Assembly (NCBI GenBank): GCA_019309485.1
Contig: JAFDGC010000005.1
Coordinates: 20,596-84,595 of the forward strand
From: Deltaproteobacteria bacterium
GTDB lineage: Bacteria > Desulfobacterota > Desulfobacteria > Desulfobacterales > UBA2156
Direction of reading: 5' to 3'
DNA: 64,000 nucleotides
Shown: one piece after another, positions 1 to 64,000 of the stretch
Layout of the letters: every line of letters begins with the position of its first letter
Position numbering within the stretch: position 1 is the stretch's first letter
Program-made: the position numbers and the translations under genes
Notes under the pieces: model-generated
Database searches by the model: none
Told to the model about the DNA's origin: nothing
Seen by the model: only the letters and a program-made list of their open reading frames with translations

Positions 1-746
1 ACTCCGCTCGAAGCCTGGTTCGGCCAGAAGAGCGCAAGGGGGATATCCGGCGTTTTTTTGACGAGACGCCCATAATAATAGGTATTTACGATCCCCACGT
101 CTCCCTGGCCGGCCAGGATTGCTTCCATCGTCTTGGTATCGTTGGAAAAAGGTGCGGTCGAAAGGTTATTCACCCAGCCTTTTACAATTTCGGCGGCCTT
201 TTGTTCTCCGTGTTCCTTGATCAGCATGGCCACCAGTGACTGATTGTAGACTTTTTTGGAAGTTCTAAGGACGAGCCTCTTTTTCCATTTGGGATCCGCC
301 AGCGCTTCGTATGTCGACAGATCCTCCGGCTTGACTCTCTTCGTGCTGTAAACGATGGTCCTGGCCCTTAATGAAAGACCAAACCATTTGTTTTCGGGAT
401 CGCGCAAATGACGCGGGATATTGGCAACCAATATGTTCGAAGAAACCGGATGAAGCAGGCCTTCATTGTCCGCATGCCAGAGATTCCCGGCATCGACGGT
501 AATCAGCAGGTCCGCCGGGGTGTTATCGGCTTCCGCCTTGAGACGCTGAAGCAAAACCGGGGCTTTGTCGGTAATGTATTTGATTTGGATGCCGCTCTCC
601 TTGGTATAGCGGTTGAAAACCGGCTGAATCAGATGTTCCTTTCGGGCGGAATATACCACCAATTCCCGACTGAACGCGGTGTCCGAAAAAAACAGGAAAA
701 AAATGAGGAAAAAGAAAAAAACAGCCCTGTGAAACGGTCTTTTCAT
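1..746 (-). CDS. Periplasmic substrate-binding protein of an Fe(3+)-type ABC transporter (FbpA/AfuA-like). The C-terminal end lies outside the window.
   Basis: Manual minus-strand translation from ATG 746..744: [98 protein letters not shown]...[11 protein letters not shown]. It has a signal peptide, and GGAAAGGAG lies upstream. The frame stays open to position 1, so it is absent from the ORF track, which needs a stop. Track ORFs 408..788(+) and 523..876(-) are off-frame artefacts. Confidence 0.7.
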
Positions 747-989
747 TTGGTACTCCTTTCCTTGAACGGTTTAATAAAACGATTTTAGAACCGGCACGCT
801 GGCTGCCGGCTTCGCCCTTCAGGGCAGGCCCGGGCGATACCGATATCGTCGAAATTCGACATGTTTGATATAACAAACATTATTTGAAGTCAACAACTTT
901 TTTAAACTCATGGATAATTTTTGACATATCCAGTTTTCTGTGAGAAACTGACTCCAGACGAAAATCAGGAAAGGAAAAAGGGCGGGAAA

Positions 990-1502
990 ATGGAAAGGCT
1001 GTCAGAAAGTCTGGAGGATTATCTGGAAACCATATTGATTTTACAGAATAAAAACACCGTTGCACGGGTGAAAGAGATCGCCGAAAGGCTGGGTGTACTC
1101 AGCGGCACCGTCACTTCGGCGTTGCGGACGCTTTCTGAAAAAAAACTGATCCACTACAAGCCGTATGGTTTTATCACCCTGACCTCCCGTGGAAAGACAA
1201 TCGCCAAAGAAGTTTTACGCCGACATACGATCCTTAAAAACTTTTTACAATCCGTGCTGTTGCTGGACGCACCCACCGCCGAGGAAAACGCCTGCCGGGT
1301 AGAACATGCAATGGATTCAATCGCCATCCATCGTTTGGTTCAATTCATTGAATATATCGATCAATGCCCGCGCGCCGGAAAAGATTGGATCGATAATTTT
1401 CATACATTTTTCACCCGGAATAAAATCGCTGAAGCAAATTGCCCTGAATGCCTTGATGCCTGCGTCAGGCGGTTCCAGGCGGCTTCAAAAAGGCAGACAT
1501 AG
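990..1502 (+). CDS. DtxR/MntR-family metal-dependent transcriptional repressor with a Cys-rich C-terminal tail
   Basis: MERLSESLEDYLETILIL...ARVKEIAERLGVLSGTVTSALRTLSEKKLI is a typical DtxR HTH. I chose ATG at 990, preceded by a purine-rich SD, rather than the TTG at 921 in track ORF 921..1502. The gene is divergent from the Fe-binding protein gene. Confidence 0.8.
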   Translation: MERLSESLEDYLETILILQNKNTVARVKEIAERLGVLSGTVTSALRTLSEKKLIHYKPYGFITLTSRGKTIAKEVLRRHTILKNFLQSVLLLDAPTAEENACRVEHAMDSIAIHRLVQFIEYIDQCPRAGKDWIDNFHTFFTRNKIAEANCPECLDACVRRFQAASKRQT

Positions 1503-1584
1503 GCACAATTGCCGGGCGGTTTTTTTCTTCTCGAAACTTCGGATGTCCGGTGCGGACAGCTTTTTCCACAAAGGCCATTTTGCG

Positions 1585-4500
1585 TCAGGCGGAGTGCCGT
1601 TCAAAGGGCTTCCAGTAGAACGCCCGGATTTTGAAGACAATCTCCGCCGTGCGTGTTTTCAGGGAGGCGAACAACGCATACAGCACAGGGACGACCACGA
1701 GGGTGAGGACCGTGGCGATCCCAAGACCGAAAATCACCACGATGGCCATGGACCGCCACCACTGGGTCGATTCGCTGACATAGGTCATACTGAAGGTGTG
1801 AAAGTCAAAGGAGACTCCGGTCACCATGGGCAACAGCCCGAGGATGGTGGTGACGGCGGTCAGGAGTACCGGTCGCAGGCGGGTGGCGCCGGCGGCAACC
1901 ACCGCATCCTTCAACGCCATGCCCCGCTCCCTGAGCTTGTTGGTGTAGTCGATGAGGACGATGGCATTGTTCACCACCACGCCGGCCAGGGAAATCACAC
2001 CCACCCCCGACATGATGATTCCAAAGGGCAATTCCAAAAAGGTCAGGCCCAAAAAGGCTCCGCCCACGGAAAGGACCACGGAGGTCAGGATGATGGCCGG
2101 CTGGATCACGGAGTTAAACAGGGTCACCAGGATTAAAAAGATCAAAAACACCGCCACGATAAAGGTTTTGGATAAAAAGGCCTCGGCTTCTTTTTGAAAC
2201 TCGAATTCCCCGGTGAATTCGAGCGTATATCCCGCCGGCAGGGGAAATTTTTCCAACAACGCTTCCGCCTGCTGCCGGGCCACGGGTCCGGGAATGCGGG
2301 TGGTGTCCACGTCCGCTTTCACCGTGACGACCCGGTCGTGGTCGATCCGCGTGATATCCCCGATGCTCCCCGACACATCGATTTGGGCCAGCGTCGTCAG
2401 GGGAACCAGCTGCCCCGACGGCGTGGGCACCATCAGTTTGAAAAGGACATCCAAGACCGTCCGGTTTTTCCGGTCCAGGATCACGGAGATGTCGTAGTCT
2501 TCATCCTTTTCCCGGAAGGTGGAGACGGTCAGGCCGTTGTAGGCTGTCTTGAGGGCAAACCCGAGCGTTTCTGTGGTCAACCCGAAAAGGGCCGCCTTCT
2601 GCTTGTCGATCCGGACCCGGACCGTGGGAATCCCTTCCGTGAAATCGTCCCGCACGTCTTTTACATGGGGAATCTGGGAAACAACGGTTCGCACCTTCTT
2701 GGCCAAATCCCCCAGGACCCGGAAGTCATCCCCCGCGACCTCGATATTGATGGGGGCGCCGGTGGAAGGGCCTTCTTCCGCCTTGGCCACGGTAATCTTG
2801 GCCCCCGGAATCCCCTGGACGCGCTTTCGGATCTCTTCAACGCTTTCGCTGGTGGGTGTGTTTCGATCCTTGAAATCCAAAAACTGCACCCCGATATGAT
2901 TGGGGAGATTGGGGCTGAAGGCGGCGCCGGCCTCGGCCACTTCCACCGCACGGGCATATACATGGTCCACGTTTTCCAGATCCCCGGGACCGAAAAAGAC
3001 CCGGCCGTCGGCCCTGTGGTGCTCCCTTGGCGCATAGGCGTTTTTGTAAGCCTCCGGAGAAGGCGGTGAAAACGACGTCTTATTTGAATCCCACGCCCCG
3101 ATCACGGCCATCTCCGCCTGCTTGACGATCCGGTCGATGTATTCCAGGTCCGCCCCCTCGGGGGGATCGATATTCACATAAACGCTCTTGGGATCCACGT
3201 CCGGGAAAAATTCCACGGGCTTTTCCAGACCCACCGTTAAAAGCCAGACCTGAAAAAACAGGATCAAAACCGCAAACGAAATCAAGGCCACGCTGAATTG
3301 ATGATTCAACGCCCCTTTCAAGAGACGGGAATACCCGTTGAGTATCCGGCCTCGAATGGCCACCGGCGCTTCCCCCGACGCAAGGACACGGTCGGCATCC
3401 GCGGCGCCTTGCGAGGATTTTCCTTTCACCCGGATGAAGATGGACGTCAGCGCCGGGTTGATCACCAGTGCCACGAAAAGGCTCGAAGAAAGGGTGACCA
3501 CCAGGGTGATGGGAAGATATTTCATAAATTCCCCCATGATTCCGGGCCAAAAAATCAGGGGAAAAAAGGCCGCCAGGGTGGTCAGCGTGGAACCGATGAC
3601 CGGATAGGCCACTTCACCGGTGGCGCGCATGGCCGCTTCGATTCGGGGAACCCCTTGTTCCATATACCTGTAGATATTTTCGATGATGACAATGGCGTTG
3701 TCCACCAGCATTCCAAGCGCAAGGGTCAACGAGAAAAGCACCACCATATTCAAGGTAATCCCCAAGGCGTACAGGATGATGAAGGAAAGGAGCATGGAAA
3801 AGGGGATGGCCAGACTCACCAACACGGCGTTTCGGAATCCCAGGGCCAAAAACAGGACGGCAATGACCAGGATCAACCCGGACAGGATGTTGTTCTCCAG
3901 GTCCGCCACCATCAGCCGGATGTCCTTGGCCTGGTCCATGAGTTTGGTGATTCGGGTCCCTTCGGGCCACATGCGCTGCTGCTTTTGGATGAGGGCTTCG
4001 ATCTGATCCGTAATGGCGATGATGTTTTCGCCCACCCGCTTTTTCACCGTGATGCTGACCGCTTCGACACCGTCGAGCCGGGACCGGCTGTTTTCATCCT
4101 TGAATCCGTCCCGGACCCGGGCCAGATCTTTGAGGTATACGGGCCGCCCGTCCGGGGCGTTGATAACCAGCCCCAGGATTTCTTCCGGCTGGGTGAACTC
4201 CCCGGGAACCCGCAACTGGTAGCGGCCGTCTCCCAGAGTGATGGCGCCCCCGGAGGTATTCTGGTTTTCCCGGGGAACCACGCTCTGGAACGCGGTGATG
4301 GGAATGCGGTAGTAGGCCAGCCGGTCCGGGTCCACCTCGATTTTGATCTCCCGTTCCCGCCCCCCTGTGACTTCGGCTTCCAAAACCCCGGGGATCGATT
4401 CGATATCGTCTTCCAGGTCGTCGGCGATTTTTTTCAGGCACGTCAGACCGCACGTACCCGAAAGGGAATACACGATGATGGGCATTTCAGAGAAATTGAC

Positions 4501-4893
4501 CTCGAAGACGGCGGGGTCGTCTTCCAGGTCCGTGGGCAGATCCCGCTTGGCTTCGTCCACTTTGTCTTTGACTTTTTGGAGGACTTCGTCGATGTCGGTT
4601 CCGGGGATGAATTCCACGTTGATCATGGAGCGGCCTTCGGCGCTGATGGAATGAATCTTTTTCACCCGGTCGAGGCCCTTGAGCTTCTTTTCAATGGGAA
4701 TGGTGATGGACGTTTCGATATCCGAAGACGAAACCCCCTTGTAGTCGGTGGAGACGAAGACGTTGGGGATGGTGATATCCGGGGTGGCCTCCCGGGGGAG
4801 TTCGAAATAGCAATACACCCCGAAGACCAGAAGGATCACCGACAAAACCACCACGCTGATCCGGTTCTTGACGGCGGTATCCGATACGATCAC
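1585..4893 (-). CDS. RND efflux transporter, inner-membrane permease (AcrB/HAE1-like)
   Basis: 1102 aa with 12-TM RND architecture (NAIVIIENI, VDNAIVLIDY motifs). The start overlaps the stop of the upstream adaptor gene (ATGA). Confidence 0.9.
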   Translation of the reverse strand: MIVSDTAVKNRISVVVLSVILLVFGVYCYFELPREATPDITIPNVFVSTDYKGVSSSDIETSITIPIEKKLKGLDRVKKIHSISAEGRSMINVEFIPGTDIDEVLQKVKDKVDEAKRDLPTDLEDDPAVFEVNFSEMPIIVYSLSGTCGLTCLKKIADDLEDDIESIPGVLEAEVTGGREREIKIEVDPDRLAYYRIPITAFQSVVPRENQNTSGGAITLGDGRYQLRVPGEFTQPEEILGLVINAPDGRPVYLKDLARVRDGFKDENSRSRLDGVEAVSITVKKRVGENIIAITDQIEALIQKQQRMWPEGTRITKLMDQAKDIRLMVADLENNILSGLILVIAVLFLALGFRNAVLVSLAIPFSMLLSFIILYALGITLNMVVLFSLTLALGMLVDNAIVIIENIYRYMEQGVPRIEAAMRATGEVAYPVIGSTLTTLAAFFPLIFWPGIMGEFMKYLPITLVVTLSSSLFVALVINPALTSIFIRVKGKSSQGAADADRVLASGEAPVAIRGRILNGYSRLLKGALNHQFSVALISFAVLILFFQVWLLTVGLEKPVEFFPDVDPKSVYVNIDPPEGADLEYIDRIVKQAEMAVIGAWDSNKTSFSPPSPEAYKNAYAPREHHRADGRVFFGPGDLENVDHVYARAVEVAEAGAAFSPNLPNHIGVQFLDFKDRNTPTSESVEEIRKRVQGIPGAKITVAKAEEGPSTGAPINIEVAGDDFRVLGDLAKKVRTVVSQIPHVKDVRDDFTEGIPTVRVRIDKQKAALFGLTTETLGFALKTAYNGLTVSTFREKDEDYDISVILDRKNRTVLDVLFKLMVPTPSGQLVPLTTLAQIDVSGSIGDITRIDHDRVVTVKADVDTTRIPGPVARQQAEALLEKFPLPAGYTLEFTGEFEFQKEAEAFLSKTFIVAVFLIFLILVTLFNSVIQPAIILTSVVLSVGGAFLGLTFLELPFGIIMSGVGVISLAGVVVNNAIVLIDYTNKLRERGMALKDAVVAAGATRLRPVLLTAVTTILGLLPMVTGVSFDFHTFSMTYVSESTQWWRSMAIVVIFGLGIATVLTLVVVPVLYALFASLKTRTAEIVFKIRAFYWKPFERHSA

Positions 4894-6047
4894 GACGACA
4901 GGTCCTCGATGCGTTCCACGGTTTTCACCACGGTCACCCGTTGCCCCGGGTTCACGTCCCGGTGCCCCACGACGATCACCCGATCCCCCGGTTCCAGACC
5001 CGATTTGACCTGGATCTTCCAGCCCTCCATGAAGCCGAGTACTACATTACGGGCATGGACCTGGTCGTCGTTAACCACGTACACCACGTTTTCTTCGTTC
5101 CGGTTGATGACCGCATACAGGGGTACCGAAACGGCGTTAGGAACCTCCTTTCGGATGATCTCCACCTTGGCGAACATATCCGGGAAGATTTCGTAAGCGG
5201 GGTTGTCCAGGATCAGGTTCAGGTTATACAATCGCGCCATGGGATCCGCCGTCTTGGATAAGAAATCTTTTCTCGCCGTAAATGTCTTCCCGCCCAATGC
5301 ATCGATGATCACGGTAAAGGTGTCCCGTTGCCCCACGGCCTCCACGTCCGATTCCGGGATCCCCACCTGGATCTTTATGGGGTCGATCTGAATGATCTCG
5401 GCCACCGGATCTCCTACCCCCACGAAATCCCCTTCTTCCACATAAATTCGGTTCACCACCCCGGAAAAGGGGGCGCTCAGGGTGCACCGCTGGAACGCCA
5501 GGGCCGCGTTGTCGCGGTTGGCCTTCAGGCTTTGAACCCGGGCGGCGGCATCGTCGAGTTGCGCTTTGGCAACGGCCTTTTGTTGAAAAAGGGATTCGAT
5601 CCGTTTCAGGTCGGCCTGGGCTACCGCGTAGGAAGCCTCGGCCGCAGACAGAGCGTTTTCGTAGTCCCGGGCATCGAGGGCGGCGATCCTGTCTCCCTTC
5701 TTGATGTCAGACCCTTCCTCCACGGCTTTCCGGACCACTTTTCCTTTCACTTCGGCAAGGAGCCTTACCTGCTTGGAGGCTGTCGTGACCCCCGGAAACC
5801 AGATGCGGTCTCGAATCGGTTTCGAGACGATCTTTAATGCCACCACATGGGCTCGGGCTTCTTCCCGTTGAAGCTCGGAAACGGCCTTTTCCTTCAGGTG
5901 CGCCTGCTCGGCCTCGATTCTTGAAAAAAGAACCCAGATACCGAAAACCATCAGCACCAGGACCGCAAACGGGAGCAACCCCCAGATCCGCTTCAGCCAT
6001 CGGGTTGCCTTCTTTTTATCCGGTGTTGTCTTTGACGTGTTTTCCAT
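4890..6047 (-). CDS. RND efflux periplasmic adaptor subunit (MFP/HlyD family)
   Basis: 385 aa with an N-terminal TM anchor, a coiled-coil region (AQADLKRIESLFQQKAVAKAQLDDAAARVQSL) and a beta-barrel C-terminus. It is translationally coupled to the RND permease. Confidence 0.85.
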   Translation of the reverse strand: MENTSKTTPDKKKATRWLKRIWGLLPFAVLVLMVFGIWVLFSRIEAEQAHLKEKAVSELQREEARAHVVALKIVSKPIRDRIWFPGVTTASKQVRLLAEVKGKVVRKAVEEGSDIKKGDRIAALDARDYENALSAAEASYAVAQADLKRIESLFQQKAVAKAQLDDAAARVQSLKANRDNAALAFQRCTLSAPFSGVVNRIYVEEGDFVGVGDPVAEIIQIDPIKIQVGIPESDVEAVGQRDTFTVIIDALGGKTFTARKDFLSKTADPMARLYNLNLILDNPAYEIFPDMFAKVEIIRKEVPNAVSVPLYAVINRNEENVVYVVNDDQVHARNVVLGFMEGWKIQVKSGLEPGDRVIVVGHRDVNPGQRVTVVKTVERIEDLSS

Positions 6048-6095
6048 GATGTTCCTGCACCTTATCTATATATGAATGGACGCCTTTTCCCGTGG

Positions 6096-6779
6096 TCATC
6101 CCGCGGAGGGACCCGAAATGGAATGGATGAGGGTATTGATGTAAAACGCCACATGATCCTCGAGATCGAAATCCCTTTTTGTCACGACGGCATGGAGCAG
6201 GATCCCGTCCAGATAACCGAGCAGGTTCACGGCGATCTTTCCCACATGCCGGGCAGTTTCCGGGGTGAACATGCCCTTGGAGATGCCGTCAAGAAGGATC
6301 TGTTCCACCATCTTCTGGCTGCCAGCCATCATTTCCCGTATTTCATGGGGTCGGTGAAAGAGGACGCCGCCTTCAAGGATCCCCTGTTGAATGACCTCCA
6401 CGGACATCCGGGCATCCATGGGATCCAGCGGGTCCACCAGTTCGACGAACGCCAGGGCCAGGGCCGCCAATTTTTGGGCCGGATCGTCGATCCCCTCCAG
6501 CCGGGAGAAAAAACGGGTTTCAAATTGATCCAGCCAACATTTGACGGCGGCCAGAAAGATATCGGCTTTGGTCCGGAAGTATTCGTACAGGGTGCCTTTC
6601 CCCACTCTCGCGACCGCGGCGATTTCACGGACGCTGGTGGCGGCGTACCCTTTCTTGGAAAAGGCATTCAGGGCCGCCTGGGCGATCTGTTCTCTTTTGG
6701 CGTTTCTGTCCACCACCACCGGGCACATGCGCCGACTCCTTTGGCTTTTTCGAAGGCACGCCGGTTGTTTTTTCGCCAT
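6096..6779 (-). CDS. TetR/AcrR-family transcriptional regulator (first gene of the efflux operon)
   Basis: N-terminal HTH AALNAFSKKGYAATSVREIAAVARVGKGTLYEYF. The start is uncertain; the alternative is Met18 at 6728. Confidence 0.85.
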   Translation of the reverse strand: MAKKQPACLRKSQRSRRMCPVVVDRNAKREQIAQAALNAFSKKGYAATSVREIAAVARVGKGTLYEYFRTKADIFLAAVKCWLDQFETRFFSRLEGIDDPAQKLAALALAFVELVDPLDPMDARMSVEVIQQGILEGGVLFHRPHEIREMMAGSQKMVEQILLDGISKGMFTPETARHVGKIAVNLLGYLDGILLHAVVTKRDFDLEDHVAFYINTLIHSISGPSAG

Positions 6780-6868
6780 CCGAATCCGGCATCTTGTCTT
6801 CGAAACTGTTTTCCGACCGATCGGTACTTATAATGCCTTCTTTCATGCTTGTCAACAGTAAGACCCAA

Positions 6869-6890
6869 ATTTAATTAAAATTTAATTAAA
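6869..6890. repeat. Tandem 11-mer ATTTAATTAAA x2 inside an AT-rich intergenic block
   Basis: Read directly: aaATTTAATTAAAATTTAATTAAAtaat. It lies between the tetR operon and the divergent GH13 gene. Confidence 0.6.
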
Positions 6891-7107
6891 TAATATAGTT
6901 ATAAAAATACATAATTATTTTAGAACAACATCATTGACCAATCGGTCGGTCATAGTCCGCGGATTGCGCTTTTTCAAACGGGTGACCAGGGTTTCCTTTT
7001 GACCGGAACCTTTTGACAGGAAAGCAGCCTTTTTTTACAATCCCCCCGATCATCGGAACCACCGGGATATTCTTTAAACGTGTTTTGACCCTTCCGGGAC
7101 TCAACGG

Positions 7108-9039
7108 ATGAAAACACCCCTTTTAAAACTTTATCCGCGAAAGGCCGTGGATGCCTTCGCGGAAGATCTCGAAAATTTCGCGGCGCGTCTTTCCGGATTC
7201 CGTTCGGATGAACGGCCCCAAAAAACAGCTGCACCCGAATCCAAGGACCGGATCATCCATGATGCGGCTCTGATTTGTTACGCCGACACCGTCGTGGATC
7301 GCACCTCCGGCAAAAAGCCGCTTGTCCTTCTGAGGGATTTTTTACATCGATACCGGATACCGGATCGGCTCAATATCCTGCACATCCTCCCCTTTTTTCC
7401 CTGGGACACGGACCGGGGGTTTTCCGTGACGGATTATTACCGGGTCCACCCGGATTACGGATCCTGGACGGACCTTGCCAATCTACGTCCATACGTATCC
7501 TTGATGTTCGATTTTGTGATCAACCATGCCTCCATTCAAAATCCGCTGGTACAGTCCGCCCTGATCGAAAGGCACCTCGCACCGGATGATCCGCGCTATG
7601 CCCGGTTTGCACCCTTCAAGGACTTCGTCATCGCTTTTTCCAACGAAGAAAAACCTTCGGCCGAAACCCTTAAAAGGCTTGTCCGGCCCCGGGCGACGCC
7701 GGTTTTGACCCCATACGCCGTATTCGAAAAAAGGGACGGATCCCTTTTTGCAACGCTGGGCTTTTCTGAAAAAACACTTCCCGGAAAAGACGCCGGACGA
7801 CGCGGTACAGGATGGGTCTGGACCACCTTTTCCCGCCCTCCCCATCCGGACGGATCCATGGCCACCCGGCAGGTGGATCTCAACTTCAGGAATCCCGCTG
7901 TCCTTTTCGAGGCCATCAAAATCCTCTTCCATTACGTGGGCAAGGGAGCCTCCCTTATCCGCCTGGATGCCGTGGCCTATATCTGGAAAAATATCGCCTC
8001 CACGTCCATCCACGAATCCGAGACCCATATCCTCATCCGGATCCTCCGGGGGATTTTAAAGCGCGTCTTTCCGGAAACGCGCCTAGTGGCGGAGGTAAAC
8101 GAACCCCAGGACCAAATCCTTCCGTACCTGGGCACAAAAGCGCGCCGGGAATGCGACCTGGTGTACCAGTTTTCCCATTTTCCCCTGGCCCTGTATGGCG
8201 TGCTGACCGGCAATGGACGCCCCTATATCCGCTGGTTGAAGTCCCTGGGACCCTTTGGGGGCCGCCAATTCATCACCATTTTAGGAAGCCACGACGGTAT
8301 GGGGCTCAAACCGGCGCACGGATGGCTCACCCCGGATCAGGTCGATGCCCTCGTGGATATTCTCGTGCGCGAACACGGGGCACTCCCCAATTATGCCGAG
8401 CTGCCCGGGGGGAAAAAGATCGTCTATGAAGTCTGCGCCACCCCGTGGAATCTCATCAACAACCCAAAGAACAACGATTCGGAAACGCTTTGCCGTTCCC
8501 GGTATCTTGCCGTGGTGGCGCTGGGTTTCCTTGTGCGGGGGGTTCCGGCATTTTACCTCAACGGATTGATCGGCGCCGAAAACGCCCCGGTCGACACCCT
8601 GGATGAAAACCGCTCCATCAACCGCCAGCGCTTCGATGCGGGATGGCTTTTTGAACAACTGGACGGCGGATCCAGGCGGATGAAAGACGTTATGGAAGGG
8701 ATTTTGAATCTATTGGAAATCCGACGGAAAGAACCGGCCTTCGATCCCCGGGCGCCTGCGGCGGAACCGGTTTCTATAACAAATCCGAGGGTGGTCTGTT
8801 CCTGGATGTATACGCGGTCGAAACGAAGCGGTATCCTGGCCTGCATCAGCGTCTCCAAAAGCATCGAGTCGGTGCGGCTGCCGCCGGAGGCCGTTGCCGC
8901 CGGGATCCTTTGGAAAGATCTTCTGGGCGGCAAGACGTTTTCCGTGAATGCAAAGGGGAGACTCTTGTTGGAACTGGACCCCTACCAGACCCTGTGGCTC
9001 AAACCCCTTCGAATGCGGACACAAAAATCTCTTCCGTAA
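7108..9039 (+). CDS. GH13 sucrose-phosphorylase-like sugar phosphorylase (GH13_18-type)
   Basis: HILPFFPWDTDRGFSVTDYYRVHPDYGSW, FDFVINHAS, IRLDAVAYIWK and ILGSHDGMG resemble the sucrose/glucosylglycerate phosphorylase conserved regions. At 643 aa it is longer than the typical family members I recall. Confidence 0.65.
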   Translation: MKTPLLKLYPRKAVDAFAEDLENFAARLSGFRSDERPQKTAAPESKDRIIHDAALICYADTVVDRTSGKKPLVLLRDFLHRYRIPDRLNILHILPFFPWDTDRGFSVTDYYRVHPDYGSWTDLANLRPYVSLMFDFVINHASIQNPLVQSALIERHLAPDDPRYARFAPFKDFVIAFSNEEKPSAETLKRLVRPRATPVLTPYAVFEKRDGSLFATLGFSEKTLPGKDAGRRGTGWVWTTFSRPPHPDGSMATRQVDLNFRNPAVLFEAIKILFHYVGKGASLIRLDAVAYIWKNIASTSIHESETHILIRILRGILKRVFPETRLVAEVNEPQDQILPYLGTKARRECDLVYQFSHFPLALYGVLTGNGRPYIRWLKSLGPFGGRQFITILGSHDGMGLKPAHGWLTPDQVDALVDILVREHGALPNYAELPGGKKIVYEVCATPWNLINNPKNNDSETLCRSRYLAVVALGFLVRGVPAFYLNGLIGAENAPVDTLDENRSINRQRFDAGWLFEQLDGGSRRMKDVMEGILNLLEIRRKEPAFDPRAPAAEPVSITNPRVVCSWMYTRSKRSGILACISVSKSIESVRLPPEAVAAGILWKDLLGGKTFSVNAKGRLLLELDPYQTLWLKPLRMRTQKSLP

Positions 9040-9048
9040 AACACGGGA

Positions 9049-10038
9049 TCAAATCAGGAGGGGCTGAATTTTTTCCGGGGGAACCGGGACCGCCCGGAGG
9101 GTAAATTCTTTTTCGGGTGTGGCGACCCAAACGGCCACCTCGGGAGGGTTGCCTTTGCAGTACCCCGCACAAACGTCGGCGGCGTTTAACACCGCCTCCT
9201 CGGAGCCGCCGTGGGGGATCAGGACGATGGGTCCGGGAAGGCCCGGCTTTAAAAGAATATCGCTTTCAGGGGCGTAGTAATCAAGGATTCGTTCATTGTC
9301 TTTCCGGGTGCGGCCCACGATGATCTTCGTCCGGGGATCCAGCCGGATATGCCGCCCGTACGTTAACAGATGAAACTCCCGGATTTCGTGAATGTTCTGA
9401 TGCTCGAACAAGTCCTTCAGGCGTCGGGAGTATCCCACATCGGTGAGAAGGCACCCGCCGGCGGGTGCCGGGTATTCTGAGATGCCAAAATGTGCGGCCA
9501 GTTCCATTTGCCGCTTCCGGGATCGCCCGGATATATCCAGAAGCCGTGACCGATCCACCCGTCCCTCTTTTTCAGGCACGGTTTCCGGAAGCTTCTGGGC
9601 GCTCAACGGCCGGAGGATGAAGCCGTCGAACCCGGAATGCTTTTCCACGTATCGAAGGGAGGGTTTGGACTGGGACATGGGCCGTTGCCCGAGGACTTCG
9701 CCGGAAAATAAAAAATCAAACCCGTCCATTTTCATCTTCCGGCCCGCAATCCGAAACATCATGGCATGGCAGTCCAGGCAGGGATTCATGTACCGGCCGT
9801 ATCCGCACGGGGGGTTTTTGAGCATCTCCATGTATTCTTTCGTGATATCCTGGATCGTCAGAGGAATTCCCGTGATACGGGACGCTTTTTCGGCCTTGGC
9901 GGCGGAAAAAAAGGGGGTGACGAAGGTGATCCATTCCACGTGGATCCCCTGGCGTTTCAACACCATGCCCGAAAGCATACTGTCCAGCCCGCCCGAACAA
10001 ATCCCCAGGGCACGGACGTTTTTTCTGGGTTTTTCCAT
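9049..10038 (-). CDS. PP-loop ATP pyrophosphatase, ThiI-like (tRNA sulfurtransferase-related), stand-alone domain
   Basis: PP-loop motif LGICSGGLDS, plus CLDCHAMMF and SGEVLGQRPMSQ...ILRPL, which resemble the ThiI catalytic domain. Confidence 0.5.
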   Translation of the reverse strand: MEKPRKNVRALGICSGGLDSMLSGMVLKRQGIHVEWITFVTPFFSAAKAEKASRITGIPLTIQDITKEYMEMLKNPPCGYGRYMNPCLDCHAMMFRIAGRKMKMDGFDFLFSGEVLGQRPMSQSKPSLRYVEKHSGFDGFILRPLSAQKLPETVPEKEGRVDRSRLLDISGRSRKRQMELAAHFGISEYPAPAGGCLLTDVGYSRRLKDLFEHQNIHEIREFHLLTYGRHIRLDPRTKIIVGRTRKDNERILDYYAPESDILLKPGLPGPIVLIPHGGSEEAVLNAADVCAGYCKGNPPEVAVWVATPEKEFTLRAVPVPPEKIQPLLI

Positions 10039-10121
10039 GAAATCGGTTTTCCCGGTTGACGCTTTTCCGGCGACCCGTTACAAAGGGTCGTTTTCAAACG
10101 TTTAAACAATGAAAGCCGAAT

Positions 10122-10769
10122 ATGAACCCACCTCGATTGCGCGCCGAAAAGATCTTTAAAAGCCTAAGAACCACCTATCCGGATGTCAAGACGCAGCTGC
10201 ATTTCCACACCCCCTTCGAGCTCCTCGTGGCCACGATGTTGTCGGCCCAATGCACCGACAAACAGGTCAACACGGTCACCCGGACGCTGTTTCAAAAACT
10301 CAAGACCCCCAAAGATTTCGTCAAAGTCCCCCAGGAAACCCTGGAAGCCCTGATCCGCCCCACCGGGTATTTCCGAAACAAGGCCAGGAGCATCAAAAAA
10401 TGCGCCCAGTCGCTTTTGGATAAATACGACGGCCGGGTGCCGGAGACCCTTGATGAACTGGTGGCCCTTCCGGGCGTGGGGCGCAAGACCGCCAACGTAG
10501 TGCTGGGGGCGGCGTTCGGGATCCCGGGGATCGTGGTGGATACCCACGTGGCGAGAATCGCCCAGAGACTGGCCTTAACGGCGCACAAGGATCCCGTGAA
10601 GATCGAATTCGACCTCATGGAGGTCCTTCCCGAATCGAAATGGAGCGATTTTTCCCTGCTGTTGATTTACCTGGGAAGGCAGTTCTGCACGGCCCGGAAA
10701 CCGGATTGCCCCGGTTGCCCCGTGAACCGGCATTGCTCCTGGCCGGAAAAGAGGACAATCAGAAAATGA
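10122..10769 (+). CDS. nth: Endonuclease III (DNA-(apurinic or apyrimidinic site) lyase)
   Basis: HhH-GPD motif LVALPGVGRKTANVVLG and a C-terminal 4Fe-4S ligand set CTARKPDCPGCPVNRHC. Confidence 0.9.
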   Translation: MNPPRLRAEKIFKSLRTTYPDVKTQLHFHTPFELLVATMLSAQCTDKQVNTVTRTLFQKLKTPKDFVKVPQETLEALIRPTGYFRNKARSIKKCAQSLLDKYDGRVPETLDELVALPGVGRKTANVVLGAAFGIPGIVVDTHVARIAQRLALTAHKDPVKIEFDLMEVLPESKWSDFSLLLIYLGRQFCTARKPDCPGCPVNRHCSWPEKRTIRK

Positions 10770-10788
10770 CGGGAAGTCGTCACACGAA

Positions 10789-10823
10789 AAGAGGCGCTTT
10801 CGAGATTCTCGAAAGCGCCTCTT
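10789..10823. terminator. Shared hairpin between convergent nth and csp genes
   Basis: Perfect 16-bp stem AAGAGGCGCTTTCGAG-ATT-CTCGAAAGCGCCTCTT. There is no long U tract on either side, so its terminator function is only inferred. Confidence 0.5.
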
Positions 10824-10847
10824 AATTCACCTTGCTCGGGTCGTCGA

Positions 10848-11048
10848 TTAAGCGACAGTCACGTTGACGGCGGCCGGGCCCTTTTGTCCCTGCTCTACGT
10901 CGAAAGTCACTCTGTCGCCTTCATTCAGGGATTTGAACCCGGAAGCATTGATTCCCGAATGATGAACAAAAACATCCGGGCCGTCTTCCTGAGAAATGAA
11001 GCCGTAACCTTTGCTGCTGTTAAACCATTTAACGGTTCCACTTGCCAT
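10848..11048 (-). CDS. Cold-shock protein (CspA family)
   Basis: 66 aa with RNP motifs KGYGFI and VFVHHS, preceded by an AGGAGGA SD. Confidence 0.92.
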
Positions 11049-11245
11049 CGTAGCATCCTCCTTTCCTAAAATTATGGTGTTCGGCTAAAGGATGCTTCTT
11101 TTGACAGACAAATGGGCTTTCCTTCAGAACGAAACCGACCCGCCCATCTGCGGCGGGCCATTTGATTATGGTGATAATAAATCCTCAAATCGTAAAAGTC
11201 AAGGAAAAACGTTCAAAGACCGGAATGATTTTCGAAAAAAAAGCG

Positions 11246-11749
11246 TTACTCCTGCACGTGCTTGACCAGGTGGGGCAACTCCGGAAAGATGAGGGCCTTG
11301 CAGGCGAGCCGGCAGGCATTGAGGCTTCCCGGCATGCAGAAAATCACGGTCTTTTGATACACTCCGGCGCAGGCCCGGGAAAGAAGCGCCGCTGAGTCGA
11401 TCTCCTCGAAGCTCAACTGGGCAAAAAGGGCGGAAAACGCCATCAGTTCCTTGTCGAATAGAGGCCGTAGCGTCTCGATGGTGATATCCTTTTCGGCGAT
11501 ACCGGTGCCGCCGGTCAACAGGATCGCCTGGGCGCCGTGCTCGGTGATCCCTTCGTGGACCGCCGTCAGGATCGCCTCCGGTTCATCCGGCACCACCCGG
11601 TGATCCACCACCTCGTGTTTTTCCTTTTTGCCCCGTTTCACGATCCAGTGGCCGCTTTTGTCTTCGGCCAGGGTGCGGGTGGAGGAAACCGAGATCACGG
11701 CAAGTTTTACCCGAAGGGGGGCGCCTTGTTTATGCTCCCGTGTGCCCAT
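11246..11749 (-). CDS. moaB: Molybdenum cofactor biosynthesis protein B (MoaB/MogA family)
   Basis: VISVSSTR...ILLTGGTGIAEKDITIE...MPGSLNA pattern of the MogA/MoaB fold. Confidence 0.8.
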   Translation of the reverse strand: MGTREHKQGAPLRVKLAVISVSSTRTLAEDKSGHWIVKRGKKEKHEVVDHRVVPDEPEAILTAVHEGITEHGAQAILLTGGTGIAEKDITIETLRPLFDKELMAFSALFAQLSFEEIDSAALLSRACAGVYQKTVIFCMPGSLNACRLACKALIFPELPHLVKHVQE

Positions 11750-11757
11750 GATTTTCC

Positions 11758-12288
11758 TTACTGGATCACGACCCGGTCCACGCCGTCTTGTTCCGTCAAA
11801 AGGACGTTGACCGTTTCCGACCGCCGGGTTTCCACGGTTTTGCCCACATAATTGGCCAGGATGGGAAGCTCCCGGTGGCCCCGGTCGATGAGGACCGCCA
11901 GTTCGATCCGGTCGGGCCGCCCGAAATCGATGAGGGCGTCCATGGCGGCCCGGGTGGTTCGGCCCGTGAACAACACATCGTCCACTAAAAGGATTTGCCG
12001 GCTGTCCACGGAAAAAGGAATCTCCGTGGCCTGAACCACAGGATTGACGCTGGCGCGAGTCCAGTCGTCCCGGTACAGGGTGATGTCGATGATGCCGGCG
12101 GGCACATCCATTCCCTCGATCTTTCGGATATTGTGCCGGATCCGCTCGGAAAGATGCACTCCGCGGGTTTGTATCCCCACCAGTCCCAGGTCCTGGGCGC
12201 CTTTGTGGACTTCCAGAATTTTGTGGGTCATGCGTAAAAGGATGCGCTTAATGTCTTCGGCATCCAGGATCGTTTCAGGGCGATTCAT
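11758..12288 (-). CDS. pyrR: Bifunctional pyrimidine regulatory protein PyrR / uracil phosphoribosyltransferase
   Basis: LVGIQTRGVHL and PRPP-binding motif ILLVDDVLFTGRTTRAA. It ends 9 nt before the moaB start. Confidence 0.9.
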   Translation of the reverse strand: MNRPETILDAEDIKRILLRMTHKILEVHKGAQDLGLVGIQTRGVHLSERIRHNIRKIEGMDVPAGIIDITLYRDDWTRASVNPVVQATEIPFSVDSRQILLVDDVLFTGRTTRAAMDALIDFGRPDRIELAVLIDRGHRELPILANYVGKTVETRRSETVNVLLTEQDGVDRVVIQ

Positions 12289-12445
12289 AACGCCTTCCCA
12301 TTATGATTTCATCTGTTACTTTTTTGTTCATCCATGCCCGTGAACGGATGAAACGAGATGTTGATTCTAGCCGATATCCATTTTATAGTAAAGAAAAAAC
12401 TGGGTCACCATCCGATCCCTGAAGATGCTCAAGAGACGACGCGAT

Positions 12446-13072
12446 ATGAAATATCCCTGCACCGGGGTAGTCCTGGCGGGCGGCCGGAATATCCGTTTCG
12501 GCGGTAAAAACAAAGCCTTTATCCCCATTTGCGGAAAAACGGTATTGGCCCACACCCTTGAGGCCTTTTCCGGTTTTTTTGAAGACATCCTTTTGGTGAC
12601 CAAGTCGCCATTGGATTATCTGGAGTATGATGTCGCCATTGCCGCCGACGTCTTTCCGGCGCCCGGTTCCCTGGCAGGGGTGCATGCGGGCTTGTTCTAT
12701 TCGGAAACGCCCTATGTCTTTTTTGCCGCCTGCGACACCCCCTTTTTAAAAAAGGAAATCATTCGACTGATACTGGATTCCATTGAAGACGGATGTGACG
12801 CCGTCATCCCGGAGACGGAAGCCGGGATGGAACCCTTGTGCGCGGTCTATTCCAAGGCGTGCCTTTCCCATGTGGAGCAGCACCTTCATCAGAACCGCCT
12901 TAAAATCACGCGGGTGTTTCAAAAAAAGCGTGTCGTCCGGATTCCCGAAGGGACGTTGCGGGAAAAGGATCCGGATCTGATTTCATTCATGAATATCAAC
13001 ACGCCCGACGACCTGGAGCGGGCGGCAATCGCCGTGGGACTGAAACCACCGGATTCCACGGATCTTTTATGA
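12446..13072 (+). CDS. mobA: Molybdenum cofactor guanylyltransferase
   Basis: MKYPCTGVVLAGGRNIRFGG..K N-terminal nucleotide-binding motif. I chose ATG at 12446 inside track ORF 12425..13072. Confidence 0.8.
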   Translation: MKYPCTGVVLAGGRNIRFGGKNKAFIPICGKTVLAHTLEAFSGFFEDILLVTKSPLDYLEYDVAIAADVFPAPGSLAGVHAGLFYSETPYVFFAACDTPFLKKEIIRLILDSIEDGCDAVIPETEAGMEPLCAVYSKACLSHVEQHLHQNRLKITRVFQKKRVVRIPEGTLREKDPDLISFMNINTPDDLERAAIAVGLKPPDSTDLL

Positions 13073-13105
13073 GCCGCTCAAAAGGCTCCCGGCGTTTTTC
13101 AGGAT

Positions 13106-13219
13106 GTGGAGCCCCCCGCCCCGAAGGACGGGGCTCCCCGGCAAAGTAAGTGCCTATTCTAGGATAGCTTCCCTTGACCCCGCCTTAAAAGGCGGGGTTT
13201 GCGGGAAGCGTTCCGGTCA
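13106..13219 (+). repeat. Two-hairpin GC-rich intergenic element, full-length copy (same family as 48288..48402)
   Basis: GTGGAGCCCCCCGCCCCGAAGGACGGGGCTCC...AGCTTCCCTTGACCCCGCCTTAAAAGGCGGGGTTTGCGGGAAGCGTTCCGGTCA aligns along its whole length with the reverse complement of 48288..48402. It ends at the AGGAGG SD of the next gene. Confidence 0.75.
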
Positions 13220-13228
13220 GGAGGAATC

Positions 13229-13609
13229 GTGGATCTTTCGCGGCTGATGCAACAAATCAAAGGCCATCCCCGCTATTCGGAAGCCGGTATGATTCTGATC
13301 CACAACGGGGTGGTTCGAAATACTGCCCGGGACGGACGCCCCGTGAAGGGATTGCGCGTGCATGTGGACCATGCCCGTCTCCAGGAGGTCATCGGCCGCC
13401 ACAAAACACGCCCCGGAATTATTGATATCCTGGTGGAAATCGCCGAAGATCGGGACCTTTCCGTGGGAGAGGATGTGATGCTCCTGGTGGTCGCCGGGGA
13501 TATCCGGGAAAATGTCCTCCAAACCCTTTCCGACACCCTCAACGCCATTAAGTCCTCCGTTACCCGGAAAACAGAATTTTTCACGGATTCGGGCGCAGTC
13601 CATTCTTAA
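13229..13609 (+). CDS. MoaE-like protein (molybdopterin synthase catalytic-subunit family)
   Basis: GMILIHNGVVRNTARDGRPV..L.V...VGEDVMLLVVAGDIRENVLQTLSDTLNAIKSSV..K.E loosely parallels the E. coli MoaE layout (FTGKVRN...VFVGVTSAHR...DYLK...WK.E). I chose GTG at 13229, 4 nt after AGGAGG (13219..13224). Confidence 0.5.
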   Translation: MDLSRLMQQIKGHPRYSEAGMILIHNGVVRNTARDGRPVKGLRVHVDHARLQEVIGRHKTRPGIIDILVEIAEDRDLSVGEDVMLLVVAGDIRENVLQTLSDTLNAIKSSVTRKTEFFTDSGAVHS

Positions 13610-13617
13610 CCCCAAAG

Positions 13618-14874
13618 TTGCATTTTGAAACGGCAGGTAAGACAAAAGTGAAATCATTTTTTCAAATCACGCCGCTGGAACAAGTCTTTGCATACGCGAC
13701 CCGATTTGAACGGGTCGATACCGAAACGGTCCCCCTGGCCGAGGCCCTGGACCGGGTGACGGCCGGGGCCGTGGCAGCCCCGGAAGATCTGCCGGAATTT
13801 GACCGGTCCATCGTGGACGGCTACGCCGTCAGGGCGTCTTCCACCTTCGGCGCCACGGAATCGAATCCCGGATATCTTACGGTCAAAGGGGAGGTGCTCA
13901 TGGGCCGTCCCCCGGAATTTACGGTGGGCGCAGGCGAAACCGCCTACATTCCCACGGGAGGAATGCTCCCGAAAGGAACCGACAGTGTGGTGATGATCGA
14001 ACACACAGAAAAACTCGACGACCATGCCGTGGAAATATACAAGAGTGTGGCCCCCGGCCAAAACGTCATTTTGACCGGGGAAGATTTTAAGAAAGAAGAT
14101 GTTCTTTTCACCGCCGGAATCCGGATCCGTCCCCAGGAAGCGGGCCTTATGGCCGCCTTCGGTATTCGTTTTGTGCCGGTCTATCGAAAACCGCGGGTGG
14201 GGATCCTTTCCACCGGGGACGAAATCGTCTCCGTCGAAGAAACGCCCGCCTTCGGACAGCTTCGGGACATCAACAGCCATACCCTCTCGGGGCTCGTCGC
14301 CAAAAGCGGCGGGATCCCCGTGGCGTTCGGGATCGTCAAAGATGATTTCGCATCGCTTTTCCACCAGTGTGCCGAGGCGTTGAAAAACACCGACGCGGTC
14401 CTCCTCTCGGGGGGAAGTTCCGTGGGAACCCGGGATCTCACCGTGGAGGTCCTTTCCCGCCTTCCGGATTCCCGGATCCTGGTGCACGGCATCCCCATCA
14501 GTCCCGGAAAACCCACCATTTTGGCCCATGTGGGGGGGAAAATGTTTTGGGGGCTCCCGGGCCACGTGGTTTCCGCCATGGTCGTTTTTGCCGCAGTGGT
14601 CCGCCCCTTTCTGGAGACTTTGGCCGGGCTTTCTCAGGCCCGACCCCAATTCGGGATTCCAGCGCGTTTGACCCGGGACCTGGCGTCCGCCCAGGGGCGC
14701 ATCGATTACGTCCGGGTCCGGCTCATCCAAAAGGAAGAGGGCCTGTGGGCCGATCCCATCCTGGGAAAATCCGGGTTGATCCATACCATGGTCAGCGCCG
14801 ACGGGTTGATCCGCGTCCCCATGAACTCGGAAGGACTCGAGGCCGGGACGCCGGTGGATGTCTTTCCCGTATAA
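13618..14874 (+). CDS. moeA: Molybdopterin molybdenumtransferase MoeA
   Basis: 418 aa with SIVDGYAV, IPTGGMLPKG, LSTGDE and LSGGSSVG motifs. The start is uncertain (TTG 13618 or GTG 13648). Confidence 0.85.
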   Translation: MHFETAGKTKVKSFFQITPLEQVFAYATRFERVDTETVPLAEALDRVTAGAVAAPEDLPEFDRSIVDGYAVRASSTFGATESNPGYLTVKGEVLMGRPPEFTVGAGETAYIPTGGMLPKGTDSVVMIEHTEKLDDHAVEIYKSVAPGQNVILTGEDFKKEDVLFTAGIRIRPQEAGLMAAFGIRFVPVYRKPRVGILSTGDEIVSVEETPAFGQLRDINSHTLSGLVAKSGGIPVAFGIVKDDFASLFHQCAEALKNTDAVLLSGGSSVGTRDLTVEVLSRLPDSRILVHGIPISPGKPTILAHVGGKMFWGLPGHVVSAMVVFAAVVRPFLETLAGLSQARPQFGIPARLTRDLASAQGRIDYVRVRLIQKEEGLWADPILGKSGLIHTMVSADGLIRVPMNSEGLEAGTPVDVFPV

Positions 14875-14920
14875 TCGAAAGGGCTGAAAAACCCTTGTTG
14901 GATTGCTTTTGGAGTCGTCG

Positions 14921-16849
14921 ATGAAAAAAGATCGAAACGTTTATCTTCAAATGAAAACATTGCAAGAGGCCAAAGAAATCCTCTTTGGAATGCTCACTTG
15001 GCCGAAAACACCCCGGCAGGAAGCGGTGGCGACCCCGGAGGCGGTGGGAAGGGTCCTGGCCGAGGCGGTTTTTGCCCGGATTTCCTCTCCGGATGCGCAC
15101 CTGGCTGCCATGGACGGGGTGGCCGTGGAGGCGGAAAAGACCTACGGGGCCAGCGAGACCGCCCCCAGGGAGCTGATCATCGGAAAAGAGGCTTTTTACG
15201 TGAATACAGGGAATATCCTTCCGCCCGGAACCAACGCCGTCATCATGATCGAGCGGATCCGGGAAGCGGGCCAAGACCGGATCGTCATCGAGTCTCCCGC
15301 CTTTCCCTTCCAGCACGTAAGAAAAGTGGGGGAAGACATCGTGGCCACGGAGCTGTTATTCCCCCAAAACCACGTTGTCACGCCTTACTGCGTGGGAGCA
15401 CTCCTTTCCGGAGGTGTCTTTCGGGTTCCGGTAAAGCCCAGGCCCAAGGTGATGATCATTCCCACTGGCTCTGAACTCGTGGATTGGCGGACCACACCCC
15501 TTGAATCGATCCGCCCCGGCCAGGTCCTGGAAACCAATTCCTATGTCCTGGGAAGCCTCATCGAACATTGGGGGGGAACGTTTGTCCGTCACGAAATGCT
15601 CAAAGACGACGTGGAGGCCATCCGGCAGGCCGTGGCCGACGGAACCCGGGGGGATTTCGACATGGTCCTGATCGGGGGGGGATCGTCCGCCGGATCCGAG
15701 GATTTCTCGCGGCGCGTCATCGCCGACCTCGGAGACGTCCGGGTGCACGGGGTCACCATCATGCCGGGAAAACCCGTCGTGATCGGGACAGTCAACGAAA
15801 AGCCCGTCTTCGGGGTTCCGGGGTACCCGGTTTCGGCCATCATCGCCTTCGAGGAATTCATCGGCCCGGTGATCTCCCGGATGCTGGGCCAAGAAGCTCG
15901 GCAGCGGGAAAAGACCGTCGTGAAACCCACCCGGAAAATCCCCTCAAAACTGGGTCTGGAAGAGTTTGTCCGGGTCAAGATCGGAAAGGTCAAAGACACC
16001 CTGGTGGCCACGCCGTTGCCCCGGGGGGCAGGATGCATCACCTCTTTGACCGAAGCCGACGGGATCATCCGCATCCCCAACCATGTGGAAGGGATAAAAG
16101 AGCAGGAGCCGGTGGAGGCGGAGCTCTTGAAACCCATACCTGCCCTGGAGAGCACCATAGTGGCGGTGGGAAGCCATGACAACACCCTCGATGTGCTGGC
16201 CGACCAGATCAAGGCGTCCTATCCCGCCTTTTCCCTGTCTTCCAGTCACGTGGGAAGCATGGGGGGCTTGATGGCCGTCAAGCGGGGGGTCTGCCATGTG
16301 GCCGGCGCCCACCTTCTCGATCCCGAAGACGGCTCCTACAATCTTTCCTATATCCGCCGCCTCCTGCAGGAGATTCCGGTGAAAGTGGTGCAGCTCGTCT
16401 TTAGAGATCAGGGATTCATCCTTCCCAAGGGAAATCCCAAAAAGATTAAAGGGATCGAGGACTTGACCCGAAAAGACGTGCGCTTCATCAACCGACAATC
16501 GGGTTCCGGAACCCGGATTCTGCTCGATTACAAGCTGCAGGAACACGGCATCGAACCCGACGCAATCCAGGGGTATGCCGTGGAAGAATACACCCACATG
16601 GCCGTGGCCGTGGCCGTGCAAAGCGGGGCCGCCGACGCGGGATTGGGCATTTTTTCAGCGGCAAAAGCCCTGGGGTTGGATTTCATTCCCGTGGTGACCG
16701 AACAGTATGACCTGATCATTCCTGAAACGGATTTCGAATCGGACCGGATCCAGGCGCTGTTGGCGGTGATCCGTTCCACCGAATTCAAAGCGCGCGTGGA
16801 GGGTCTGGGCGGGTATTCGACAAAACAGACCGGAGAGATTATTTTATGA
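14921..16849 (+). CDS. Second MoeA paralogue fused to a C-terminal periplasmic-binding-protein-like (ModA/LysR-substrate-type) domain
   Basis: The N-terminal ~410 aa are MoeA-like (AAMDGVAV, NTGNILPPGTN, IPTGSEL, IGGGSSAGSED). The C-terminal ~230 aa (GSHDNTLDVL...INRQSGSGTRILLD...AADAGLGI) look like a type-2 PBP fold. ATG at 14921 follows GGAG. Confidence 0.8.
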   Translation: MKKDRNVYLQMKTLQEAKEILFGMLTWPKTPRQEAVATPEAVGRVLAEAVFARISSPDAHLAAMDGVAVEAEKTYGASETAPRELIIGKEAFYVNTGNILPPGTNAVIMIERIREAGQDRIVIESPAFPFQHVRKVGEDIVATELLFPQNHVVTPYCVGALLSGGVFRVPVKPRPKVMIIPTGSELVDWRTTPLESIRPGQVLETNSYVLGSLIEHWGGTFVRHEMLKDDVEAIRQAVADGTRGDFDMVLIGGGSSAGSEDFSRRVIADLGDVRVHGVTIMPGKPVVIGTVNEKPVFGVPGYPVSAIIAFEEFIGPVISRMLGQEARQREKTVVKPTRKIPSKLGLEEFVRVKIGKVKDTLVATPLPRGAGCITSLTEADGIIRIPNHVEGIKEQEPVEAELLKPIPALESTIVAVGSHDNTLDVLADQIKASYPAFSLSSSHVGSMGGLMAVKRGVCHVAGAHLLDPEDGSYNLSYIRRLLQEIPVKVVQLVFRDQGFILPKGNPKKIKGIEDLTRKDVRFINRQSGSGTRILLDYKLQEHGIEPDAIQGYAVEEYTHMAVAVAVQSGAADAGLGIFSAAKALGLDFIPVVTEQYDLIIPETDFESDRIQALLAVIRSTEFKARVEGLGGYSTKQTGEIIL

Positions 16850-17283
16850 GAAACCCCGCGGCGACAAAATTGGGGTATCGCCTCCTGGATCACACCGCCG
16901 ATATGGGCATCGTTTTCTTCGGGCCCACGGTCAAGGCCCTTTACGAAGCTGCGGCAAAGGCCCTGGCGGATCTTTTGGTCGAAGGACCCGCCCCGGAAAA
17001 AGCGCAGCGCCTGTCCCTCGACATCGAAGGGGAAGACCGTGCCGATCTGATGGTCAACTGGTTGCGGGAGATTCTGTATCTTTGGGCGGCGAAAAGTCTT
17101 TGGCTCCTGGCGGCAAACGTCGAACACATCACTTTGAAACGCCTTTCGGCAACGGTTCGGGTGGCGCCTTATGATCCGACACACCAGAGGATCAAGACCG
17201 ATATCAAGGCCGTGACCTATCACCGGATCCAGGTCCGCCGGACAAAAGCCGGGTGGGAAGCGACCGTCATCTTCGACGTGTAA
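16846..17283 (+). CDS. Archease (RtcB activator family)
   Basis: YRLLDHTADMGIVFFG signature. The ATG overlaps the stop of the preceding moeA paralogue (ATGA). Confidence 0.85.
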   Translation: MRNPAATKLGYRLLDHTADMGIVFFGPTVKALYEAAAKALADLLVEGPAPEKAQRLSLDIEGEDRADLMVNWLREILYLWAAKSLWLLAANVEHITLKRLSATVRVAPYDPTHQRIKTDIKAVTYHRIQVRRTKAGWEATVIFDV

Positions 17284-17315
17284 CGCTCCTGCCGGACATC
17301 AAAAAGGAGGACCCC

Positions 17316-18755
17316 GTGGAAATAACGCCGAAACGAATCGATGCCTATCGCTGGGAAATCCCTGTCACAGGGAAGATGCGGGTGCCGGGAATCGTTTACG
17401 CCGACGACAGCATCCTGGAAGGCAAGGAACAAAACGAACCGCTCCAGCAGGTGGCCAACGTGGCTGCCTTGCCTGGGATCGTGAAGGCCTCCCTGGCCAT
17501 GCCGGACATCCATTGGGGATACGGTTTTCCCATCGGCGGGGTGGCCGCCTTCGACTGGGAGGAAGGCGTCATCTCCCCCGGGGGGGTGGGCTATGACATT
17601 AACTGCGGTGTGCGCCTGGCCACAACAACCCTCCTAAAAGGGGATATCGCAACCCGCCTCGAAGACCTGGTGAACGCCCTTTACCGGCATATTCCGTCAG
17701 GGGTGGGCTCCACGGGATCCATCCACCTCAGCGTGAACGAAGAGAAAAAAGTCCTCCGCCAGGGGAGCCGATGGGCCGTCTTCCAGGGTTACGGAGAAGC
17801 GGCGGACGTGGCGCATACGGAAGAAAAGGGGTGCATGGAAAACGCGGATCCGGACATGGTGAGCCAACGGGCCATGGAGCGGGGGCGAAAACAGCTAGGG
17901 ACCCTGGGATCCGGGAACCATTTTTTGGAAGTGGGATTCGTGGACACCGTTTACGATGAGACCGTGGCCAGGGCCTTCGGCCTTTTCGAGGGACAAGTCA
18001 CCCTGATTCTGCATTCCGGTTCCCGGGGTCTGGGATACCAGATCTGTGACGATTTTTTGGTGCGGATGACCAAATCTTCCAAAAAATATGCCTTTGATCT
18101 TCCGGACCGGCAGCTGGTCTGCGCCCCGTTGCGTTCGGAAGAAGGGACAGCGTACTTCAACGCCATGGCGTGTGCCGCCAACTATGCCTGGGCCAACCGG
18201 CAGATCCTGCTGCACCGATCCCGGGAAGTCTTTTACCGCGTGCTCGGTGTAAGCCCCCGGGATCTTGCCATGCACCTGGTTTATGATGTTTCCCATAACA
18301 TCGCCAAAAAGGAAACCCACGTCGTCGACGGCAAAAGCCGTGTGGTGTGCGTGCACCGGAAGGGGGCCACTCGATCCTTTCCCCCCGGTCATCCGGAGCT
18401 TTCTCCGGCCTACCGCGCGGTGGGCCAGCCCATTCTCATCCCCGGGGACATGGGGCGGGCCTCATTCGTCCTGGTGGGAACCCAGGCGGCCATGGAAGAG
18501 ACCTTCGGGTCCACCTGCCATGGGGCCGGCCGGGTCTTGAGCCGGAAGGCGGCCATGAAAAAAAGCAAGGGACGGTCCATCCAGCGGGAACTCGAAGACC
18601 AAGGAATCCTTGTGCGGTGGACCGGAAGAGGCACCCTTGCCGAAGAAATGCCCGAGGCCTACAAGGACGTCTCCAAGGTGGTGGAAGTGGTGCACGGCGC
18701 CGGCATTTCCAGGAAAGTCGCACGTTTGAAACCCCTGGCCGTGGTGAAAGGGTGA
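17316..18755 (+). CDS. rtcB: RNA-splicing ligase RtcB
   Basis: GGVGYDINCGVRL, GSGNHFLEV, HSGSRGLG and CHGAGR motifs. I chose GTG at 17316, after AAGGAGG. Confidence 0.9.
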   Translation: MEITPKRIDAYRWEIPVTGKMRVPGIVYADDSILEGKEQNEPLQQVANVAALPGIVKASLAMPDIHWGYGFPIGGVAAFDWEEGVISPGGVGYDINCGVRLATTTLLKGDIATRLEDLVNALYRHIPSGVGSTGSIHLSVNEEKKVLRQGSRWAVFQGYGEAADVAHTEEKGCMENADPDMVSQRAMERGRKQLGTLGSGNHFLEVGFVDTVYDETVARAFGLFEGQVTLILHSGSRGLGYQICDDFLVRMTKSSKKYAFDLPDRQLVCAPLRSEEGTAYFNAMACAANYAWANRQILLHRSREVFYRVLGVSPRDLAMHLVYDVSHNIAKKETHVVDGKSRVVCVHRKGATRSFPPGHPELSPAYRAVGQPILIPGDMGRASFVLVGTQAAMEETFGSTCHGAGRVLSRKAAMKKSKGRSIQRELEDQGILVRWTGRGTLAEEMPEAYKDVSKVVEVVHGAGISRKVARLKPLAVVKG

Positions 18756-19582
18756 CGGTGGAAGGGCTCAAGGTTTTCATCCTCGGCCTTGTCCAGGGGC
18801 TTACCGAATTTTTACCGGTGAGCAGTTCCGGGCACCTCGTCTTGATGCAGCACGCCTTCGGCATGACGGCGCCCGAGCTTTTGCTGGATATCTGCCTGCA
18901 CGTGGGGACCCTTGCCGCGGTGTGCGCCGTTTTTTACAAAGAAATCTTACACCTTGCCACCGTGCTTTTCGGGCTTTCCGGCCGAATCCGAAAGGCCGGG
19001 GGCATCCGGGCCTTGTTTGACAAACATAGGGATTTTCGAATGCTGGTGCTCATCGGTTTCGGAAGCCTGCCTACCGCAGCCCTTGGACTGATTTTCCGCA
19101 CCCACAGCGACGCGTTGTTCGGCACGACCCGGGTGGCCGGAATCATGCTTCTGGTCACGGGGGTTTTGCTCTTCTTAACCCGGAGACGATCTGGTCCCGG
19201 CCGGCCCATCGAGGCCATGGGAATCCGGGATGCCCTGCTCATCGGACTGGCCCAGGGGATGGCCGTTCTCCCGGGCCTGTCCCGCTCGGGCGCCACCATT
19301 TCCGCGGCCCTGTTTTTGGGGATCAAACGGGAAACGGCGGGACCGTTTTCCTTTCTCCTTTCGCTTCCGGCCATACTCGGGGCCCTGTTGCTGGAGATGC
19401 GTTCCGCCTTGACTCCGTCGCCGGTATCGGTGAAGATGCTCCTGGCAGGCGCCGCAACGGCCGCCGTGGTGGGGTTTTTTTCCCTGAAATTATTGCTCCG
19501 GTTCGTGAACCAGGGCCGGCTTTCCATGTTCGCCCCCTATTGCTGGGTCCTGGGCATCGCCGCATTGTTTTTCAGTTTATAA
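18752..19582 (+). CDS. uppP: Undecaprenyl-diphosphatase
   Basis: LTEFLPVSSSGHL signature and multiple TM segments. GTG at 18752 overlaps the rtcB stop (GTGA). The upstream part of track ORF 18347..19582 is rtcB out of frame. Confidence 0.85.
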   Translation: MTVEGLKVFILGLVQGLTEFLPVSSSGHLVLMQHAFGMTAPELLLDICLHVGTLAAVCAVFYKEILHLATVLFGLSGRIRKAGGIRALFDKHRDFRMLVLIGFGSLPTAALGLIFRTHSDALFGTTRVAGIMLLVTGVLLFLTRRRSGPGRPIEAMGIRDALLIGLAQGMAVLPGLSRSGATISAALFLGIKRETAGPFSFLLSLPAILGALLLEMRSALTPSPVSVKMLLAGAATAAVVGFFSLKLLLRFVNQGRLSMFAPYCWVLGIAALFFSL

Positions 19583-19604
19583 TAAAGGGAAAAAGGAGGG
19601 ATGC

Positions 19605-20981
19605 ATGCATACAGGAATCTTCAGGGAATACGACATCCGGGGTGTCACCGGAAAAGATTTCTTCGAAGACGATGTCACGCTCATCGGAAAAGGCATCGGC
19701 ACCTACCTGAAACGCCACGGGAAAACCCGCTTGACCGTGGGAAGGGACTGCCGGACAACATCACCGGCTTACGCCGAACAGGTCATCGAGGGTCTCCGAT
19801 CCGTCGGTTGCGATGTCACCGATATCGGGATATGTCCCACTCCGGTGTTTTACTTTTCCATCCAGCACCTGCAAAAAGAAGGCGGCGTCATGGTCACGGC
19901 CAGCCACAATCCGCCGGAATACAACGGGTTTAAAATCTGCAAGGATCTCGATTCGGTTCACGGGGAAGCGCTAAAAAAAATCTATACCCTCATCGAGAAC
20001 AAAGACTTTGAAACAGGATCGGGAGCGCTGGTAAAAGACGATGTCATTCCCGCGTACAGGGACTTCGTCACCGGGAATATCACCCTGAAACGCCCCCTTC
20101 GGGTGGGCGTGGATGCAGGAAACGGGACCGGCGGTGTGGTGGCCGTCCCCATCATGAAGGCCCTCGGCTGCGAAGTCCATGACCTTTACTGCGACATGGA
20201 CGGGACCTTCCCCAACCACGAAGCCGATCCCACCGTGGCGGAAAACCTCCGGGACCTCATCGCCCTGGTCCGGGAAAAAGGCCTCGATTTGGGGATCGCC
20301 TATGACGGAGACACGGATCGTATCGGCGTGGTGGACGAAAACGGAAACATCATTTACGGGGACAAGCTCATGATCCTTTTTTCCCGGGAAATCCTTTCCC
20401 GGAAGCCCGGGGCCACCTTCATTTCGGAAGTGAAATGCTCCAAGACCCTCTATGACGATATTCAAAAAAACGGGGGGCGGGCCATCATGTGGAAAACCGG
20501 GCATTCCCTCATCAAGGCCAAGATGAAAGAAGAAGGTGCGGAATTGGCCGGGGAAATGAGCGGCCACATGTTCTTCAAAGACCGGTATTTCGGATTCGAC
20601 GACGCCATCTACGCCTCCTGCCGCCTTTTGGAAATCCTTTCCGCCGCCGGAAAACCCCTTTCCACCCTCCTTTCGGACGTTCCCAAGACCCATACCACTC
20701 CCGAGATCCGGGTGGAATGCCCGGACGGCGTCAAGTTCGACGTGGTCAAGAAGATCACCGAGTATTTTCGAATTCGCCACGACGTCATTGATATCGACGG
20801 GGTGCGGGTCCTTTTTCACGACGGATGGGGGCTGGTCCGGGCCTCCAACACCCAGCCCGTCCTGGTCTTACGGTTCGAGGCCGAAACCGAGGCGCGGTTG
20901 AAGGAGATCCGCCGGATCGTCGAGACGGCCCTGTCCGCCATCCGCCAAAAGTCGGTACCGTCGAATTCCCGGGGCGCCTGA
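19605..20981 (+). CDS. Phosphomannomutase/phosphoglucomutase (alpha-D-phosphohexomutase family)
   Basis: Active-site loop TASHNPPEYNGFK, metal loop AYDGDTDR, and GEMSGH. Confidence 0.85.
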   Translation: MHTGIFREYDIRGVTGKDFFEDDVTLIGKGIGTYLKRHGKTRLTVGRDCRTTSPAYAEQVIEGLRSVGCDVTDIGICPTPVFYFSIQHLQKEGGVMVTASHNPPEYNGFKICKDLDSVHGEALKKIYTLIENKDFETGSGALVKDDVIPAYRDFVTGNITLKRPLRVGVDAGNGTGGVVAVPIMKALGCEVHDLYCDMDGTFPNHEADPTVAENLRDLIALVREKGLDLGIAYDGDTDRIGVVDENGNIIYGDKLMILFSREILSRKPGATFISEVKCSKTLYDDIQKNGGRAIMWKTGHSLIKAKMKEEGAELAGEMSGHMFFKDRYFGFDDAIYASCRLLEILSAAGKPLSTLLSDVPKTHTTPEIRVECPDGVKFDVVKKITEYFRIRHDVIDIDGVRVLFHDGWGLVRASNTQPVLVLRFEAETEARLKEIRRIVETALSAIRQKSVPSNSRGA

Positions 20982-20982
20982 T

Positions 20983-22170
20983 TTGGCCGGCCTCGATAAA
21001 AAAATCTTCGGGACCCTGTTTTTCTCCATTTTCGCCGCCGTCACCGGTGTGGGAATCGTGGTGCCCCTCCTCCCTGTCTATGCCCATGATCTGGGTGCGA
21101 GTGGATTTTTCATCGGCTTGATTTTCGGGTCCTTTTCCCTGTCCAGGACGGCTTTTTTGCCCTTTTTCGGCCGCCTTTCGGATAAAAAGGGGCGAAAACC
21201 CTTCATCGTTGCCGGCCTTTTGGCCTATGCCGTCATTTCGGCGGCATTCGCCCTTTCCCGGGACATCCCCACCCTCATCGGGATCCGGTTTTTCCAGGGG
21301 ATTGCCTCAGCCATGATCATGCCCGTGGCCCAGGCCTATGTAGGGGATATCGCCCCTACTGGGAAGGAAGGCTTCACCATGGGGATGTTCAACCTGTCGA
21401 TCTTTTTCAGCTTGAGCCTCGGACCCCTGTTGGGGGGGTACATCAACGATCACTTCGGGCTCAAAGCGGCGTTTTTGATCATGGGAGCTTTGGCGTTTCT
21501 CGCCTTTTTATCGAGCTATCTTTTTCTTCCCCCCACCCGAATGGAGGGAGTCCGGCCTTTTGACAAGAACCTGGCGGGATGGCGGCGCCTTTTAAAAGAC
21601 CGGGACCTGGCCGGGCTCTTTTTTTTCCGCTTTTCCTATACCGCCTGTATCGGGGTGATCTGGGGGTTTCTTCCGGTCTACGCCGCTTCCCTTTTTCACC
21701 TTTCCAGCTCCCTCATCGGCGTTCTGGTGATGCTGGGCGTTTTCATCAGCGGGCTGATTCAGGTCCCCATGGGGTATCTGGCGGATCGGGTCAACCGGAA
21801 GGGGATGATCCTCACGGGGGGAGGGCTCGCATGCTGTGCCCTTATCCTTTTTCAGTTTGCCCACGGATTCCGGGATCTTTTTGCCGCCAACATCCTTTTC
21901 GGACTCGGGGGGGGGATCGCCATGCCCCCTTTGATGGCCATGGCAGTATTCAAGGGGAACCGGGTCAAGGCCATGGGGTCCGTCATGGCCCTTTTGACCA
22001 TGGCCCATAGCGGCGGGATGCTCGCCGGTTCGGTGCTGGCCGGGCTCACCATGGATTTCTTTCAACTGCGCCACGCTTTTTCGGTGGGCGGCGTGATAAT
22101 GCTCCTGGGGGCGGGGTCTTTCTATCTTCTTACAGCCTCATCAACGACCTACCGGGCGCCGAAACGCTGA
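20983..22170 (+). CDS. MFS transporter
   Basis: 395 aa with about 12 TM segments and the MFS loop motif GRLSDKKGRKP. Confidence 0.8.
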   Translation: MAGLDKKIFGTLFFSIFAAVTGVGIVVPLLPVYAHDLGASGFFIGLIFGSFSLSRTAFLPFFGRLSDKKGRKPFIVAGLLAYAVISAAFALSRDIPTLIGIRFFQGIASAMIMPVAQAYVGDIAPTGKEGFTMGMFNLSIFFSLSLGPLLGGYINDHFGLKAAFLIMGALAFLAFLSSYLFLPPTRMEGVRPFDKNLAGWRRLLKDRDLAGLFFFRFSYTACIGVIWGFLPVYAASLFHLSSSLIGVLVMLGVFISGLIQVPMGYLADRVNRKGMILTGGGLACCALILFQFAHGFRDLFAANILFGLGGGIAMPPLMAMAVFKGNRVKAMGSVMALLTMAHSGGMLAGSVLAGLTMDFFQLRHAFSVGGVIMLLGAGSFYLLTASSTTYRAPKR

Positions 22171-22193
22171 CCTTTCCATGGGCTCCGCGGGCA

Positions 22194-24479
22194 TCAGAGG
22201 TTTTGATCGAGGACCCGCATCAACGTTTCAATCTTGTAGGGTTTTCCGATGGCACCCACAAATCCGTATTTCCGGTGGTCCAGCATGATGGGTTCGTCGC
22301 TGTATCCGCTGGAGACAAAAGCCTTCACCCCGGGATCGAGTTCCATGATCCGCTTGATGGTCTCTTTCCCCCCCATGCCGGCTTTCACCGTCACATCCAG
22401 GATCACCGCTTCGAAGGGCGCGCCGGCTTCTTTGGCCTTTTGGTATAATTCAACGGCCTCGCTCCCGTCCTTGGCAAATCTCACGGTGTAGCCCATTTCT
22501 TTAAGCATCTCGCCCACCACTTCCCGGACGATTTCCTCGTCGTCCATCACGAGAATCTTTCCTTTTGACCGTTCCGGGGCATCTCCCACCTCGAGGACCG
22601 CCGCCGTCTCCTGTTTGACGGATTCATAGGCCGGCAGGAAGAGATGCACCGTCGTCCCCGTCTCTTCCTGGGATTCCACGTGGACATAGCCTTCATGCCG
22701 TTTGATGATGGAATAGACCGTCGTGAGTCCCAGCCCCATCCCTTTTTCGAGCCCCTGTTCCTTGGTGGAAAAGTAGGGATCGAAGATTTTCGGCAGGTTT
22801 TTGGATGAGATGCCGACTCCGCGATCGGCAAAAGAGACTTGAACATATTTTCCGGCCGGCACGGTTTCCGTGGTATCCACCCGATTCCGTTCGAAAACGA
22901 CATTTCGGGCCGTCACCCGGACGACACCGCCCTTGGGCATGAACTCCATGGCGTTGATGACGATGTTGATGACGGCCTGCTTCATCTCTTCGGCATTATA
23001 CTCCGCCAACCAAAGATCCGCCGGGATATCGAATTCGTAGCAGATATTCGATCCGGACAGCGTCAGCGCCGTCACATCCTGGATCAGCGTTCCGATGGCG
23101 TCGACTTTCTTTACCGGTTTTTCCCCACGAGAGAAGTTGAGGAGCCGCTCGGTGAGTTCCCGGGCACGATCACAGGCCCTTTCCGCTTCGGCGAGAATCT
23201 GGGGCAATTTTCCCTCGGTTTTGGCATACATCCGGGCCAGGGAGATGTTTCCCACCACCGCGGTTAAAATATTGTTGAAATCATGGGCGATGCCTCCGGC
23301 CAACACCCCGATGGATTCCAGCTTTTTACTGTGGAGAATCTGTTCCTCCAGTCGCTTTTTCTCCGTGATATCTTTAAACACGCCCAGTGTGCCGATGGGA
23401 TTTCCGGCCTCGTCCCTGAGAAGCGATGCCGAAAGCATAATATCGATGACCTTGCCGTCTTTGGTCAAGAATTGCATTTCATGGTTTTTTAAATCGCCCT
23501 TTTGGCTTAAATGCCCCATGATCCGCTTGGCATCTTCCATCCCTTCCTTATAAAAGGTGTGGACATGCTTTCCGATGAGTTCCTTTTGGTCATAGCCGAG
23601 CATCTCCTGGAGTCTCGGCGTGGCATAGAGAATCTTTCCTTTCATGTCCGTGGTGGAGATGCCGTCCAGAGAGTTGTTGAGGATATTCTGGAGGAAATTC
23701 CGCGTCTTGATGAGGGAAATTTCCATTTTCCGTTTTTCCGTGACATCCCGCGCCACCCCTTTGAAACCGATGGAACGGTTTTTTTTGTCCTTGATGAGAC
23801 CGATGGATATCTCCAGGTGCCGGCGGCGGCCTTCTTTGGTGCGCAGTTCGTAGTCGAATCCCTTCACCGGGATTTCCGTACGATAGACTTCGTTATATTT
23901 TCGATAGACGAGTTTCGCGATCTCCGGTTCCATGAATTCCCGGTTGTTCATTCCCAAAAGCTGCTCTTTGGGCATGCCGATGATCTGGGCCATGGCGTCG
24001 TTGAGGAAGGTGAAGGTGCCTTCCAGATCCACTTCGTAGTAGCCCTCGGCCATCCCTTCGATGATCCCCCGGTAGCGCTCTTCACTCTCCTTGAGGGCCG
24101 TCTCCATTTGATGCCGGCAAAGGGTGGTTTCGACGGTGATTTTAAGGATTCGATCATCGAAGGGTTTCAAGAGGTAGGCGTACCCCCCGGAAAGGCAGGC
24201 TTGTTCCACCAGGGTTTCCTCCTCATGGGCGTTTAAAAAGACCACCGGAATCCGGAAGCGGTCCGATATGGCCTCGGCGGCGGCGATGCCGTCCATGTCC
24301 CCTTTTAAACGGATGTCCATCAGCACCAGATCCGGAGGGTTTTTCTTCGCCTCCCGGACCGCCGATTCCCCATCGTCGAGGATCGGCCCGGTCTGGTATC
24401 CCCAGTCCTTCAGCCGGGTCAAAATGTATTCGGCTTCAACCCTGTCGTCTTCCACCACCATGATCCGTTCATTTTTCAT
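22194..24479 (-). CDS. Hybrid sensor histidine kinase/response regulator (REC-PAS-PAS-HisKA-HATPase-REC)
   Basis: N-terminal receiver (PDLVLMDIRL), two PAS-like blocks, H-box GGIAHDFNNIL, ATPase G-boxes (DRGVGIS, GMGLGL), and a C-terminal receiver (FEAVILDVTV). Confidence 0.9.
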   Translation of the reverse strand: MKNERIMVVEDDRVEAEYILTRLKDWGYQTGPILDDGESAVREAKKNPPDLVLMDIRLKGDMDGIAAAEAISDRFRIPVVFLNAHEEETLVEQACLSGGYAYLLKPFDDRILKITVETTLCRHQMETALKESEERYRGIIEGMAEGYYEVDLEGTFTFLNDAMAQIIGMPKEQLLGMNNREFMEPEIAKLVYRKYNEVYRTEIPVKGFDYELRTKEGRRRHLEISIGLIKDKKNRSIGFKGVARDVTEKRKMEISLIKTRNFLQNILNNSLDGISTTDMKGKILYATPRLQEMLGYDQKELIGKHVHTFYKEGMEDAKRIMGHLSQKGDLKNHEMQFLTKDGKVIDIMLSASLLRDEAGNPIGTLGVFKDITEKKRLEEQILHSKKLESIGVLAGGIAHDFNNILTAVVGNISLARMYAKTEGKLPQILAEAERACDRARELTERLLNFSRGEKPVKKVDAIGTLIQDVTALTLSGSNICYEFDIPADLWLAEYNAEEMKQAVINIVINAMEFMPKGGVVRVTARNVVFERNRVDTTETVPAGKYVQVSFADRGVGISSKNLPKIFDPYFSTKEQGLEKGMGLGLTTVYSIIKRHEGYVHVESQEETGTTVHLFLPAYESVKQETAAVLEVGDAPERSKGKILVMDDEEIVREVVGEMLKEMGYTVRFAKDGSEAVELYQKAKEAGAPFEAVILDVTVKAGMGGKETIKRIMELDPGVKAFVSSGYSDEPIMLDHRKYGFVGAIGKPYKIETLMRVLDQNL

Positions 24480-24709
24480 GGGCCTTCTCCGCTATCGAAT
24501 ACACCGTTTTCATCCATCAACACGCAACAGAAGGGCGGAAACGGTTTAGCCTTTAAACCCTTCCCCCGTTTGTTGAATAAGCTGAAGTGTTTCAGATGGT
24601 TGAGCAGCTCCGGGAAAGTGGTTACATCCGCCAAGTCATTGCATACAAAATAGACTTTTTTTCCGAAAAGTGTCAATGCCAATTTAGATCCCGCTTCCGG
24701 ATGCCGCGT

Positions 24710-25624
24710 CTAAAGGTGTTCAGGAGGAAAAGCCACCCCGTTTTTCACTGCCGGTGCATCCGCCAGAATCATGACCAGCCGGTCAAATCCGAGGGCGTTT
24801 CCGGCACACTCGGGCATCCATTGCAGTTCCTCGAGAAATTTTTCGGGCATAGGATAAGCGGATTTTCCGGCCGCCTGCCGGAAGGCCATCTCGGTTTCAA
24901 ACCGCCGGCGCTGTTCCACGGGGTCCGTCAACTCGAAAAATCCGCTGCACAGCTCGATCCCGAAAAGATACAGCTCGAAACGCAGGCAAAAGGAAGGATC
25001 ATCCGGATCCAACCGGGCCAGGGATCCCAACGCCGCCGGATATCGATGCAAAAAAAGCGGTCTTTCAAATCCCAGATGGGGTTCGATCTCCCGGGTGAGG
25101 ATTTCTTCAAATCGCCCTTCGGAAAGGGCCCGGTCCAGGCCGATGGAGGCAAAGCGGTCAAAGGCCCCGGCCACCGTCATCGTCGGCCAGGGGCTTTCCA
25201 TGCAGACGGTGCGCCCCTGGTAGGAAAACGTCTTTTCCTTCCCCGCCGCACCGGCGCAAAACCGGACCAGGGCTTCGGTCTGTTTCATCAGCTGGAAATG
25301 GTCCCACCCGGCGGCGTACCATTCCAGGAGGGTGAATTCCGGAAGATGGCGCCGTCCTCGTTCTCCTTTTCGAAAGCACCGGGACACCTGAAAAATCCGA
25401 TCGTATCCGGCGCACAGCATCCGCTTCATGCACAGTTCCGGGGAAGTGTGCAAAAACCAGTCTTCAGAGGCCACCGCATCAATGTGGGCTTCCGGTGCCA
25501 CCATGGGCACCCGGCAGGGCGTTTCCACCTCCAGGAACCCATCTTGTTCAAAAAAGCGGCGCACCGCCCGGAGGAGTTTGGCTCTGAGAATCAGCGTCCT
25601 TTTTTTTTCGCGGAGTCGATTCAT
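24710..25624 (-). CDS. epmA: Elongation factor P--(R)-beta-lysine ligase (EpmA/GenX/PoxA, class II aaRS-like)
   Basis: FLEVETP, SPELCMKR, FRKGERGRRHLPEFTLLEWY and GNALGFDRLVM match the EpmA layout I recall from E. coli. The start is ATG 25624, or alternatively GTG 25648. Confidence 0.7.
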   Translation of the reverse strand: MNRLREKKRTLILRAKLLRAVRRFFEQDGFLEVETPCRVPMVAPEAHIDAVASEDWFLHTSPELCMKRMLCAGYDRIFQVSRCFRKGERGRRHLPEFTLLEWYAAGWDHFQLMKQTEALVRFCAGAAGKEKTFSYQGRTVCMESPWPTMTVAGAFDRFASIGLDRALSEGRFEEILTREIEPHLGFERPLFLHRYPAALGSLARLDPDDPSFCLRFELYLFGIELCSGFFELTDPVEQRRRFETEMAFRQAAGKSAYPMPEKFLEELQWMPECAGNALGFDRLVMILADAPAVKNGVAFPPEHL

Positions 25625-25641
25625 CGGGAAAATTCCAGAAA

Positions 25642-25676
25642 GTGGCACCCTCCGGCCCTGAAGGGCGGGGTTCCCC
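25642..25676 (+). repeat. Degenerate single-hairpin copy of the GC-rich element family
   Basis: GTGGCACCCTCCGGCCCTGAAGGGCGGGGTTCCCC compares with GTGGAGCCCTCCCGCCCTGAAGGGCGGGGCTCCC (48.4 kb copy, sense strand). It has two stem mismatches. Confidence 0.5.
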
Positions 25677-25765
25677 GTGCTTGGGACTTTTTAACCAAAG
25701 GGGGCTGCGGAGCCGTGTGTCTGAGAAACGGTTTCCTTTGTTGGGGGTGCCGGGGTCCGTCGGAA

Positions 25766-25998
25766 AAAGGGATTGCATCCATTTTAAGCGTTCCCATCAT
25801 GGCCAAGGACGAGGTGATCGGGGCCTTGCGTTTCTACACGGCAACCCCCCGTCGCTTCACGGAAGATGAAATCATGCTCACCACCGCCCTGGCCCACCAG
25901 GGTGATTGGCGATCTTGAACACTTCTTATTTCATCGCCCTGGAAAGGGGTATGAAGGACCTCAAGGACAACCTCTGGAGCCACCGCTCCTGGTTCTGA
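25766..25998 (+). pseudogene. 3' remnant of a GAF-domain gene with an internal frame break
   Basis: GIASILSVPIMAKDEVIGALRFYTATPRRFTEDEIMLTTALAHQG is a typical GAF C-terminal block, and that frame stops at 25916..25918. The plausible continuation LAILNTSYFIALERGMKDLKDNLWSHRSWF* is in another frame. No N-terminal GAF half is present upstream. Confidence 0.5.
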
Positions 25999-26000
25999 CC

Positions 26001-27269
26001 CTACCGGATCCGGCGCAACACCGTGGTGCAATTGGTCACTGCGGATCCGCCCACGTTGAAGACCACCCCGACCTCCGGCGTCCCTTTTGCGGGACTGAGG
26101 CCGATGGGCTCCCCGATGAGCTGCTTGTAGACCAGGGCATGCATGGACGCCCCCGTGGCCCCCACGGGATGCCCCTTTGATTTGAGCCCGCCGGAGAGAT
26201 TGACAGGGCAGTCGTCTTCCGGCGTGAATCGGCCCTCCATGAAATCATAGCCGCCCCGGCCGTCTTTGGAAAGCCCCAGAGCCTCCACGCTCAGGATCTG
26301 GTTGATGGTGAAACAGTCGTGGACTTCGGCCAGATCCACATCGGCAATGGTGATGCCGGCTTCATCGAAGGCTCGCTGAACCGATCGCTTCCCCGCCATG
26401 AGTTCGTGCATGTTGGGACGCACGTTTTCTGCAAGCCTCTCCGTGGCCATGCCGATCCCGGCGATCTCCACCGCCCGGGGACACATGGATCCCGCCGCCG
26501 TGTTCGCGGCCAGGACCACGGCGGCTGCCCCGTCGGTGACCAGGGAGCAGTCGTGGAGCCGCAATGGGGGGACGATCATGGGGTTTCCCCCTTTTCCGCT
26601 TTCCGGGAGATTCAAAATGGCCTCCGCCGTGGTGAGTCCGTATTTGTCGGGAGGGCTCCCCTTCCCGAAGTGGGCCAGGGGGTTTTGGATCCCGTTCCGG
26701 TAGCAAAGCGCCGAAACGGCAGCGAACATCCGACGGAGCGTTTCATCGGAGAGATGCCAATGAGCCCGGTACCCCTTGGCATACTCGGCGAAAAGACCTG
26801 GAAAGGTCACCCCCTTGGCCCCTTCAGTGGGCCAGTGGGAGGAACAGGCCAGGACATGGGTCATCTCCCTGGTGGGAAGAAGGTTCATCTTCTCCACGCC
26901 GATGACCAGGACCCTTCGAAATCGGCCCGACTCGATCGCGAAAACCGCATTATAAAGGGCCACCGAAGAAGAGGCGCAGGCCCCTTCCGTGCGGGTGGTG
27001 GGCACGAAGCGCAGGGCGTCCGGGGCCACTTCCAGGCCCAAGGGCGCCACGTGTTCCTGGTTTACGAAAAGCGACGGGCTGCAGGATCCCACCCAGATGC
27101 CGTCGATATCTTCCGGGGCAAGCCCGGCGTCCTCGATGGCCCCTCTTCCCGCCTCCTCCAAGAGTTCGTAATAGGATTTGGTGTCCCGGATCTCCCCGGT
27201 TTGGGGGTCTCTTTCCACGAAGGCCCCGAACCGGGTGTTGTATGCCCCGATGATGCTGACGCGACTCAT
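26001..27269 (-). CDS. Thiolase-family protein (SCP-x / non-specific lipid-transfer-type thiolase)
   Basis: 422 aa with the active-site Cys context TRTEGACASSSVAL and C-terminal GHPVGATG...NVGGSA. Confidence 0.8.
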   Translation of the reverse strand: MSRVSIIGAYNTRFGAFVERDPQTGEIRDTKSYYELLEEAGRGAIEDAGLAPEDIDGIWVGSCSPSLFVNQEHVAPLGLEVAPDALRFVPTTRTEGACASSSVALYNAVFAIESGRFRRVLVIGVEKMNLLPTREMTHVLACSSHWPTEGAKGVTFPGLFAEYAKGYRAHWHLSDETLRRMFAAVSALCYRNGIQNPLAHFGKGSPPDKYGLTTAEAILNLPESGKGGNPMIVPPLRLHDCSLVTDGAAAVVLAANTAAGSMCPRAVEIAGIGMATERLAENVRPNMHELMAGKRSVQRAFDEAGITIADVDLAEVHDCFTINQILSVEALGLSKDGRGGYDFMEGRFTPEDDCPVNLSGGLKSKGHPVGATGASMHALVYKQLIGEPIGLSPAKGTPEVGVVFNVGGSAVTNCTTVLRRIR

Positions 27270-27282
27270 GCAAAAACCTCCT

Positions 27283-27627
27283 TTATCCTTTGGATCCTAA
27301 TCTCAAACCGCCATGGATGAAAAAGACATCCCCGGCCAACGCTTCGTTTCTATACAATTTTCCCACAAAAGAAGCCACCTCTTCGGGTTCGACGAGGCGC
27401 CCGATGGGAACGTTCTCCAGGATTTTTTCCAAAGCTTTCTGGTTCATCCCGGTCAGTATCGGGTCGGCCACGTAGCCTGGCGCAACGGCCACGCAGCGGA
27501 TCCGATGGGAAAGATCCCGTCGAAAGAATTCTGCGGTGATCACCTCGGGCATCACCGAGACGGCGGCCTTGGTGGAAGAATAATTAATCTGCCCGGCGGT
27601 TCCCAGGGAACCGGTGGAAAAAAGTGC
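27283..27627 (-). pseudogene. 5'-truncated short-chain dehydrogenase/reductase (SDR) remnant
   Basis: The frame reads (stop TAG 27630..27628) ALFSTGSLGTAGQINYSSTKAAVSVMPEVITAEF...RCVAVAPGYV...GRLVEPEEVA...FIHGG. This covers the catalytic YxxxK region and the C-terminus only. The Rossmann TGxxxGxG half is missing. Confidence 0.65.
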
Positions 27628-27628
27628 C

Positions 27629-27785
27629 TATGTCACCCTGAGCGAGGTGGGCCAAGCAATCGAGCTTGCCGTCGATGAAATCAATGCCGCAGGCGGGTTC
27701 CTCGGCAAGCACCTCATTCAGCTGTTTATCCGTGACACCCGGACCGATCAGGAGACCGCGGCCGTTGTAAATGCGTTCATTGTAG
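27629..27785 (+). pseudogene. Internal fragment of a Leu/Ile/Val-type (LivK-like) periplasmic binding protein gene
   Basis: YVTLSEVGQAIELAVDEINAAGGFLGKHLIQLFIRDTRTDQETAAVVNAFIV matches the N-terminal lobe pattern (lAv.eiNaaGGvlGk.l.l...D) but has no signal peptide and no remainder. It abuts the SDR truncation point. Confidence 0.45.
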
Positions 27786-27998
27786 ATATCCTGGCAAAAA
27801 AACCGGATTTCGTCTTTCCTACCGAAATAATATTTTCCGTATCCATGAACGATTGGCCATCCTTCGTTTTATTTTTTTCCGGTTCTTCATCGAAATCCCT
27901 GCAGAACGCGGAACCCTTTATTGCGAAGTTTTGTACGATTGATTATAAAGTCTTTATGCATCGATGAATTCCGGAAAAAGGTGATGAAAATCAAATGA

Positions 27999-28127
27999 TT
28001 GACGCGACGGTTCTTTAGAACACGGCACGAAAAAGAGACGCGTCCCGGTACCGTTCTCTATTCCAAGCGCATCAAGGCCGCTCTGGATTCGAATCATATC
28101 TTGAACCCGGGAAAAATCACCGGGTGA
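27999..28127 (+). pseudogene. 3' remnant of an FAD-linked oxidase (GlcD-like) gene
   Basis: The frame ends ...GTVLYSKRIKAALDSNHILNPGKITG*, a typical GlcD/FAD-oxidase C-terminus (iK.alDP.gilNPGK). Its stop overlaps the start of the GlcF-like gene (GTGA). An in-frame stop lies immediately upstream of 27999. Confidence 0.5.
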
Positions 28128-29437
28128 CCGGAAAGCCCATGTCCGACGTCAAAGCCATCGCCCGCCTCATGCGGGAACTCGAAGACCAACTCGCAGTGTG
28201 CATGCGCTGCGGCATGTGCCAGGCGGTCTGCCCGGTCTTTTCCCGGACCGGCCGAGAAGCGGACGTGGCGCGCGGCAAGCTCGCCCTCCTCGACGGCCTC
28301 ATGGAGGAGCTGTTTGAAAATCCCGAGGGGGTCAACGAACGGCTCAACCGGTGCCTGCTGTGCGGGAGCTGCGCCGCCAACTGCCCCAGCGGGGTGAAGG
28401 TCCTCGACATCTTTCTCAAGGCCCGGGTGATCCTGACGGGCTTTATTGGGCTCTCCCCGGCCAAGCGATTGGTTCTAAGGGGGCTTCTTTCCCGACCCCT
28501 CGTTTTCGACCGGGCAGTGGAATGGGCCGGCCGGTTTCAACGGATCTTCACGAAACCTGCCAACGAGATCGTCGGCACTTCCTGCGCCCGCATCGCCTCC
28601 CCTTTTCTGAAAGACCGCCATTTTCATCCCCTGGCCCCGGAAGCCTTCCACCAGGAGACACCGGAAATGGACACGCCCGCCGGAAAAAGCGGCCTTCGGG
28701 TGGGGTTCTTCGTGGGATGCCTCATCGACAAGGTTTTCCCCCGGGTGGCCCGGGCGAGTCTTCGTGTTATGGACCGATACGACGTGGGCGTCTTTTTACC
28801 TAAGCATCAGGGCTGCTGCGGAATTCCGGCCCTTTCCTCCGGAGACCGGAAGACCTTTTTACGCCTTTTGCACCATAACCTTAACCTGTTCGAAACCGCT
28901 TCCTTCGACGTACTTATGAGCGCCTGCGCCACCTGTACCGCCACCATTAAAACAATCTGGCCCGTCATGGTGCAGGATCAGCCCGCAGCACTTCAAGACC
29001 GGGTCCGTCGCCTCAGTGAAAAGACCGAGGATATCAGCGCATTTATCGTTTCCCGTTTCAACCCGGCGCCGGCGGGACATACGGAGGGGGCTTCCGTCGT
29101 TACCTATCACGACCCCTGTCACCTTAAAAAATCCCTGGGGGTTTTCCGGGAACCCCGGCGCCTGATCCAGGCCAACCCCGAATACCGCCTGGTGGAAATG
29201 GCCGAAGCGGATGCGTGTTGCGGCATGGGAGGGGCGTTTAATCTGCAATACCATGAAATATCCACCCAGATCGGCACACTGAAGCGGGACCGAGTCGTGG
29301 ACACCGGCGCCTCCGTGGCGGCGACGGGGTGCCCGGCGTGCATGATGCAGCTTTCGGATATGCTTTCCCGCAAAGATGATCGCATTTCCGTGTGCCATCC
29401 CATTGAAATATTTTCACAAATCAAGAAGTTGCCATGA
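28124..29437 (+). CDS. (Fe-S)-binding protein, GlcF/heterodisulfide-reductase-like with two CCG domains
   Basis: Two ferredoxin-type motifs (CMRCGMCQAVCP, CLLCGSCAANCP) and CCG motifs (CCGIPA, CCGMGG). The start is GTG 28124 or ATG 28139. Confidence 0.8.
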   Translation: MTGKPMSDVKAIARLMRELEDQLAVCMRCGMCQAVCPVFSRTGREADVARGKLALLDGLMEELFENPEGVNERLNRCLLCGSCAANCPSGVKVLDIFLKARVILTGFIGLSPAKRLVLRGLLSRPLVFDRAVEWAGRFQRIFTKPANEIVGTSCARIASPFLKDRHFHPLAPEAFHQETPEMDTPAGKSGLRVGFFVGCLIDKVFPRVARASLRVMDRYDVGVFLPKHQGCCGIPALSSGDRKTFLRLLHHNLNLFETASFDVLMSACATCTATIKTIWPVMVQDQPAALQDRVRRLSEKTEDISAFIVSRFNPAPAGHTEGASVVTYHDPCHLKKSLGVFREPRRLIQANPEYRLVEMAEADACCGMGGAFNLQYHEISTQIGTLKRDRVVDTGASVAATGCPACMMQLSDMLSRKDDRISVCHPIEIFSQIKKLP

Positions 29438-29665
29438 GCCGCCGTTGAAGCCCATCAAGCCCAAGCGGATCTCGGATCAAGTCTTTGACCAACTCCGGGA
29501 ACGGGTACCCCGGTAAGAAAAACGACTGCCGGGTAAAAATCGGGAACAGAATTTTGCCTTGGATCGGATGCAACAATGAGACCCATGAATACCTCCGGCC
29601 GGAAATTGGATCCCTTCGCCGCATTTTATACGGCGTATATTTGCGTCCTTTAAGGAGGACGGTCC

Positions 29666-30652
29666 TTGCCCAAAGAGATTACCCACTGGACACTGGCGAA
29701 AAGGGCGTTCCGACAATTGGGGGCAACATCTCCTTTGCGTTGTCTCCTTGAAACCCACGAAAACCTGTATCTTGTCGGCGCCGTGATCCTCGATTCCCCC
29801 TTTTATATGCAATGGGGCATGGGGGCGGCATGGATTCGAAATCAATCCGAGAAAATCCATGACACCGGACAAAATCCCTTTGCCGCCTTGGTGCCCGTAC
29901 TGGAAAATCCGTCATCTGATTCCAGGGACGGGAGCGTTGCCCTTCTGGCCGGAATTACGACCCATGTCTTTGTGGATGCCGCGTTCCATCCCATGGTGAT
30001 TCATTTCAGCGGCAATCCCAACGCCCCGGATAAAAAAATGCGGCAAAGAGCCCGGGTTCGGCATCATCTCTTCGAAACTTACCTGGATCTGTTTTTTGCC
30101 GGGAGCAGCTTTTTCTCGATAAAAACATCCACCTTTTCATGCTTTGTCAAAAAGGTCGAAATCCCCCGGCATGCCTTCATGAAGATGGTTTCCACACTCT
30201 TTTCCGCCGCCACCCCCCAAGAAACCGCTTTGATTCAAAAGGCAATACAATTGCATGCCGCACTCCAACCTCTTTTCCGCCGCACCCTTCTAAAAAAGGG
30301 GTTGCACGTATTGAACCGACTGCCCGGTGTCCGCCTGGAAGCCGTAATTTCCAACTTCTATCCGGCTCGGATACCAGGGCCGAAAACGCTTTTCCCCCGA
30401 CCTATTTCCTACCGGCATCCCGTGACGGGGGATAAACGATGTGTTCCGGTGGAGCACCTCCAAGAGGACGCATTGGCTTCCATACAAAAAGCCTTCGCCG
30501 TCCTCGACGATGCTCTTCAGCGAAGGGCTCCAGAACAGGGTATCGCCGCGTTGAAAGGGACGAATCTCTACACCGGCATGGCCGGGCGCCGGCTTGCGGA
30601 CATGCGCTATTTCAACGACACCGTTGATCTCATGTCCATAATTCTGAATTGA
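29666..30652 (+). CDS. Conserved hypothetical protein (possibly a zinc-dependent phospholipase C-like fold)
   Basis: 328-aa ORF with AAGGAGGA upstream. The N-terminal THW..A and later H-rich positions (THVFVDAAFHP) are only weakly reminiscent of the PLC/P1 fold. The function is not established. Confidence 0.35.
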   Translation: MPKEITHWTLAKRAFRQLGATSPLRCLLETHENLYLVGAVILDSPFYMQWGMGAAWIRNQSEKIHDTGQNPFAALVPVLENPSSDSRDGSVALLAGITTHVFVDAAFHPMVIHFSGNPNAPDKKMRQRARVRHHLFETYLDLFFAGSSFFSIKTSTFSCFVKKVEIPRHAFMKMVSTLFSAATPQETALIQKAIQLHAALQPLFRRTLLKKGLHVLNRLPGVRLEAVISNFYPARIPGPKTLFPRPISYRHPVTGDKRCVPVEHLQEDALASIQKAFAVLDDALQRRAPEQGIAALKGTNLYTGMAGRRLADMRYFNDTVDLMSIILN

Positions 30653-30671
30653 CCGGATCTGCCGCACCGGG

Positions 30672-30887
30672 CTATCGCCAGATTTCGGGTTTGCGCATTT
30701 TGCCCGGGGCGATGATCGGCTCCGGTCCCACCTCTTTCAATGCCGTCTCCTGATAGACCCGGAAGACATCCTCGATAAGCGTTTCCCATGCTTTCGACTC
30801 CAGGCGGGCCGACTCATCCAATTTTTGAAAGGGCGGTTTCGCGGTAAACTCGGTGAATTCCATGACCTTAACCGGATCCCCCGCCAA
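30672..30887 (-). CDS. Small hypothetical protein (71 aa)
   Basis: Track ORF with ordinary amino-acid composition. No motif recognised. Confidence 0.4.
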   Translation of the reverse strand: MAGDPVKVMEFTEFTAKPPFQKLDESARLESKAWETLIEDVFRVYQETALKEVGPEPIIAPGKMRKPEIWR

Positions 30888-30950
30888 CCGATATTTTTCT
30901 CCACCGAGACACCCGGCAAAGGGCAGGAAATCGGTCGGTTAAGGCCCCTC

Positions 30951-31880
30951 TCACGGGTTCGGGGGTGCCGTCGGCGCGCCGACCGGTACGACGACAATGG
31001 TGTGGGCCCTGAGCCGATTCAGTGCAACGCTGCTCGCCAGGATCATCGCCCCGCCCATCCAGAAGCGCAAGGTGGCCGGATCTCCGAGGAAAACGATCCC
31101 CACCCCGGCGGTAAAGACCACCTCGCTGGACATGAACACACCGCCTTCCCAACCGCGGCAGTAGAAAAACCCCTGGTTCATCAGAAGTTGGGCGAGCACC
31201 GAACTGAAGATGATGCCGAGGATCATCGCCCCTTCCATGGGGGTCGCCGGCAAAACCGGATGCCGCAGGTACATGGGCAGGGTTGCCAAAGTACCCATGG
31301 TGCAAAAATACAGATAGATGATGACCGGACCGTTATTTGCACGCAGGGTGCGGATCAGCGTTACGGTGAGTCCGGCGAACACGGAGGCGACCAGCGCCGT
31401 CAACTGGCCCAGCACCCCTCCGGCCAATTGAAAATCGAAGAGAATCGCCACCCCTAAAAGGACTGCGGCGATGCAGACGATCTCGTTTTTCCCGATGCGC
31501 TCGCCGTAGAGCAGAAAGGAAAAAAGCGCCGAAAAGACCGGAAAAGAGTAAAAGATGACCAGCGCCGTGGAGACCGGGAGCAGCCGAATGGCCGTTACCA
31601 GGCAGACAAATGCCGCCGAACCGGTGCATCCCCGTATGATGAGCAGGCGGATGTTGTTCCCCCGGTAGGGATTGTGATGGCGTCCGAAAAGGGCCAGCAG
31701 CACCAGCATCCCGCCGAAAAAGCGGTAGAAGCCGATGTCCCAGATCCTGTACTGCGGCCCCAGCTGTTTGATGATGACATTGAGCAGCGTGAAAAGGAGA
31801 GCGGCCGAGAGCATGAAAAGCGGACCGGCAACGGTCGGGTCCAACGGCACCCGGTTCCTGTCTTTTTCCATCGGGCTCAT
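30951..31880 (-). CDS. DMT-superfamily (EamA-like) transporter
   Basis: 309 aa with about 10 TM segments in two EamA-like halves. Confidence 0.8.
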   Translation of the reverse strand: MSPMEKDRNRVPLDPTVAGPLFMLSAALLFTLLNVIIKQLGPQYRIWDIGFYRFFGGMLVLLALFGRHHNPYRGNNIRLLIIRGCTGSAAFVCLVTAIRLLPVSTALVIFYSFPVFSALFSFLLYGERIGKNEIVCIAAVLLGVAILFDFQLAGGVLGQLTALVASVFAGLTVTLIRTLRANNGPVIIYLYFCTMGTLATLPMYLRHPVLPATPMEGAMILGIIFSSVLAQLLMNQGFFYCRGWEGGVFMSSEVVFTAGVGIVFLGDPATLRFWMGGAMILASSVALNRLRAHTIVVVPVGAPTAPPNP

Positions 31881-31961
31881 ACTCCGTCTGAAGAAGCATG
31901 CAACGGAAGCGGCCGCCGAATAACAGAAGTCGCTTCCTATGCTTTTATCCGGTATTGCGTC

Positions 31962-32591
31962 TCAATCGGAACCGGTCGGGGAAACGTCTGCCAAAAACTT
32001 GCGAAAAGCCGCTTTCAGCGCCGTCAGGCGCCCGGAAAAGAAATGATCGGCGCCGGGAATGATGTCGAGGTCGGCATCCGGATTCCATGAAGGAAGCATT
32101 CGGCGGACGCGGTCCACGGGGGCGATGTCGTCCCGGTCTCCCACCACGACCCGTTGAAGGGTTTCCAGACCGGTGATCCCTTTAAAATTCATGAAGGCCA
32201 CCGGCGGGGCGATCATGTTCATCGTATCGATAAAAAGCCCCTTCATCACCGCCCGGGCATTGACCCACGCCCCGAAAGAGTATCCGCATAGATGAACCGT
32301 ATGGATGCCCGAATCTTTTAAAAACGAAACGGCGGCGGCCACATCCTCCTGTTCGCCGCTTCCCTCATCGTAGCGGCCTCGGCTTCCGCCCACACCCCTG
32401 AAGTTGAAGCGCAGGGTGGAAAATCCGCATTCTGTATACGCCCGGTGCGCCGCATCCACCACGGAATTATGCATGTCGCCACCGTACAAGGGGTGAGGAT
32501 GGGTGAGAACAACGCCGCGTGACCCGGGGTGTTTTTGCAGCAGGCCCTCCAGAGTATATCCGGCCGAAACAAATGAAACGGGGATTTCCAT
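31962..32591 (-). CDS. Alpha/beta hydrolase-fold protein
   Basis: MEIPVSF...VVLTHPHPLYGGDMHNSVV and nucleophile elbow LCGYSFGAW. I chose ATG at 32591, 11 nt after the hypD stop. The upstream part of track ORF 31962..32753 overlaps hypD. Confidence 0.65.
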   Translation of the reverse strand: MEIPVSFVSAGYTLEGLLQKHPGSRGVVLTHPHPLYGGDMHNSVVDAAHRAYTECGFSTLRFNFRGVGGSRGRYDEGSGEQEDVAAAVSFLKDSGIHTVHLCGYSFGAWVNARAVMKGLFIDTMNMIAPPVAFMNFKGITGLETLQRVVVGDRDDIAPVDRVRRMLPSWNPDADLDIIPGADHFFSGRLTALKAAFRKFLADVSPTGSD

Positions 32592-32602
32592 AACACCCTG
32601 AA

Positions 32603-33694
32603 TCAATCCATATGGTATCGATAATAGGCGGCACAGGTTCCTTCGCTGGAGACCATGCAGGGCCCGACGGGGTCCTCCGGGGTGCATCTTTTCCGGAATA
32701 ACGCGCACCGGGGCGGCGACAGCACGCCGGTCAAGACCTGGCCGCAGGCGCATCCCCTGGGAGGCGGGGATTCGGGAACCGTTACGGGGATCGCTTTCCG
32801 GGCATCGAAACGGGAAAAGGTTTCCCGAATTTTCAGCCCGCTTTTCGGGATGACGCCGATGCCGCGCCAGGCAGCGTCCTCGGGCTCGAAAACACGGTGC
32901 AGGATTCCCATGGCCTTCGGGTTTCCATCTTCCGTGACCACCCGGGAATAGGCGTTTTGAAGCGTCGCCGCACCGGCTTCCGCTTGGCGCACCAGCATGA
33001 GGATCCCCTGGAGGATGTCCGTGGGCTCGAATCCGCAGATCACGCCGGGAATCGGATGCGCTTCCATCACGGAAGTATAGGCCTTCGTTCCGATGATGAC
33101 CGACACATGTCCCGGGAGGAGAAAACCGTCGATCTTGACCGCCTCGCTTTCAAGGAGCGCCTCAAGGGCGGGCGGCACCTGTTTGTGGGCTGCAACCACA
33201 AAGAAATTTTTGGTCTTTTGTTTTTCGGCCTCAAGAATCACGGCGGCCACCGTGGGCGCCGTGGTCTCGAATCCCACGCCGAGAAAGACAACCTTCCGAC
33301 CGGGGTTTTTCACGGCGATCTCAAGGGCGTCCAGTGGGGAATAGACCACCCGGATGTCCCGTCCGTTTGCACGTTCCTGCTGAAGAGAAGTATGGGTTCC
33401 GGGAACCCGCATCAGGTCCCCGAAGGTGGTGATGATGACATCCTCTTCCCGGGCCATGGCCAAAAAGGTGTCGATCTCTTCCTGGGCGGTGACGCACACC
33501 GGACACCCCGGGCCCGAAATGAGGCGGATGGTCTCCGGAAGAAGGGACCGGATGCCGGTTCTGAATACGGCCATGGTATGCGTGCCGCAGACCTCCATGA
33601 GGCGGATGGGATGCCGGCTTTCCCGGCGGATCTGTTGGAGGAGATGTTCGGCCAGTCCAGCGTTTTCGAACCCCTGAATGTCTTTTTTGTCCAT
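32603..33694 (-). CDS. hypD: Hydrogenase formation protein HypD
   Basis: MEVCGTHT, GPGCPVCV, GFETTAP and PGHVS motifs. Confidence 0.9.
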   Translation of the reverse strand: MDKKDIQGFENAGLAEHLLQQIRRESRHPIRLMEVCGTHTMAVFRTGIRSLLPETIRLISGPGCPVCVTAQEEIDTFLAMAREEDVIITTFGDLMRVPGTHTSLQQERANGRDIRVVYSPLDALEIAVKNPGRKVVFLGVGFETTAPTVAAVILEAEKQKTKNFFVVAAHKQVPPALEALLESEAVKIDGFLLPGHVSVIIGTKAYTSVMEAHPIPGVICGFEPTDILQGILMLVRQAEAGAATLQNAYSRVVTEDGNPKAMGILHRVFEPEDAAWRGIGVIPKSGLKIRETFSRFDARKAIPVTVPESPPPRGCACGQVLTGVLSPPRCALFRKRCTPEDPVGPCMVSSEGTCAAYYRYHMD

Positions 33695-33707
33695 TTCCGG
33701 ATCTCTT

Positions 33708-35993
33708 CTAAGATTTCACGGTGGCAGCGGCCACCAGCGCCTGGCCCAAGGCGATGCCGCCGTCATTGGCGGGCACCTGGGAGTGGGTATACACTTCAAA
33801 CCCGTACCGGGTCAACGCATCGACAAACCCTTTCAGAAGAATGGCGTTCTGGAAAACCCCCCCGCTGAGGGCCGCCCGGCGAATGCCCGTCTCCTCGGCA
33901 ACGGTCCGGCACACCTGGGTGAACATTTCGATCACCGTGGCGTGAAATTTTCCGCTGATGCGATGAGACGGCATTCCGTCCATCAGGTCCCGGACGATCC
34001 CTTCAATGATGGGGGCGGTAGGAATCCGGATGGGAATCTCCGGAGTCCACGGGCAGACATAGGTCTCGCGGGTGTTTTCATCGGCGATCATTTCCAGGGC
34101 CATGGCCGCCTGTCCTTCGAAACGCACCCGTTGCCTTACGCCCAAAATGGCGGCCACGCCGTCGAAAAGCCTTCCCAAACTGGAGGTAACAGGGGATTGG
34201 ATTCCCCGTTGCATCATCCGGACAACGATTCCCATGGCCTTGGGATCCATCGGGTTTAAGGAGGGAATTTTTTGAAAGTCGAACGCCGGCCCGAACGCGG
34301 CGGTAAGGTAGCTCAGCGCCATGCGCCAGGGCTCCCGGATGGCGGCCTCCCCCCCGGGCAGGGGAACCGGCTCCAGGAATGCCATGCGCTGAAACGCCCG
34401 TTCATCGGCCAATAGAATTTCCCCGCCCCAGATGGTTCCGTCCGGTCCGTACCCGGTGCCGTCAAAGGCCAGCCCGATAACCGAACCCTGAATCCGATTT
34501 TCGGCCATGCAACTGACGATATGGGCATGGTGATGCTGCACTGCCATTCGTTTTTCGGTCTTTCGCGCTTCCAGGGCCCAACGGGTGCTCAGATAGTCCG
34601 GATGCAGGTCGTGGACCACGATCCCGGGGCGGATATCCAGAATGCGTTCCAGGTGGGATACGGTCTGTTGGAAAAAGGCTTCAGTGGACGGGTTGTCCAG
34701 ATCCCCGATGTGCTGGCTCAAAAAGGCCTGGTTTTTCTTTGTCAAACAGACAGTGGATTTCAGTTCGGCGCCGCAGGCCAATACCGGCGGCGCATCGATT
34801 TTCAAAAAGATGGGCCGGGGAACAAATCCCCGGGACCGCCGAAGCATCCTGACCGCACCGGCGGTATGCCGCACGATGGAGTCGTCACTGCGCAGATAGA
34901 TATCCCGGTCGTGGATGAGGAAATAATCGGCGATCTCTTTCAGGCGGCTAAAGGCCTCTTCATTGTCGATGGCGATGGGTTCTTCGCTGAGATTCCCGCT
35001 GGTCATGACCAGGGCCGTGAAGCCGTTTTCCAGCAGGAGGTGGTGCAGGGGTGTATACGGGAGCATCACGCCGAAGTATTTGTTTTCCGGAGAAACGGCC
35101 GCCGCCAAGGGGTTCGGTTGTTTTTTTTCCAGCAAAACGATGGGCCGCTGCATTGAGGTCAGCAGGGGGCGTTCTTCAGGGCGCACCATCGCAAAGGCGA
35201 CGATGTGTTCCAGGTCCTTTGCCATCACCGCAAAGGGCTTTTCTTCGCGGCGCTTTTGTTTTCTCAGCCGCATCACCGCTTCATCCAAAACCGCATCCGC
35301 CGCCAAATGAAATCCCCCGAGCCCTTTGACGGCCACAATGGCGCCTTGTTTCAGAAGGGAAACCGTATCCCGGATCGGATCCTCCGAAGGCATCCGGCGC
35401 CCCTTTTCATCATGTAAAAACACATGGGGACCGCAGGCCGGGCAGGCGTTGGGCTGGGCATGAAACCGCCGGTCCTCAGGATCTTCGTATTCGGCCCGAC
35501 ACTTTTCGCACATAACGAAATGTTTCATGGATGTGTTGGGCCGATCGTAGGGAATGTCGTCGATAATGGTATACCGGGGACCGCAATGTGTGCAGTTGAT
35601 AAACGGATACCGGTACCGCCGGTCCCCGGGGGTAAAGAGTTCCTTCAGACAGGCATCACAAACGGCCACATCCGGGGAAATCAACGCAGATTTGCGGGAT
35701 TCGGGACGGCTCGACGCGATGGTAAAAGCGGTGCAGCCGTTCAATGTCCCTTTCGAAACAACAATCCGGGTGATGTGGGAAAGGGGAGGCGCTTTTTCGG
35801 AAAGTTCCTTGATGAAAGCCAAAACGCCTTCGGATTTTCCCTCCAGATGGATAAACACGCCGTCGGCCGTATTGGCGACTTCACCGCAAAGCGCCCGGCG
35901 GCGGGCCAATTGAAAGACAAAGGGCCGGAATCCAACTCCCTGGACGATCCCTTCCACGGTGATGTCCAGGGACAGGCGATTCTTTTCCATCAA
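33708..35993 (-). CDS. hypF: Carbamoyltransferase HypF
   Basis: Acylphosphatase-like N-terminus (VQGVGFRPFV), two zinc-finger CxxC pairs (CDACLKE, CTHCGPRY, CEKCRAEY, CPACGP), and YrdC and Kae1-like domains. Confidence 0.92.
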   Translation of the reverse strand: MMEKNRLSLDITVEGIVQGVGFRPFVFQLARRRALCGEVANTADGVFIHLEGKSEGVLAFIKELSEKAPPLSHITRIVVSKGTLNGCTAFTIASSRPESRKSALISPDVAVCDACLKELFTPGDRRYRYPFINCTHCGPRYTIIDDIPYDRPNTSMKHFVMCEKCRAEYEDPEDRRFHAQPNACPACGPHVFLHDEKGRRMPSEDPIRDTVSLLKQGAIVAVKGLGGFHLAADAVLDEAVMRLRKQKRREEKPFAVMAKDLEHIVAFAMVRPEERPLLTSMQRPIVLLEKKQPNPLAAAVSPENKYFGVMLPYTPLHHLLLENGFTALVMTSGNLSEEPIAIDNEEAFSRLKEIADYFLIHDRDIYLRSDDSIVRHTAGAVRMLRRSRGFVPRPIFLKIDAPPVLACGAELKSTVCLTKKNQAFLSQHIGDLDNPSTEAFFQQTVSHLERILDIRPGIVVHDLHPDYLSTRWALEARKTEKRMAVQHHHAHIVSCMAENRIQGSVIGLAFDGTGYGPDGTIWGGEILLADERAFQRMAFLEPVPLPGGEAAIREPWRMALSYLTAAFGPAFDFQKIPSLNPMDPKAMGIVVRMMQRGIQSPVTSSLGRLFDGVAAILGVRQRVRFEGQAAMALEMIADENTRETYVCPWTPEIPIRIPTAPIIEGIVRDLMDGMPSHRISGKFHATVIEMFTQVCRTVAEETGIRRAALSGGVFQNAILLKGFVDALTRYGFEVYTHSQVPANDGGIALGQALVAAATVKS

Positions 35994-36020
35994 ATGATTT
36001 TCGGGGCACCGGCCGGGAAA

Positions 36021-36260
36021 CTATTCCCCACCGCTTTCCCCTTCCACCAGGGCAAGGGATTCCCGCAACATCTCCAGGGTTTCCCGGGCAGCTGTTTCGT
36101 CGATCTTTTGGATGGCGAATCCGGCATGCACGATGACCCAATCCCCCACACGGGGGGCATCCAGGAGCAACAGGCTTGCTTTTCTCTTGACACCGTCCAC
36201 ATCCAGGACCGCCATTTCATTTTCGATGGCGACAATCTTCGAAGGGATCGCAAGGCACAT
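36021..36260 (-). CDS. hypC: Hydrogenase assembly chaperone HypC/HupF
   Basis: It starts MCLAIPSKIV, with the essential Cys2. The upstream 9 codons of track ORF 36021..36287 were rejected. Confidence 0.85.
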   Translation of the reverse strand: MCLAIPSKIVAIENEMAVLDVDGVKRKASLLLLDAPRVGDWVIVHAGFAIQKIDETAARETLEMLRESLALVEGESGGE

Positions 36261-36759
36261 GGGTTGTCCTTTTCTTAAAAGAAACATTCAGACGCCGCAG
36301 TTCGTCAAGGACCCGATCCGCCATGGGTGCCACCTGATTCGCCGTGGCAGGGGTCAATTGAACGCTCAGGGTTTCGATATCGGCCGGTTCCACGCCCAGG
36401 ATCACGGTTTCGGGAACCGGCGAATCCAGTGCTTGACACAGGGTGAGGGCTTCGAGGAAGTCGACTTGGTGCAATGAATTCTTGGCCCGTACCCGTTCGG
36501 GAATCGCGTCGCCTTCCAGGCGGTAAAAGGTGCCCGGTTCCCCGTGATTCCGCACGGCATCGCACACGATGAGATGATCCGCTTCGGAAATCACCCCCAA
36601 GAGATTCAACCCCAGCACCCCCCCGTCCACCAGGGAGACGTTTTCCGGAAACTCATAGCGCTCCATCAGATGCTGGATCACGCGCACCCCGAAGCCTTCG
36701 TCGGCAAAAAGGAGGTTCCCGATACCCAGGATCATGACATGGGGCTTTTTCATGGACAA
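36217..36759 (-). CDS. [NiFe]-hydrogenase maturation endopeptidase (HyaD/HybD family)
   Basis: ILGIGNLLFADEGFGVRV...VDGG...DAV...SLHQV motifs. The 3' end overlaps the hypC start by 44 nt. Confidence 0.8.
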   Translation of the reverse strand: MSMKKPHVMILGIGNLLFADEGFGVRVIQHLMERYEFPENVSLVDGGVLGLNLLGVISEADHLIVCDAVRNHGEPGTFYRLEGDAIPERVRAKNSLHQVDFLEALTLCQALDSPVPETVILGVEPADIETLSVQLTPATANQVAPMADRVLDELRRLNVSFKKRTTHVPCDPFEDCRHRK

Positions 36760-36901
36760 AATTCCACTCCCCTTCGGATTGGCTCAAGTCATCGAAGTGA
36801 CATCGGGGTCCGGATCCGGACGCGTGCCCGGATCCGGAAAAGAACTCCAAGGAGACTTTACCACGGGTTTTATTGCTGCACAAGGGCGGAAAAAACGGGG
36901 A

Positions 36902-39900
36902 CTAGGAGGACCACTGCACGGTTTCCTCGCTTGTCTCGGCCTTTTCCAGCGCATTTCTGGCCTGATCGATCAAGAGGGCCTCCTGGTTTTCGGCATTCAT
37001 TCGTCCGCCGGCGACTCCAAAAACCATTTCCGCGGCAATGCCTTCTTTTTCCCGCACTTTTCTTTCAAAACGGGTTTGAATACGCAGGCACGTTTCCCGG
37101 GAAACCGCTGCGGAGGACCCCATGAGCACCAGTCCGAAAAGCTGTCCGTCGAGGCGTCCCACCACATCGCTTCTGCGAATGGTTTCCACAATAATACGGC
37201 CTGCGATCTTCATAAACCGCTCACCGGCGGAAAAATCATTTGGGGAACCTGCGGCGCCCTCAAATCGAATTTTTGCAAGGCACAGGGATAACGGTAATTG
37301 ATGCCTGACGGCCAGATGAAACTGCCTGTGGAGGGCTTCAAAGAACCCTCTTGGATTGAAAACGCCGCTTTCTTCATCGATGAAGCAATCGGCAGTATAG
37401 CACTGGCTGATGTGTTCCAGCCGGTCACACAGAATGGAGACTAAGTTGTGAAAAAATTTATGGGCCGTGTTGGGATACAAAAACTGCAAGCGACGGATCA
37501 TTTTCCAGTTGATCTGGAGGAGTTCTCCTTCCGAGGCGGCCACCACGGTGGCCGAACGCGGCGCATTCCGAAAAAGCCCCATCTCCCCCACCACATCCCC
37601 CACCCGGATATGGCTGATGATAATATCGCCGCCGTATTTTCCGTTCATTGTGTCGGCCATGGGATTCACCACATCCAGGCCTCCGGAAATGACGGCATAC
37701 ATGAAATCGCTTTGTTCCCCTTTTCTAAAGATCACCTCCCCCGATTGAAAGGGCTTCAGGGATCCGGCCAAAAAGATATGATGGATCCGGGAGCGGGACA
37801 GATTACTGAACAAGGGGATTCCCTCCTGGGGATCTTTTCCCAATTTGAGTCGGAGCAGATCCCACAGGGTCACCAGTTCCACATGGAGCATCAGAGAAGG
37901 GAGTAGCAACAGGTCTCCCACCAAAGCGGAGGCCATGGTGATCAACATGAGAAAGCCGAATAAAGCGGTGGGCTTGAAGTTGGACGCCATCAGGATGGAG
38001 AACCCGGCGCTGATGGTGACGGTGGTAAAGACAATGGAACGCCCCACCTTTTTGAGGGTCTCGGCAAGGGCGGTTTCATCGTCCAAGCATTTTTTGAACT
38101 CCCGGTTGAAACAGACCAGATAATGGATCGTATCATCCACCGCCAAACCGATGGCGATGCTGGCAATCAGGCTGGTGGCGGCGGAAAGCGGGATTCCCAG
38201 CCACCCCATGATGCCGAAGTTCACCACGATGGGAAACAGGTTGGGGACAATGGCGATCAATCCCACCTTGAAGGATAAAAACAGGAGGAACATCAGGGAA
38301 AAGATCAGGACCATGCTGATGGAAAGGCTCTTGACCTGTCCCCGGGTCAGGATGTCGCTGGATGCCGCCACCACCATTCCGATACCGGTCACTTCGGCCG
38401 TGAGGGTCTTGGGGCAATATTCTTTCACAAGATCGTGGATTCGGTTTTGGATTTCGAGAAACTCCCGCGAACTCGACAAATGGGTCAACAACATGAGGTT
38501 GGCTTTGGAAAAATCACGACTCATAAACCCGTAGAGCATGTCTTCCCCGAACATGATCTTGTAATTGTTCAAGAGCATCCTTACTTCAAAGCCTTCTTCG
38601 GGGAGGGCATAATATTTCGGATCGAAATGATTGATGGCATAATTGACCAGCTTCATGTAGTCGGCAAAAGAAACGCTTTTGTCCACTCCCGGAAGGGTCT
38701 CTAAAGCCCTTTGGACGCGTTCGATTTCCTTGAGCATCTTTGGATCTTCAAAGGCATCTTCTTCTTTTGCGGACAGGGACACATGGACCGGGAAGCTCCC
38801 GGACAGGTGTCGCGCGATATCGTGAAAGTGCCGACTGACCGGCGCGTCCTCTTTGAAAAACTCCACCGGATTGGTTTCCACCTTCACGCGGAATATGCCG
38901 ATGATGCAAAACAGGGCGACGCCTCCCAGTATGGGCAGCGACACCCTTTGCCGATGGATGTTGACATGCGCAATCCAATTGCAGAATCGAACCGCCGCCT
39001 GTGCCGCCCGGGTGCTTTTGAGGCGTCCTCCGCCGCGTCCGGGCACGAGGGCGAAGGCTGCGGGCAAAAAGGTCAGGGCCAGAACCATGAGGACGAGGAT
39101 CCCCGTGCAGGCGAAAAGGGCAAACTCTCGGATGGCCTGTATCCGGTTTACGAAAAGGGAGGCAAGGGCCGCCACCGTGGTAAACACCGCCACCACGGTG
39201 GGGAGCGTCATGGTCGAAAAGGTGGCCAGGGCCGCCGCCGTGGGAGACGGAAACCGGTTCAGCCCCTCGTTGAACTCCGATGTAATATGGAGGCAGTAGG
39301 CGGTCCCCACGGCGATGAGAAAGATCGGGACAATCATGGTGAGCATGGACAGCGGCACCTGGAGCATGGCCATGAGGCCGAAGGTCCAGATCATGGCGAT
39401 GAGCACACAGGCCAGGGGAATGAGCATGATCCGGACGGTGGGGTACAAAAAAAAGAGGATCACGGTCATGACGGCCAGGGTGATGGGGGGAAGGAGATAG
39501 AAATCCTTCTGTGTATAGCGTGTCAGGGCATCGGAAACCACGGGCATACCGATCTGATAAAGGGTCAGATCCTCGGGAGCCCCGGCGATATACTTTTCCA
39601 CCGAACGGATCACGGCTGCCTCATCGGCATCCGGGTGCAACACCAGGGTCACCGCGGTTGCATGGCGGTCCGATGAGAGGAGGTTCTTTTCAAAAAGGGC
39701 GATTGGTGAAAGCACCGCGGCGAAGCGCTCCAGATCCCACGCACCACCGGTTTCCACCGCCGCCTTGATTTCTGGAAGGCTGATGACGCGGCGCACCCCC
39801 AAAACGGCCTTCAGGTCCGTGGAGATTCTATTGATTTTTTCAAAGGTTTTCGGATAAAGGACGTTTTTCCCCTTGATGACGACCCGGATAATTTCATCCG

Positions 39901-40114
39901 AGCCGAAGAGTGTGCGAAACGCCGCATAGGTCCGGGTTTCCGGGAGATTCTCCACCACCATATCGTAAATAGAGGTGCGGATTTTCAATCCGGGAATCTG
40001 CCACGCAAAAAAGAGGGTGATCAGGGCCAACAGGAGCAAGGTGGCTTTGGGACGGTACAGGATCGATTCGACGCCGTGCTGGTATAGGCGGCCCGGGGCA
40101 AATCGGCTGGCCAT
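36902..40114 (-). CDS. RND-superfamily/MMPL-type transporter fused to a cyclic-nucleotide-binding domain and a degenerate GGDEF domain
   Basis: 1070 aa. Residues ~1-770 have two 6-TM bundles with large loops (MMPL/HpnN-like). Next comes a CAP-type cNMP domain (FRKGEQSDFMYAVISGGL...GEMGLFRNAPRSATVVA). Last comes a GGDEF-like domain in which the signature reads RLDGQLF instead of RxGGDEF. Confidence 0.8.
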   Translation of the reverse strand: MASRFAPGRLYQHGVESILYRPKATLLLLALITLFFAWQIPGLKIRTSIYDMVVENLPETRTYAAFRTLFGSDEIIRVVIKGKNVLYPKTFEKINRISTDLKAVLGVRRVISLPEIKAAVETGGAWDLERFAAVLSPIALFEKNLLSSDRHATAVTLVLHPDADEAAVIRSVEKYIAGAPEDLTLYQIGMPVVSDALTRYTQKDFYLLPPITLAVMTVILFFLYPTVRIMLIPLACVLIAMIWTFGLMAMLQVPLSMLTMIVPIFLIAVGTAYCLHITSEFNEGLNRFPSPTAAALATFSTMTLPTVVAVFTTVAALASLFVNRIQAIREFALFACTGILVLMVLALTFLPAAFALVPGRGGGRLKSTRAAQAAVRFCNWIAHVNIHRQRVSLPILGGVALFCIIGIFRVKVETNPVEFFKEDAPVSRHFHDIARHLSGSFPVHVSLSAKEEDAFEDPKMLKEIERVQRALETLPGVDKSVSFADYMKLVNYAINHFDPKYYALPEEGFEVRMLLNNYKIMFGEDMLYGFMSRDFSKANLMLLTHLSSSREFLEIQNRIHDLVKEYCPKTLTAEVTGIGMVVAASSDILTRGQVKSLSISMVLIFSLMFLLFLSFKVGLIAIVPNLFPIVVNFGIMGWLGIPLSAATSLIASIAIGLAVDDTIHYLVCFNREFKKCLDDETALAETLKKVGRSIVFTTVTISAGFSILMASNFKPTALFGFLMLITMASALVGDLLLLPSLMLHVELVTLWDLLRLKLGKDPQEGIPLFSNLSRSRIHHIFLAGSLKPFQSGEVIFRKGEQSDFMYAVISGGLDVVNPMADTMNGKYGGDIIISHIRVGDVVGEMGLFRNAPRSATVVAASEGELLQINWKMIRRLQFLYPNTAHKFFHNLVSILCDRLEHISQCYTADCFIDEESGVFNPRGFFEALHRQFHLAVRHQLPLSLCLAKIRFEGAAGSPNDFSAGERFMKIAGRIIVETIRRSDVVGRLDGQLFGLVLMGSSAAVSRETCLRIQTRFERKVREKEGIAAEMVFGVAGGRMNAENQEALLIDQARNALEKAETSEETVQWSS

Positions 40115-40258
40115 GCGTCAACGGCTCCTGTGAATCTATACCAAAAAGAATTGTCGTGGAACGGGTTGGTTGTCGAATCGTTTTTGTTATCGGATCTCAA
40201 AACCTGTGTCAATGGAATATAATCCGAGAAAGGAACGCGGATGGCGCGCTTGGGGTCG

Positions 40259-40297
40259 AAAAAAAACCGACCCCCCGAAAAGCATCAGGGGGGTCGG
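40259..40297 (-). terminator. Rho-independent terminator after the hydrogenase large-subunit gene
   Basis: Minus strand: CCGACCCCCC-UGAUGCUUUUC-GGGGGGUCGG followed by U8, 21 nt downstream of the stop. Confidence 0.85.
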
Positions 40298-40317
40298 GGG
40301 AAAAGAGGGAGGCTCGA

Positions 40318-41970
40318 TTACAAGGCCTTGACGGTGTACACCTGGTTCGAATCGGGATCGATGACGTGGACACCGCAGGCGATGCACGGATCAAAAGAAT
40401 GCACGGTCCGCAAGACCTCCAGGGGTTGCTTGGGATCGGCCACAGGTGTGCCGATGAGGGCCTCCTCCACGGGGCCCATCTTGTTGTTTTCGCAGCGGGG
40501 TCCGAGGTTCCAGGTGGACGGGACCACATACTGGTAATTCTTGATCTTCTTGTCTTCGATGCGGACCCAGTGCCCCAGAGCTCCCCTCGGGACGTCGTTG
40601 AGACCGAGACCTATTGCTTCTCCCGCGGGCCAGTCCCAGGCCTGATAGGTCTTGGTGTCGCCGTTTTTCACGTTTTCCACAAGCTGCATGATCCATCCTT
40701 CCATGGCCTTCCCGATGGTCAGGGTTTCCAACCCACGGGCTGCGGTCCGGCCCAGGGTGGAAAAAAGCGCCGTCACCGGGATACCCAGCTTCTGGCAGGT
40801 CTGGTCCACCACGGGCTTGAGATCGGCGTGCCCTTTGGCATAGGCCACCAGGACCCGGGCCAGGGGACCCACCTCACAGGATTCGTTTTCATACCGGGGA
40901 GCTTTTAACCAGGAATACTTCCCGTCGTCCGGCTTGTAGGTGGGATTCTCCTGGAGCGGTTTGGTTTCTCCTTTGTACGGATGCTTGGGGGGACCGTCCG
41001 TATACCATGAACGCTTGACATGCTCGGTGACCCCCTCCTGCATGGCCATGGCCGTATTCGCCAGGTCCCGTTTTTTAATGACCCCCCGGGGCATATACAG
41101 GCTTTCCGGCTCACTGGCCGTTTCCGGGAAATCCCCCCAGGCCAAAAAGTTTTGGGTCCCGCCGATGGCGCCCCAATCCTTGTAAAAGGAGGCCACGGCG
41201 ACAAGGTCCGGGATGTAGACGTTTTCGATGAAATTCTGAGTTTCCTTCCAGATATAGAGGAACTCGGCTATGCGATCCGGCGTCAGATCCGCCACGCAGG
41301 TGACGCCTCCCACCACCAGGGACTGGAGGTGCGGGTTCTTGGCGCCGAAAATGGCGTGGAGGCGGGCTGCCCGGGCCTGGATGCGCAGGGCCTCCACATA
41401 GTGAGCCGCAGCCATGAGGTTGGCCTCCGGAGGAAGTTTGTACGCGGGATGCCCCCAGTAGGCATTGGCAAAAGGCCCCAGCTGGCCGCTTTCCACAAAG
41501 GTTCTCAGCCGCTCCTGGACGGATTTGAAATAGACGGCGCCTCCCATTTGGGCGTTGCTCACATTATCGGCGAGCGCGGCCGTGGCCTTGGGATCAGCCT
41601 TCAGGGCGCTCACCACGTCCACCCAGTCCAGGGCGTGCAGATGATAAAAGTGGACGAGATGATCGTGCTGGAACTGGGCGCCGTGGAGGAGATTGCGGAT
41701 GATCCGGGCGTTGTCGGGAATTTTTACCTTGACCGCATCTTCGACTGCCCTCACCGAGGACAGGGCATGGGTCAGCGTTCAGACCCCGCAGGAGCGCTGG
41801 ACAAAATGATGGGCATCCCGGGGATCCCGGCCCAAAAGGATCAATTCGATTCCGCGAAACATCTGGCCGCTGCTCCAGGCATTGACGACTTTGCCGCCGG
41901 AGACTTCCACTTCAATTCTCAAGTGCCCTTCTATTCTTGTGATCGGATCGATGGTGACTCTTTTTCCCAT
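40318..41970 (-). CDS. Periplasmic [NiFe]-hydrogenase large subunit with an in-frame UGA (41779..41781) at the second Cys of the RxCGxC motif. This is a possible selenocysteine, or else a nonsense lesion.
   Basis: Track ORFs 41779..41970 and 40318..41754 are in the same frame. Read-through gives [16 protein letters not shown]...[24 protein letters not shown]...[26 protein letters not shown], i.e. the N- and C-terminal Ni ligand motifs plus the C-terminal extension that the maturation protease removes. Confidence 0.85.
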
Positions 41971-42028
41971 AAGACATTCTCCTTTATCCTGCTGGAAAAC
42001 CGGATGGCTTTTGGTTTACGGCATCCCT

Positions 42029-42973
42029 TTACATTTCCTGGTAAAACGGTGTCATCTTATCCCAAAAGTCGGGTTCGCTGCACCCGATGCACGGATGCCC
42101 GGCTTCGATGGGGAAGCTGGTGCCTTCGTTGAACTTGGCGATGGGGCAGTTGTTGAATGTCTCCGGACCTCTGCAGCCCATCTTGTACAGGCAATACCCC
42201 ATGGCCGCCTCCGGCGACCCGAACTCCGTAACGAATTCCTCATTTTCAAAGTGGGACCGTCTCGGACACTGATCGTGAATCGTCTTGCCGTAAGCAAAAA
42301 GGGGCCGGCCCAGATCATCCAGGGCCGGGAGTTTTCCCAAAAGGAGGAAATTGACGAGGGTGCCGACAAAATTCACCGGGTTGGGGGGACATCCGGGGAG
42401 ATTGACCGTCTTGATCCCAAGGGCGTCTCCGACGCCTTTGTATCCGCCCGGATTCGGCTTGGCGGCCTGAATCCCCCCGAAGGATGAACAGGATCCGATG
42501 CAGATCACCGCGGCGGCCTTGCTGCAGACGTCTTTTCCCATGTCCAGGAAGCTGCGGCCGCCGATCTTTCCGTAGCCACCGTCGAACTTGGTGGCGATGG
42601 CCCCTTCCACCACGCAGATGAATTTACCCTCGTATTTCTTCATCGCGGCGTGAAGCTGGTCTTCCGCCTGCTGTCCCGCCGCGGCCATGACGGTTTCATG
42701 GTATTCCAAGGACAATACTTCCAATACCAGATCGTCGATGTACGGATAGTGGGAGCGCAGGACCGCCTCGGAACATCCGGTACACTCGGCGAAATGGAGC
42801 CAGATCACGGGCGGCCGCTGTTTGGGTGCCGCAAAAACCTCCGCCACCTTGGGGACATACGCGGCGGAAAGCCCCATGGTGGCGGTGAGAAAGGTGCAAT
42901 ACCGCATGAAATCCCTTCGGGTCACGCCCTTGCCTTCCATCCGTTCGTAGAATGCGTTTTGTTCCTTGTCCAT
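42029..42973 (-). CDS. Periplasmic [NiFe]-hydrogenase small subunit (Tat signal)
   Basis: MDKEQ...GVTRRDFMRYC twin-arginine signal, then WLHFAECTGCSEA, GSCSSFGG and GHPCIGCSEPDFWD. ATG 42973 follows AAGGAGGTG. The longer track ORF start (43117) was rejected. Confidence 0.9.
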   Translation of the reverse strand: MDKEQNAFYERMEGKGVTRRDFMRYCTFLTATMGLSAAYVPKVAEVFAAPKQRPPVIWLHFAECTGCSEAVLRSHYPYIDDLVLEVLSLEYHETVMAAAGQQAEDQLHAAMKKYEGKFICVVEGAIATKFDGGYGKIGGRSFLDMGKDVCSKAAAVICIGSCSSFGGIQAAKPNPGGYKGVGDALGIKTVNLPGCPPNPVNFVGTLVNFLLLGKLPALDDLGRPLFAYGKTIHDQCPRRSHFENEEFVTEFGSPEAAMGYCLYKMGCRGPETFNNCPIAKFNEGTSFPIEAGHPCIGCSEPDFWDKMTPFYQEM

Positions 42974-43054
42974 TGGCACCTCCTTCTTTTCCGGACCTTT
43001 GCCTTGACGGTTGGTATGGCGCCTTGCGGCCTCGAAAGCAGAAACCGTAAGGAT

Positions 43055-43087
43055 AAAAAAAGCCGCCCTGAAAAATTCAGGTACGGC
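43055..43087 (-). terminator. Intrinsic-terminator-like hairpin inside the ~410-nt spacer upstream of the hydrogenase operon
   Basis: Minus strand: GCCG-UA-CCUGAA-UUU-UUCAGG-G-CGGC followed by U7, about 80 nt upstream of the small-subunit start. Confidence 0.6.
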
Positions 43088-43383
43088 CGGTTTTGGATCG
43101 AACACGCGGGTGAGCAAAAGAAAAAGAAAGAGCTTGAATTCCCGCTTTCATGGGTGGCTGGTGCATCGCCTGCCCTCGTCGCACTGTTCGTTAAGGGAAC
43201 AATGCCATCCGGTTCGATTTTTTTCGAGCCACAGAGTGACACCCGAAAACACCTACGGGCAAATTCTAGGTTTTTGGAACAATTGAATCCGCCGTTTTAA
43301 TGATTTCATCATTCGGGCATCATAGATGGCCAAAACATATGTATAAAAAAAAATCAACAAAAAATAAAAAAACGATTTATTAA

Positions 43384-44265
43384 TTACTCCATCACAAAAG
43401 CGCCCGCGCTTTCGTATCCCGCCTCCCGGGCCTTCATGTCCAGGTGCAGGGTCGTCAGCAACTCCAGGGGGGGATATACGGGATGGCTTAGAGCCCTGAG
43501 ATCCAGCGACTTAATATATTTTCCGCATCGGTCGCAGACCTCCACCCGGTATCCGTCTTCCGCTTCACTGTAAAAATACTGGAGGCTCCCGCTGTCCGTG
43601 TTCTCGCAAAAGGGACAAAAGAGCCGCCGGCTCGGCCATTTGTGATAGCAAAAGGAGCAAAAGAAGGCCCGTGCGCCGTTTTCCTCCAGTACAGCCAGCC
43701 CCGGAAGGTTGCCGCAAACGGGACAAATGCCTTTTTCCCAGGGTGTTTCCCTGTCCAGGTACGCCGCCAGTTGTTCGGCACAACGTCTCAGGGAGGGCAA
43801 TACACTGTTGTACACAACAAGGGTGAGCATTCGGAGATCGACACCGTATCGTCCGGCGAAATCGGCAAAGAAGGGGTCGTTTTGGTTCAAAAAGTTTTCA
43901 AAAAAACCTGTGGGGGTGGCGTGGGATGCATCGGCGGTCTTTGAAACGGCCTCGGCGAACGCCGCCCATTTTCCAGGGGTTTTTCGGGCGATGGATACAA
44001 TTTGATGAAAAAGAGTTTCCGCCGCATCCATATCCATAAAAAATTCGGAGGGCGAAACCAGTGGAAATCCGCCTTGCCGGGCCTTCTCAATGCGGTCGGA
44101 AGAAAGCCGCACCGGTGCAGGGGCGGCATTTTTATGGGAGGCTTCCACGGCCTCGAATACCGGTCCGTAAAAATCGAGAAGGCCTTGATATGCCGGGAGC
44201 CGTTTCCTCGCCGAGGCCAACGCCTGTTCAAGCTGCTTTTGTGTCGTTACGTATTCCGCTGTCAC
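43384..44265 (-). CDS. fdhE: Formate dehydrogenase accessory protein FdhE
   Basis: Four CxxC pairs (CPVCG, CSFC, CPFC, CDRCGKY) in the C-terminal half. GTG start after GGAG. Confidence 0.85.
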   Translation of the reverse strand: MTAEYVTTQKQLEQALASARKRLPAYQGLLDFYGPVFEAVEASHKNAAPAPVRLSSDRIEKARQGGFPLVSPSEFFMDMDAAETLFHQIVSIARKTPGKWAAFAEAVSKTADASHATPTGFFENFLNQNDPFFADFAGRYGVDLRMLTLVVYNSVLPSLRRCAEQLAAYLDRETPWEKGICPVCGNLPGLAVLEENGARAFFCSFCYHKWPSRRLFCPFCENTDSGSLQYFYSEAEDGYRVEVCDRCGKYIKSLDLRALSHPVYPPLELLTTLHLDMKAREAGYESAGAFVME

Positions 44266-44295
44266 GCCTTCTCCTCAATCCTCTCTTGATCCGAC

Positions 44296-44322
44296 AAAAA
44301 GGGGGAGGGCGCATCCTCCCCC
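44296..44322 (-). terminator. Intrinsic terminator between fdhB and fdhE
   Basis: Minus strand: GGGGGAGG-AUGCGC-CCUCCCCC followed by UUUUU, about 30 nt upstream of the fdhE start. Confidence 0.65.
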
Positions 44323-44330
44323 TTGACTCT

Positions 44331-44381
44331 TGACCGGAACGCTTTCCGCAAGCCCCGCCCTTCAGGGCGAGAGGACTCCAC
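44331..44381 (-). repeat. Short (single-hairpin) copy of the GC-rich element family
   Basis: Minus strand: GUGGAGUCCUCUCGCCCUGAAGGGCGGGGCUUGCGGAAAGCGUUCCGGUCA. It carries the 5' flank of hairpin 1 and the 3' flank of hairpin 2 of the long copies. Confidence 0.7.
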
Positions 44382-44396
44382 AATAATGTACCCGAA

Positions 44397-45116
44397 TTAT
44401 CCGAGTGCCCGCATCATACGGGTGATCGGGGACGCCATTTTTCTCAGGGCCATCTGGCGCGTGATGCCCCGGGAATACCCGGAAGCCACTGCAAAATCAT
44501 GGTAATCCATCGGGTCGAAGGCCACCAGATAGATGACGCGGACCATGCCCGGGTCCAAAAGGGTCGCCTGGGGGAATTTGGCCTGAACTTCTTTCAGCCG
44601 CTTTTCGGCCAAGTCCAGCATCTCCTGTCGCGACCCGAAATTCATGGCGCCGGTGGGACAGGTCTTGACGCAGGCCGGAAGGAGGCCGTTTTGCACCCGG
44701 TCGATACACATGTCGCACTTGGCCAGGATTCCGTCTTTGGATGCCCGCGGAATGTTGTACGGACAGGACTCGATGATCTCATTGACATTGAGCCCTTTGG
44801 TGTTTGCCGTGTAGATCACCGCCCCCGTCGCCTTGTCGGTATAGATGGCGCTGGGTTCTCCCGCCGTGTCCCGGCAAGGGGGTTCCAAGCAGTGCCGGCA
44901 CTGATCCGGAAAAAAGAGCCACCGGAGCTTCCCATCGATTTCTTTTTCGTTCCACCGAATCAACTTGTAGGTGATGAAGGAGAGATCTTCCGGATTCTGA
45001 TTGGAACCGCGGTTCTCGGTCTCTTCCGCCGGCAGGTCGTGCCATTGCTTACAGGCCACCTGGCAGCCCCTGCACGCCGTACAGACCGTCGTGTCGATAA
45101 AGAATGCCTTACTCAT
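44397..45116 (-). CDS. Formate dehydrogenase iron-sulfur (beta) subunit, 4x[4Fe-4S] ferredoxin-type
   Basis: CTACRGCQVACK, CRHCLEPPC, CPYNIP and CDMCIDR...C..CP motifs. The start follows AAGGAGGTG. Confidence 0.85.
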   Translation of the reverse strand: MSKAFFIDTTVCTACRGCQVACKQWHDLPAEETENRGSNQNPEDLSFITYKLIRWNEKEIDGKLRWLFFPDQCRHCLEPPCRDTAGEPSAIYTDKATGAVIYTANTKGLNVNEIIESCPYNIPRASKDGILAKCDMCIDRVQNGLLPACVKTCPTGAMNFGSRQEMLDLAEKRLKEVQAKFPQATLLDPGMVRVIYLVAFDPMDYHDFAVASGYSRGITRQMALRKMASPITRMMRALG

Positions 45117-45132
45117 CTAGATCACCTCCTTC

Positions 45133-48100
45133 TTAGATTTTAGCGATGTTGACCATGAAGGCCTTGGTTTCCGGGATCCGGGTGTTGGCATCTCCGGTGG
45201 ACGGCGTCAGGAGATTGGCGCTGTCTTCTTTTCCGGTCTCTGGCCATCGCCAGCCGAAGTTGTACGGGAAGCCCACCTGATGGACGACGGTCCCGGCGAT
45301 CTTGAGCGGCTTGATCCGTTTGGTCACAACGGCCGTGCATTCCAGGGAACCCCGGGCCGTCTTGGCCAGGACCCGCTCTCCGTTCTTGATCCCCTTGAGA
45401 TCGGCCAACTCTTCGCTCATCTCCACGAAGACGCCACGGCTGAGGCCGGGTCATGAGGCCTGTCTGCCAGTGTTCGGACACCCGGTAGGTGGTCCCCACA
45501 TAGGGGTATCGCGGATCGTACGTGGCAAAGGCGTCGGCGTCTCCCCTGAATACCGGCGCCGCGGGATTGATGCGCTGGGCATTCATCAGGTTCTTTTCCA
45601 CCGGGCATTCCAGTGGCTCATAGTGTTCCGGGAAAGGACCTTCCGCCAGCCCGGGACCGTATATCTGGGCATGGCCGTGCTTGCGCATGATGAAGGCCCA
45701 CTTGCTCTTGGGGTTGGGATTGTCGAGGCTGTCCAGGGGCGGCCATCCGCCGTCGGGAACGTCCCCGATCCACTTGTCCCCGGTCCATCGGATCACCCAG
45801 TGGTTCTTATCCCAGGGTTGCCCCTTGAGATCCACCGAAGCGCGGTTGTAAATGATGCGGCGGTTCACCGGCCAGCACCAGGAAAACTCCGGATAGAGGC
45901 CGATGCCGTTCACCGCATCCCTTTGACCCCTGCGGGTCGCCATATTCCCTTTTTCCGTGTAACTGTTGCAGTAGAGCCAGTTTGCGGAAGACGTGGATCC
46001 GTCGGCCTGGAGAAAGGCAAAGCTGGGAACCAGTGTGCCTTTCTTGTACTTCTTGCCTTTTATGGTGACGTCTTTTAGGAAATATCCGTTGATTTCTTTT
46101 GCCACCTTGTGCGGATCGTATTTGCCGTCGGTGACGTAATCCCACTTGAGGTTTTGAATGGGTTCCGGGAAAACGCCCCCGGCTTTATAGTGTTCCCGGA
46201 TTTTTAGGAACAACTCGACGAGGATATCCCCGTCGGGGCGGCTGTTTCCCATGGGCTTGGGGCCCTGATAGCGCCACTGCATCCAGCGGCCCGAGTTGGT
46301 GATGGATCCTTCCTTTTCCACGGAGACCGCCGCCGGCAGCATGAAGACCTCGGTCTTGATCTGTGCCGGATCCACCCCCGGACCCTTCCAGAATGAACCC
46401 GTCTCGTTGTCGAAGAGGTTGACGTTCACCAGCCAGTCCAGTTTGGTCAGGGCGGCACGCGTTTTCGACGAATTGGCCCCGCTGCAGGCCGGATTCTGGC
46501 CCCAGGCGAAGAACCCTTTGATTTTCCCGTCGTACATGGCATCGAACAGATCGAGCCAGGAATAGGGAACCCCGTCATCCACTTTGGGCAGCCAGTCATA
46601 TCCGAACGCGTTTTTCGGTGTTGCCGCCTCCCCGAAAAAGGACTTCAAAAGACTCACCGAATATTTGGGATAGTTTTGCCACCAGTTGGCGGAAAGCGGA
46701 TCCTTGCTTGCCGGGGTGTAGTGCTTGTTATAGGCATCCAGGGACACATCCGAAGCCCGCGGCGTCTTGAGATATCCCGGCCAGATGTGCCACAGGAGGC
46801 AATGGTCCGTGGATCCTTGCACGTTGGATTCACCTCGAAGGGCGTTTACCCCGCCGCCGGCGACCCCCATATTTCCGAGCAGCAACTGGATAATGGCCAT
46901 GGTGCGGATGTTCTGGGTTCCAACGGTATGCTGGGTCCATCCCATGGCGTACATGATGGTGCCGGCCTTTCCCGTTGCACCGGTGGCGCCGTAAGTCTTG
47001 TAGATTTTCTTGAGATCCTCTTGGGAGATCCCGGTGATTTGGGAGACCTTGTCCGGAGTATACCGGCTGTAGTGTTTCTTAAGAAGCTGAAAGACGCATC
47101 TCGGCTCCTTCAGCGTCCGATCCATCTTGGGAACGCCGTTGGCATCCATCTCGAAGGCCCAGCTCTTCTTGTCGTATTTTCGGGTTTCCTTGTTGTAGCC
47201 GGAAAAAAGCCCGTCTTCGAAGGAAAATTCCTTCCCCACGATGAATGGGGCATTCGTGTATGCCGCCACATAGGCTTCATTATACAACCGGTTGTCGATG
47301 ATGTATTTGATCATGCCGCCCAGAAAGGCAATATCGGTCCCCGATCGGATCTGGGCGAAGAGATCCGCCTTGGACGACGTTCGGGTGAACCGGGGGTCCA
47401 CGCTGATGAGGGAGGCCCCGTTCTTCTGGGCCTCGGTGACGTACTTGAAAGAGATGGGGTGATTTTCGGCGGCGTTGCTGCCGCAGATCAAAATACAGTC
47501 ACTGTTCTTGATATCGATCCAGTGATTGGTCATTGCGCCGCGTCCGAACGACTCTGCCAGAGCCGCAACCGTGGCGCTGTGTCAGATACGGGCCTGGTGC
47601 TCGATGTAGACCAACCCCAGGGCGCGCATCATGGCCTGCAGGATCCAGCACTCCTCGTTGTCCAGGGCCGCGCTCCCCACGGAGGCAATGGCCGTGGTCC
47701 GGTTGACCGTTTGGCCTTTGGCGTTTTTCGCCTCAAATGTGGCGTCCCGGGTGGCCTTGACCCGCTTCGCAATTTCTTCCAGGGCCCAGTCCCAGGAAAC
47801 GGGCTTCCATTCCTTGGAATTGGGCGCCCGGTACATGGGCTCCAGCAGTCGGTTTTTGTTTTCCACCAACTGTTTCAGGGCCGCTCCCTTGGAACACAAG
47901 GCGCCCCGGTTGATGACATGGTCCGGATCCCCTTCGATGTTGATGGCCCGGCCGGCGCCGCTTTTGTCCGTATGAACGATGGCCCCGCACCCTACGGCGC
48001 AGTAAGGACAGATGGTGATGGTCTCCTTGGCATACACGGTCTTGAGCATCTGGGCGTGGGACTTGACCGGTGAAAGATCAAAACCCACGCCGCTCACCGC

Positions 48101-48157
48101 AAGACCCGCTGCCGTCGCACCGGTAATCTGGATGAACTCTCGGCGTGAAACGTTCAT
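45133..48157 (-). CDS. Periplasmic formate dehydrogenase alpha subunit (molybdo/tungstopterin, Sec-containing). As given, the reading frame is broken near 45433.
   Basis: Tat signal MNVSRREFIQITGATAAGLAV after GGAGGGAGG. The 4Fe-4S motif is CPYCAVGCG. An in-frame TGA at 47582..47584 reads EHQARI-U-HSATVAALAESFGRGAMTNHW. The true C-terminal domain (VFVEMSEELADLKGIKNGERV...AFMVNIAKI) is track ORF 45133..45426, in a different frame from the body (45140..47533). Confidence 0.85.
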
Positions 48158-48287
48158 AAGCCCTCCCTCCTTGATTGATGAATGTTCACCGGCCGCGGAT
48201 GCCGCCGGTAAAAGTCTTTCTCCGGATGAAGACCTCGAAACTTCCGATGGCCGCCATGCGTCCTCCCCCCGCAAGCAGCAATTTTGA

Positions 48288-48402
48288 TGACCGGAGAGCT
48301 TCCCGCAAGCCCCGCCTTTTAAGGCGAGATCGAGGGAAGCCCTCAAAAAACAGGTGATTTCCTTACCAGGGAGCCCCGCCCTTCAGGGCGGGAGGGCTCC
48401 AC
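48288..48402 (-). repeat. Two-hairpin GC-rich element, full-length copy, starting 1 nt after the moaA stop within the ~245-nt fdhA leader
   Basis: Minus strand: GUGGAGCCCUCCCGCCCUGAAGGGCGGGGCUCC...GGCUUCCCUCGAUCUCGCCUUAAAAGGCGGGGCUUGCGGGAAGCUCUCCGGUCA. It is collinear with 13106..13219(+). Confidence 0.75.
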
Positions 48403-48403
48403 T

Positions 48404-49420
48404 TCATCCGCCGATGGCGGACATGGGATCCAAGACGTCGCAGTTTTTCATGCAACCCAGTCCGTGTTCATGGGGCTTTCTTAAGACGGCCTGGGCCATG
48501 ATCCGGCCAATATCCGCATCGCTGGCGCCGCTTCTCATGGGCCCCTTGAGGTCTTCTTGAACACTGGACAGCAGACAGACACGCAACCGACCGCTTGCGG
48601 TCAGTCTCAACCGGTTGCAATCATGACAGAAGTGATGGCTGATGGGTCGAATAAGCCCGATCTCCCCGGCCGCTCCGGCAAAACGGTACCGCTCCGCCGG
48701 CCCGTCATTTTTATTTCTGAGGATCGGTTCCAATGGGCCCATCTTTTCTAGGGTGTGCAGGATTTCCGGTGCAAGGAGTTGCTGACGGATATTCATACAA
48801 TGGGTCCCCATGGGCATATACTCGATAAACCGTATAAAAAAGGGCTCTTTCATGGAAAGGCGGGCGAAATCGATCAACTCGTCCTCATTGAGACCGCGGA
48901 TGACCACCACATTGAGTTTGATGGGATAAAACCCTGCTTCGAGGGCAGATCGAATCCCTCTCCATACGGCGTCGAAACGATCGAACCCGGTAATTTTTTC
49001 ATATTTATTCCGATTCAGGGTGTCCAGGCTGACGTTGATGCGATGAATGCCCGCATCCAGGATGCGCTCGATTTTTTCCGCCAAGAGCACACCGTTGGTG
49101 GTCAGAGAAATATCCTCGAGGCCTTCTATACCCCCCAGCGCCTTTAAAAACGCATAGACGCCTTTTCGCACCAGCGGTTCACCGCCGGTGACACGGACCT
49201 TGGAAATCCCCAACCTAACGGCGATTTTCACGATCCTGAGGATTTCCTCGTAACGCAGGATCTCTGCGTGGGGGAGCTTGGGGAAAAAGACATCCGGTAC
49301 ACAGTAGGTACACCGGAGATTACACCGGTCGGTGATGGAAAGGCGGAGATAATTGAGCCGCCGGTTGAAGCGATCGATCAGGCCTTTCCCGGGCAACTCC
49401 ATAGTCGATTCAACCGGCAC
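48404..49420 (-). CDS. moaA: GTP 3',8-cyclase MoaA (radical SAM)
   Basis: LRLSITDRCNLRCTYC radical-SAM motif, and a C-terminal cluster CHDCNRLRLTASGRLRVC. GTG start after AAAGGAG. Confidence 0.9.
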   Translation of the reverse strand: MPVESTMELPGKGLIDRFNRRLNYLRLSITDRCNLRCTYCVPDVFFPKLPHAEILRYEEILRIVKIAVRLGISKVRVTGGEPLVRKGVYAFLKALGGIEGLEDISLTTNGVLLAEKIERILDAGIHRINVSLDTLNRNKYEKITGFDRFDAVWRGIRSALEAGFYPIKLNVVVIRGLNEDELIDFARLSMKEPFFIRFIEYMPMGTHCMNIRQQLLAPEILHTLEKMGPLEPILRNKNDGPAERYRFAGAAGEIGLIRPISHHFCHDCNRLRLTASGRLRVCLLSSVQEDLKGPMRSGASDADIGRIMAQAVLRKPHEHGLGCMKNCDVLDPMSAIGG

Positions 49421-49670
49421 GGTTTCACTCCTTTTTCCAGCAGGGCCGGTACGGTCGTAAGCGGGAAAGCATCCAGAAGCGGCTTAAAAATCCCATTCGA
49501 AACCGGACAACGATGTGGGGGACCGTTCCAAAATACGCCGCAATCATCGGGAATATGCGTCGCTTTTTTTCGGCCAATACCCTTTTGGTATCGCGCCTGA
49601 ATGAGATTTTGAAACCCCTTCGACGTGCTCATGGGTATATATACGGCTCTTTTAAAAATGTCAAGGATCA

Positions 49671-50150
49671 TCAGGCCTCTTCGTCGGTATCCAGCGCGTC
49701 CTCGTCGGCGACTTGAACCGTTGCCTGATATCCGTTGAAAACCTCCTTGTCATAATCGTCTTCAATTTCTTCTTCCAAAAGTTCGTCGAGCTCTGAGGAC
49801 TCCTCTTCTATCCCGTCTTCGGCAAGGCCCCATTCTCTGTTCCGCTCCTGGGAAATCAACTCCATATCGTCAAAGGCCAGCTCCGCAGACCCCTTATCCT
49901 TTGATTCCAAAAGCTCCAAGACGGTCTCGGCGATTTTCTCGGTATACGCACCGATGGGATAGAAATTACGTGTTCTCAAGACATCCATCAGAGCCTGGCG
50001 GCCCGCTTTGGCAGCGGCCTGTATCTGTTTGATGTCATAGGATTCTTCACACAGCAAAGAATACGCCTCTTTATCCAATTCGGCATATTCTTGAATCACG
50101 ATGTGGTTCTTTTCTGCATTTTTAAGAATCTGATATTTTTGTTTCATCAT
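49671..50150 (-). CDS. Hypothetical protein with an extremely acidic C-terminal third
   Basis: 159 aa. The tail reads EDGIEEESSELDELLEEEIEDDYDKE...ADEDALDTDEEA. By eye the region is less GC-rich than its surroundings. No motif recognised. Confidence 0.5.
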   Translation of the reverse strand: MMKQKYQILKNAEKNHIVIQEYAELDKEAYSLLCEESYDIKQIQAAAKAGRQALMDVLRTRNFYPIGAYTEKIAETVLELLESKDKGSAELAFDDMELISQERNREWGLAEDGIEEESSELDELLEEEIEDDYDKEVFNGYQATVQVADEDALDTDEEA

Positions 50151-50381
50151 GGATCTCCCGGGCGATCAGCCCCATTTTTTTATTCTTTTAAAACACGTCT
50201 TTGTGCGATTGTCAACATTGATGAAACCCTGAAAAAGCCCGAAACCGTCCTGCCGGACGGCCTTCCGCGCATCTTCCCTACCATTATAATATCATGCAAT
50301 ATCAGTTGCGTACAAAGTTATCCGCAATGGAGAGGATCGTTCCCAGTGCCGGGATTTCGATTCCGGATGCCAAAAAACCGG

Positions 50382-50410
50382 TTGACCCGAAACGCCGCCG
50401 ATGCTATTCT
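50382..50410 (+). promoter_or_regulatory. Sigma-70-like promoter for the tRNA-Ser pair
   Basis: TTGACC (50382..50387), a 17-nt spacer, then TATTCT (50405..50410), 11 nt before the first tRNA. Confidence 0.5.
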
Positions 50411-50421
50411 TTAAGCTCATA

Positions 50422-50507
50422 GGAGGGATGGCCGAGTGGTTGAAGGCGACGGTCTTGAAAACCGTTGAGCGACAGCTCCGTGGGTTCGAATCCTACTCCC
50501 TCCGCCA
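50422..50507 (+). tRNA. tRNA-Ser (anticodon UGA)
   Basis: GGAGGGA acceptor stem pairs with TCCCTCC, then G and CCA. The anticodon loop is CTTGAAA, there is a long variable arm, and the T-loop is GGTTCGAATCC. Confidence 0.9.
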
Positions 50508-50554
50508 GACCTGGAGGGGGCGGGCGCCCACGGGTGCCGCACCCCATGGTTTCC

Positions 50555-50647
50555 GGAGAGGTGGCCGAGTCGGTCGAAGGCGCTCGCCTGCTAAGCGAGT
50601 ATACTCTGAAAGGGGTATCCCGGGTTCGAATCCCGGTCTCTCCGCCA
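50555..50647 (+). tRNA. tRNA-Ser (anticodon GCU)
   Basis: GGAGAGG acceptor stem pairs with TCTCTCC, then G and CCA. The anticodon stem-loop is CTCGC-CTGCTAA-GCGAG, there is a long variable arm, and the T-loop is GGTTCGAATCC. Confidence 0.9.
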
Positions 50648-50662
50648 TTTTTTCCTTATTTC

Positions 50663-51508
50663 CTATTGCGCCTTTTTCATAAGAAGGATCCCGCACCACC
50701 CTTGATCGCATCTAACCCATAGCCTGGAAAAAACCTCCGGAGGATAACGGTCCACCAGGCGTCGTATTTCCCCCTCCCGGACCCCGGAAAGGATCACCCC
50801 GCCCCCTTTTTCCGTCAAGGACTGTATGGTCGGCGCCATCGACACCAGTGTCGGGAATCGGAGATTGGCCGCCACCAGAGAAAATGGGCCGCATTGGGCA
50901 TCCGCCGGTTTTTCGGAGACCCGGATCCGGTCCTCCAGGCCGTTGATTCTGACGTTTTCCCTTGCTTCGAATCGGGCGCAGGGATCCGTATCAATGCCCA
51001 GGGCAAAGGTCATTCCCAGGCGGACGGCGGCGATCATCAACACACCGTTGCCGGTCCCGATGTCCAGCACGCGCGTCTTTTCCCGATGGTGCCATCCGAA
51101 AGCGGTACGAACGGCCGCCTCGATTCCCGCCAGTGCCAACCGGGTGGAGGCATGGTCTCCGGCCCCGAAGGCGCTTCCCTGGGCAAGGGAAACCACGATT
51201 TCACCCGGCTGGGGAGAATAATTGAATCGGGGAGGTGTCAACACCAATCCTTTTGAAATGCGGACAAGTCCCTGGACGGAAGGTTCCAGGAAAGAACATC
51301 CCATCCGATAGGTGTATTGCAGTGTGCCTTCGTTGATGAGTGCCCTGACGGCCCTGCGAAGGACCCGCCTTTCCCGTGGCCTCCCGACATTCAGGGTTTT
51401 CGCCACATCCGCCGGCGTCCATCGTTTGGGGGAATGCACAATCAGTCGCCGGATGCGGCTTTTGAAAAAGTCGTCTTCCCCGCCGGTGTGTTCGTTTCCC
51501 GCATTCAC
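50663..51508 (-). CDS. PrmA-like SAM-dependent methyltransferase with an N-terminal winged-helix-like extension
   Basis: GDHASTRLAL...VLDIGTGNGVLMIAAVRLG...GIDTDP resemble PrmA motifs. The N-terminal part is KRWTPADVAKTLNVGRPRERRVLRRAVRALINEG. The start is uncertain (GTG 51508 chosen, just after the upstream stop). Confidence 0.6.
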   Translation of the reverse strand: MNAGNEHTGGEDDFFKSRIRRLIVHSPKRWTPADVAKTLNVGRPRERRVLRRAVRALINEGTLQYTYRMGCSFLEPSVQGLVRISKGLVLTPPRFNYSPQPGEIVVSLAQGSAFGAGDHASTRLALAGIEAAVRTAFGWHHREKTRVLDIGTGNGVLMIAAVRLGMTFALGIDTDPCARFEARENVRINGLEDRIRVSEKPADAQCGPFSLVAANLRFPTLVSMAPTIQSLTEKGGGVILSGVREGEIRRLVDRYPPEVFSRLWVRCDQGWCGILLMKKAQ

Positions 51509-51512
51509 TCGA

Positions 51513-51857
51513 TTACCGGCGTGTTTCTTTTTCCAGGAGCTCCCGGTACCACAGGGAAAATTCATACATGCCCAGGTACCGATCGTCTCCGTTGATGATG
51601 CCCAGGGCCATATCCAACACGCCCTGTCCATAGGCGTTGGAATAGGTCTCGGGAGACCGGGTTTGCAGAAACTCTTTGACCAGCATGGCCGTTGTGCGAC
51701 GCGTCCGATCCCTTCGGATATCGATGGGGTCCTTGGGTTCTTCGAAGGGATCCCACTTCTCGTAGCCCCTTTTAAGGATGTACTGGCGGCGTTTTTCCGA
51801 CATGCTGTCGAAAATGCTCCGTTTTCGTCTTTGGGCGTCCTCCGATTCTCGATTCAT
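51513..51857 (-). CDS. Hypothetical protein (114 aa)
   Basis: Track ORF with ordinary composition. Its start overlaps the stop of the upstream YkgJ-like gene (ATGA). Confidence 0.45.
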   Translation of the reverse strand: MNRESEDAQRRKRSIFDSMSEKRRQYILKRGYEKWDPFEEPKDPIDIRRDRTRRTTAMLVKEFLQTRSPETYSNAYGQGVLDMALGIINGDDRYLGMYEFSLWYRELLEKETRR

Positions 51858-52540
51858 CCTTTCCGTCCTTCTTTGTTTTCCTCTGATGTATCGGTGCCCA
51901 CCCCGAGATACTGGGCGTCATAATCCGTCAGAAGCGCCATGGAGAGGGGAACCAGCATTTCATGGAGTTTGGGATACCGGGTCTGGAGGGCCTGGGCGAT
52001 TTCCGCCGACAGGGCGAAGAGTTTTCGGTGCACCGTTTCCAGGTTGACCGTGGGATACACCTTTCCTTCATAAAACCCGGAACGGCCGCAGGTATGGCTT
52101 ATTCCGCCGATGGCCGTGGGGAGTCCGTACAGCCGGCAAGTGACGGGCCGAAAAGGATACAGATCACAGGTCTTTTTTTCATTCAACAGGGGGCAGCGGA
52201 TGCGTTCGGCGGCCAATTCCACGAGAATTTCCGTCTCCGCCTTCCCCGCTTCCCGATCTTTGGCAGCCTTTTTTTTGATCTGAAACGCCTTTCGATCGGC
52301 CCGGTTCGCCTTTTCCAGAATCTGCTCCCGCGCTTTGCCCTGGAACCGTCGGTTGAATTGATGGTTGATATAAAGCGCCTCCACCAGGGAGAGATCGAAT
52401 ATCGCATGGCAACAGTCGGCGCACTTGAGGGTGCAGGTCACCCCGTGCGGATATTCTTTCTTGATGCGATCGAAGGTGGCGTCCACGACGGCCAGCAACG
52501 CTTCATATTTGTTGAAAAAAGGTGAAAAATCAAAATCCAT
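51854..52540 (-). CDS. YkgJ-family cysteine-cluster (CxxCxxCC) protein
   Basis: CTLKCADCCHAIF plus downstream Cys motifs (CPLL..KKTCDLYPFRPVTCR). I chose ATG at 52540. The upstream part of track ORF 51854..52627 reads through the palindrome. Confidence 0.7.
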   Translation of the reverse strand: MDFDFSPFFNKYEALLAVVDATFDRIKKEYPHGVTCTLKCADCCHAIFDLSLVEALYINHQFNRRFQGKAREQILEKANRADRKAFQIKKKAAKDREAGKAETEILVELAAERIRCPLLNEKKTCDLYPFRPVTCRLYGLPTAIGGISHTCGRSGFYEGKVYPTVNLETVHRKLFALSAEIAQALQTRYPKLHEMLVPLSMALLTDYDAQYLGVGTDTSEENKEGRKG

Positions 52541-52574
52541 CCGTTTATCTCCCTTCCAGCGGGTTTTCCGCCGA

Positions 52575-52618
52575 ACCTCTCCCCCAAATGTTCCACGTGG
52601 AACATTTGGGGGAGAGGT
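52575..52618. repeat. Perfect 44-nt palindrome (22-bp arms, no spacer)
   Basis: ACCTCTCCCCCAAATGTTCCAC|GTGGAACATTTGGGGGAGAGGT read directly. It lies between the mnmE stop and the ykgJ-like start. Confidence 0.9.
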
Positions 52619-52708
52619 CACCGTCATTTTTTAAACCCAAAATCAAAGCGATGCCGGCCCATAACATATTGCGGGTGCGGGCGGAATCGGTCTTTCCCGA
52701 ATCCATCC

Positions 52709-54088
52709 TCATTTTCCGATGCAAAAACGGCTGAAAACAGCATCCAATACATCAGGGCGAAGGGTTTCCCCCAGGATCTCGTTCAGCGCATCCATGGCAT
52801 CGTTTACGTCCATGCAAACAAGTTCCGGCGATCGGCCCAAAGAAAAGCTTTCGGAGGCAGCCCGTGCGCTTTCCAGCGCCCGGCCCAAGGCCTCTTTCTG
52901 CCGTAAATTGGGAACGAGGGGATCTTCCAGGCGGAAGGCGGCATCCCCTAAAACCTGTTGAACCATTTTTTTCTTTAAGGAATCAATCCCCCATCGATGC
53001 AATGCGGAAATGGACGCCACCGGAACCCTCTTCCAGGCTTCTGGGATTTCCGGGCGCCATTCGGGATCCACCCGGTCCATTTTGTTGATCACCAAAAGCG
53101 TCGGTTTCTCGAAAACCGGCATCCTTTCCCTTTGGAGGGTTTCCGGACAGGCAGCGTCCACCATGAAGAGCAACAGGTCAGCTTCTTCTATCTTTTCCCG
53201 GGTGCGTTGAATGCCGATTCGTTCCACCGGATCCCGGGTTTCCTGGAGTCCGGCCGTGTCCACAATCGTGGCGTGAACACCGAAAAGGTCCAGGGGTTCT
53301 TCTAGAAAATCCCGGGTCGTTCCCGGATGCGGCGTGACAATGGCCCGCTCCCGATCAAGGAGACAATTCATCAGGCTCGATTTTCCCACATTCGGCAGGC
53401 CCGCCACCACCACTCGGATCCCCTCCCGAAAAAAACGGCCCTGTTCGTATTGGATCAACAGGGATTCCAGCGGGGAAATGATGTGTTGGTGCATCCTCTC
53501 GACCCCCTTTTCCGGGTCGATCAAGGCCCTTGTATCTTCCGGAAAATCGATGGCGGCCGTTATCTCGGCCAACAGATCCAGCAAAACGGCGCGACACGTC
53601 TCTATTCGTTTTCTCAGCCCGCCTTGGATCTGGGCGGCGGCGATTTCGAGGGAAGCACGGCTTTCCGCGCTCACGATTTCCATGACGGCCTCGGCTTGGC
53701 TGAGGTCGATGCGGCCGTTGAAAAAGGCGCGCCGAGTGAATTCCCCGGGTTCCGCGGGACGGGCTCCCCGGGCAAGGACCAGTTCAAAGACCGCTCGCAG
53801 GACAGCCGGTCCGCTGTGGGTGTGGATTTCCACCACATCCTCCCGGGTATAGGACCTGGGTCCTTGCATGTAGACCATCATCACTTCATCCAGGATCCGG
53901 CCGGATTCGGGATCCCGGATCCGGCCGTAGTAAAAACGGTGGCTTTCGTAGGGACCGGTGCTTTTTCCGGAAGGGGGATGAAACAGGGTTTTGGCGATAT
54001 CCAATGCCGCGTTTCCCGACATCCGGAGAATTCCGATCCCGCCGCGGCCGTAGGGGGTGGCGACGGCGGCAATGGTGTCAGAATCCAT
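52709..54088 (-). CDS. mnmE: tRNA modification GTPase MnmE (TrmE)
   Basis: DTIAAVATP N-terminus, G-domain GLPNVGKSSL / DTAG / NKMD, and a C-terminal FCIGK. Confidence 0.92.
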   Translation of the reverse strand: MDSDTIAAVATPYGRGGIGILRMSGNAALDIAKTLFHPPSGKSTGPYESHRFYYGRIRDPESGRILDEVMMVYMQGPRSYTREDVVEIHTHSGPAVLRAVFELVLARGARPAEPGEFTRRAFFNGRIDLSQAEAVMEIVSAESRASLEIAAAQIQGGLRKRIETCRAVLLDLLAEITAAIDFPEDTRALIDPEKGVERMHQHIISPLESLLIQYEQGRFFREGIRVVVAGLPNVGKSSLMNCLLDRERAIVTPHPGTTRDFLEEPLDLFGVHATIVDTAGLQETRDPVERIGIQRTREKIEEADLLLFMVDAACPETLQRERMPVFEKPTLLVINKMDRVDPEWRPEIPEAWKRVPVASISALHRWGIDSLKKKMVQQVLGDAAFRLEDPLVPNLRQKEALGRALESARAASESFSLGRSPELVCMDVNDAMDALNEILGETLRPDVLDAVFSRFCIGK

Positions 54089-54101
54089 GGGGGTTGTCCG
54101 C

Positions 54102-54893
54102 TTAGGATTTCGGATCGGAAGGCTGCTTTTTTCGCGGATAGATGAACAACTTCTTGAGTGCGCCCCCTCCCTTGCTGTGGGTGCGTACCTCCTGGTCGTT
54201 TTTCAGGGCGAGATGAACGATTCGTCGGTCCGAGGCGTTCAGGTCTCCCAGGGTCACCGGTTTTCCCGTTTTCTTGACTTTTTCAGAGACCTTTTCGGCC
54301 AATCGCTGGAGGCTGACGCGCCGGTTTTGTTGATAGCCTTCCACGTCCACGCGGACGCGGATCCGCTGTTCGCTTTTTCGCTGGACAATTTTTTCCAAAA
54401 GATACTGGATGGCATCCAGGGTCTGGCCTCTTTTTCCGATCAGCAGCGCGCTGTTTCCCCCCTTAACATGATAAAAGAGCCCTTCCGGGCTAGATTTCAC
54501 GACGATTTGTGCATCCGTGGTAATGCTGTTTACGATTTGGCGAAGGGCTTCTTCCCCCTCCGCGGCAAGGAGGGCATCGCCGGTCGGTTCCCGGGGTTGT
54601 TCGCGGGTCTCTTTCTCTTCCGCTTCCCGTGCGCTCTCCGGGGATGTTTCCGGCCGCGCGTCTCCTTCAACATCCGAGTCTTTGGTTTCCGCCTTGGCTT
54701 CCCCGGATTTCAGGGATCGAGCCAGAGTTACCCGGATGCGGGCTTTCTTGGATCCCACCAAACCGAAAATGCCGGTGGATCCGTAACTAATGACGTCATA
54801 TTTGAGCTTTTCTTTGGGGACATTCACCGCCCTGCAGGCCTTTTCAACGGCCTGATCGACATTTTTTCCTTCAAATTCCAAAAGTTGTGGCAT
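54102..54893 (-). CDS. Jag/KhpB-type RNA-binding protein (Jag_N, KH, R3H)
   Basis: Conserved position between yidC and mnmE. It has a KH-like GKRGQTLDAIQYL and a C-terminal R3H-like RRIVHLAL...THS.G. Confidence 0.8.
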   Translation of the reverse strand: MPQLLEFEGKNVDQAVEKACRAVNVPKEKLKYDVISYGSTGIFGLVGSKKARIRVTLARSLKSGEAKAETKDSDVEGDARPETSPESAREAEEKETREQPREPTGDALLAAEGEEALRQIVNSITTDAQIVVKSSPEGLFYHVKGGNSALLIGKRGQTLDAIQYLLEKIVQRKSEQRIRVRVDVEGYQQNRRVSLQRLAEKVSEKVKKTGKPVTLGDLNASDRRIVHLALKNDQEVRTHSKGGGALKKLFIYPRKKQPSDPKS

Positions 54894-54906
54894 ACAGCCT
54901 CCGTTG

Positions 54907-56571
54907 TCAGGCGGACTTCTTGGTCACGTAGTACTGCTGTCCGATGGAAAACAGGTTGTTGACCAGCCAGTACAAAACGAGCCCGGAGGAAAAATTGATA
55001 AAAATAACGGTGAAGACGAGAGGCATGAGCATCATCATCTTGGCTTGACTCGGATCTCCCGGCGGCGGTGACATTCTTTGCTGGAGCAGCATGCTGGCAC
55101 CCATGACAAGGGTCAAGACCGGAATCCCGTAGGGGGGTTGCATGAAGGGAATGGAAAAGTCGAATCGAAATAGGCGGTCCGGTGCACTCAGGTCATTGAT
55201 CCATCCGAAAAAGGGGGCATGCCGCAGCTCGATGGCTTCATAGAGCATCCGGTACAACGCAAAAAAGACCGGGATCTGGGCGACCATGGGAAGGCATCCG
55301 CCCAGCGGGTTGATCTTATAGGTCCGATACAGACTCATGATCTCTTGCTGTTGCTTCTTCTTGTCGTTTTTATACTTTTCCCGGATCTCCGCCATGAGGG
55401 GCTGGAGCTTCTTCATGTCGCTCATGGATTTATAGCTCTTATTGCCCAAGGGCCAAAGAAGGACCTTGGACAACAGGGTCAAGATGATAATGGCCACTCC
55501 GTAATTGGGGATGACCCGGTAGATCTGGTTCATCAACCACACACACGGCTTGGCGATAAAATCAAACATTCCGAAATTGACGGCCTCGTCCAGTTCATAG
55601 CCCGTCTCTTTGAGTACCTTCATGCTTTTGGGTCCGATAAAGAGGCGGTAATCAAAGCGTTGTTCCTCCCGGGGCCCCAATGTCACGGAGGGCTGGACAA
55701 ACTGGGCCTGAATGATCCCGTTTTCCCGGGCATAAAACCGGACCTGTCCGTCTTCGTTGGCGGGGGGAACCGCCGCGGACATGAAATACCGATCCTCGAT
55801 GGCCCACCATTTCACGCTTCCCGGTGAAAGGGGTTTGTCTTGAATTTTCTTGATTTTCACTTCTTCGACGCTGTTTTGGACCATGGCGCTGGGACCCGTA
55901 AAGCCATATCGGCCGCGTTCCGATTCATCGAGCTTGCGGTACAAGGAAAGGGCGACACGATCCGTCCATGGGGCATCGCTTCTGTTTTTCACACCCACCC
56001 CAAGCTCTATAAGGTATCTTTTCGGAGAAAAGGTGTAACGTTTTTCCATCACCACTCCGTTAGGGGAACGCCAAGAAAAGGTAATGTGCTTCGCGGCATC
56101 GGTCACACGGATCGTATCCTGGAGGACATCCGCCGAAAATACGGCGTCCTCGAATCCGGTCATGGATTTGTTCTCAAGGTCGATGCGCACCGTCCCGAAA
56201 GGATTTTCTTCGGAGATGAGGGTCTTCAGCGGAGAATCCTTTTCAACGCTTTCCCGGTAATGCTTCAGCGTGAATTCCCGGATCACTCCGGTTTTTTCGG
56301 AAAGTTTCACCCGGTAAAGGGGTGTATCCACGGTGATGGTGCGCATGGGCCGCTCCAGAACAGGGGGGGCAGGCCGGGCATCTTGTTGTGAAACCGGTTC
56401 TTTGATCTCTGGTTTTACGCCCGTTGCGGGAGTTGATTCCGGGCGCGTTTCCTGTGTCTCCGGTTGACCGGGGCTTTGGGGCGCGGGTTTTGTTTCCACA
56501 AAGAAAAAGTTCCACACCAGAAAAACAAGAAACGATAGGGCAATGGCGATAATGACACGGCCTTGTTCCAT
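54907..56571 (-). CDS. yidC: Membrane protein insertase YidC
   Basis: 554 aa with an N-terminal TM, a large periplasmic domain, and the conserved C-terminal core (GCLPMVAQIPVFFALY, SGLVLYW). Confidence 0.92.
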   Translation of the reverse strand: MEQGRVIIAIALSFLVFLVWNFFFVETKPAPQSPGQPETQETRPESTPATGVKPEIKEPVSQQDARPAPPVLERPMRTITVDTPLYRVKLSEKTGVIREFTLKHYRESVEKDSPLKTLISEENPFGTVRIDLENKSMTGFEDAVFSADVLQDTIRVTDAAKHITFSWRSPNGVVMEKRYTFSPKRYLIELGVGVKNRSDAPWTDRVALSLYRKLDESERGRYGFTGPSAMVQNSVEEVKIKKIQDKPLSPGSVKWWAIEDRYFMSAAVPPANEDGQVRFYARENGIIQAQFVQPSVTLGPREEQRFDYRLFIGPKSMKVLKETGYELDEAVNFGMFDFIAKPCVWLMNQIYRVIPNYGVAIIILTLLSKVLLWPLGNKSYKSMSDMKKLQPLMAEIREKYKNDKKKQQQEIMSLYRTYKINPLGGCLPMVAQIPVFFALYRMLYEAIELRHAPFFGWINDLSAPDRLFRFDFSIPFMQPPYGIPVLTLVMGASMLLQQRMSPPPGDPSQAKMMMLMPLVFTVIFINFSSGLVLYWLVNNLFSIGQQYYVTKKSA

Positions 56572-56592
56572 AAAAGATTCCTCACTTGTTGT

Positions 56593-56877
56593 TCATTGGC
56601 GAATCACCCTGTCGACGGCGTCGCCTGCTGTAATTTTTGGATTTGATCTGTGGGGAACGGGATCCACGCCACCGGGATGCCAGGGATGACACCGGCAGAC
56701 CCGCTTCAGCGCCAAAACCGATCCGGCAAGAACCCCGTGTTGCCGGATCGCTTCATGGGCATAATCCGAGCAGGAAGGGTAAAAGCGGCAGGCAGGACCC
56801 AGCACAGGAGATAGAATCCACTGGTACCCCCGGATGATCCACAGGGGAACTTGTTTAACGAAACGGATCGTTTTCAA
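56593..56877 (-). CDS. yidD: Membrane protein insertion efficiency factor YidD
   Basis: [30 protein letters not shown]...[14 protein letters not shown] chose the start at TTG 56877. The ATG-initiated 148-aa version (57039) adds a non-protein-like extension. Confidence 0.7.
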
Positions 56878-57205
56878 TTTGGCATCAAAGCGCCTGTGTT
56901 TGGAATAGATTTGACCACCTGCAATTGAAGCCTCTCCGCTGCACCGCAAGGCGGGATTTCCGCTTCGCTCCAACCCGCGAAGCACTACCGTCAGGCAGAA
57001 CCTGCGGGGAATGTGCTCGCTGTTGCGGTTCACCCCCATGGGGTGCCCCTCAAAGGAATGGAAAACCGCGAGAACCCTTTGCCGAATTGAAAACCCCCCG
57101 GCGTTTCCGAGATTTCCGCACCTGCGGTGTTCCCGGAAAACTGGCGTCCCCTATGGATGCTGCTCTTTCCGGGTCTTTCGCCTCTTGGGCACGCTCGAAA
57201 ATCGC

Positions 57206-57607
57206 TCAATTGCGTGATACGCTCTCTGATTCGTCCACCACGAGTCGATGAAACACCGCATTGAATTCGGAAAACATTCTTCTCGAATCCAATCCGGCCG
57301 CCTCTTTTTTTACAATGATATTCATGTCCCAGTGTCCCTTGAGAAGATGCCGGTGCAACCGGAAAAACTCCCGCGCCAGGCGCTTGATCCGGTTGCGCTC
57401 ACAGGCGTTTCCCACGTGTTTTCCGACGGTGATCCCCAGGCGAGAGTTCTCGGTGGCTCCGGGTGCAATGATCACCGTGATCAGGGGGGTCCGTACCGCC
57501 CTTCCCTCGGATTTGAGTCGCATGAAATCACGGTGTTTCAGCGACCGCCGAGCCCGGGAAAACGTATATCGCCGCAAGGGTGCCCCCTTTTGGTAAATTG
57601 CACCCAA
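57206..57607 (-). CDS. rnpA: Ribonuclease P protein component
   Basis: Basic ~130-aa protein immediately downstream of rpmH, with an RNR-like block GNACERNRIKRLAREFFR. The start is uncertain. Confidence 0.85.
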   Translation of the reverse strand: MGAIYQKGAPLRRYTFSRARRSLKHRDFMRLKSEGRAVRTPLITVIIAPGATENSRLGITVGKHVGNACERNRIKRLAREFFRLHRHLLKGHWDMNIIVKKEAAGLDSRRMFSEFNAVFHRLVVDESESVSRN

Positions 57608-57612
57608 AAGGA

Positions 57613-57747
57613 TTACAAGGCGAGGCGCTTTCTTCCTTTTGCCCGGCGCCGGTTGATGATCCGGCGTCCGGCCCGGGTGGACATACGGCTCCGGAATCCG
57701 TGGTTTCTCGCCCGCCGTATTCTGCTGGGTTGATAGGTTCTTTTCAT
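57613..57747 (-). CDS. rpmH: 50S ribosomal protein L34
   Basis: Manual translation gives [44 protein letters not shown]. At 44 aa it falls below the ORF-track length cut-off. Confidence 0.92.
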
Positions 57748-57791
57748 CATTGCCATCCTTGCTGCAAAAGATTTAAACGCTTAAACTTTTT

Positions 57792-57820
57792 ATATAACCA
57801 TTTCTTACTCAAATCGTCAA
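57792..57820 (-). promoter_or_regulatory. Sigma-70-like promoter upstream of rpmH
   Basis: Minus strand: TTGACG, a 17-nt spacer, then TTATAT, about 45 nt upstream of the rpmH start. Confidence 0.4.
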
Positions 57821-57903
57821 GGGCCAATCCGTGTTTTGAAAAAAGGTTTCTGAACAATGGAAATCCAGTCCCGCGGTACACCTCTGGAAGGACACACTCC
57901 CTG

Positions 57904-59427
57904 TCATTCCGTCACTTCCATGACGTCGAATTTTTCCATGTGAAACAACGGCTCCGGATAAATCTCCACGGTTTTTTGCAAACGTTCTTCCAGGGCCCGG
58001 ATAAGACGGTTTTCCTGTCCGTGAAGCATTTCGGCGATTTCCGGATGGACCTTGAGAATGAGCCGTGTCCCCGAAATTTCCCGATTCCCCTTGAGGATTT
58101 CCCGAAATATCGTATAGCAAATGGAGGTTCTGGAAAGCAAATACCCTTCCCCATCGCAGTACAGGCACGGTTCGCATACAGTATGGGTGAGGGACTTGCG
58201 GGTCCGTTTGCGCGTCATTTGCACCAGCCCCAGATCCGATATGGGAAGGATATGGGTCTTGCTCCGGTCCTTTTTCAGAGCCTCCTGAAACGCCAGAAAG
58301 ACCTTTTCCTGGTGGGCTTTTTTTTCCATGTCGATGAAATCAACTATGATGATCCCGCCCAAGTCCCGGAGTCGAATTTGATATGCGATCTCTTTGACCG
58401 CCTCCAAATTGGTCTTTAAGATGGTCTCTTCCGGGTTGTGCGTTCCCACGAAACGGCCGGTATTGACGTCGATGGCCACCAGAGCCTCCGTGTGCTCAAT
58501 GACAATATACCCGCCGGATTTCAGCCACACTTTTCGTTTCAGGGCACGGGAAATGTCGCCCTCCAGGTTGTAGGCGTCGAAAATCGGCTCTTCCCCTTCG
58601 TAGAGTTCCACGGCGCCGATCAATCCGGGCATCGACATCTCCAAAAACGACCGTACCGATTGGTACGCCTGTGGATCATCCACCACGACCCGCTCCACTT
58701 CATGGGTCATGAGGTCCCTTACGGCCCGCAGGATGACGTTCAACTCCTGATGGAGGAGGGAAGGAGCGGCGGTGGCTTTGAATTTTTTTTGAATATTCTC
58801 CCAGAGTTTTTTTAAAAACACCATTTCATTGGCGATTTTTTCCGCGTCGGCATCCTCCGCGGCGGTCCGCACGATGTATCCGTAATCATCGGTCCGAATC
58901 GTCTCCAACACATTTTTCAGTCGGGTGCGTTCCGCTTCGTCTTCGATCCGCCTGGAAACGCCGATATGGGAGGCATGGGGCATGAGGACCAGGAATCGGC
59001 CGGGGAGGGAGACGCGCGATGTCACCCGGGCCCCCTTGGTCCCCAAGGGGGATTTGGCCGCCTGCACCATGACCTCCTGTCCCTCCTTCAGCAGGTCCTG
59101 GATATGCATTCCCTTTTGTATCGAGAGTTCCACGCCGTTGACGTCCCGCTTTTCCGGTTCCAGGTCGGAGGCGTAAAAGGCCTCTAACCCCGCATGGAAA
59201 TCCCCCACCACATCGTCGACATAGATGAAAGCAGCCTGATCGATTCCAATGTCCACGAAAGCGGCCTGCATTCCCGGAAGGACCCGTTGGACCCTTCCTT
59301 TATAGACGTTTCCCGTGATTTCTCCATTTTCGCACCGTTCGATAAACAACTCCGCGATGGTCCCGTCTTCCATGAGCGCCACCCGGGTTTCAAAATCGGC
59401 CACACTTACGATCAGCTTTTTAAACAT
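57904..59427 (-). CDS. rng: Ribonuclease G/E-family endoribonuclease (S1 domain plus catalytic domain)
   Basis: S1 region GNVYKGRVQRVLPGMQAAFVDIG, and catalytic GGYIVIEHTEALVAIDVNTG...GGIIIVDFIDM. I chose ATG at 59427 (MFKKLIV) after GGGAG. Confidence 0.88.
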   Translation of the reverse strand: MFKKLIVSVADFETRVALMEDGTIAELFIERCENGEITGNVYKGRVQRVLPGMQAAFVDIGIDQAAFIYVDDVVGDFHAGLEAFYASDLEPEKRDVNGVELSIQKGMHIQDLLKEGQEVMVQAAKSPLGTKGARVTSRVSLPGRFLVLMPHASHIGVSRRIEDEAERTRLKNVLETIRTDDYGYIVRTAAEDADAEKIANEMVFLKKLWENIQKKFKATAAPSLLHQELNVILRAVRDLMTHEVERVVVDDPQAYQSVRSFLEMSMPGLIGAVELYEGEEPIFDAYNLEGDISRALKRKVWLKSGGYIVIEHTEALVAIDVNTGRFVGTHNPEETILKTNLEAVKEIAYQIRLRDLGGIIIVDFIDMEKKAHQEKVFLAFQEALKKDRSKTHILPISDLGLVQMTRKRTRKSLTHTVCEPCLYCDGEGYLLSRTSICYTIFREILKGNREISGTRLILKVHPEIAEMLHGQENRLIRALEERLQKTVEIYPEPLFHMEKFDVMEVTE

Positions 59428-61984
59428 CTTGGCTCCCGTCATCGCGCTTTATGATCCGCATCCTTTTGATTGTTTCTTCGTCAAATCGAAAGACGGCACG
59501 AATCCATACATCGGGACGCAGTGTTTTCCCGGACCGGTTTTCGATGGTCACGTCGAGGATGTGCGGTGCGACCCGTGCGGTGGAGGGGACCATACGCTTT
59601 AATTCATAGGTTTTCAATCGACCATTTCGATCCGTTTCTTCCCATGGCCATTTCTCGGCGTTTTGAAAGGCTTCCAGGGCCGCTGCGTCGAAATGACCGT
59701 GGGGCAAAATGATCCGGTAACGGATGCTCGGGGGCGCCGGGATTCCCGCGGTGGGAGATACCGACTCGCATCTGCTGATCTTGATCCCCTCGGGCATCTT
59801 CGGACTCAGGGCCTCCGCGAGTCGGGAGGGGGACAGCGTTTCGGTCGTCCAAAGGATAAAGGCTTCTTTTTCACTTTCCATTCCCACGGGGAGCGGATTT
59901 GCGAAGGCAACTTTCGGCTTGGGATGAAATCCCTGGGTATGGGCCATGGGAATGTCGGCCCGGCGGATGCCCTGAAGGATCAGCTTCACCATTTCCAGGT
60001 GACCGAAATACCGGGCCGGGCCGGTCTTTGAGTAGAGAACCCGATACCCCCGCAGGGGAGCCCTTTCTTCAGATTTTGACGGGCGCGTTTCTTTCGGCGC
60101 ATCGAGTTCCGCACGCGGATGGATTCTCGGCTGAAGGGTTTCAAAGTCACAGACCCCGCATCCATGGCATTCACCTCCGCGGCAGTCGGGGGTGGAAAAG
60201 CCCTTTTCGGCCTTTTCCCATTCCTCCTCAAGGAACCGTCGGGACACGCCCATGTCAAAGGGATCCCATGGAAGCGGTTCCGAAAGGCTGCGGCGCCGGG
60301 TGGTGAAAAAATCGATGTCGATACCCGTATGGGCAACGGCGGCCTCCCACCTGTCGAAACGAAAATGATCCGTCCATCCGTCGAAACGGCACCCCTGTTG
60401 ATAGGCATGGATCAAAAGCCGGCAAAGGCGTCGGTCTCCCCTGGCCCACAGGCCTTCCAGGAGGCTGACCTCCGGATTCTGCCACTTGAGTTGGATTCGG
60501 GGACCCCGCAGCACCCTTTTCAGGAAATCGATTTTTTCCCGGGCCCTATCAAGGGAATCCTGGGACGCCCATTGAAAAGGGGTATGCGGTTTTGGAATGA
60601 AGGTGGCCACACTCACATGCACCGCCCGCTTCCCCTTTCCTCTTGGGTGTTTCGCGCCGGTAATTTTGTTCATTTTTTGAACAAGGCTCACAATCGCCTC
60701 GAGATCCGCGTCGGTTTCAAAGGGGAGTCCCACCATGAAATAGAGTTTGATGGCCTGCCAGCCCAATGAAAAGGCGTTTTTTACCGTTTCAAGGATCTCG
60801 GTCTCGGACAGGTTTTTATTCACGATATCCCGTAATCGCTGGCTTCCGGCTTCCGGCGCGATGGTAAACCCGGTTTTCCTCACCCGTTGGATCTGCTGCA
60901 TCAGTTTCGGGGTCAGGGTGCCTGCCCGGAAGGAAGGCAGGGAAAGGGCCACCTTTTTTCCTTCGCACCGATCCATGAGGTGTTCCATAAGATGCCCCAG
61001 GGCCGAGTAGTCTCCGGTGCTCAAAGAAAGCAAAGACACATTGTCATACCCCGTGAAAGAAAGGCTCTTTTGGGCCATCTCCAAGAGCCCCTCGGGGGAC
61101 CGTTCCCGGACCGGCCGGTAGAGGATACCGGCCTGGCAAAAACGGCATCCCCGGGTACACCCCCGGGCGATCTCCAACCGAAGCCGGTCATGGACGGGTT
61201 TCCCGAACGGCATCACGGGATTTAGGGGGAACGGGGCGGCGGTCAAGTCGGGCACCACGGCCCGGCGGACGATTTTTTCCGCTTTCAATCCCCTGTCGTC
61301 CCGGGGTTCCAGGTGCTGAAAGCCCTTTGCATCGTATGCCGGCCGGTAAAAGGAGGGAACGTATACGCCTTCGATTTGAGACCACTGCTTCAAAACAGAT
61401 TCCCTCCTTCCATCCCCTTCGTCTTTCCAGGACAACCAAACCCGGGCCATGTCTTGGATCACGCTTTCGGCTTCACCGATGACCATGGCGTCAAAGAGAT
61501 CCGCCACGGGCTCCGGGTTGCAGGTACACGGACCTCCGGCGATCACCAAAGGATCATCGGCGCTTCGATCCGCGGACAGAAAAGGGATTTTTCCAAAATC
61601 CAGCATATACAGGACGTTGGTGTAGTTGAGCTCATAAAGCAGGCTGAACCCCACGATATCCAAGCGATGCAGTGGGGTCCGGCTTTCGAGGGTGGTCAGC
61701 GGTATTCCTTCGGCGTTCAGCCGCCAGGCCAGGTCTTCTCCCGGGGCAAAAACCCTTTCGGCGAAAATCTGCGGATCCTGGTTGAGGATGTGATACAAAA
61801 TCTGGATCCCGAAATGAGACATTCCGATCTCGTAAAGATCGGGAAACGCCAGCGCCATATGCAGGCGAATCCGGCGGCGATCCTTTAGGAAACGATGGGT
61901 CTCTGTCCCGAGATACCGGCTGGGCTGCTCCAGAAAGCCAAGGATGTCTTGAATCTTCGTATCGTCCATGATATTGAATTTCAC
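59420..61984 (-). CDS. Large radical SAM protein (B12-binding-like N-domain, radical SAM core, DUF2344-like C-domain)
   Basis: EIARGCTRGCRFCQAG CxxxCxxC motif. 854 aa. As far as I recall, this gene commonly sits directly upstream of rng. Confidence 0.75.
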   Translation of the reverse strand: MKFNIMDDTKIQDILGFLEQPSRYLGTETHRFLKDRRRIRLHMALAFPDLYEIGMSHFGIQILYHILNQDPQIFAERVFAPGEDLAWRLNAEGIPLTTLESRTPLHRLDIVGFSLLYELNYTNVLYMLDFGKIPFLSADRSADDPLVIAGGPCTCNPEPVADLFDAMVIGEAESVIQDMARVWLSWKDEGDGRRESVLKQWSQIEGVYVPSFYRPAYDAKGFQHLEPRDDRGLKAEKIVRRAVVPDLTAAPFPLNPVMPFGKPVHDRLRLEIARGCTRGCRFCQAGILYRPVRERSPEGLLEMAQKSLSFTGYDNVSLLSLSTGDYSALGHLMEHLMDRCEGKKVALSLPSFRAGTLTPKLMQQIQRVRKTGFTIAPEAGSQRLRDIVNKNLSETEILETVKNAFSLGWQAIKLYFMVGLPFETDADLEAIVSLVQKMNKITGAKHPRGKGKRAVHVSVATFIPKPHTPFQWASQDSLDRAREKIDFLKRVLRGPRIQLKWQNPEVSLLEGLWARGDRRLCRLLIHAYQQGCRFDGWTDHFRFDRWEAAVAHTGIDIDFFTTRRRSLSEPLPWDPFDMGVSRRFLEEEWEKAEKGFSTPDCRGGECHGCGVCDFETLQPRIHPRAELDAPKETRPSKSEERAPLRGYRVLYSKTGPARYFGHLEMVKLILQGIRRADIPMAHTQGFHPKPKVAFANPLPVGMESEKEAFILWTTETLSPSRLAEALSPKMPEGIKISRCESVSPTAGIPAPPSIRYRIILPHGHFDAAALEAFQNAEKWPWEETDRNGRLKTYELKRMVPSTARVAPHILDVTIENRSGKTLRPDVWIRAVFRFDEETIKRMRIIKRDDGSQDV

Positions 61985-62062
61985 CGCTGCACGCGGCGGG
62001 GAATATTCTCACTGTAGCGGTTTACGCGTATCCTTTTTCTGGTGTTATAGAGGAAAAACGAC

Positions 62063-63472
62063 TTGTTGCCAAAGGAAAATACCTGTTTTTCCCCTTTCCG
62101 GCGGCTCCTTGTTTTTGTCCTGCCGGTTTTACTGGCCGCCGTATTCCTGCCTTCCGGAACAGTCGCCCGGGAAAGGATAACCCCTGTGGTGCAGGCGGTG
62201 CAACGGGTGGCGCCGGCGGTGGTCAACATCAATTCCGAATACGAAGTCCGTTCCCGGCGGAATCCGTTTTCCGGATTTCCCATGGATCCTTTCTTTGACT
62301 CTTTCTTCAAGGATTTCTTCGACCCTGGATTTGAACGCCGTTACAAGCGGACCAGCCTGGGCTCCGGGGTTATCATCGACGGGGAGCGGGGATTCATCCT
62401 GACCAACGCCCACGTGATCGCGCGGACCGGGACCGTTTCAGTGACTCTCATGGATGAACGGGAATTCAAGGCCGCCATCGTGGGGGCGGATCCGGACTCG
62501 GACCTGGCCGTCTTGCGCGTCGACTCCGCCGAGGCGCTTCCCTCGGTTGAAATGGGAAATTCCGATGATCTTTTCATCGGTGAAACCGTCATCGCCATCG
62601 GGAATCCCTTCGGTTTCAGCCACACGGTCACCACCGGTGTGATCAGCGCCTTGCACCGTAGCCTGCGCACCGACGATCGGGTTTTTATCGATTTCATCCA
62701 AACCGATGCCTCCATCAACCCCGGGAACAGCGGGGGACCCCTTTTGAATATCCACGGGGAAGTGATCGGGATCAATACCGCCATCTATGCCAAGGCCCAG
62801 GGGATCGGCTTTGCGATTCCCATCAACCGGGCTAACCGCATCGTCCAGGATCTCATCCGGTACGGAGAAGTGGTTCCGTCGTGGATCGGGATCGTGGTCC
62901 AGGATGTGGACGAAGGGATTTCCCGTTATCTGGGCCTGCCCCATACCAAGGGCGTGTTGGTGAAAGCGGTGGAGGAAAAAAGTCCGGCCGAAACAGCCGG
63001 CATCCAAGCCGGAGACGTACTCCTCGCCGTTGGACTGCATAAGGTCCGTTCCACCGAGGATTATCAGGCCGCCGTCAAGCAGATTGCCGCGGGGGAAACG
63101 GTTTCTTTGCGCATCCTAAGGAAAAACACCGAAAAGCGGATTTCCCTGACAACCCGGCCGTTTCCGCCGGAAATGGCGGAGGCGTTGGCCGTCCGCCGGT
63201 TGGGGGTCCGTGTGGAAAACAGGGACGCTTCCCGTCAAAACGGTTCTGGAAACGGGGCCTCCGAAGGCGTCGTCATCACGTGGCTCGACCCCCGATCCGA
63301 ACTCGCCCGGATCGGCGCCCGCCCCGGGGACATTATCCGGCAGATCGATGAAATAACGGTGCGCAATGTGGAGGACTTCAAGAAGGCCGTCATCCAATAC
63401 CGTCAGAAGCCCTCAGTGGTAATCCTGTTGCAGCGGGGGAACCAGGGATATTACATCACCGTGAGGCTGTGA
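62063..63472 (+). CDS. DegP/HtrA-family periplasmic serine endopeptidase with two PDZ domains
   Basis: Catalytic triad contexts TNAHV, DLAVL and GNSGGPL. It has a signal/anchor segment. TTG start. Confidence 0.88.
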   Translation: MLPKENTCFSPFRRLLVFVLPVLLAAVFLPSGTVARERITPVVQAVQRVAPAVVNINSEYEVRSRRNPFSGFPMDPFFDSFFKDFFDPGFERRYKRTSLGSGVIIDGERGFILTNAHVIARTGTVSVTLMDEREFKAAIVGADPDSDLAVLRVDSAEALPSVEMGNSDDLFIGETVIAIGNPFGFSHTVTTGVISALHRSLRTDDRVFIDFIQTDASINPGNSGGPLLNIHGEVIGINTAIYAKAQGIGFAIPINRANRIVQDLIRYGEVVPSWIGIVVQDVDEGISRYLGLPHTKGVLVKAVEEKSPAETAGIQAGDVLLAVGLHKVRSTEDYQAAVKQIAAGETVSLRILRKNTEKRISLTTRPFPPEMAEALAVRRLGVRVENRDASRQNGSGNGASEGVVITWLDPRSELARIGARPGDIIRQIDEITVRNVEDFKKAVIQYRQKPSVVILLQRGNQGYYITVRL

Positions 63473-63593
63473 GGGCTCGTTTTTCTCGGAAAAAACAAAT
63501 CGAATTTGCGCACATCACTCTGTGGAACCCCGGTTTTCAACGGGATCCCCTCCGTTTCCGACAAGCGGGTCCGCAAACGGCCAGAGCGGTTTC

Positions 63594-64000
63594 TTATTGG
63601 GCGAGGGACACCGTCATCCCTTTTTGGACGCTTCCTTCCGTGATTTCACAGATGGATAGCTTTTCCTTGACTTTGGTCACCCGGATTTTACCGGATGTCT
63701 CCACTTCCTGATCCAGGATTTCTCCCGTATTGGGGTCCCTGATGGTCGTCAGTTGTCCCACCTGGAACACCCGTCCCTCGGTGACCCCTTCCCGGGCGCC
63801 CCGGTTGATATACACCTTCTGCCCTTTAACCATAATGACGTCCCCGGTCCATGGAATTTCATCCAGCATGGAAATGAGATACGCCACCCCTTCGTCCACG
63901 GCCTTTTCGACGGCTTTACCGGCATTGGTCTTTTTAAATCCCCCCACATTCCCGGAAAAGCCGCCTTTGGAGATGCCCACCGAGAGCCCTTTCTTGGTCA
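63594..64000 (-). CDS. CsgG/LpoB-like lipoprotein C-terminal region (partial). The N-terminus probably lies beyond the window end.
   Basis: The frame is open to position 64000. ...GISKGGFSGNVGGFKKTNAGKAVEKAVDEGVAYLISML is followed by a beta-rich domain. The family assignment is tentative. Confidence 0.3.
   Translation of the reverse strand, partial: TKKGLSVGISKGGFSGNVGGFKKTNAGKAVEKAVDEGVAYLISMLDEIPWTGDVIMVKGQKVYINRGAREGVTEGRVFQVGQLTTIRDPNTGEILDQEVETSGKIRVTKVKEKLSICEITEGSVQKGMTVSLAQ

Follow-up and report, generated by a model that had tools for sequence, protein, structure and literature searches.

A Group 1 [NiFe]-hydrogenase large subunit with a probable selenocysteine at the N-terminal bridging position

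Introduction

To our knowledge, the textbook [NiFeSe] hydrogenases all carry selenocysteine (Sec) as a terminal ligand to Ni in the C-terminal motif, and this terminal position is used to explain why they are so active and resilient to O2. That explanation could be tested on another ligand if selenium sat in the Ni–Fe bridge of a natural enzyme, an engineered Escherichia coli variant having been the sole test bed for a bridging Sec so far. In this variant, Hyd-1 C79U, Sec likewise occupies the second Cys position of the N-terminal motif and bridges the metals; it showed 13% of the native H2-oxidation activity, the highest of four Sec variants; its KM for H2 was reduced, and in 10% O2 hardly any activity was left (PMC8020662). 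Being both less active and less O2-tolerant than native Hyd-1, it gives no demonstrated benefit of Sec at the bridging site (PMC8020662). However, C79U is artificial, obtained by a UAG/EF-Tu route on an O2-tolerant Group 1d enzyme (PMC8020662), and natural enzymes may behave differently.

Among natural sequences, Takano et al. (2026) describe Group 4 [NiFeSe] hydrogenases with N-terminal CXXU, UXXC or UXXU motifs (PMC13582414). These Group 4 enzymes resemble the locus described here in their N-terminal Sec and in a SECIS element directly downstream of it, within the coding sequence, whose first two loop positions contain G; on both sides, moreover, Sec- and Cys-types are interleaved in the phylogeny, and some Cys-type relatives retain SECIS-like remnants (PMC13582414). 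In contrast to the Tat-exported periplasmic Group 1 heterodimer considered here, however, the Group 4 enzymes are membrane-bound, energy-converting and multisubunit. [quoted passage not shown] (2011, Eur J Inorg Chem) (PMC13582414). By that account, Sec likewise stands there for the second of the two CXXC cysteines as a predicted Ni–Fe bridge, in silico only. The original prediction for this locus, made from the sequence by itself, held that all known [NiFe] large subunits have Cys at this position, and that statement falls with the in silico CXXU sequences so summarized (PMC13582414). Evans et al. (2021) termed the natural examples of a bridging Sec ‘purported’ (PMC8020662). Papers on Desulfococcus multivorans and on the evolution of the [NiFeSe] cavity do not mention an N-terminal Sec, and we found no biochemical study of a natural Group 1 Sec at the bridging position in the literature.

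Here, we analyse a locus in a 64-kb stretch of DNA (the whole stretch is called the window) that very probably codes for the large subunit of a functional [NiFe]-hydrogenase of the periplasmic Group 1 type, with a 1b-like backbone, in which UGA codon 64 would be recoded to selenocysteine.

Results and discussion

The large-subunit gene and its in-frame UGA

The features of the locus are collected in Table 1. The large-subunit frame opens with ATG at 41970 and runs through 63 sense codons, ending in ...QRSCGV, to TGA as codon 64, and then through a further 486 codons to TAA (40320..40318). The claim that the two minus-strand ORFs form one frame, with TGA (41781..41779) between them, was borne out by translation. 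Both fragments match the Pfam family NiFeSe_Hases, the N-terminal one (63 aa) on profile positions 1–25 and the C-terminal one on positions 36–508, and they therefore belong to one gene; the residues after the UGA match PF00374 with an E-value of 5.4e-198. Because TGA is the normal stop codon of 23 of the 41 ORFs in the window, it is not reassigned genome-wide.

Table 1. Features of the hydrogenase locus and its surroundings in the window.
Feature	Position	Strand	Description	Basis
hynB-like [NiFe]-hydrogenase large subunit	40318..41970	minus	550 codons, one UGA read through (predicted Sec64)	Translation, Pfam
UGA codon 64	41779..41781	minus	Second Cys of RxCGxC, predicted Ni–Fe bridging ligand position	Translation, alignment to solved structures
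C-terminal Ni-binding motif	40366..40392	minus	DPCIACGVH, Cys not Sec	Translation, alignment with PDB chains
Candidate SECIS core	41745..41763	minus	8-bp stem CUGUCCUC/GAGGGCAG, GGU triloop	Folding, comparative pairing
Predicted lower stem around SECIS core	41730..41774	minus	Folds inconsistently in relatives	Prediction only
hynA-like small subunit	42029..42973	minus	314 aa, twin-arginine signal TRRDFMRY	Pfam Oxidored_q6 and NiFe_hyd_SSU_C
fdhA, formate dehydrogenase catalytic subunit	45140..48346	minus	Own Sec codon UGA 47584..47582, SECIS hairpin 47566..47548	
Hydrogenase maturation endopeptidase	36217..36759	minus	HycI/HybD family	Pfam HycI, E 5.8e-33
hypC	36021..36260	minus	79 aa, MCLAIPSKIV...	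N-terminal signature, same gene order in L244
hypF	33708..35993	minus		Pfam HypF domains
hypD	32603..33694	minus		Pfam HypD, E 5e-154

Both metal-binding motifs of Group 1 enzymes were found: RSCGV-U, in which the UGA takes the place of the second Cys, and DPCIACGVH, read at residues 527–535 with Cys, as had been foreseen. The motif of the N-terminal CXXU type of [NiFeSe] hydrogenase is present as C61-G-V-U64, alongside a DPCIAC motif holding only Cys (C529 and C532). In the Desulfovibrio vulgaris Miyazaki enzyme, which reads QRTCGVCTYTH here, the UGA codon aligned with the second Cys, and the alignment offsets place it at Cys84 of that enzyme and at Cys68 of Desulfovibrio gigas, the latter being the residue named in the original prediction; both are bridging ligands. 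More than 100 relatives besides P0001 and P0003 have Cys at the aligned position.

The original prediction saw neither a start codon nor a Shine–Dalgarno sequence for the downstream part. A GTG does exist at 41754, 24 nt after the UGA and inside the hairpin described below, and it is chosen as a start by ORF finders and gene callers (P0002), but there is indeed no obvious Shine–Dalgarno sequence. Gene callers split such genes into pieces of 63 aa and roughly 478 aa, so that these hydrogenases will be misclassified or lost in surveys that start from called proteins. Were translation to stop at the UGA and restart at this GTG, polypeptides of 63 and 478 aa would have to assemble into the enzyme, which we regard as very unlikely: neither piece would contain the second metal ligand, which is essential, or the next eight residues (TLTHALSS), the GTG, besides lacking a Shine–Dalgarno sequence, lies within the loop and stem of the hairpin, and other clades have no start at the corresponding codon although the TGA and a hairpin are still present.

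The backbone is that of a standard [NiFe] enzyme

The best solved relatives of the large subunit are the periplasmic [NiFe] enzymes of D. vulgaris Miyazaki, Desulfovibrio fructosovorans and D. gigas (E 1e-211 to 1e-202), whereas the large subunits of Hys and of Desulfomicrobium baculatum align in two stretches with E-values of only 1e-99 to 1e-95. The backbone, as judged from these alignments, is thus closer to the Group 1b enzyme that is standard in Desulfovibrio than to the canonical [NiFeSe] type, in line with what had been proposed from the small subunit; the assignment to subgroup 1b is one of similarity to solved relatives and not of a HydDB run. The Desulfovibrio HynAB enzymes (D. vulgaris Miyazaki F, D. 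gigas and D. fructosovorans; Group 1b), which align over the full length, share with this locus a Tat small subunit, a C-terminal DPCIACGVH and a cleaved extension, and differ from it in having Cys at the bridging position, where the UGA stands here. The mature PDB chains align only up to query residue 535, and the 15-residue tail that follows His535 would be removed by the maturation protease.

The canonical [NiFeSe] hydrogenases (HysAB of D. vulgaris Hildenborough and the Desulfomicrobium baculatum enzyme; Group 1a) are also periplasmic members of Group 1, and one of their ligands to Ni is a Sec obtained by UGA/SECIS recoding in anaerobes of the sulfate-reducer type. In these, however, Sec is the terminal ligand in a C-terminal DPUxxC, and membership of this Hys type is ruled out here by the Cys codon in DPCIAC and by the distance of the Hys sequences. 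The small subunits of [NiFeSe] enzymes have a Cys at the medial [4Fe-4S] cluster replacing the Pro of standard enzymes. The small subunit of this locus reads ...SFPIEAGHPCIGC, with a Pro that may be the diagnostic one; it is reportedly the work on P238 of D. fructosovorans that established which Pro is diagnostic. A search of the window's clade for residues co-varying with Sec or Cys found no column differing by more than 0.5 in frequency between 50 Sec-type and 119 Cys-type sequences, and hence no visible second-sphere adaptation.

A hairpin conserved at the RNA level follows the UGA

The hairpin begins 15 nt after the UGA; 23 nt separate the UGA from the GGU loop, which occupies nt 27–29 counted from the U. 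A plausible SECIS-like hairpin had been proposed at this place and proved real, but not in the register put forward (GCCCU/AGGGC with a 10-nt loop), since variation at codon +5 disrupts that pairing in many of the Sec-type relatives. On folding, the conserved, lowest-energy form is instead CUGUCCUC paired with GAGGGCAG around GGU. Codons +7 to +11 read TCC TCG GTG AGG GCA without exception across 70 unique Sec-type sequences (codon entropy 0), and the flanking four- and six-fold degenerate codons of the same sequences have entropies of 1.3–2.4 bits; in five Cys-type relatives, the SSVRA peptide is encoded by other codons. Pairing is kept in 99.3% of cells across 67 Sec-type sequences, and the check for covariation proposed at the outset revealed C-G/U-A/U.G and U.G/G.U/A-U exchanges, those from C-G to U-A and from U.G to G.U or A-U being compensatory. 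Counting a hairpin as SECIS-like if its stem had 5 bp or more and a G stood at loop position 1 or 2, at nt 20–34, we found one in 103 of 109 Sec-type sequences as against 14 of 115 Cys-type sequences (Fisher p = 6.5e-40).

Zhang and Gladyshev (2005) reportedly placed the apical loop of bacterial SECIS elements about 16–37 nt from the UGA and found a G among its first two nucleotides. The latter feature is also stated by Takano et al. (2026) (PMC13582414). The hydrogenase hairpin, with its GGU loop 23 nt from the UGA on an 8-bp stem, agrees with this bacterial consensus. A search of the window with Rfam matched no model to it; the fdhA SECIS alone scores.

Sec decoding and the neighbouring genes

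The fdhA gene in the window carries a UGA in the context ...EHQARI*HS..., which translation confirmed as claimed. It is followed by a SECIS hairpin with an 8-bp stem and a GGC triloop at nt 27–29, that is, with the same build and distance as the hydrogenase hairpin; against Rfam SECIS_3 it scores 31.7 bits (E 3.9e-4), under the gathering score. This combination of UGA and SECIS in fdhA indicates that Sec decoding operates in the organism. None of selA, selB, selC and selD lies within the 64-kb window, and ARAGORN found only two tRNA-Ser genes there.

The same SECIS/SelB route could in principle deliver cysteine, by way of a selC-like tRNA with Cys identity (tRNA-ReC type), and so give an all-Cys enzyme, a caveat raised by Takano et al. 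(2026) for UGA in hydrogenase motifs (PMC13582414), and one that the tRNA genes of the window do not remove. We consider recoding to cysteine improbable. The fdhA UGA stands where formate dehydrogenases canonically have their Sec, tRNA-ReC-type tRNAs have been described alongside tRNA-Sec and not as replacing it (PMC13582414), and the upkeep of a costly UGA and SECIS in more than 100 species just to insert Cys seems unlikely.

Downstream of the large subunit, on the same strand, lie genes for a dedicated maturation protease, HypC, HypF and HypD, of which we take the one at 36021..36260 to be hypC from its MCLAIP N-terminal signature. With these maturation genes nearby and a well-studied Desulfovibrio-type backbone, the locus is a practical candidate for expression, for spectroscopy by 77Se EPR and FTIR, and for crystallography.

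The UGA recurs and the frame beyond it is under selection

The original prediction proposed a check for TGA at this codon in close relatives, and the same TGA was found in L001 and L002, independent metagenome contigs with 93–96% amino-acid identity. Independent contigs from other samples have the same TGA, hairpin and fdh-hyn gene order amid many synonymous differences. When species-representative genomes were scanned with the motif PRDAxxxx[QE]RxCGxU, at least 120 loci proved to have TGA at this codon; the matches listed belong to Desulfobacterales, Nitrospirota, Chloroflexota, Rokubacteria, Bacillota and Nitrospinaceae, at least five phyla. A sequencing or assembly error, TGA standing for TGC or TGT, is a generic worry for any single window with nothing specific in its favour here, and we judge it extremely unlikely given that independently assembled sequences of other samples, as well as these genome loci, have the identical codon, and given the hairpin codon choices that accompany the TGA and are missing from Cys-type genes.

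Among the matches listed, the frame is open to DPCxxC and a stop codon in 79 of 94 evaluable loci; of the 120 listed in all, 26 reach the end of the sequence first and 15 are interrupted further downstream, so that some copies may be in decay, unless the interruptions come from indel errors in the assemblies. In comparisons of the present gene with L001, L002, L005 and L023, dN/dS downstream of the UGA was 0.03–0.10 at a dS of 0.2–1.3; L086 is excluded from this set since it differs by indels, which make the unaligned comparison invalid. By these values, the reading frame beyond the UGA is evidently under strong purifying selection.

This bears on the possibility that a nonsense mutation from TGC or TGT left a pseudogene, from which a 63-residue fragment or nothing would be made. 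TGA is the sole stop codon one step from a Cys codon, and gene callers do split the gene. The pseudogene reading is nevertheless strongly disfavoured, and we give it very little credence, on account of the 486 downstream codons with their low dN/dS, the retention of the same TGA in at least 120 species-level genomes with mostly intact frames, and a hairpin that is specific to TGA-bearing genes and conserved at synonymous sites. Codon 64 is, on the comparative data, a selenocysteine codon and not the mark of a pseudogene or an error, and the Sec interpretation first offered for it is supported, all the sequence-based tests proposed with it having come out for Sec.

A proposed route to the bridging selenolate

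The dependence on SelB, the insertion of selenium itself, its bridging geometry and any effect on catalysis are inferred. The hairpin 15 nt past the UGA would act as a bacterial SECIS and recruit SelB-GTP-Sec-tRNASec to the ribosome, as a result of which translation would go on for the 486 codons that follow. Hyp-dependent insertion of Fe(CN)2CO and of Ni would come next, after which the adjacent protease would cut behind His535. With Sec64 taking the position of the N-terminal bridging Cys, an active site of the form Ni(mu-Se-Sec64)(mu-S-Cys)Fe is predicted, in which Ni has two further Cys thiolates as terminal ligands.

Distribution of the bridging-type Sec

Bridging-type Sec was found on three Group 1 backbones, 1b-like, 1a-like and Hyd-2/1c-like. 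Compared with the two Group 1 CXXU sequences that Takano et al. attribute to Baltazar et al., the present set extends to at least 120 species-level genomes on these three backbones. The comparative data show a family with a predicted N-terminal Sec that is real and common, and such hydrogenases appear, on sequence grounds, to be widespread among anaerobic bacteria and far commoner than the literature consulted states. Desulforudis sp. Tu-874 (L034/L080) is one carrier that is in culture. We put at about even the chances of a broader proposal, that the bridging-position Sec (N-terminal CXXU) marks a large, overlooked Group 1 class that has been repeatedly evolved or lost, and in which a mu-selenolate would confer in strict anaerobes a catalytic advantage unlike that of a terminal Sec. 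Such an advantage might lie, for example, in H2 affinity or in bridge stability.

A Fitch count gave at least 25 switches between Sec and Cys, a figure that indicates the order of magnitude only, the NJ tree behind it being a rough one and the sampling uneven. In one metagenome sample, the Sec-type accounted for a share of about 7%.

An in-frame UGA at a bridging cysteine

The two parts of the hynB-like reading frame (Table) both match the Pfam family NiFeSe_Hases, the first at profile positions 1-25 and the second at 36-508, and so are halves of a single large-subunit gene, as the original prediction held; the C-terminal metal motif of the translated product, DPCIACGVH, also retains its Cys as predicted. 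That prediction was mistaken in finding no start codon downstream of the TGA, as there is a GTG at 41754, from which ORF finders and gene callers start the second part. Against the D. vulgaris Miyazaki hydrogenase, the UGA falls on the second Cys of QRTCGVCTYTH, by alignment offset Cys84 of that enzyme and Cys68 of D. gigas, a residue established from structures as one of the two Ni-Fe bridging thiolates.

Features of the hydrogenase locus and its neighbours (window positions)
Feature	Position	Strand	Remarks
Small subunit (hynA)	42973..42029	minus	314 aa, upstream of hynB; twin-arginine signal TRRDFMRY (translation, Pfam)
hynB-like frame, first part	ATG 41970	minus	63 codons (translation)
In-frame TGA	41781..41779	minus	ends the 63-codon part
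hynB-like frame, second part	to TAA 40320..40318	minus	486 codons, same frame past TGA
Hydrogenase hairpin	41763..41745	minus	8-bp stem CUGUCCUC/GAGGGCAG, GGU triloop (RNA folding)
Fusion protein	36902-40114	minus	1070 aa; between hynB and maturation protease
hyp cluster end	31962-33694	minus	hypD last, then alpha/beta-hydrolase-like ORF instead of hypE
fdhA	45140-48346	minus	formate dehydrogenase; UGA 47584..47582 in ...EHQARI-U-HS...
fdhA hairpin	47548-47566		8-bp stem, GGC triloop
Mo/W cofactor genes	13618-16849; 12425-13072; 11246-11749; 48404-49420	plus; plus; minus; minus	
Archease and RtcB RNA-ligase pair	16846-18755	plus	

In a protein search, relatives at 75-89% identity were nearly all full-length and Cys-type (Cys codon at this position, CXXC), and the closer matches P0002 (96%) and P0055 (93%) were both N-terminally truncated products. 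Their contigs, one from a Logan run and one from a JGI metagenome (both separate samples), each share the 63-aa ORF, the TGA and an identical hairpin in surroundings with many synonymous differences, and the gene order moaA, fdhA, fdhB, fdhE-like, hynA, hynB is common to the window and one of the two close-relative contigs. The TGA thus recurs in relatives, both on these contigs and at the genome loci described below. Against four Sec-type relatives (UGA, CXXU), dN/dS was 0.03-0.10 over the 486 codons after the UGA (dS 0.2-1.3), matching that of the 63 codons upstream. Conservation and selection contradict a split gene, and equally the pseudogene (nonsense mutation) and the sequencing error at the TGA that had been offered as alternatives. 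TGA is an ordinary stop in 23 of the 41 ORFs of the window, and so has undergone no genome-wide reassignment.

We consider it very probable that this UGA is recoded as selenocysteine: conservation of the TGA, selection downstream of it and a conserved, covarying hairpin all support the proposed Sec at the bridging-Cys position. Takano et al. (PMC13582414) raise the caveat that a selC-like tRNA might read such a UGA as Cys, which we regard here as highly improbable; the 64-kb window itself holds no sel genes.

A putative SECIS hairpin

A hairpin does follow the UGA as predicted, but in a different register: its loop lies at nt 27-29, counting from the U of UGA, and the proposed GCCCU/AGGGC pairing is excluded as a conserved structure, since it uses codon +5 (the fifth after the UGA), which varies freely. 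Codon entropy was computed per position for the 70 unique Sec-type sequences of the window's clade. Codons +7 to +11 (S-S-V-R-A, the hairpin core) are TCC TCG GTG AGG GCA in 70/70, giving zero entropy, compared with 1.3-2.4 bits at neighbouring four- and sixfold degenerate codons; in five Cys-type relatives the SSVRA peptide is each time encoded by other codons. In Sec-type sequences 99.3% of cells across the eight stem pairs are paired, as against 35-38% at the equivalent Cys-type columns, and the hairpin covaries, with compensatory exchanges at the outer pair (C-G to U-A or U.G) and the fourth (U.G to G.U or A-U).

Other clades carry different hairpins at the equivalent position. A SECIS-like hairpin (stem of 5 bp or more, loop of 3-8 nt that begins at nt 20-34, G among the first two loop positions) occurred in 103/109 Sec-type and 14/115 Cys-type sequences (Fisher p = 6.5e-40). 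An Rfam search matched the hydrogenase hairpin to no family. The comparative support for a putative SECIS is strong. The Cys-type loci L133, L244 and L245 retain a degraded Sec-type hairpin at codons +6 to +11 past the Cys codon (for example CTG TCT TCG GTA AGG GCC, including the rare Arg codon AGG), which suggests SECIS remnants and a reversion from Sec to Cys in these lineages; for Group 4 hydrogenases this pattern is also discussed by Takano et al. (PMC13582414).

Distribution and backbones

Scanning one genome per GTDB species for DNA encoding P-R-D-A-x4-[QE]-R-x-C-G-x followed by TGA gave at least 120 loci with TGA at the bridging-Cys codon. Among the 120 matches listed, 79 frames stay open for 415-510 codons to DPCxxC and a stop, 26 run off the available DNA and 15 are interrupted. 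By record title, hosts among these matches include many Desulfobacterales, Desulfobacca, Thermodesulfovibrionales/Nitrospirota, Chloroflexota, Rokubacteria, Nitrospinaceae, Syntrophomonas and Desulforudis, a breadth to be read with care because of a label conflict: the species-representative MAGs L036 and L037, labelled 'delta proteobacterium' and 'Nitrospinaceae', are identical around the UGA, for which faulty binning or labelling or a recent transfer may be responsible. With TGA, TGC or TGT allowed at the codon, TGA stood in 8 of the 120 metagenome matches listed, a sample neither random nor complete.

Searched against solved structures, the Sec-type matches listed represent three distinct Group 1 backbones. 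For the window's clade the best matches are the standard enzymes of D. vulgaris Miyazaki, D. gigas and D. fructosovorans (E 1e-211 to 1e-202), canonical [NiFeSe] enzymes being much more distant (E 1e-99). E. coli Hyd-2 is the nearest match for a Nitrospirota clade (E 1e-234), and canonical [NiFeSe] Hys that for the Desulforudis/Syntrophomonas clade (E 1e-146). The latter clade differs from Hys in that its N-terminal motif is CXXU with Sec and its C-terminal one DPCIAC with Cys, as though Sec, judging by sequence, had moved to another ligand position within the 1a backbone. Members of this Bacillota clade are L034 and L080 (both Desulforudis sp. Tu-874, NZ_CP187479.1), L043, L046, L049, L065, L097, L112 and L114; the Tu-874 isolate genome has two copies, identical around the UGA. 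A quick neighbour-joining tree built from 84 Sec-type and 184 Cys-type sequences shows the types interleaved, with 28 pure-Sec clades and, by parsimony, at least 25 switches, to be taken as an order of magnitude only.

N-terminal CXXU, UXXC and UXXU motifs have been described in Group 4 enzymes (Takano et al. 2026, PMC13582414), where Baltazar et al. 2011 is cited for two Group 1 sequences and one Group 3 sequence with CXXU, so the Sec placement here is not new in kind and the present locus is a new example. The spread of this placement (three backbones and several phyla, in at least 120 species-level genomes) is much larger than the literature consulted states. Evans et al. 2021 (PMC8020662) call natural bridging-Sec examples 'purported', giving the residue as C579, not C79, and no natural enzyme with Sec at this position seems to have been characterised so far. 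The locus offers a tractable natural test of selenium's role in the bridging position, and Sec-type hydrogenases expose a systematic annotation gap.

Proposed function and maturation

SelB/SECIS recoding would produce a full-length large subunit through the UGA, whose maturation would proceed through the Hyp system and the HycI-family protease. Given the position of the UGA at the Ni-Fe bridging Cys, the product would be a periplasmic uptake-type hydrogenase with a bridging selenolate in its active site; we infer selenium incorporation, active-site geometry and any effect on catalysis. E. coli Hyd-1 C79U serves as the sole experimental proxy: it was the most active of four Sec variants (13% of native), with a lowered KM for H2 and almost no activity in 10% O2 (PMC8020662). 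Comparing 50 Sec-type with 119 Cys-type sequences revealed no residues co-varying with Sec in the window's clade.

The protease gene, hypC, hypF and hypD lie downstream of hynB, all on the minus strand, beyond an inserted gene encoding MMPL/RND-like transporter domains, a cyclic-nucleotide-binding domain and a GGDEF diguanylate cyclase; the close metagenome relatives L001 and L002 also have a large gene there. As the cluster ends at hypD, with no hypE, hypA or hypB nearby, the other maturation genes must lie in another part of the genome.

The neighbouring formate dehydrogenase

The classic Sec codon predicted in fdhA was borne out, with a SECIS-type hairpin 3' of it. This hairpin scores 31.7 bits against Rfam SECIS_3, under the gathering score of 63, and has the same geometry as that of the hydrogenase (8-bp stem, GGN triloop, loop at nt 27-29). 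With both genes carrying a UGA and hairpin, periplasmic selenoenzymes for formate and for H2 would be encoded side by side, an arrangement kept in L002. The Mo/W cofactor genes, which presumably serve the adjacent formate dehydrogenase, comprise two moeA paralogues, one fused to a PBP-like oxyanion-binding domain, a mobA-like gene, a mogA/MoCF-type gene and moaA.
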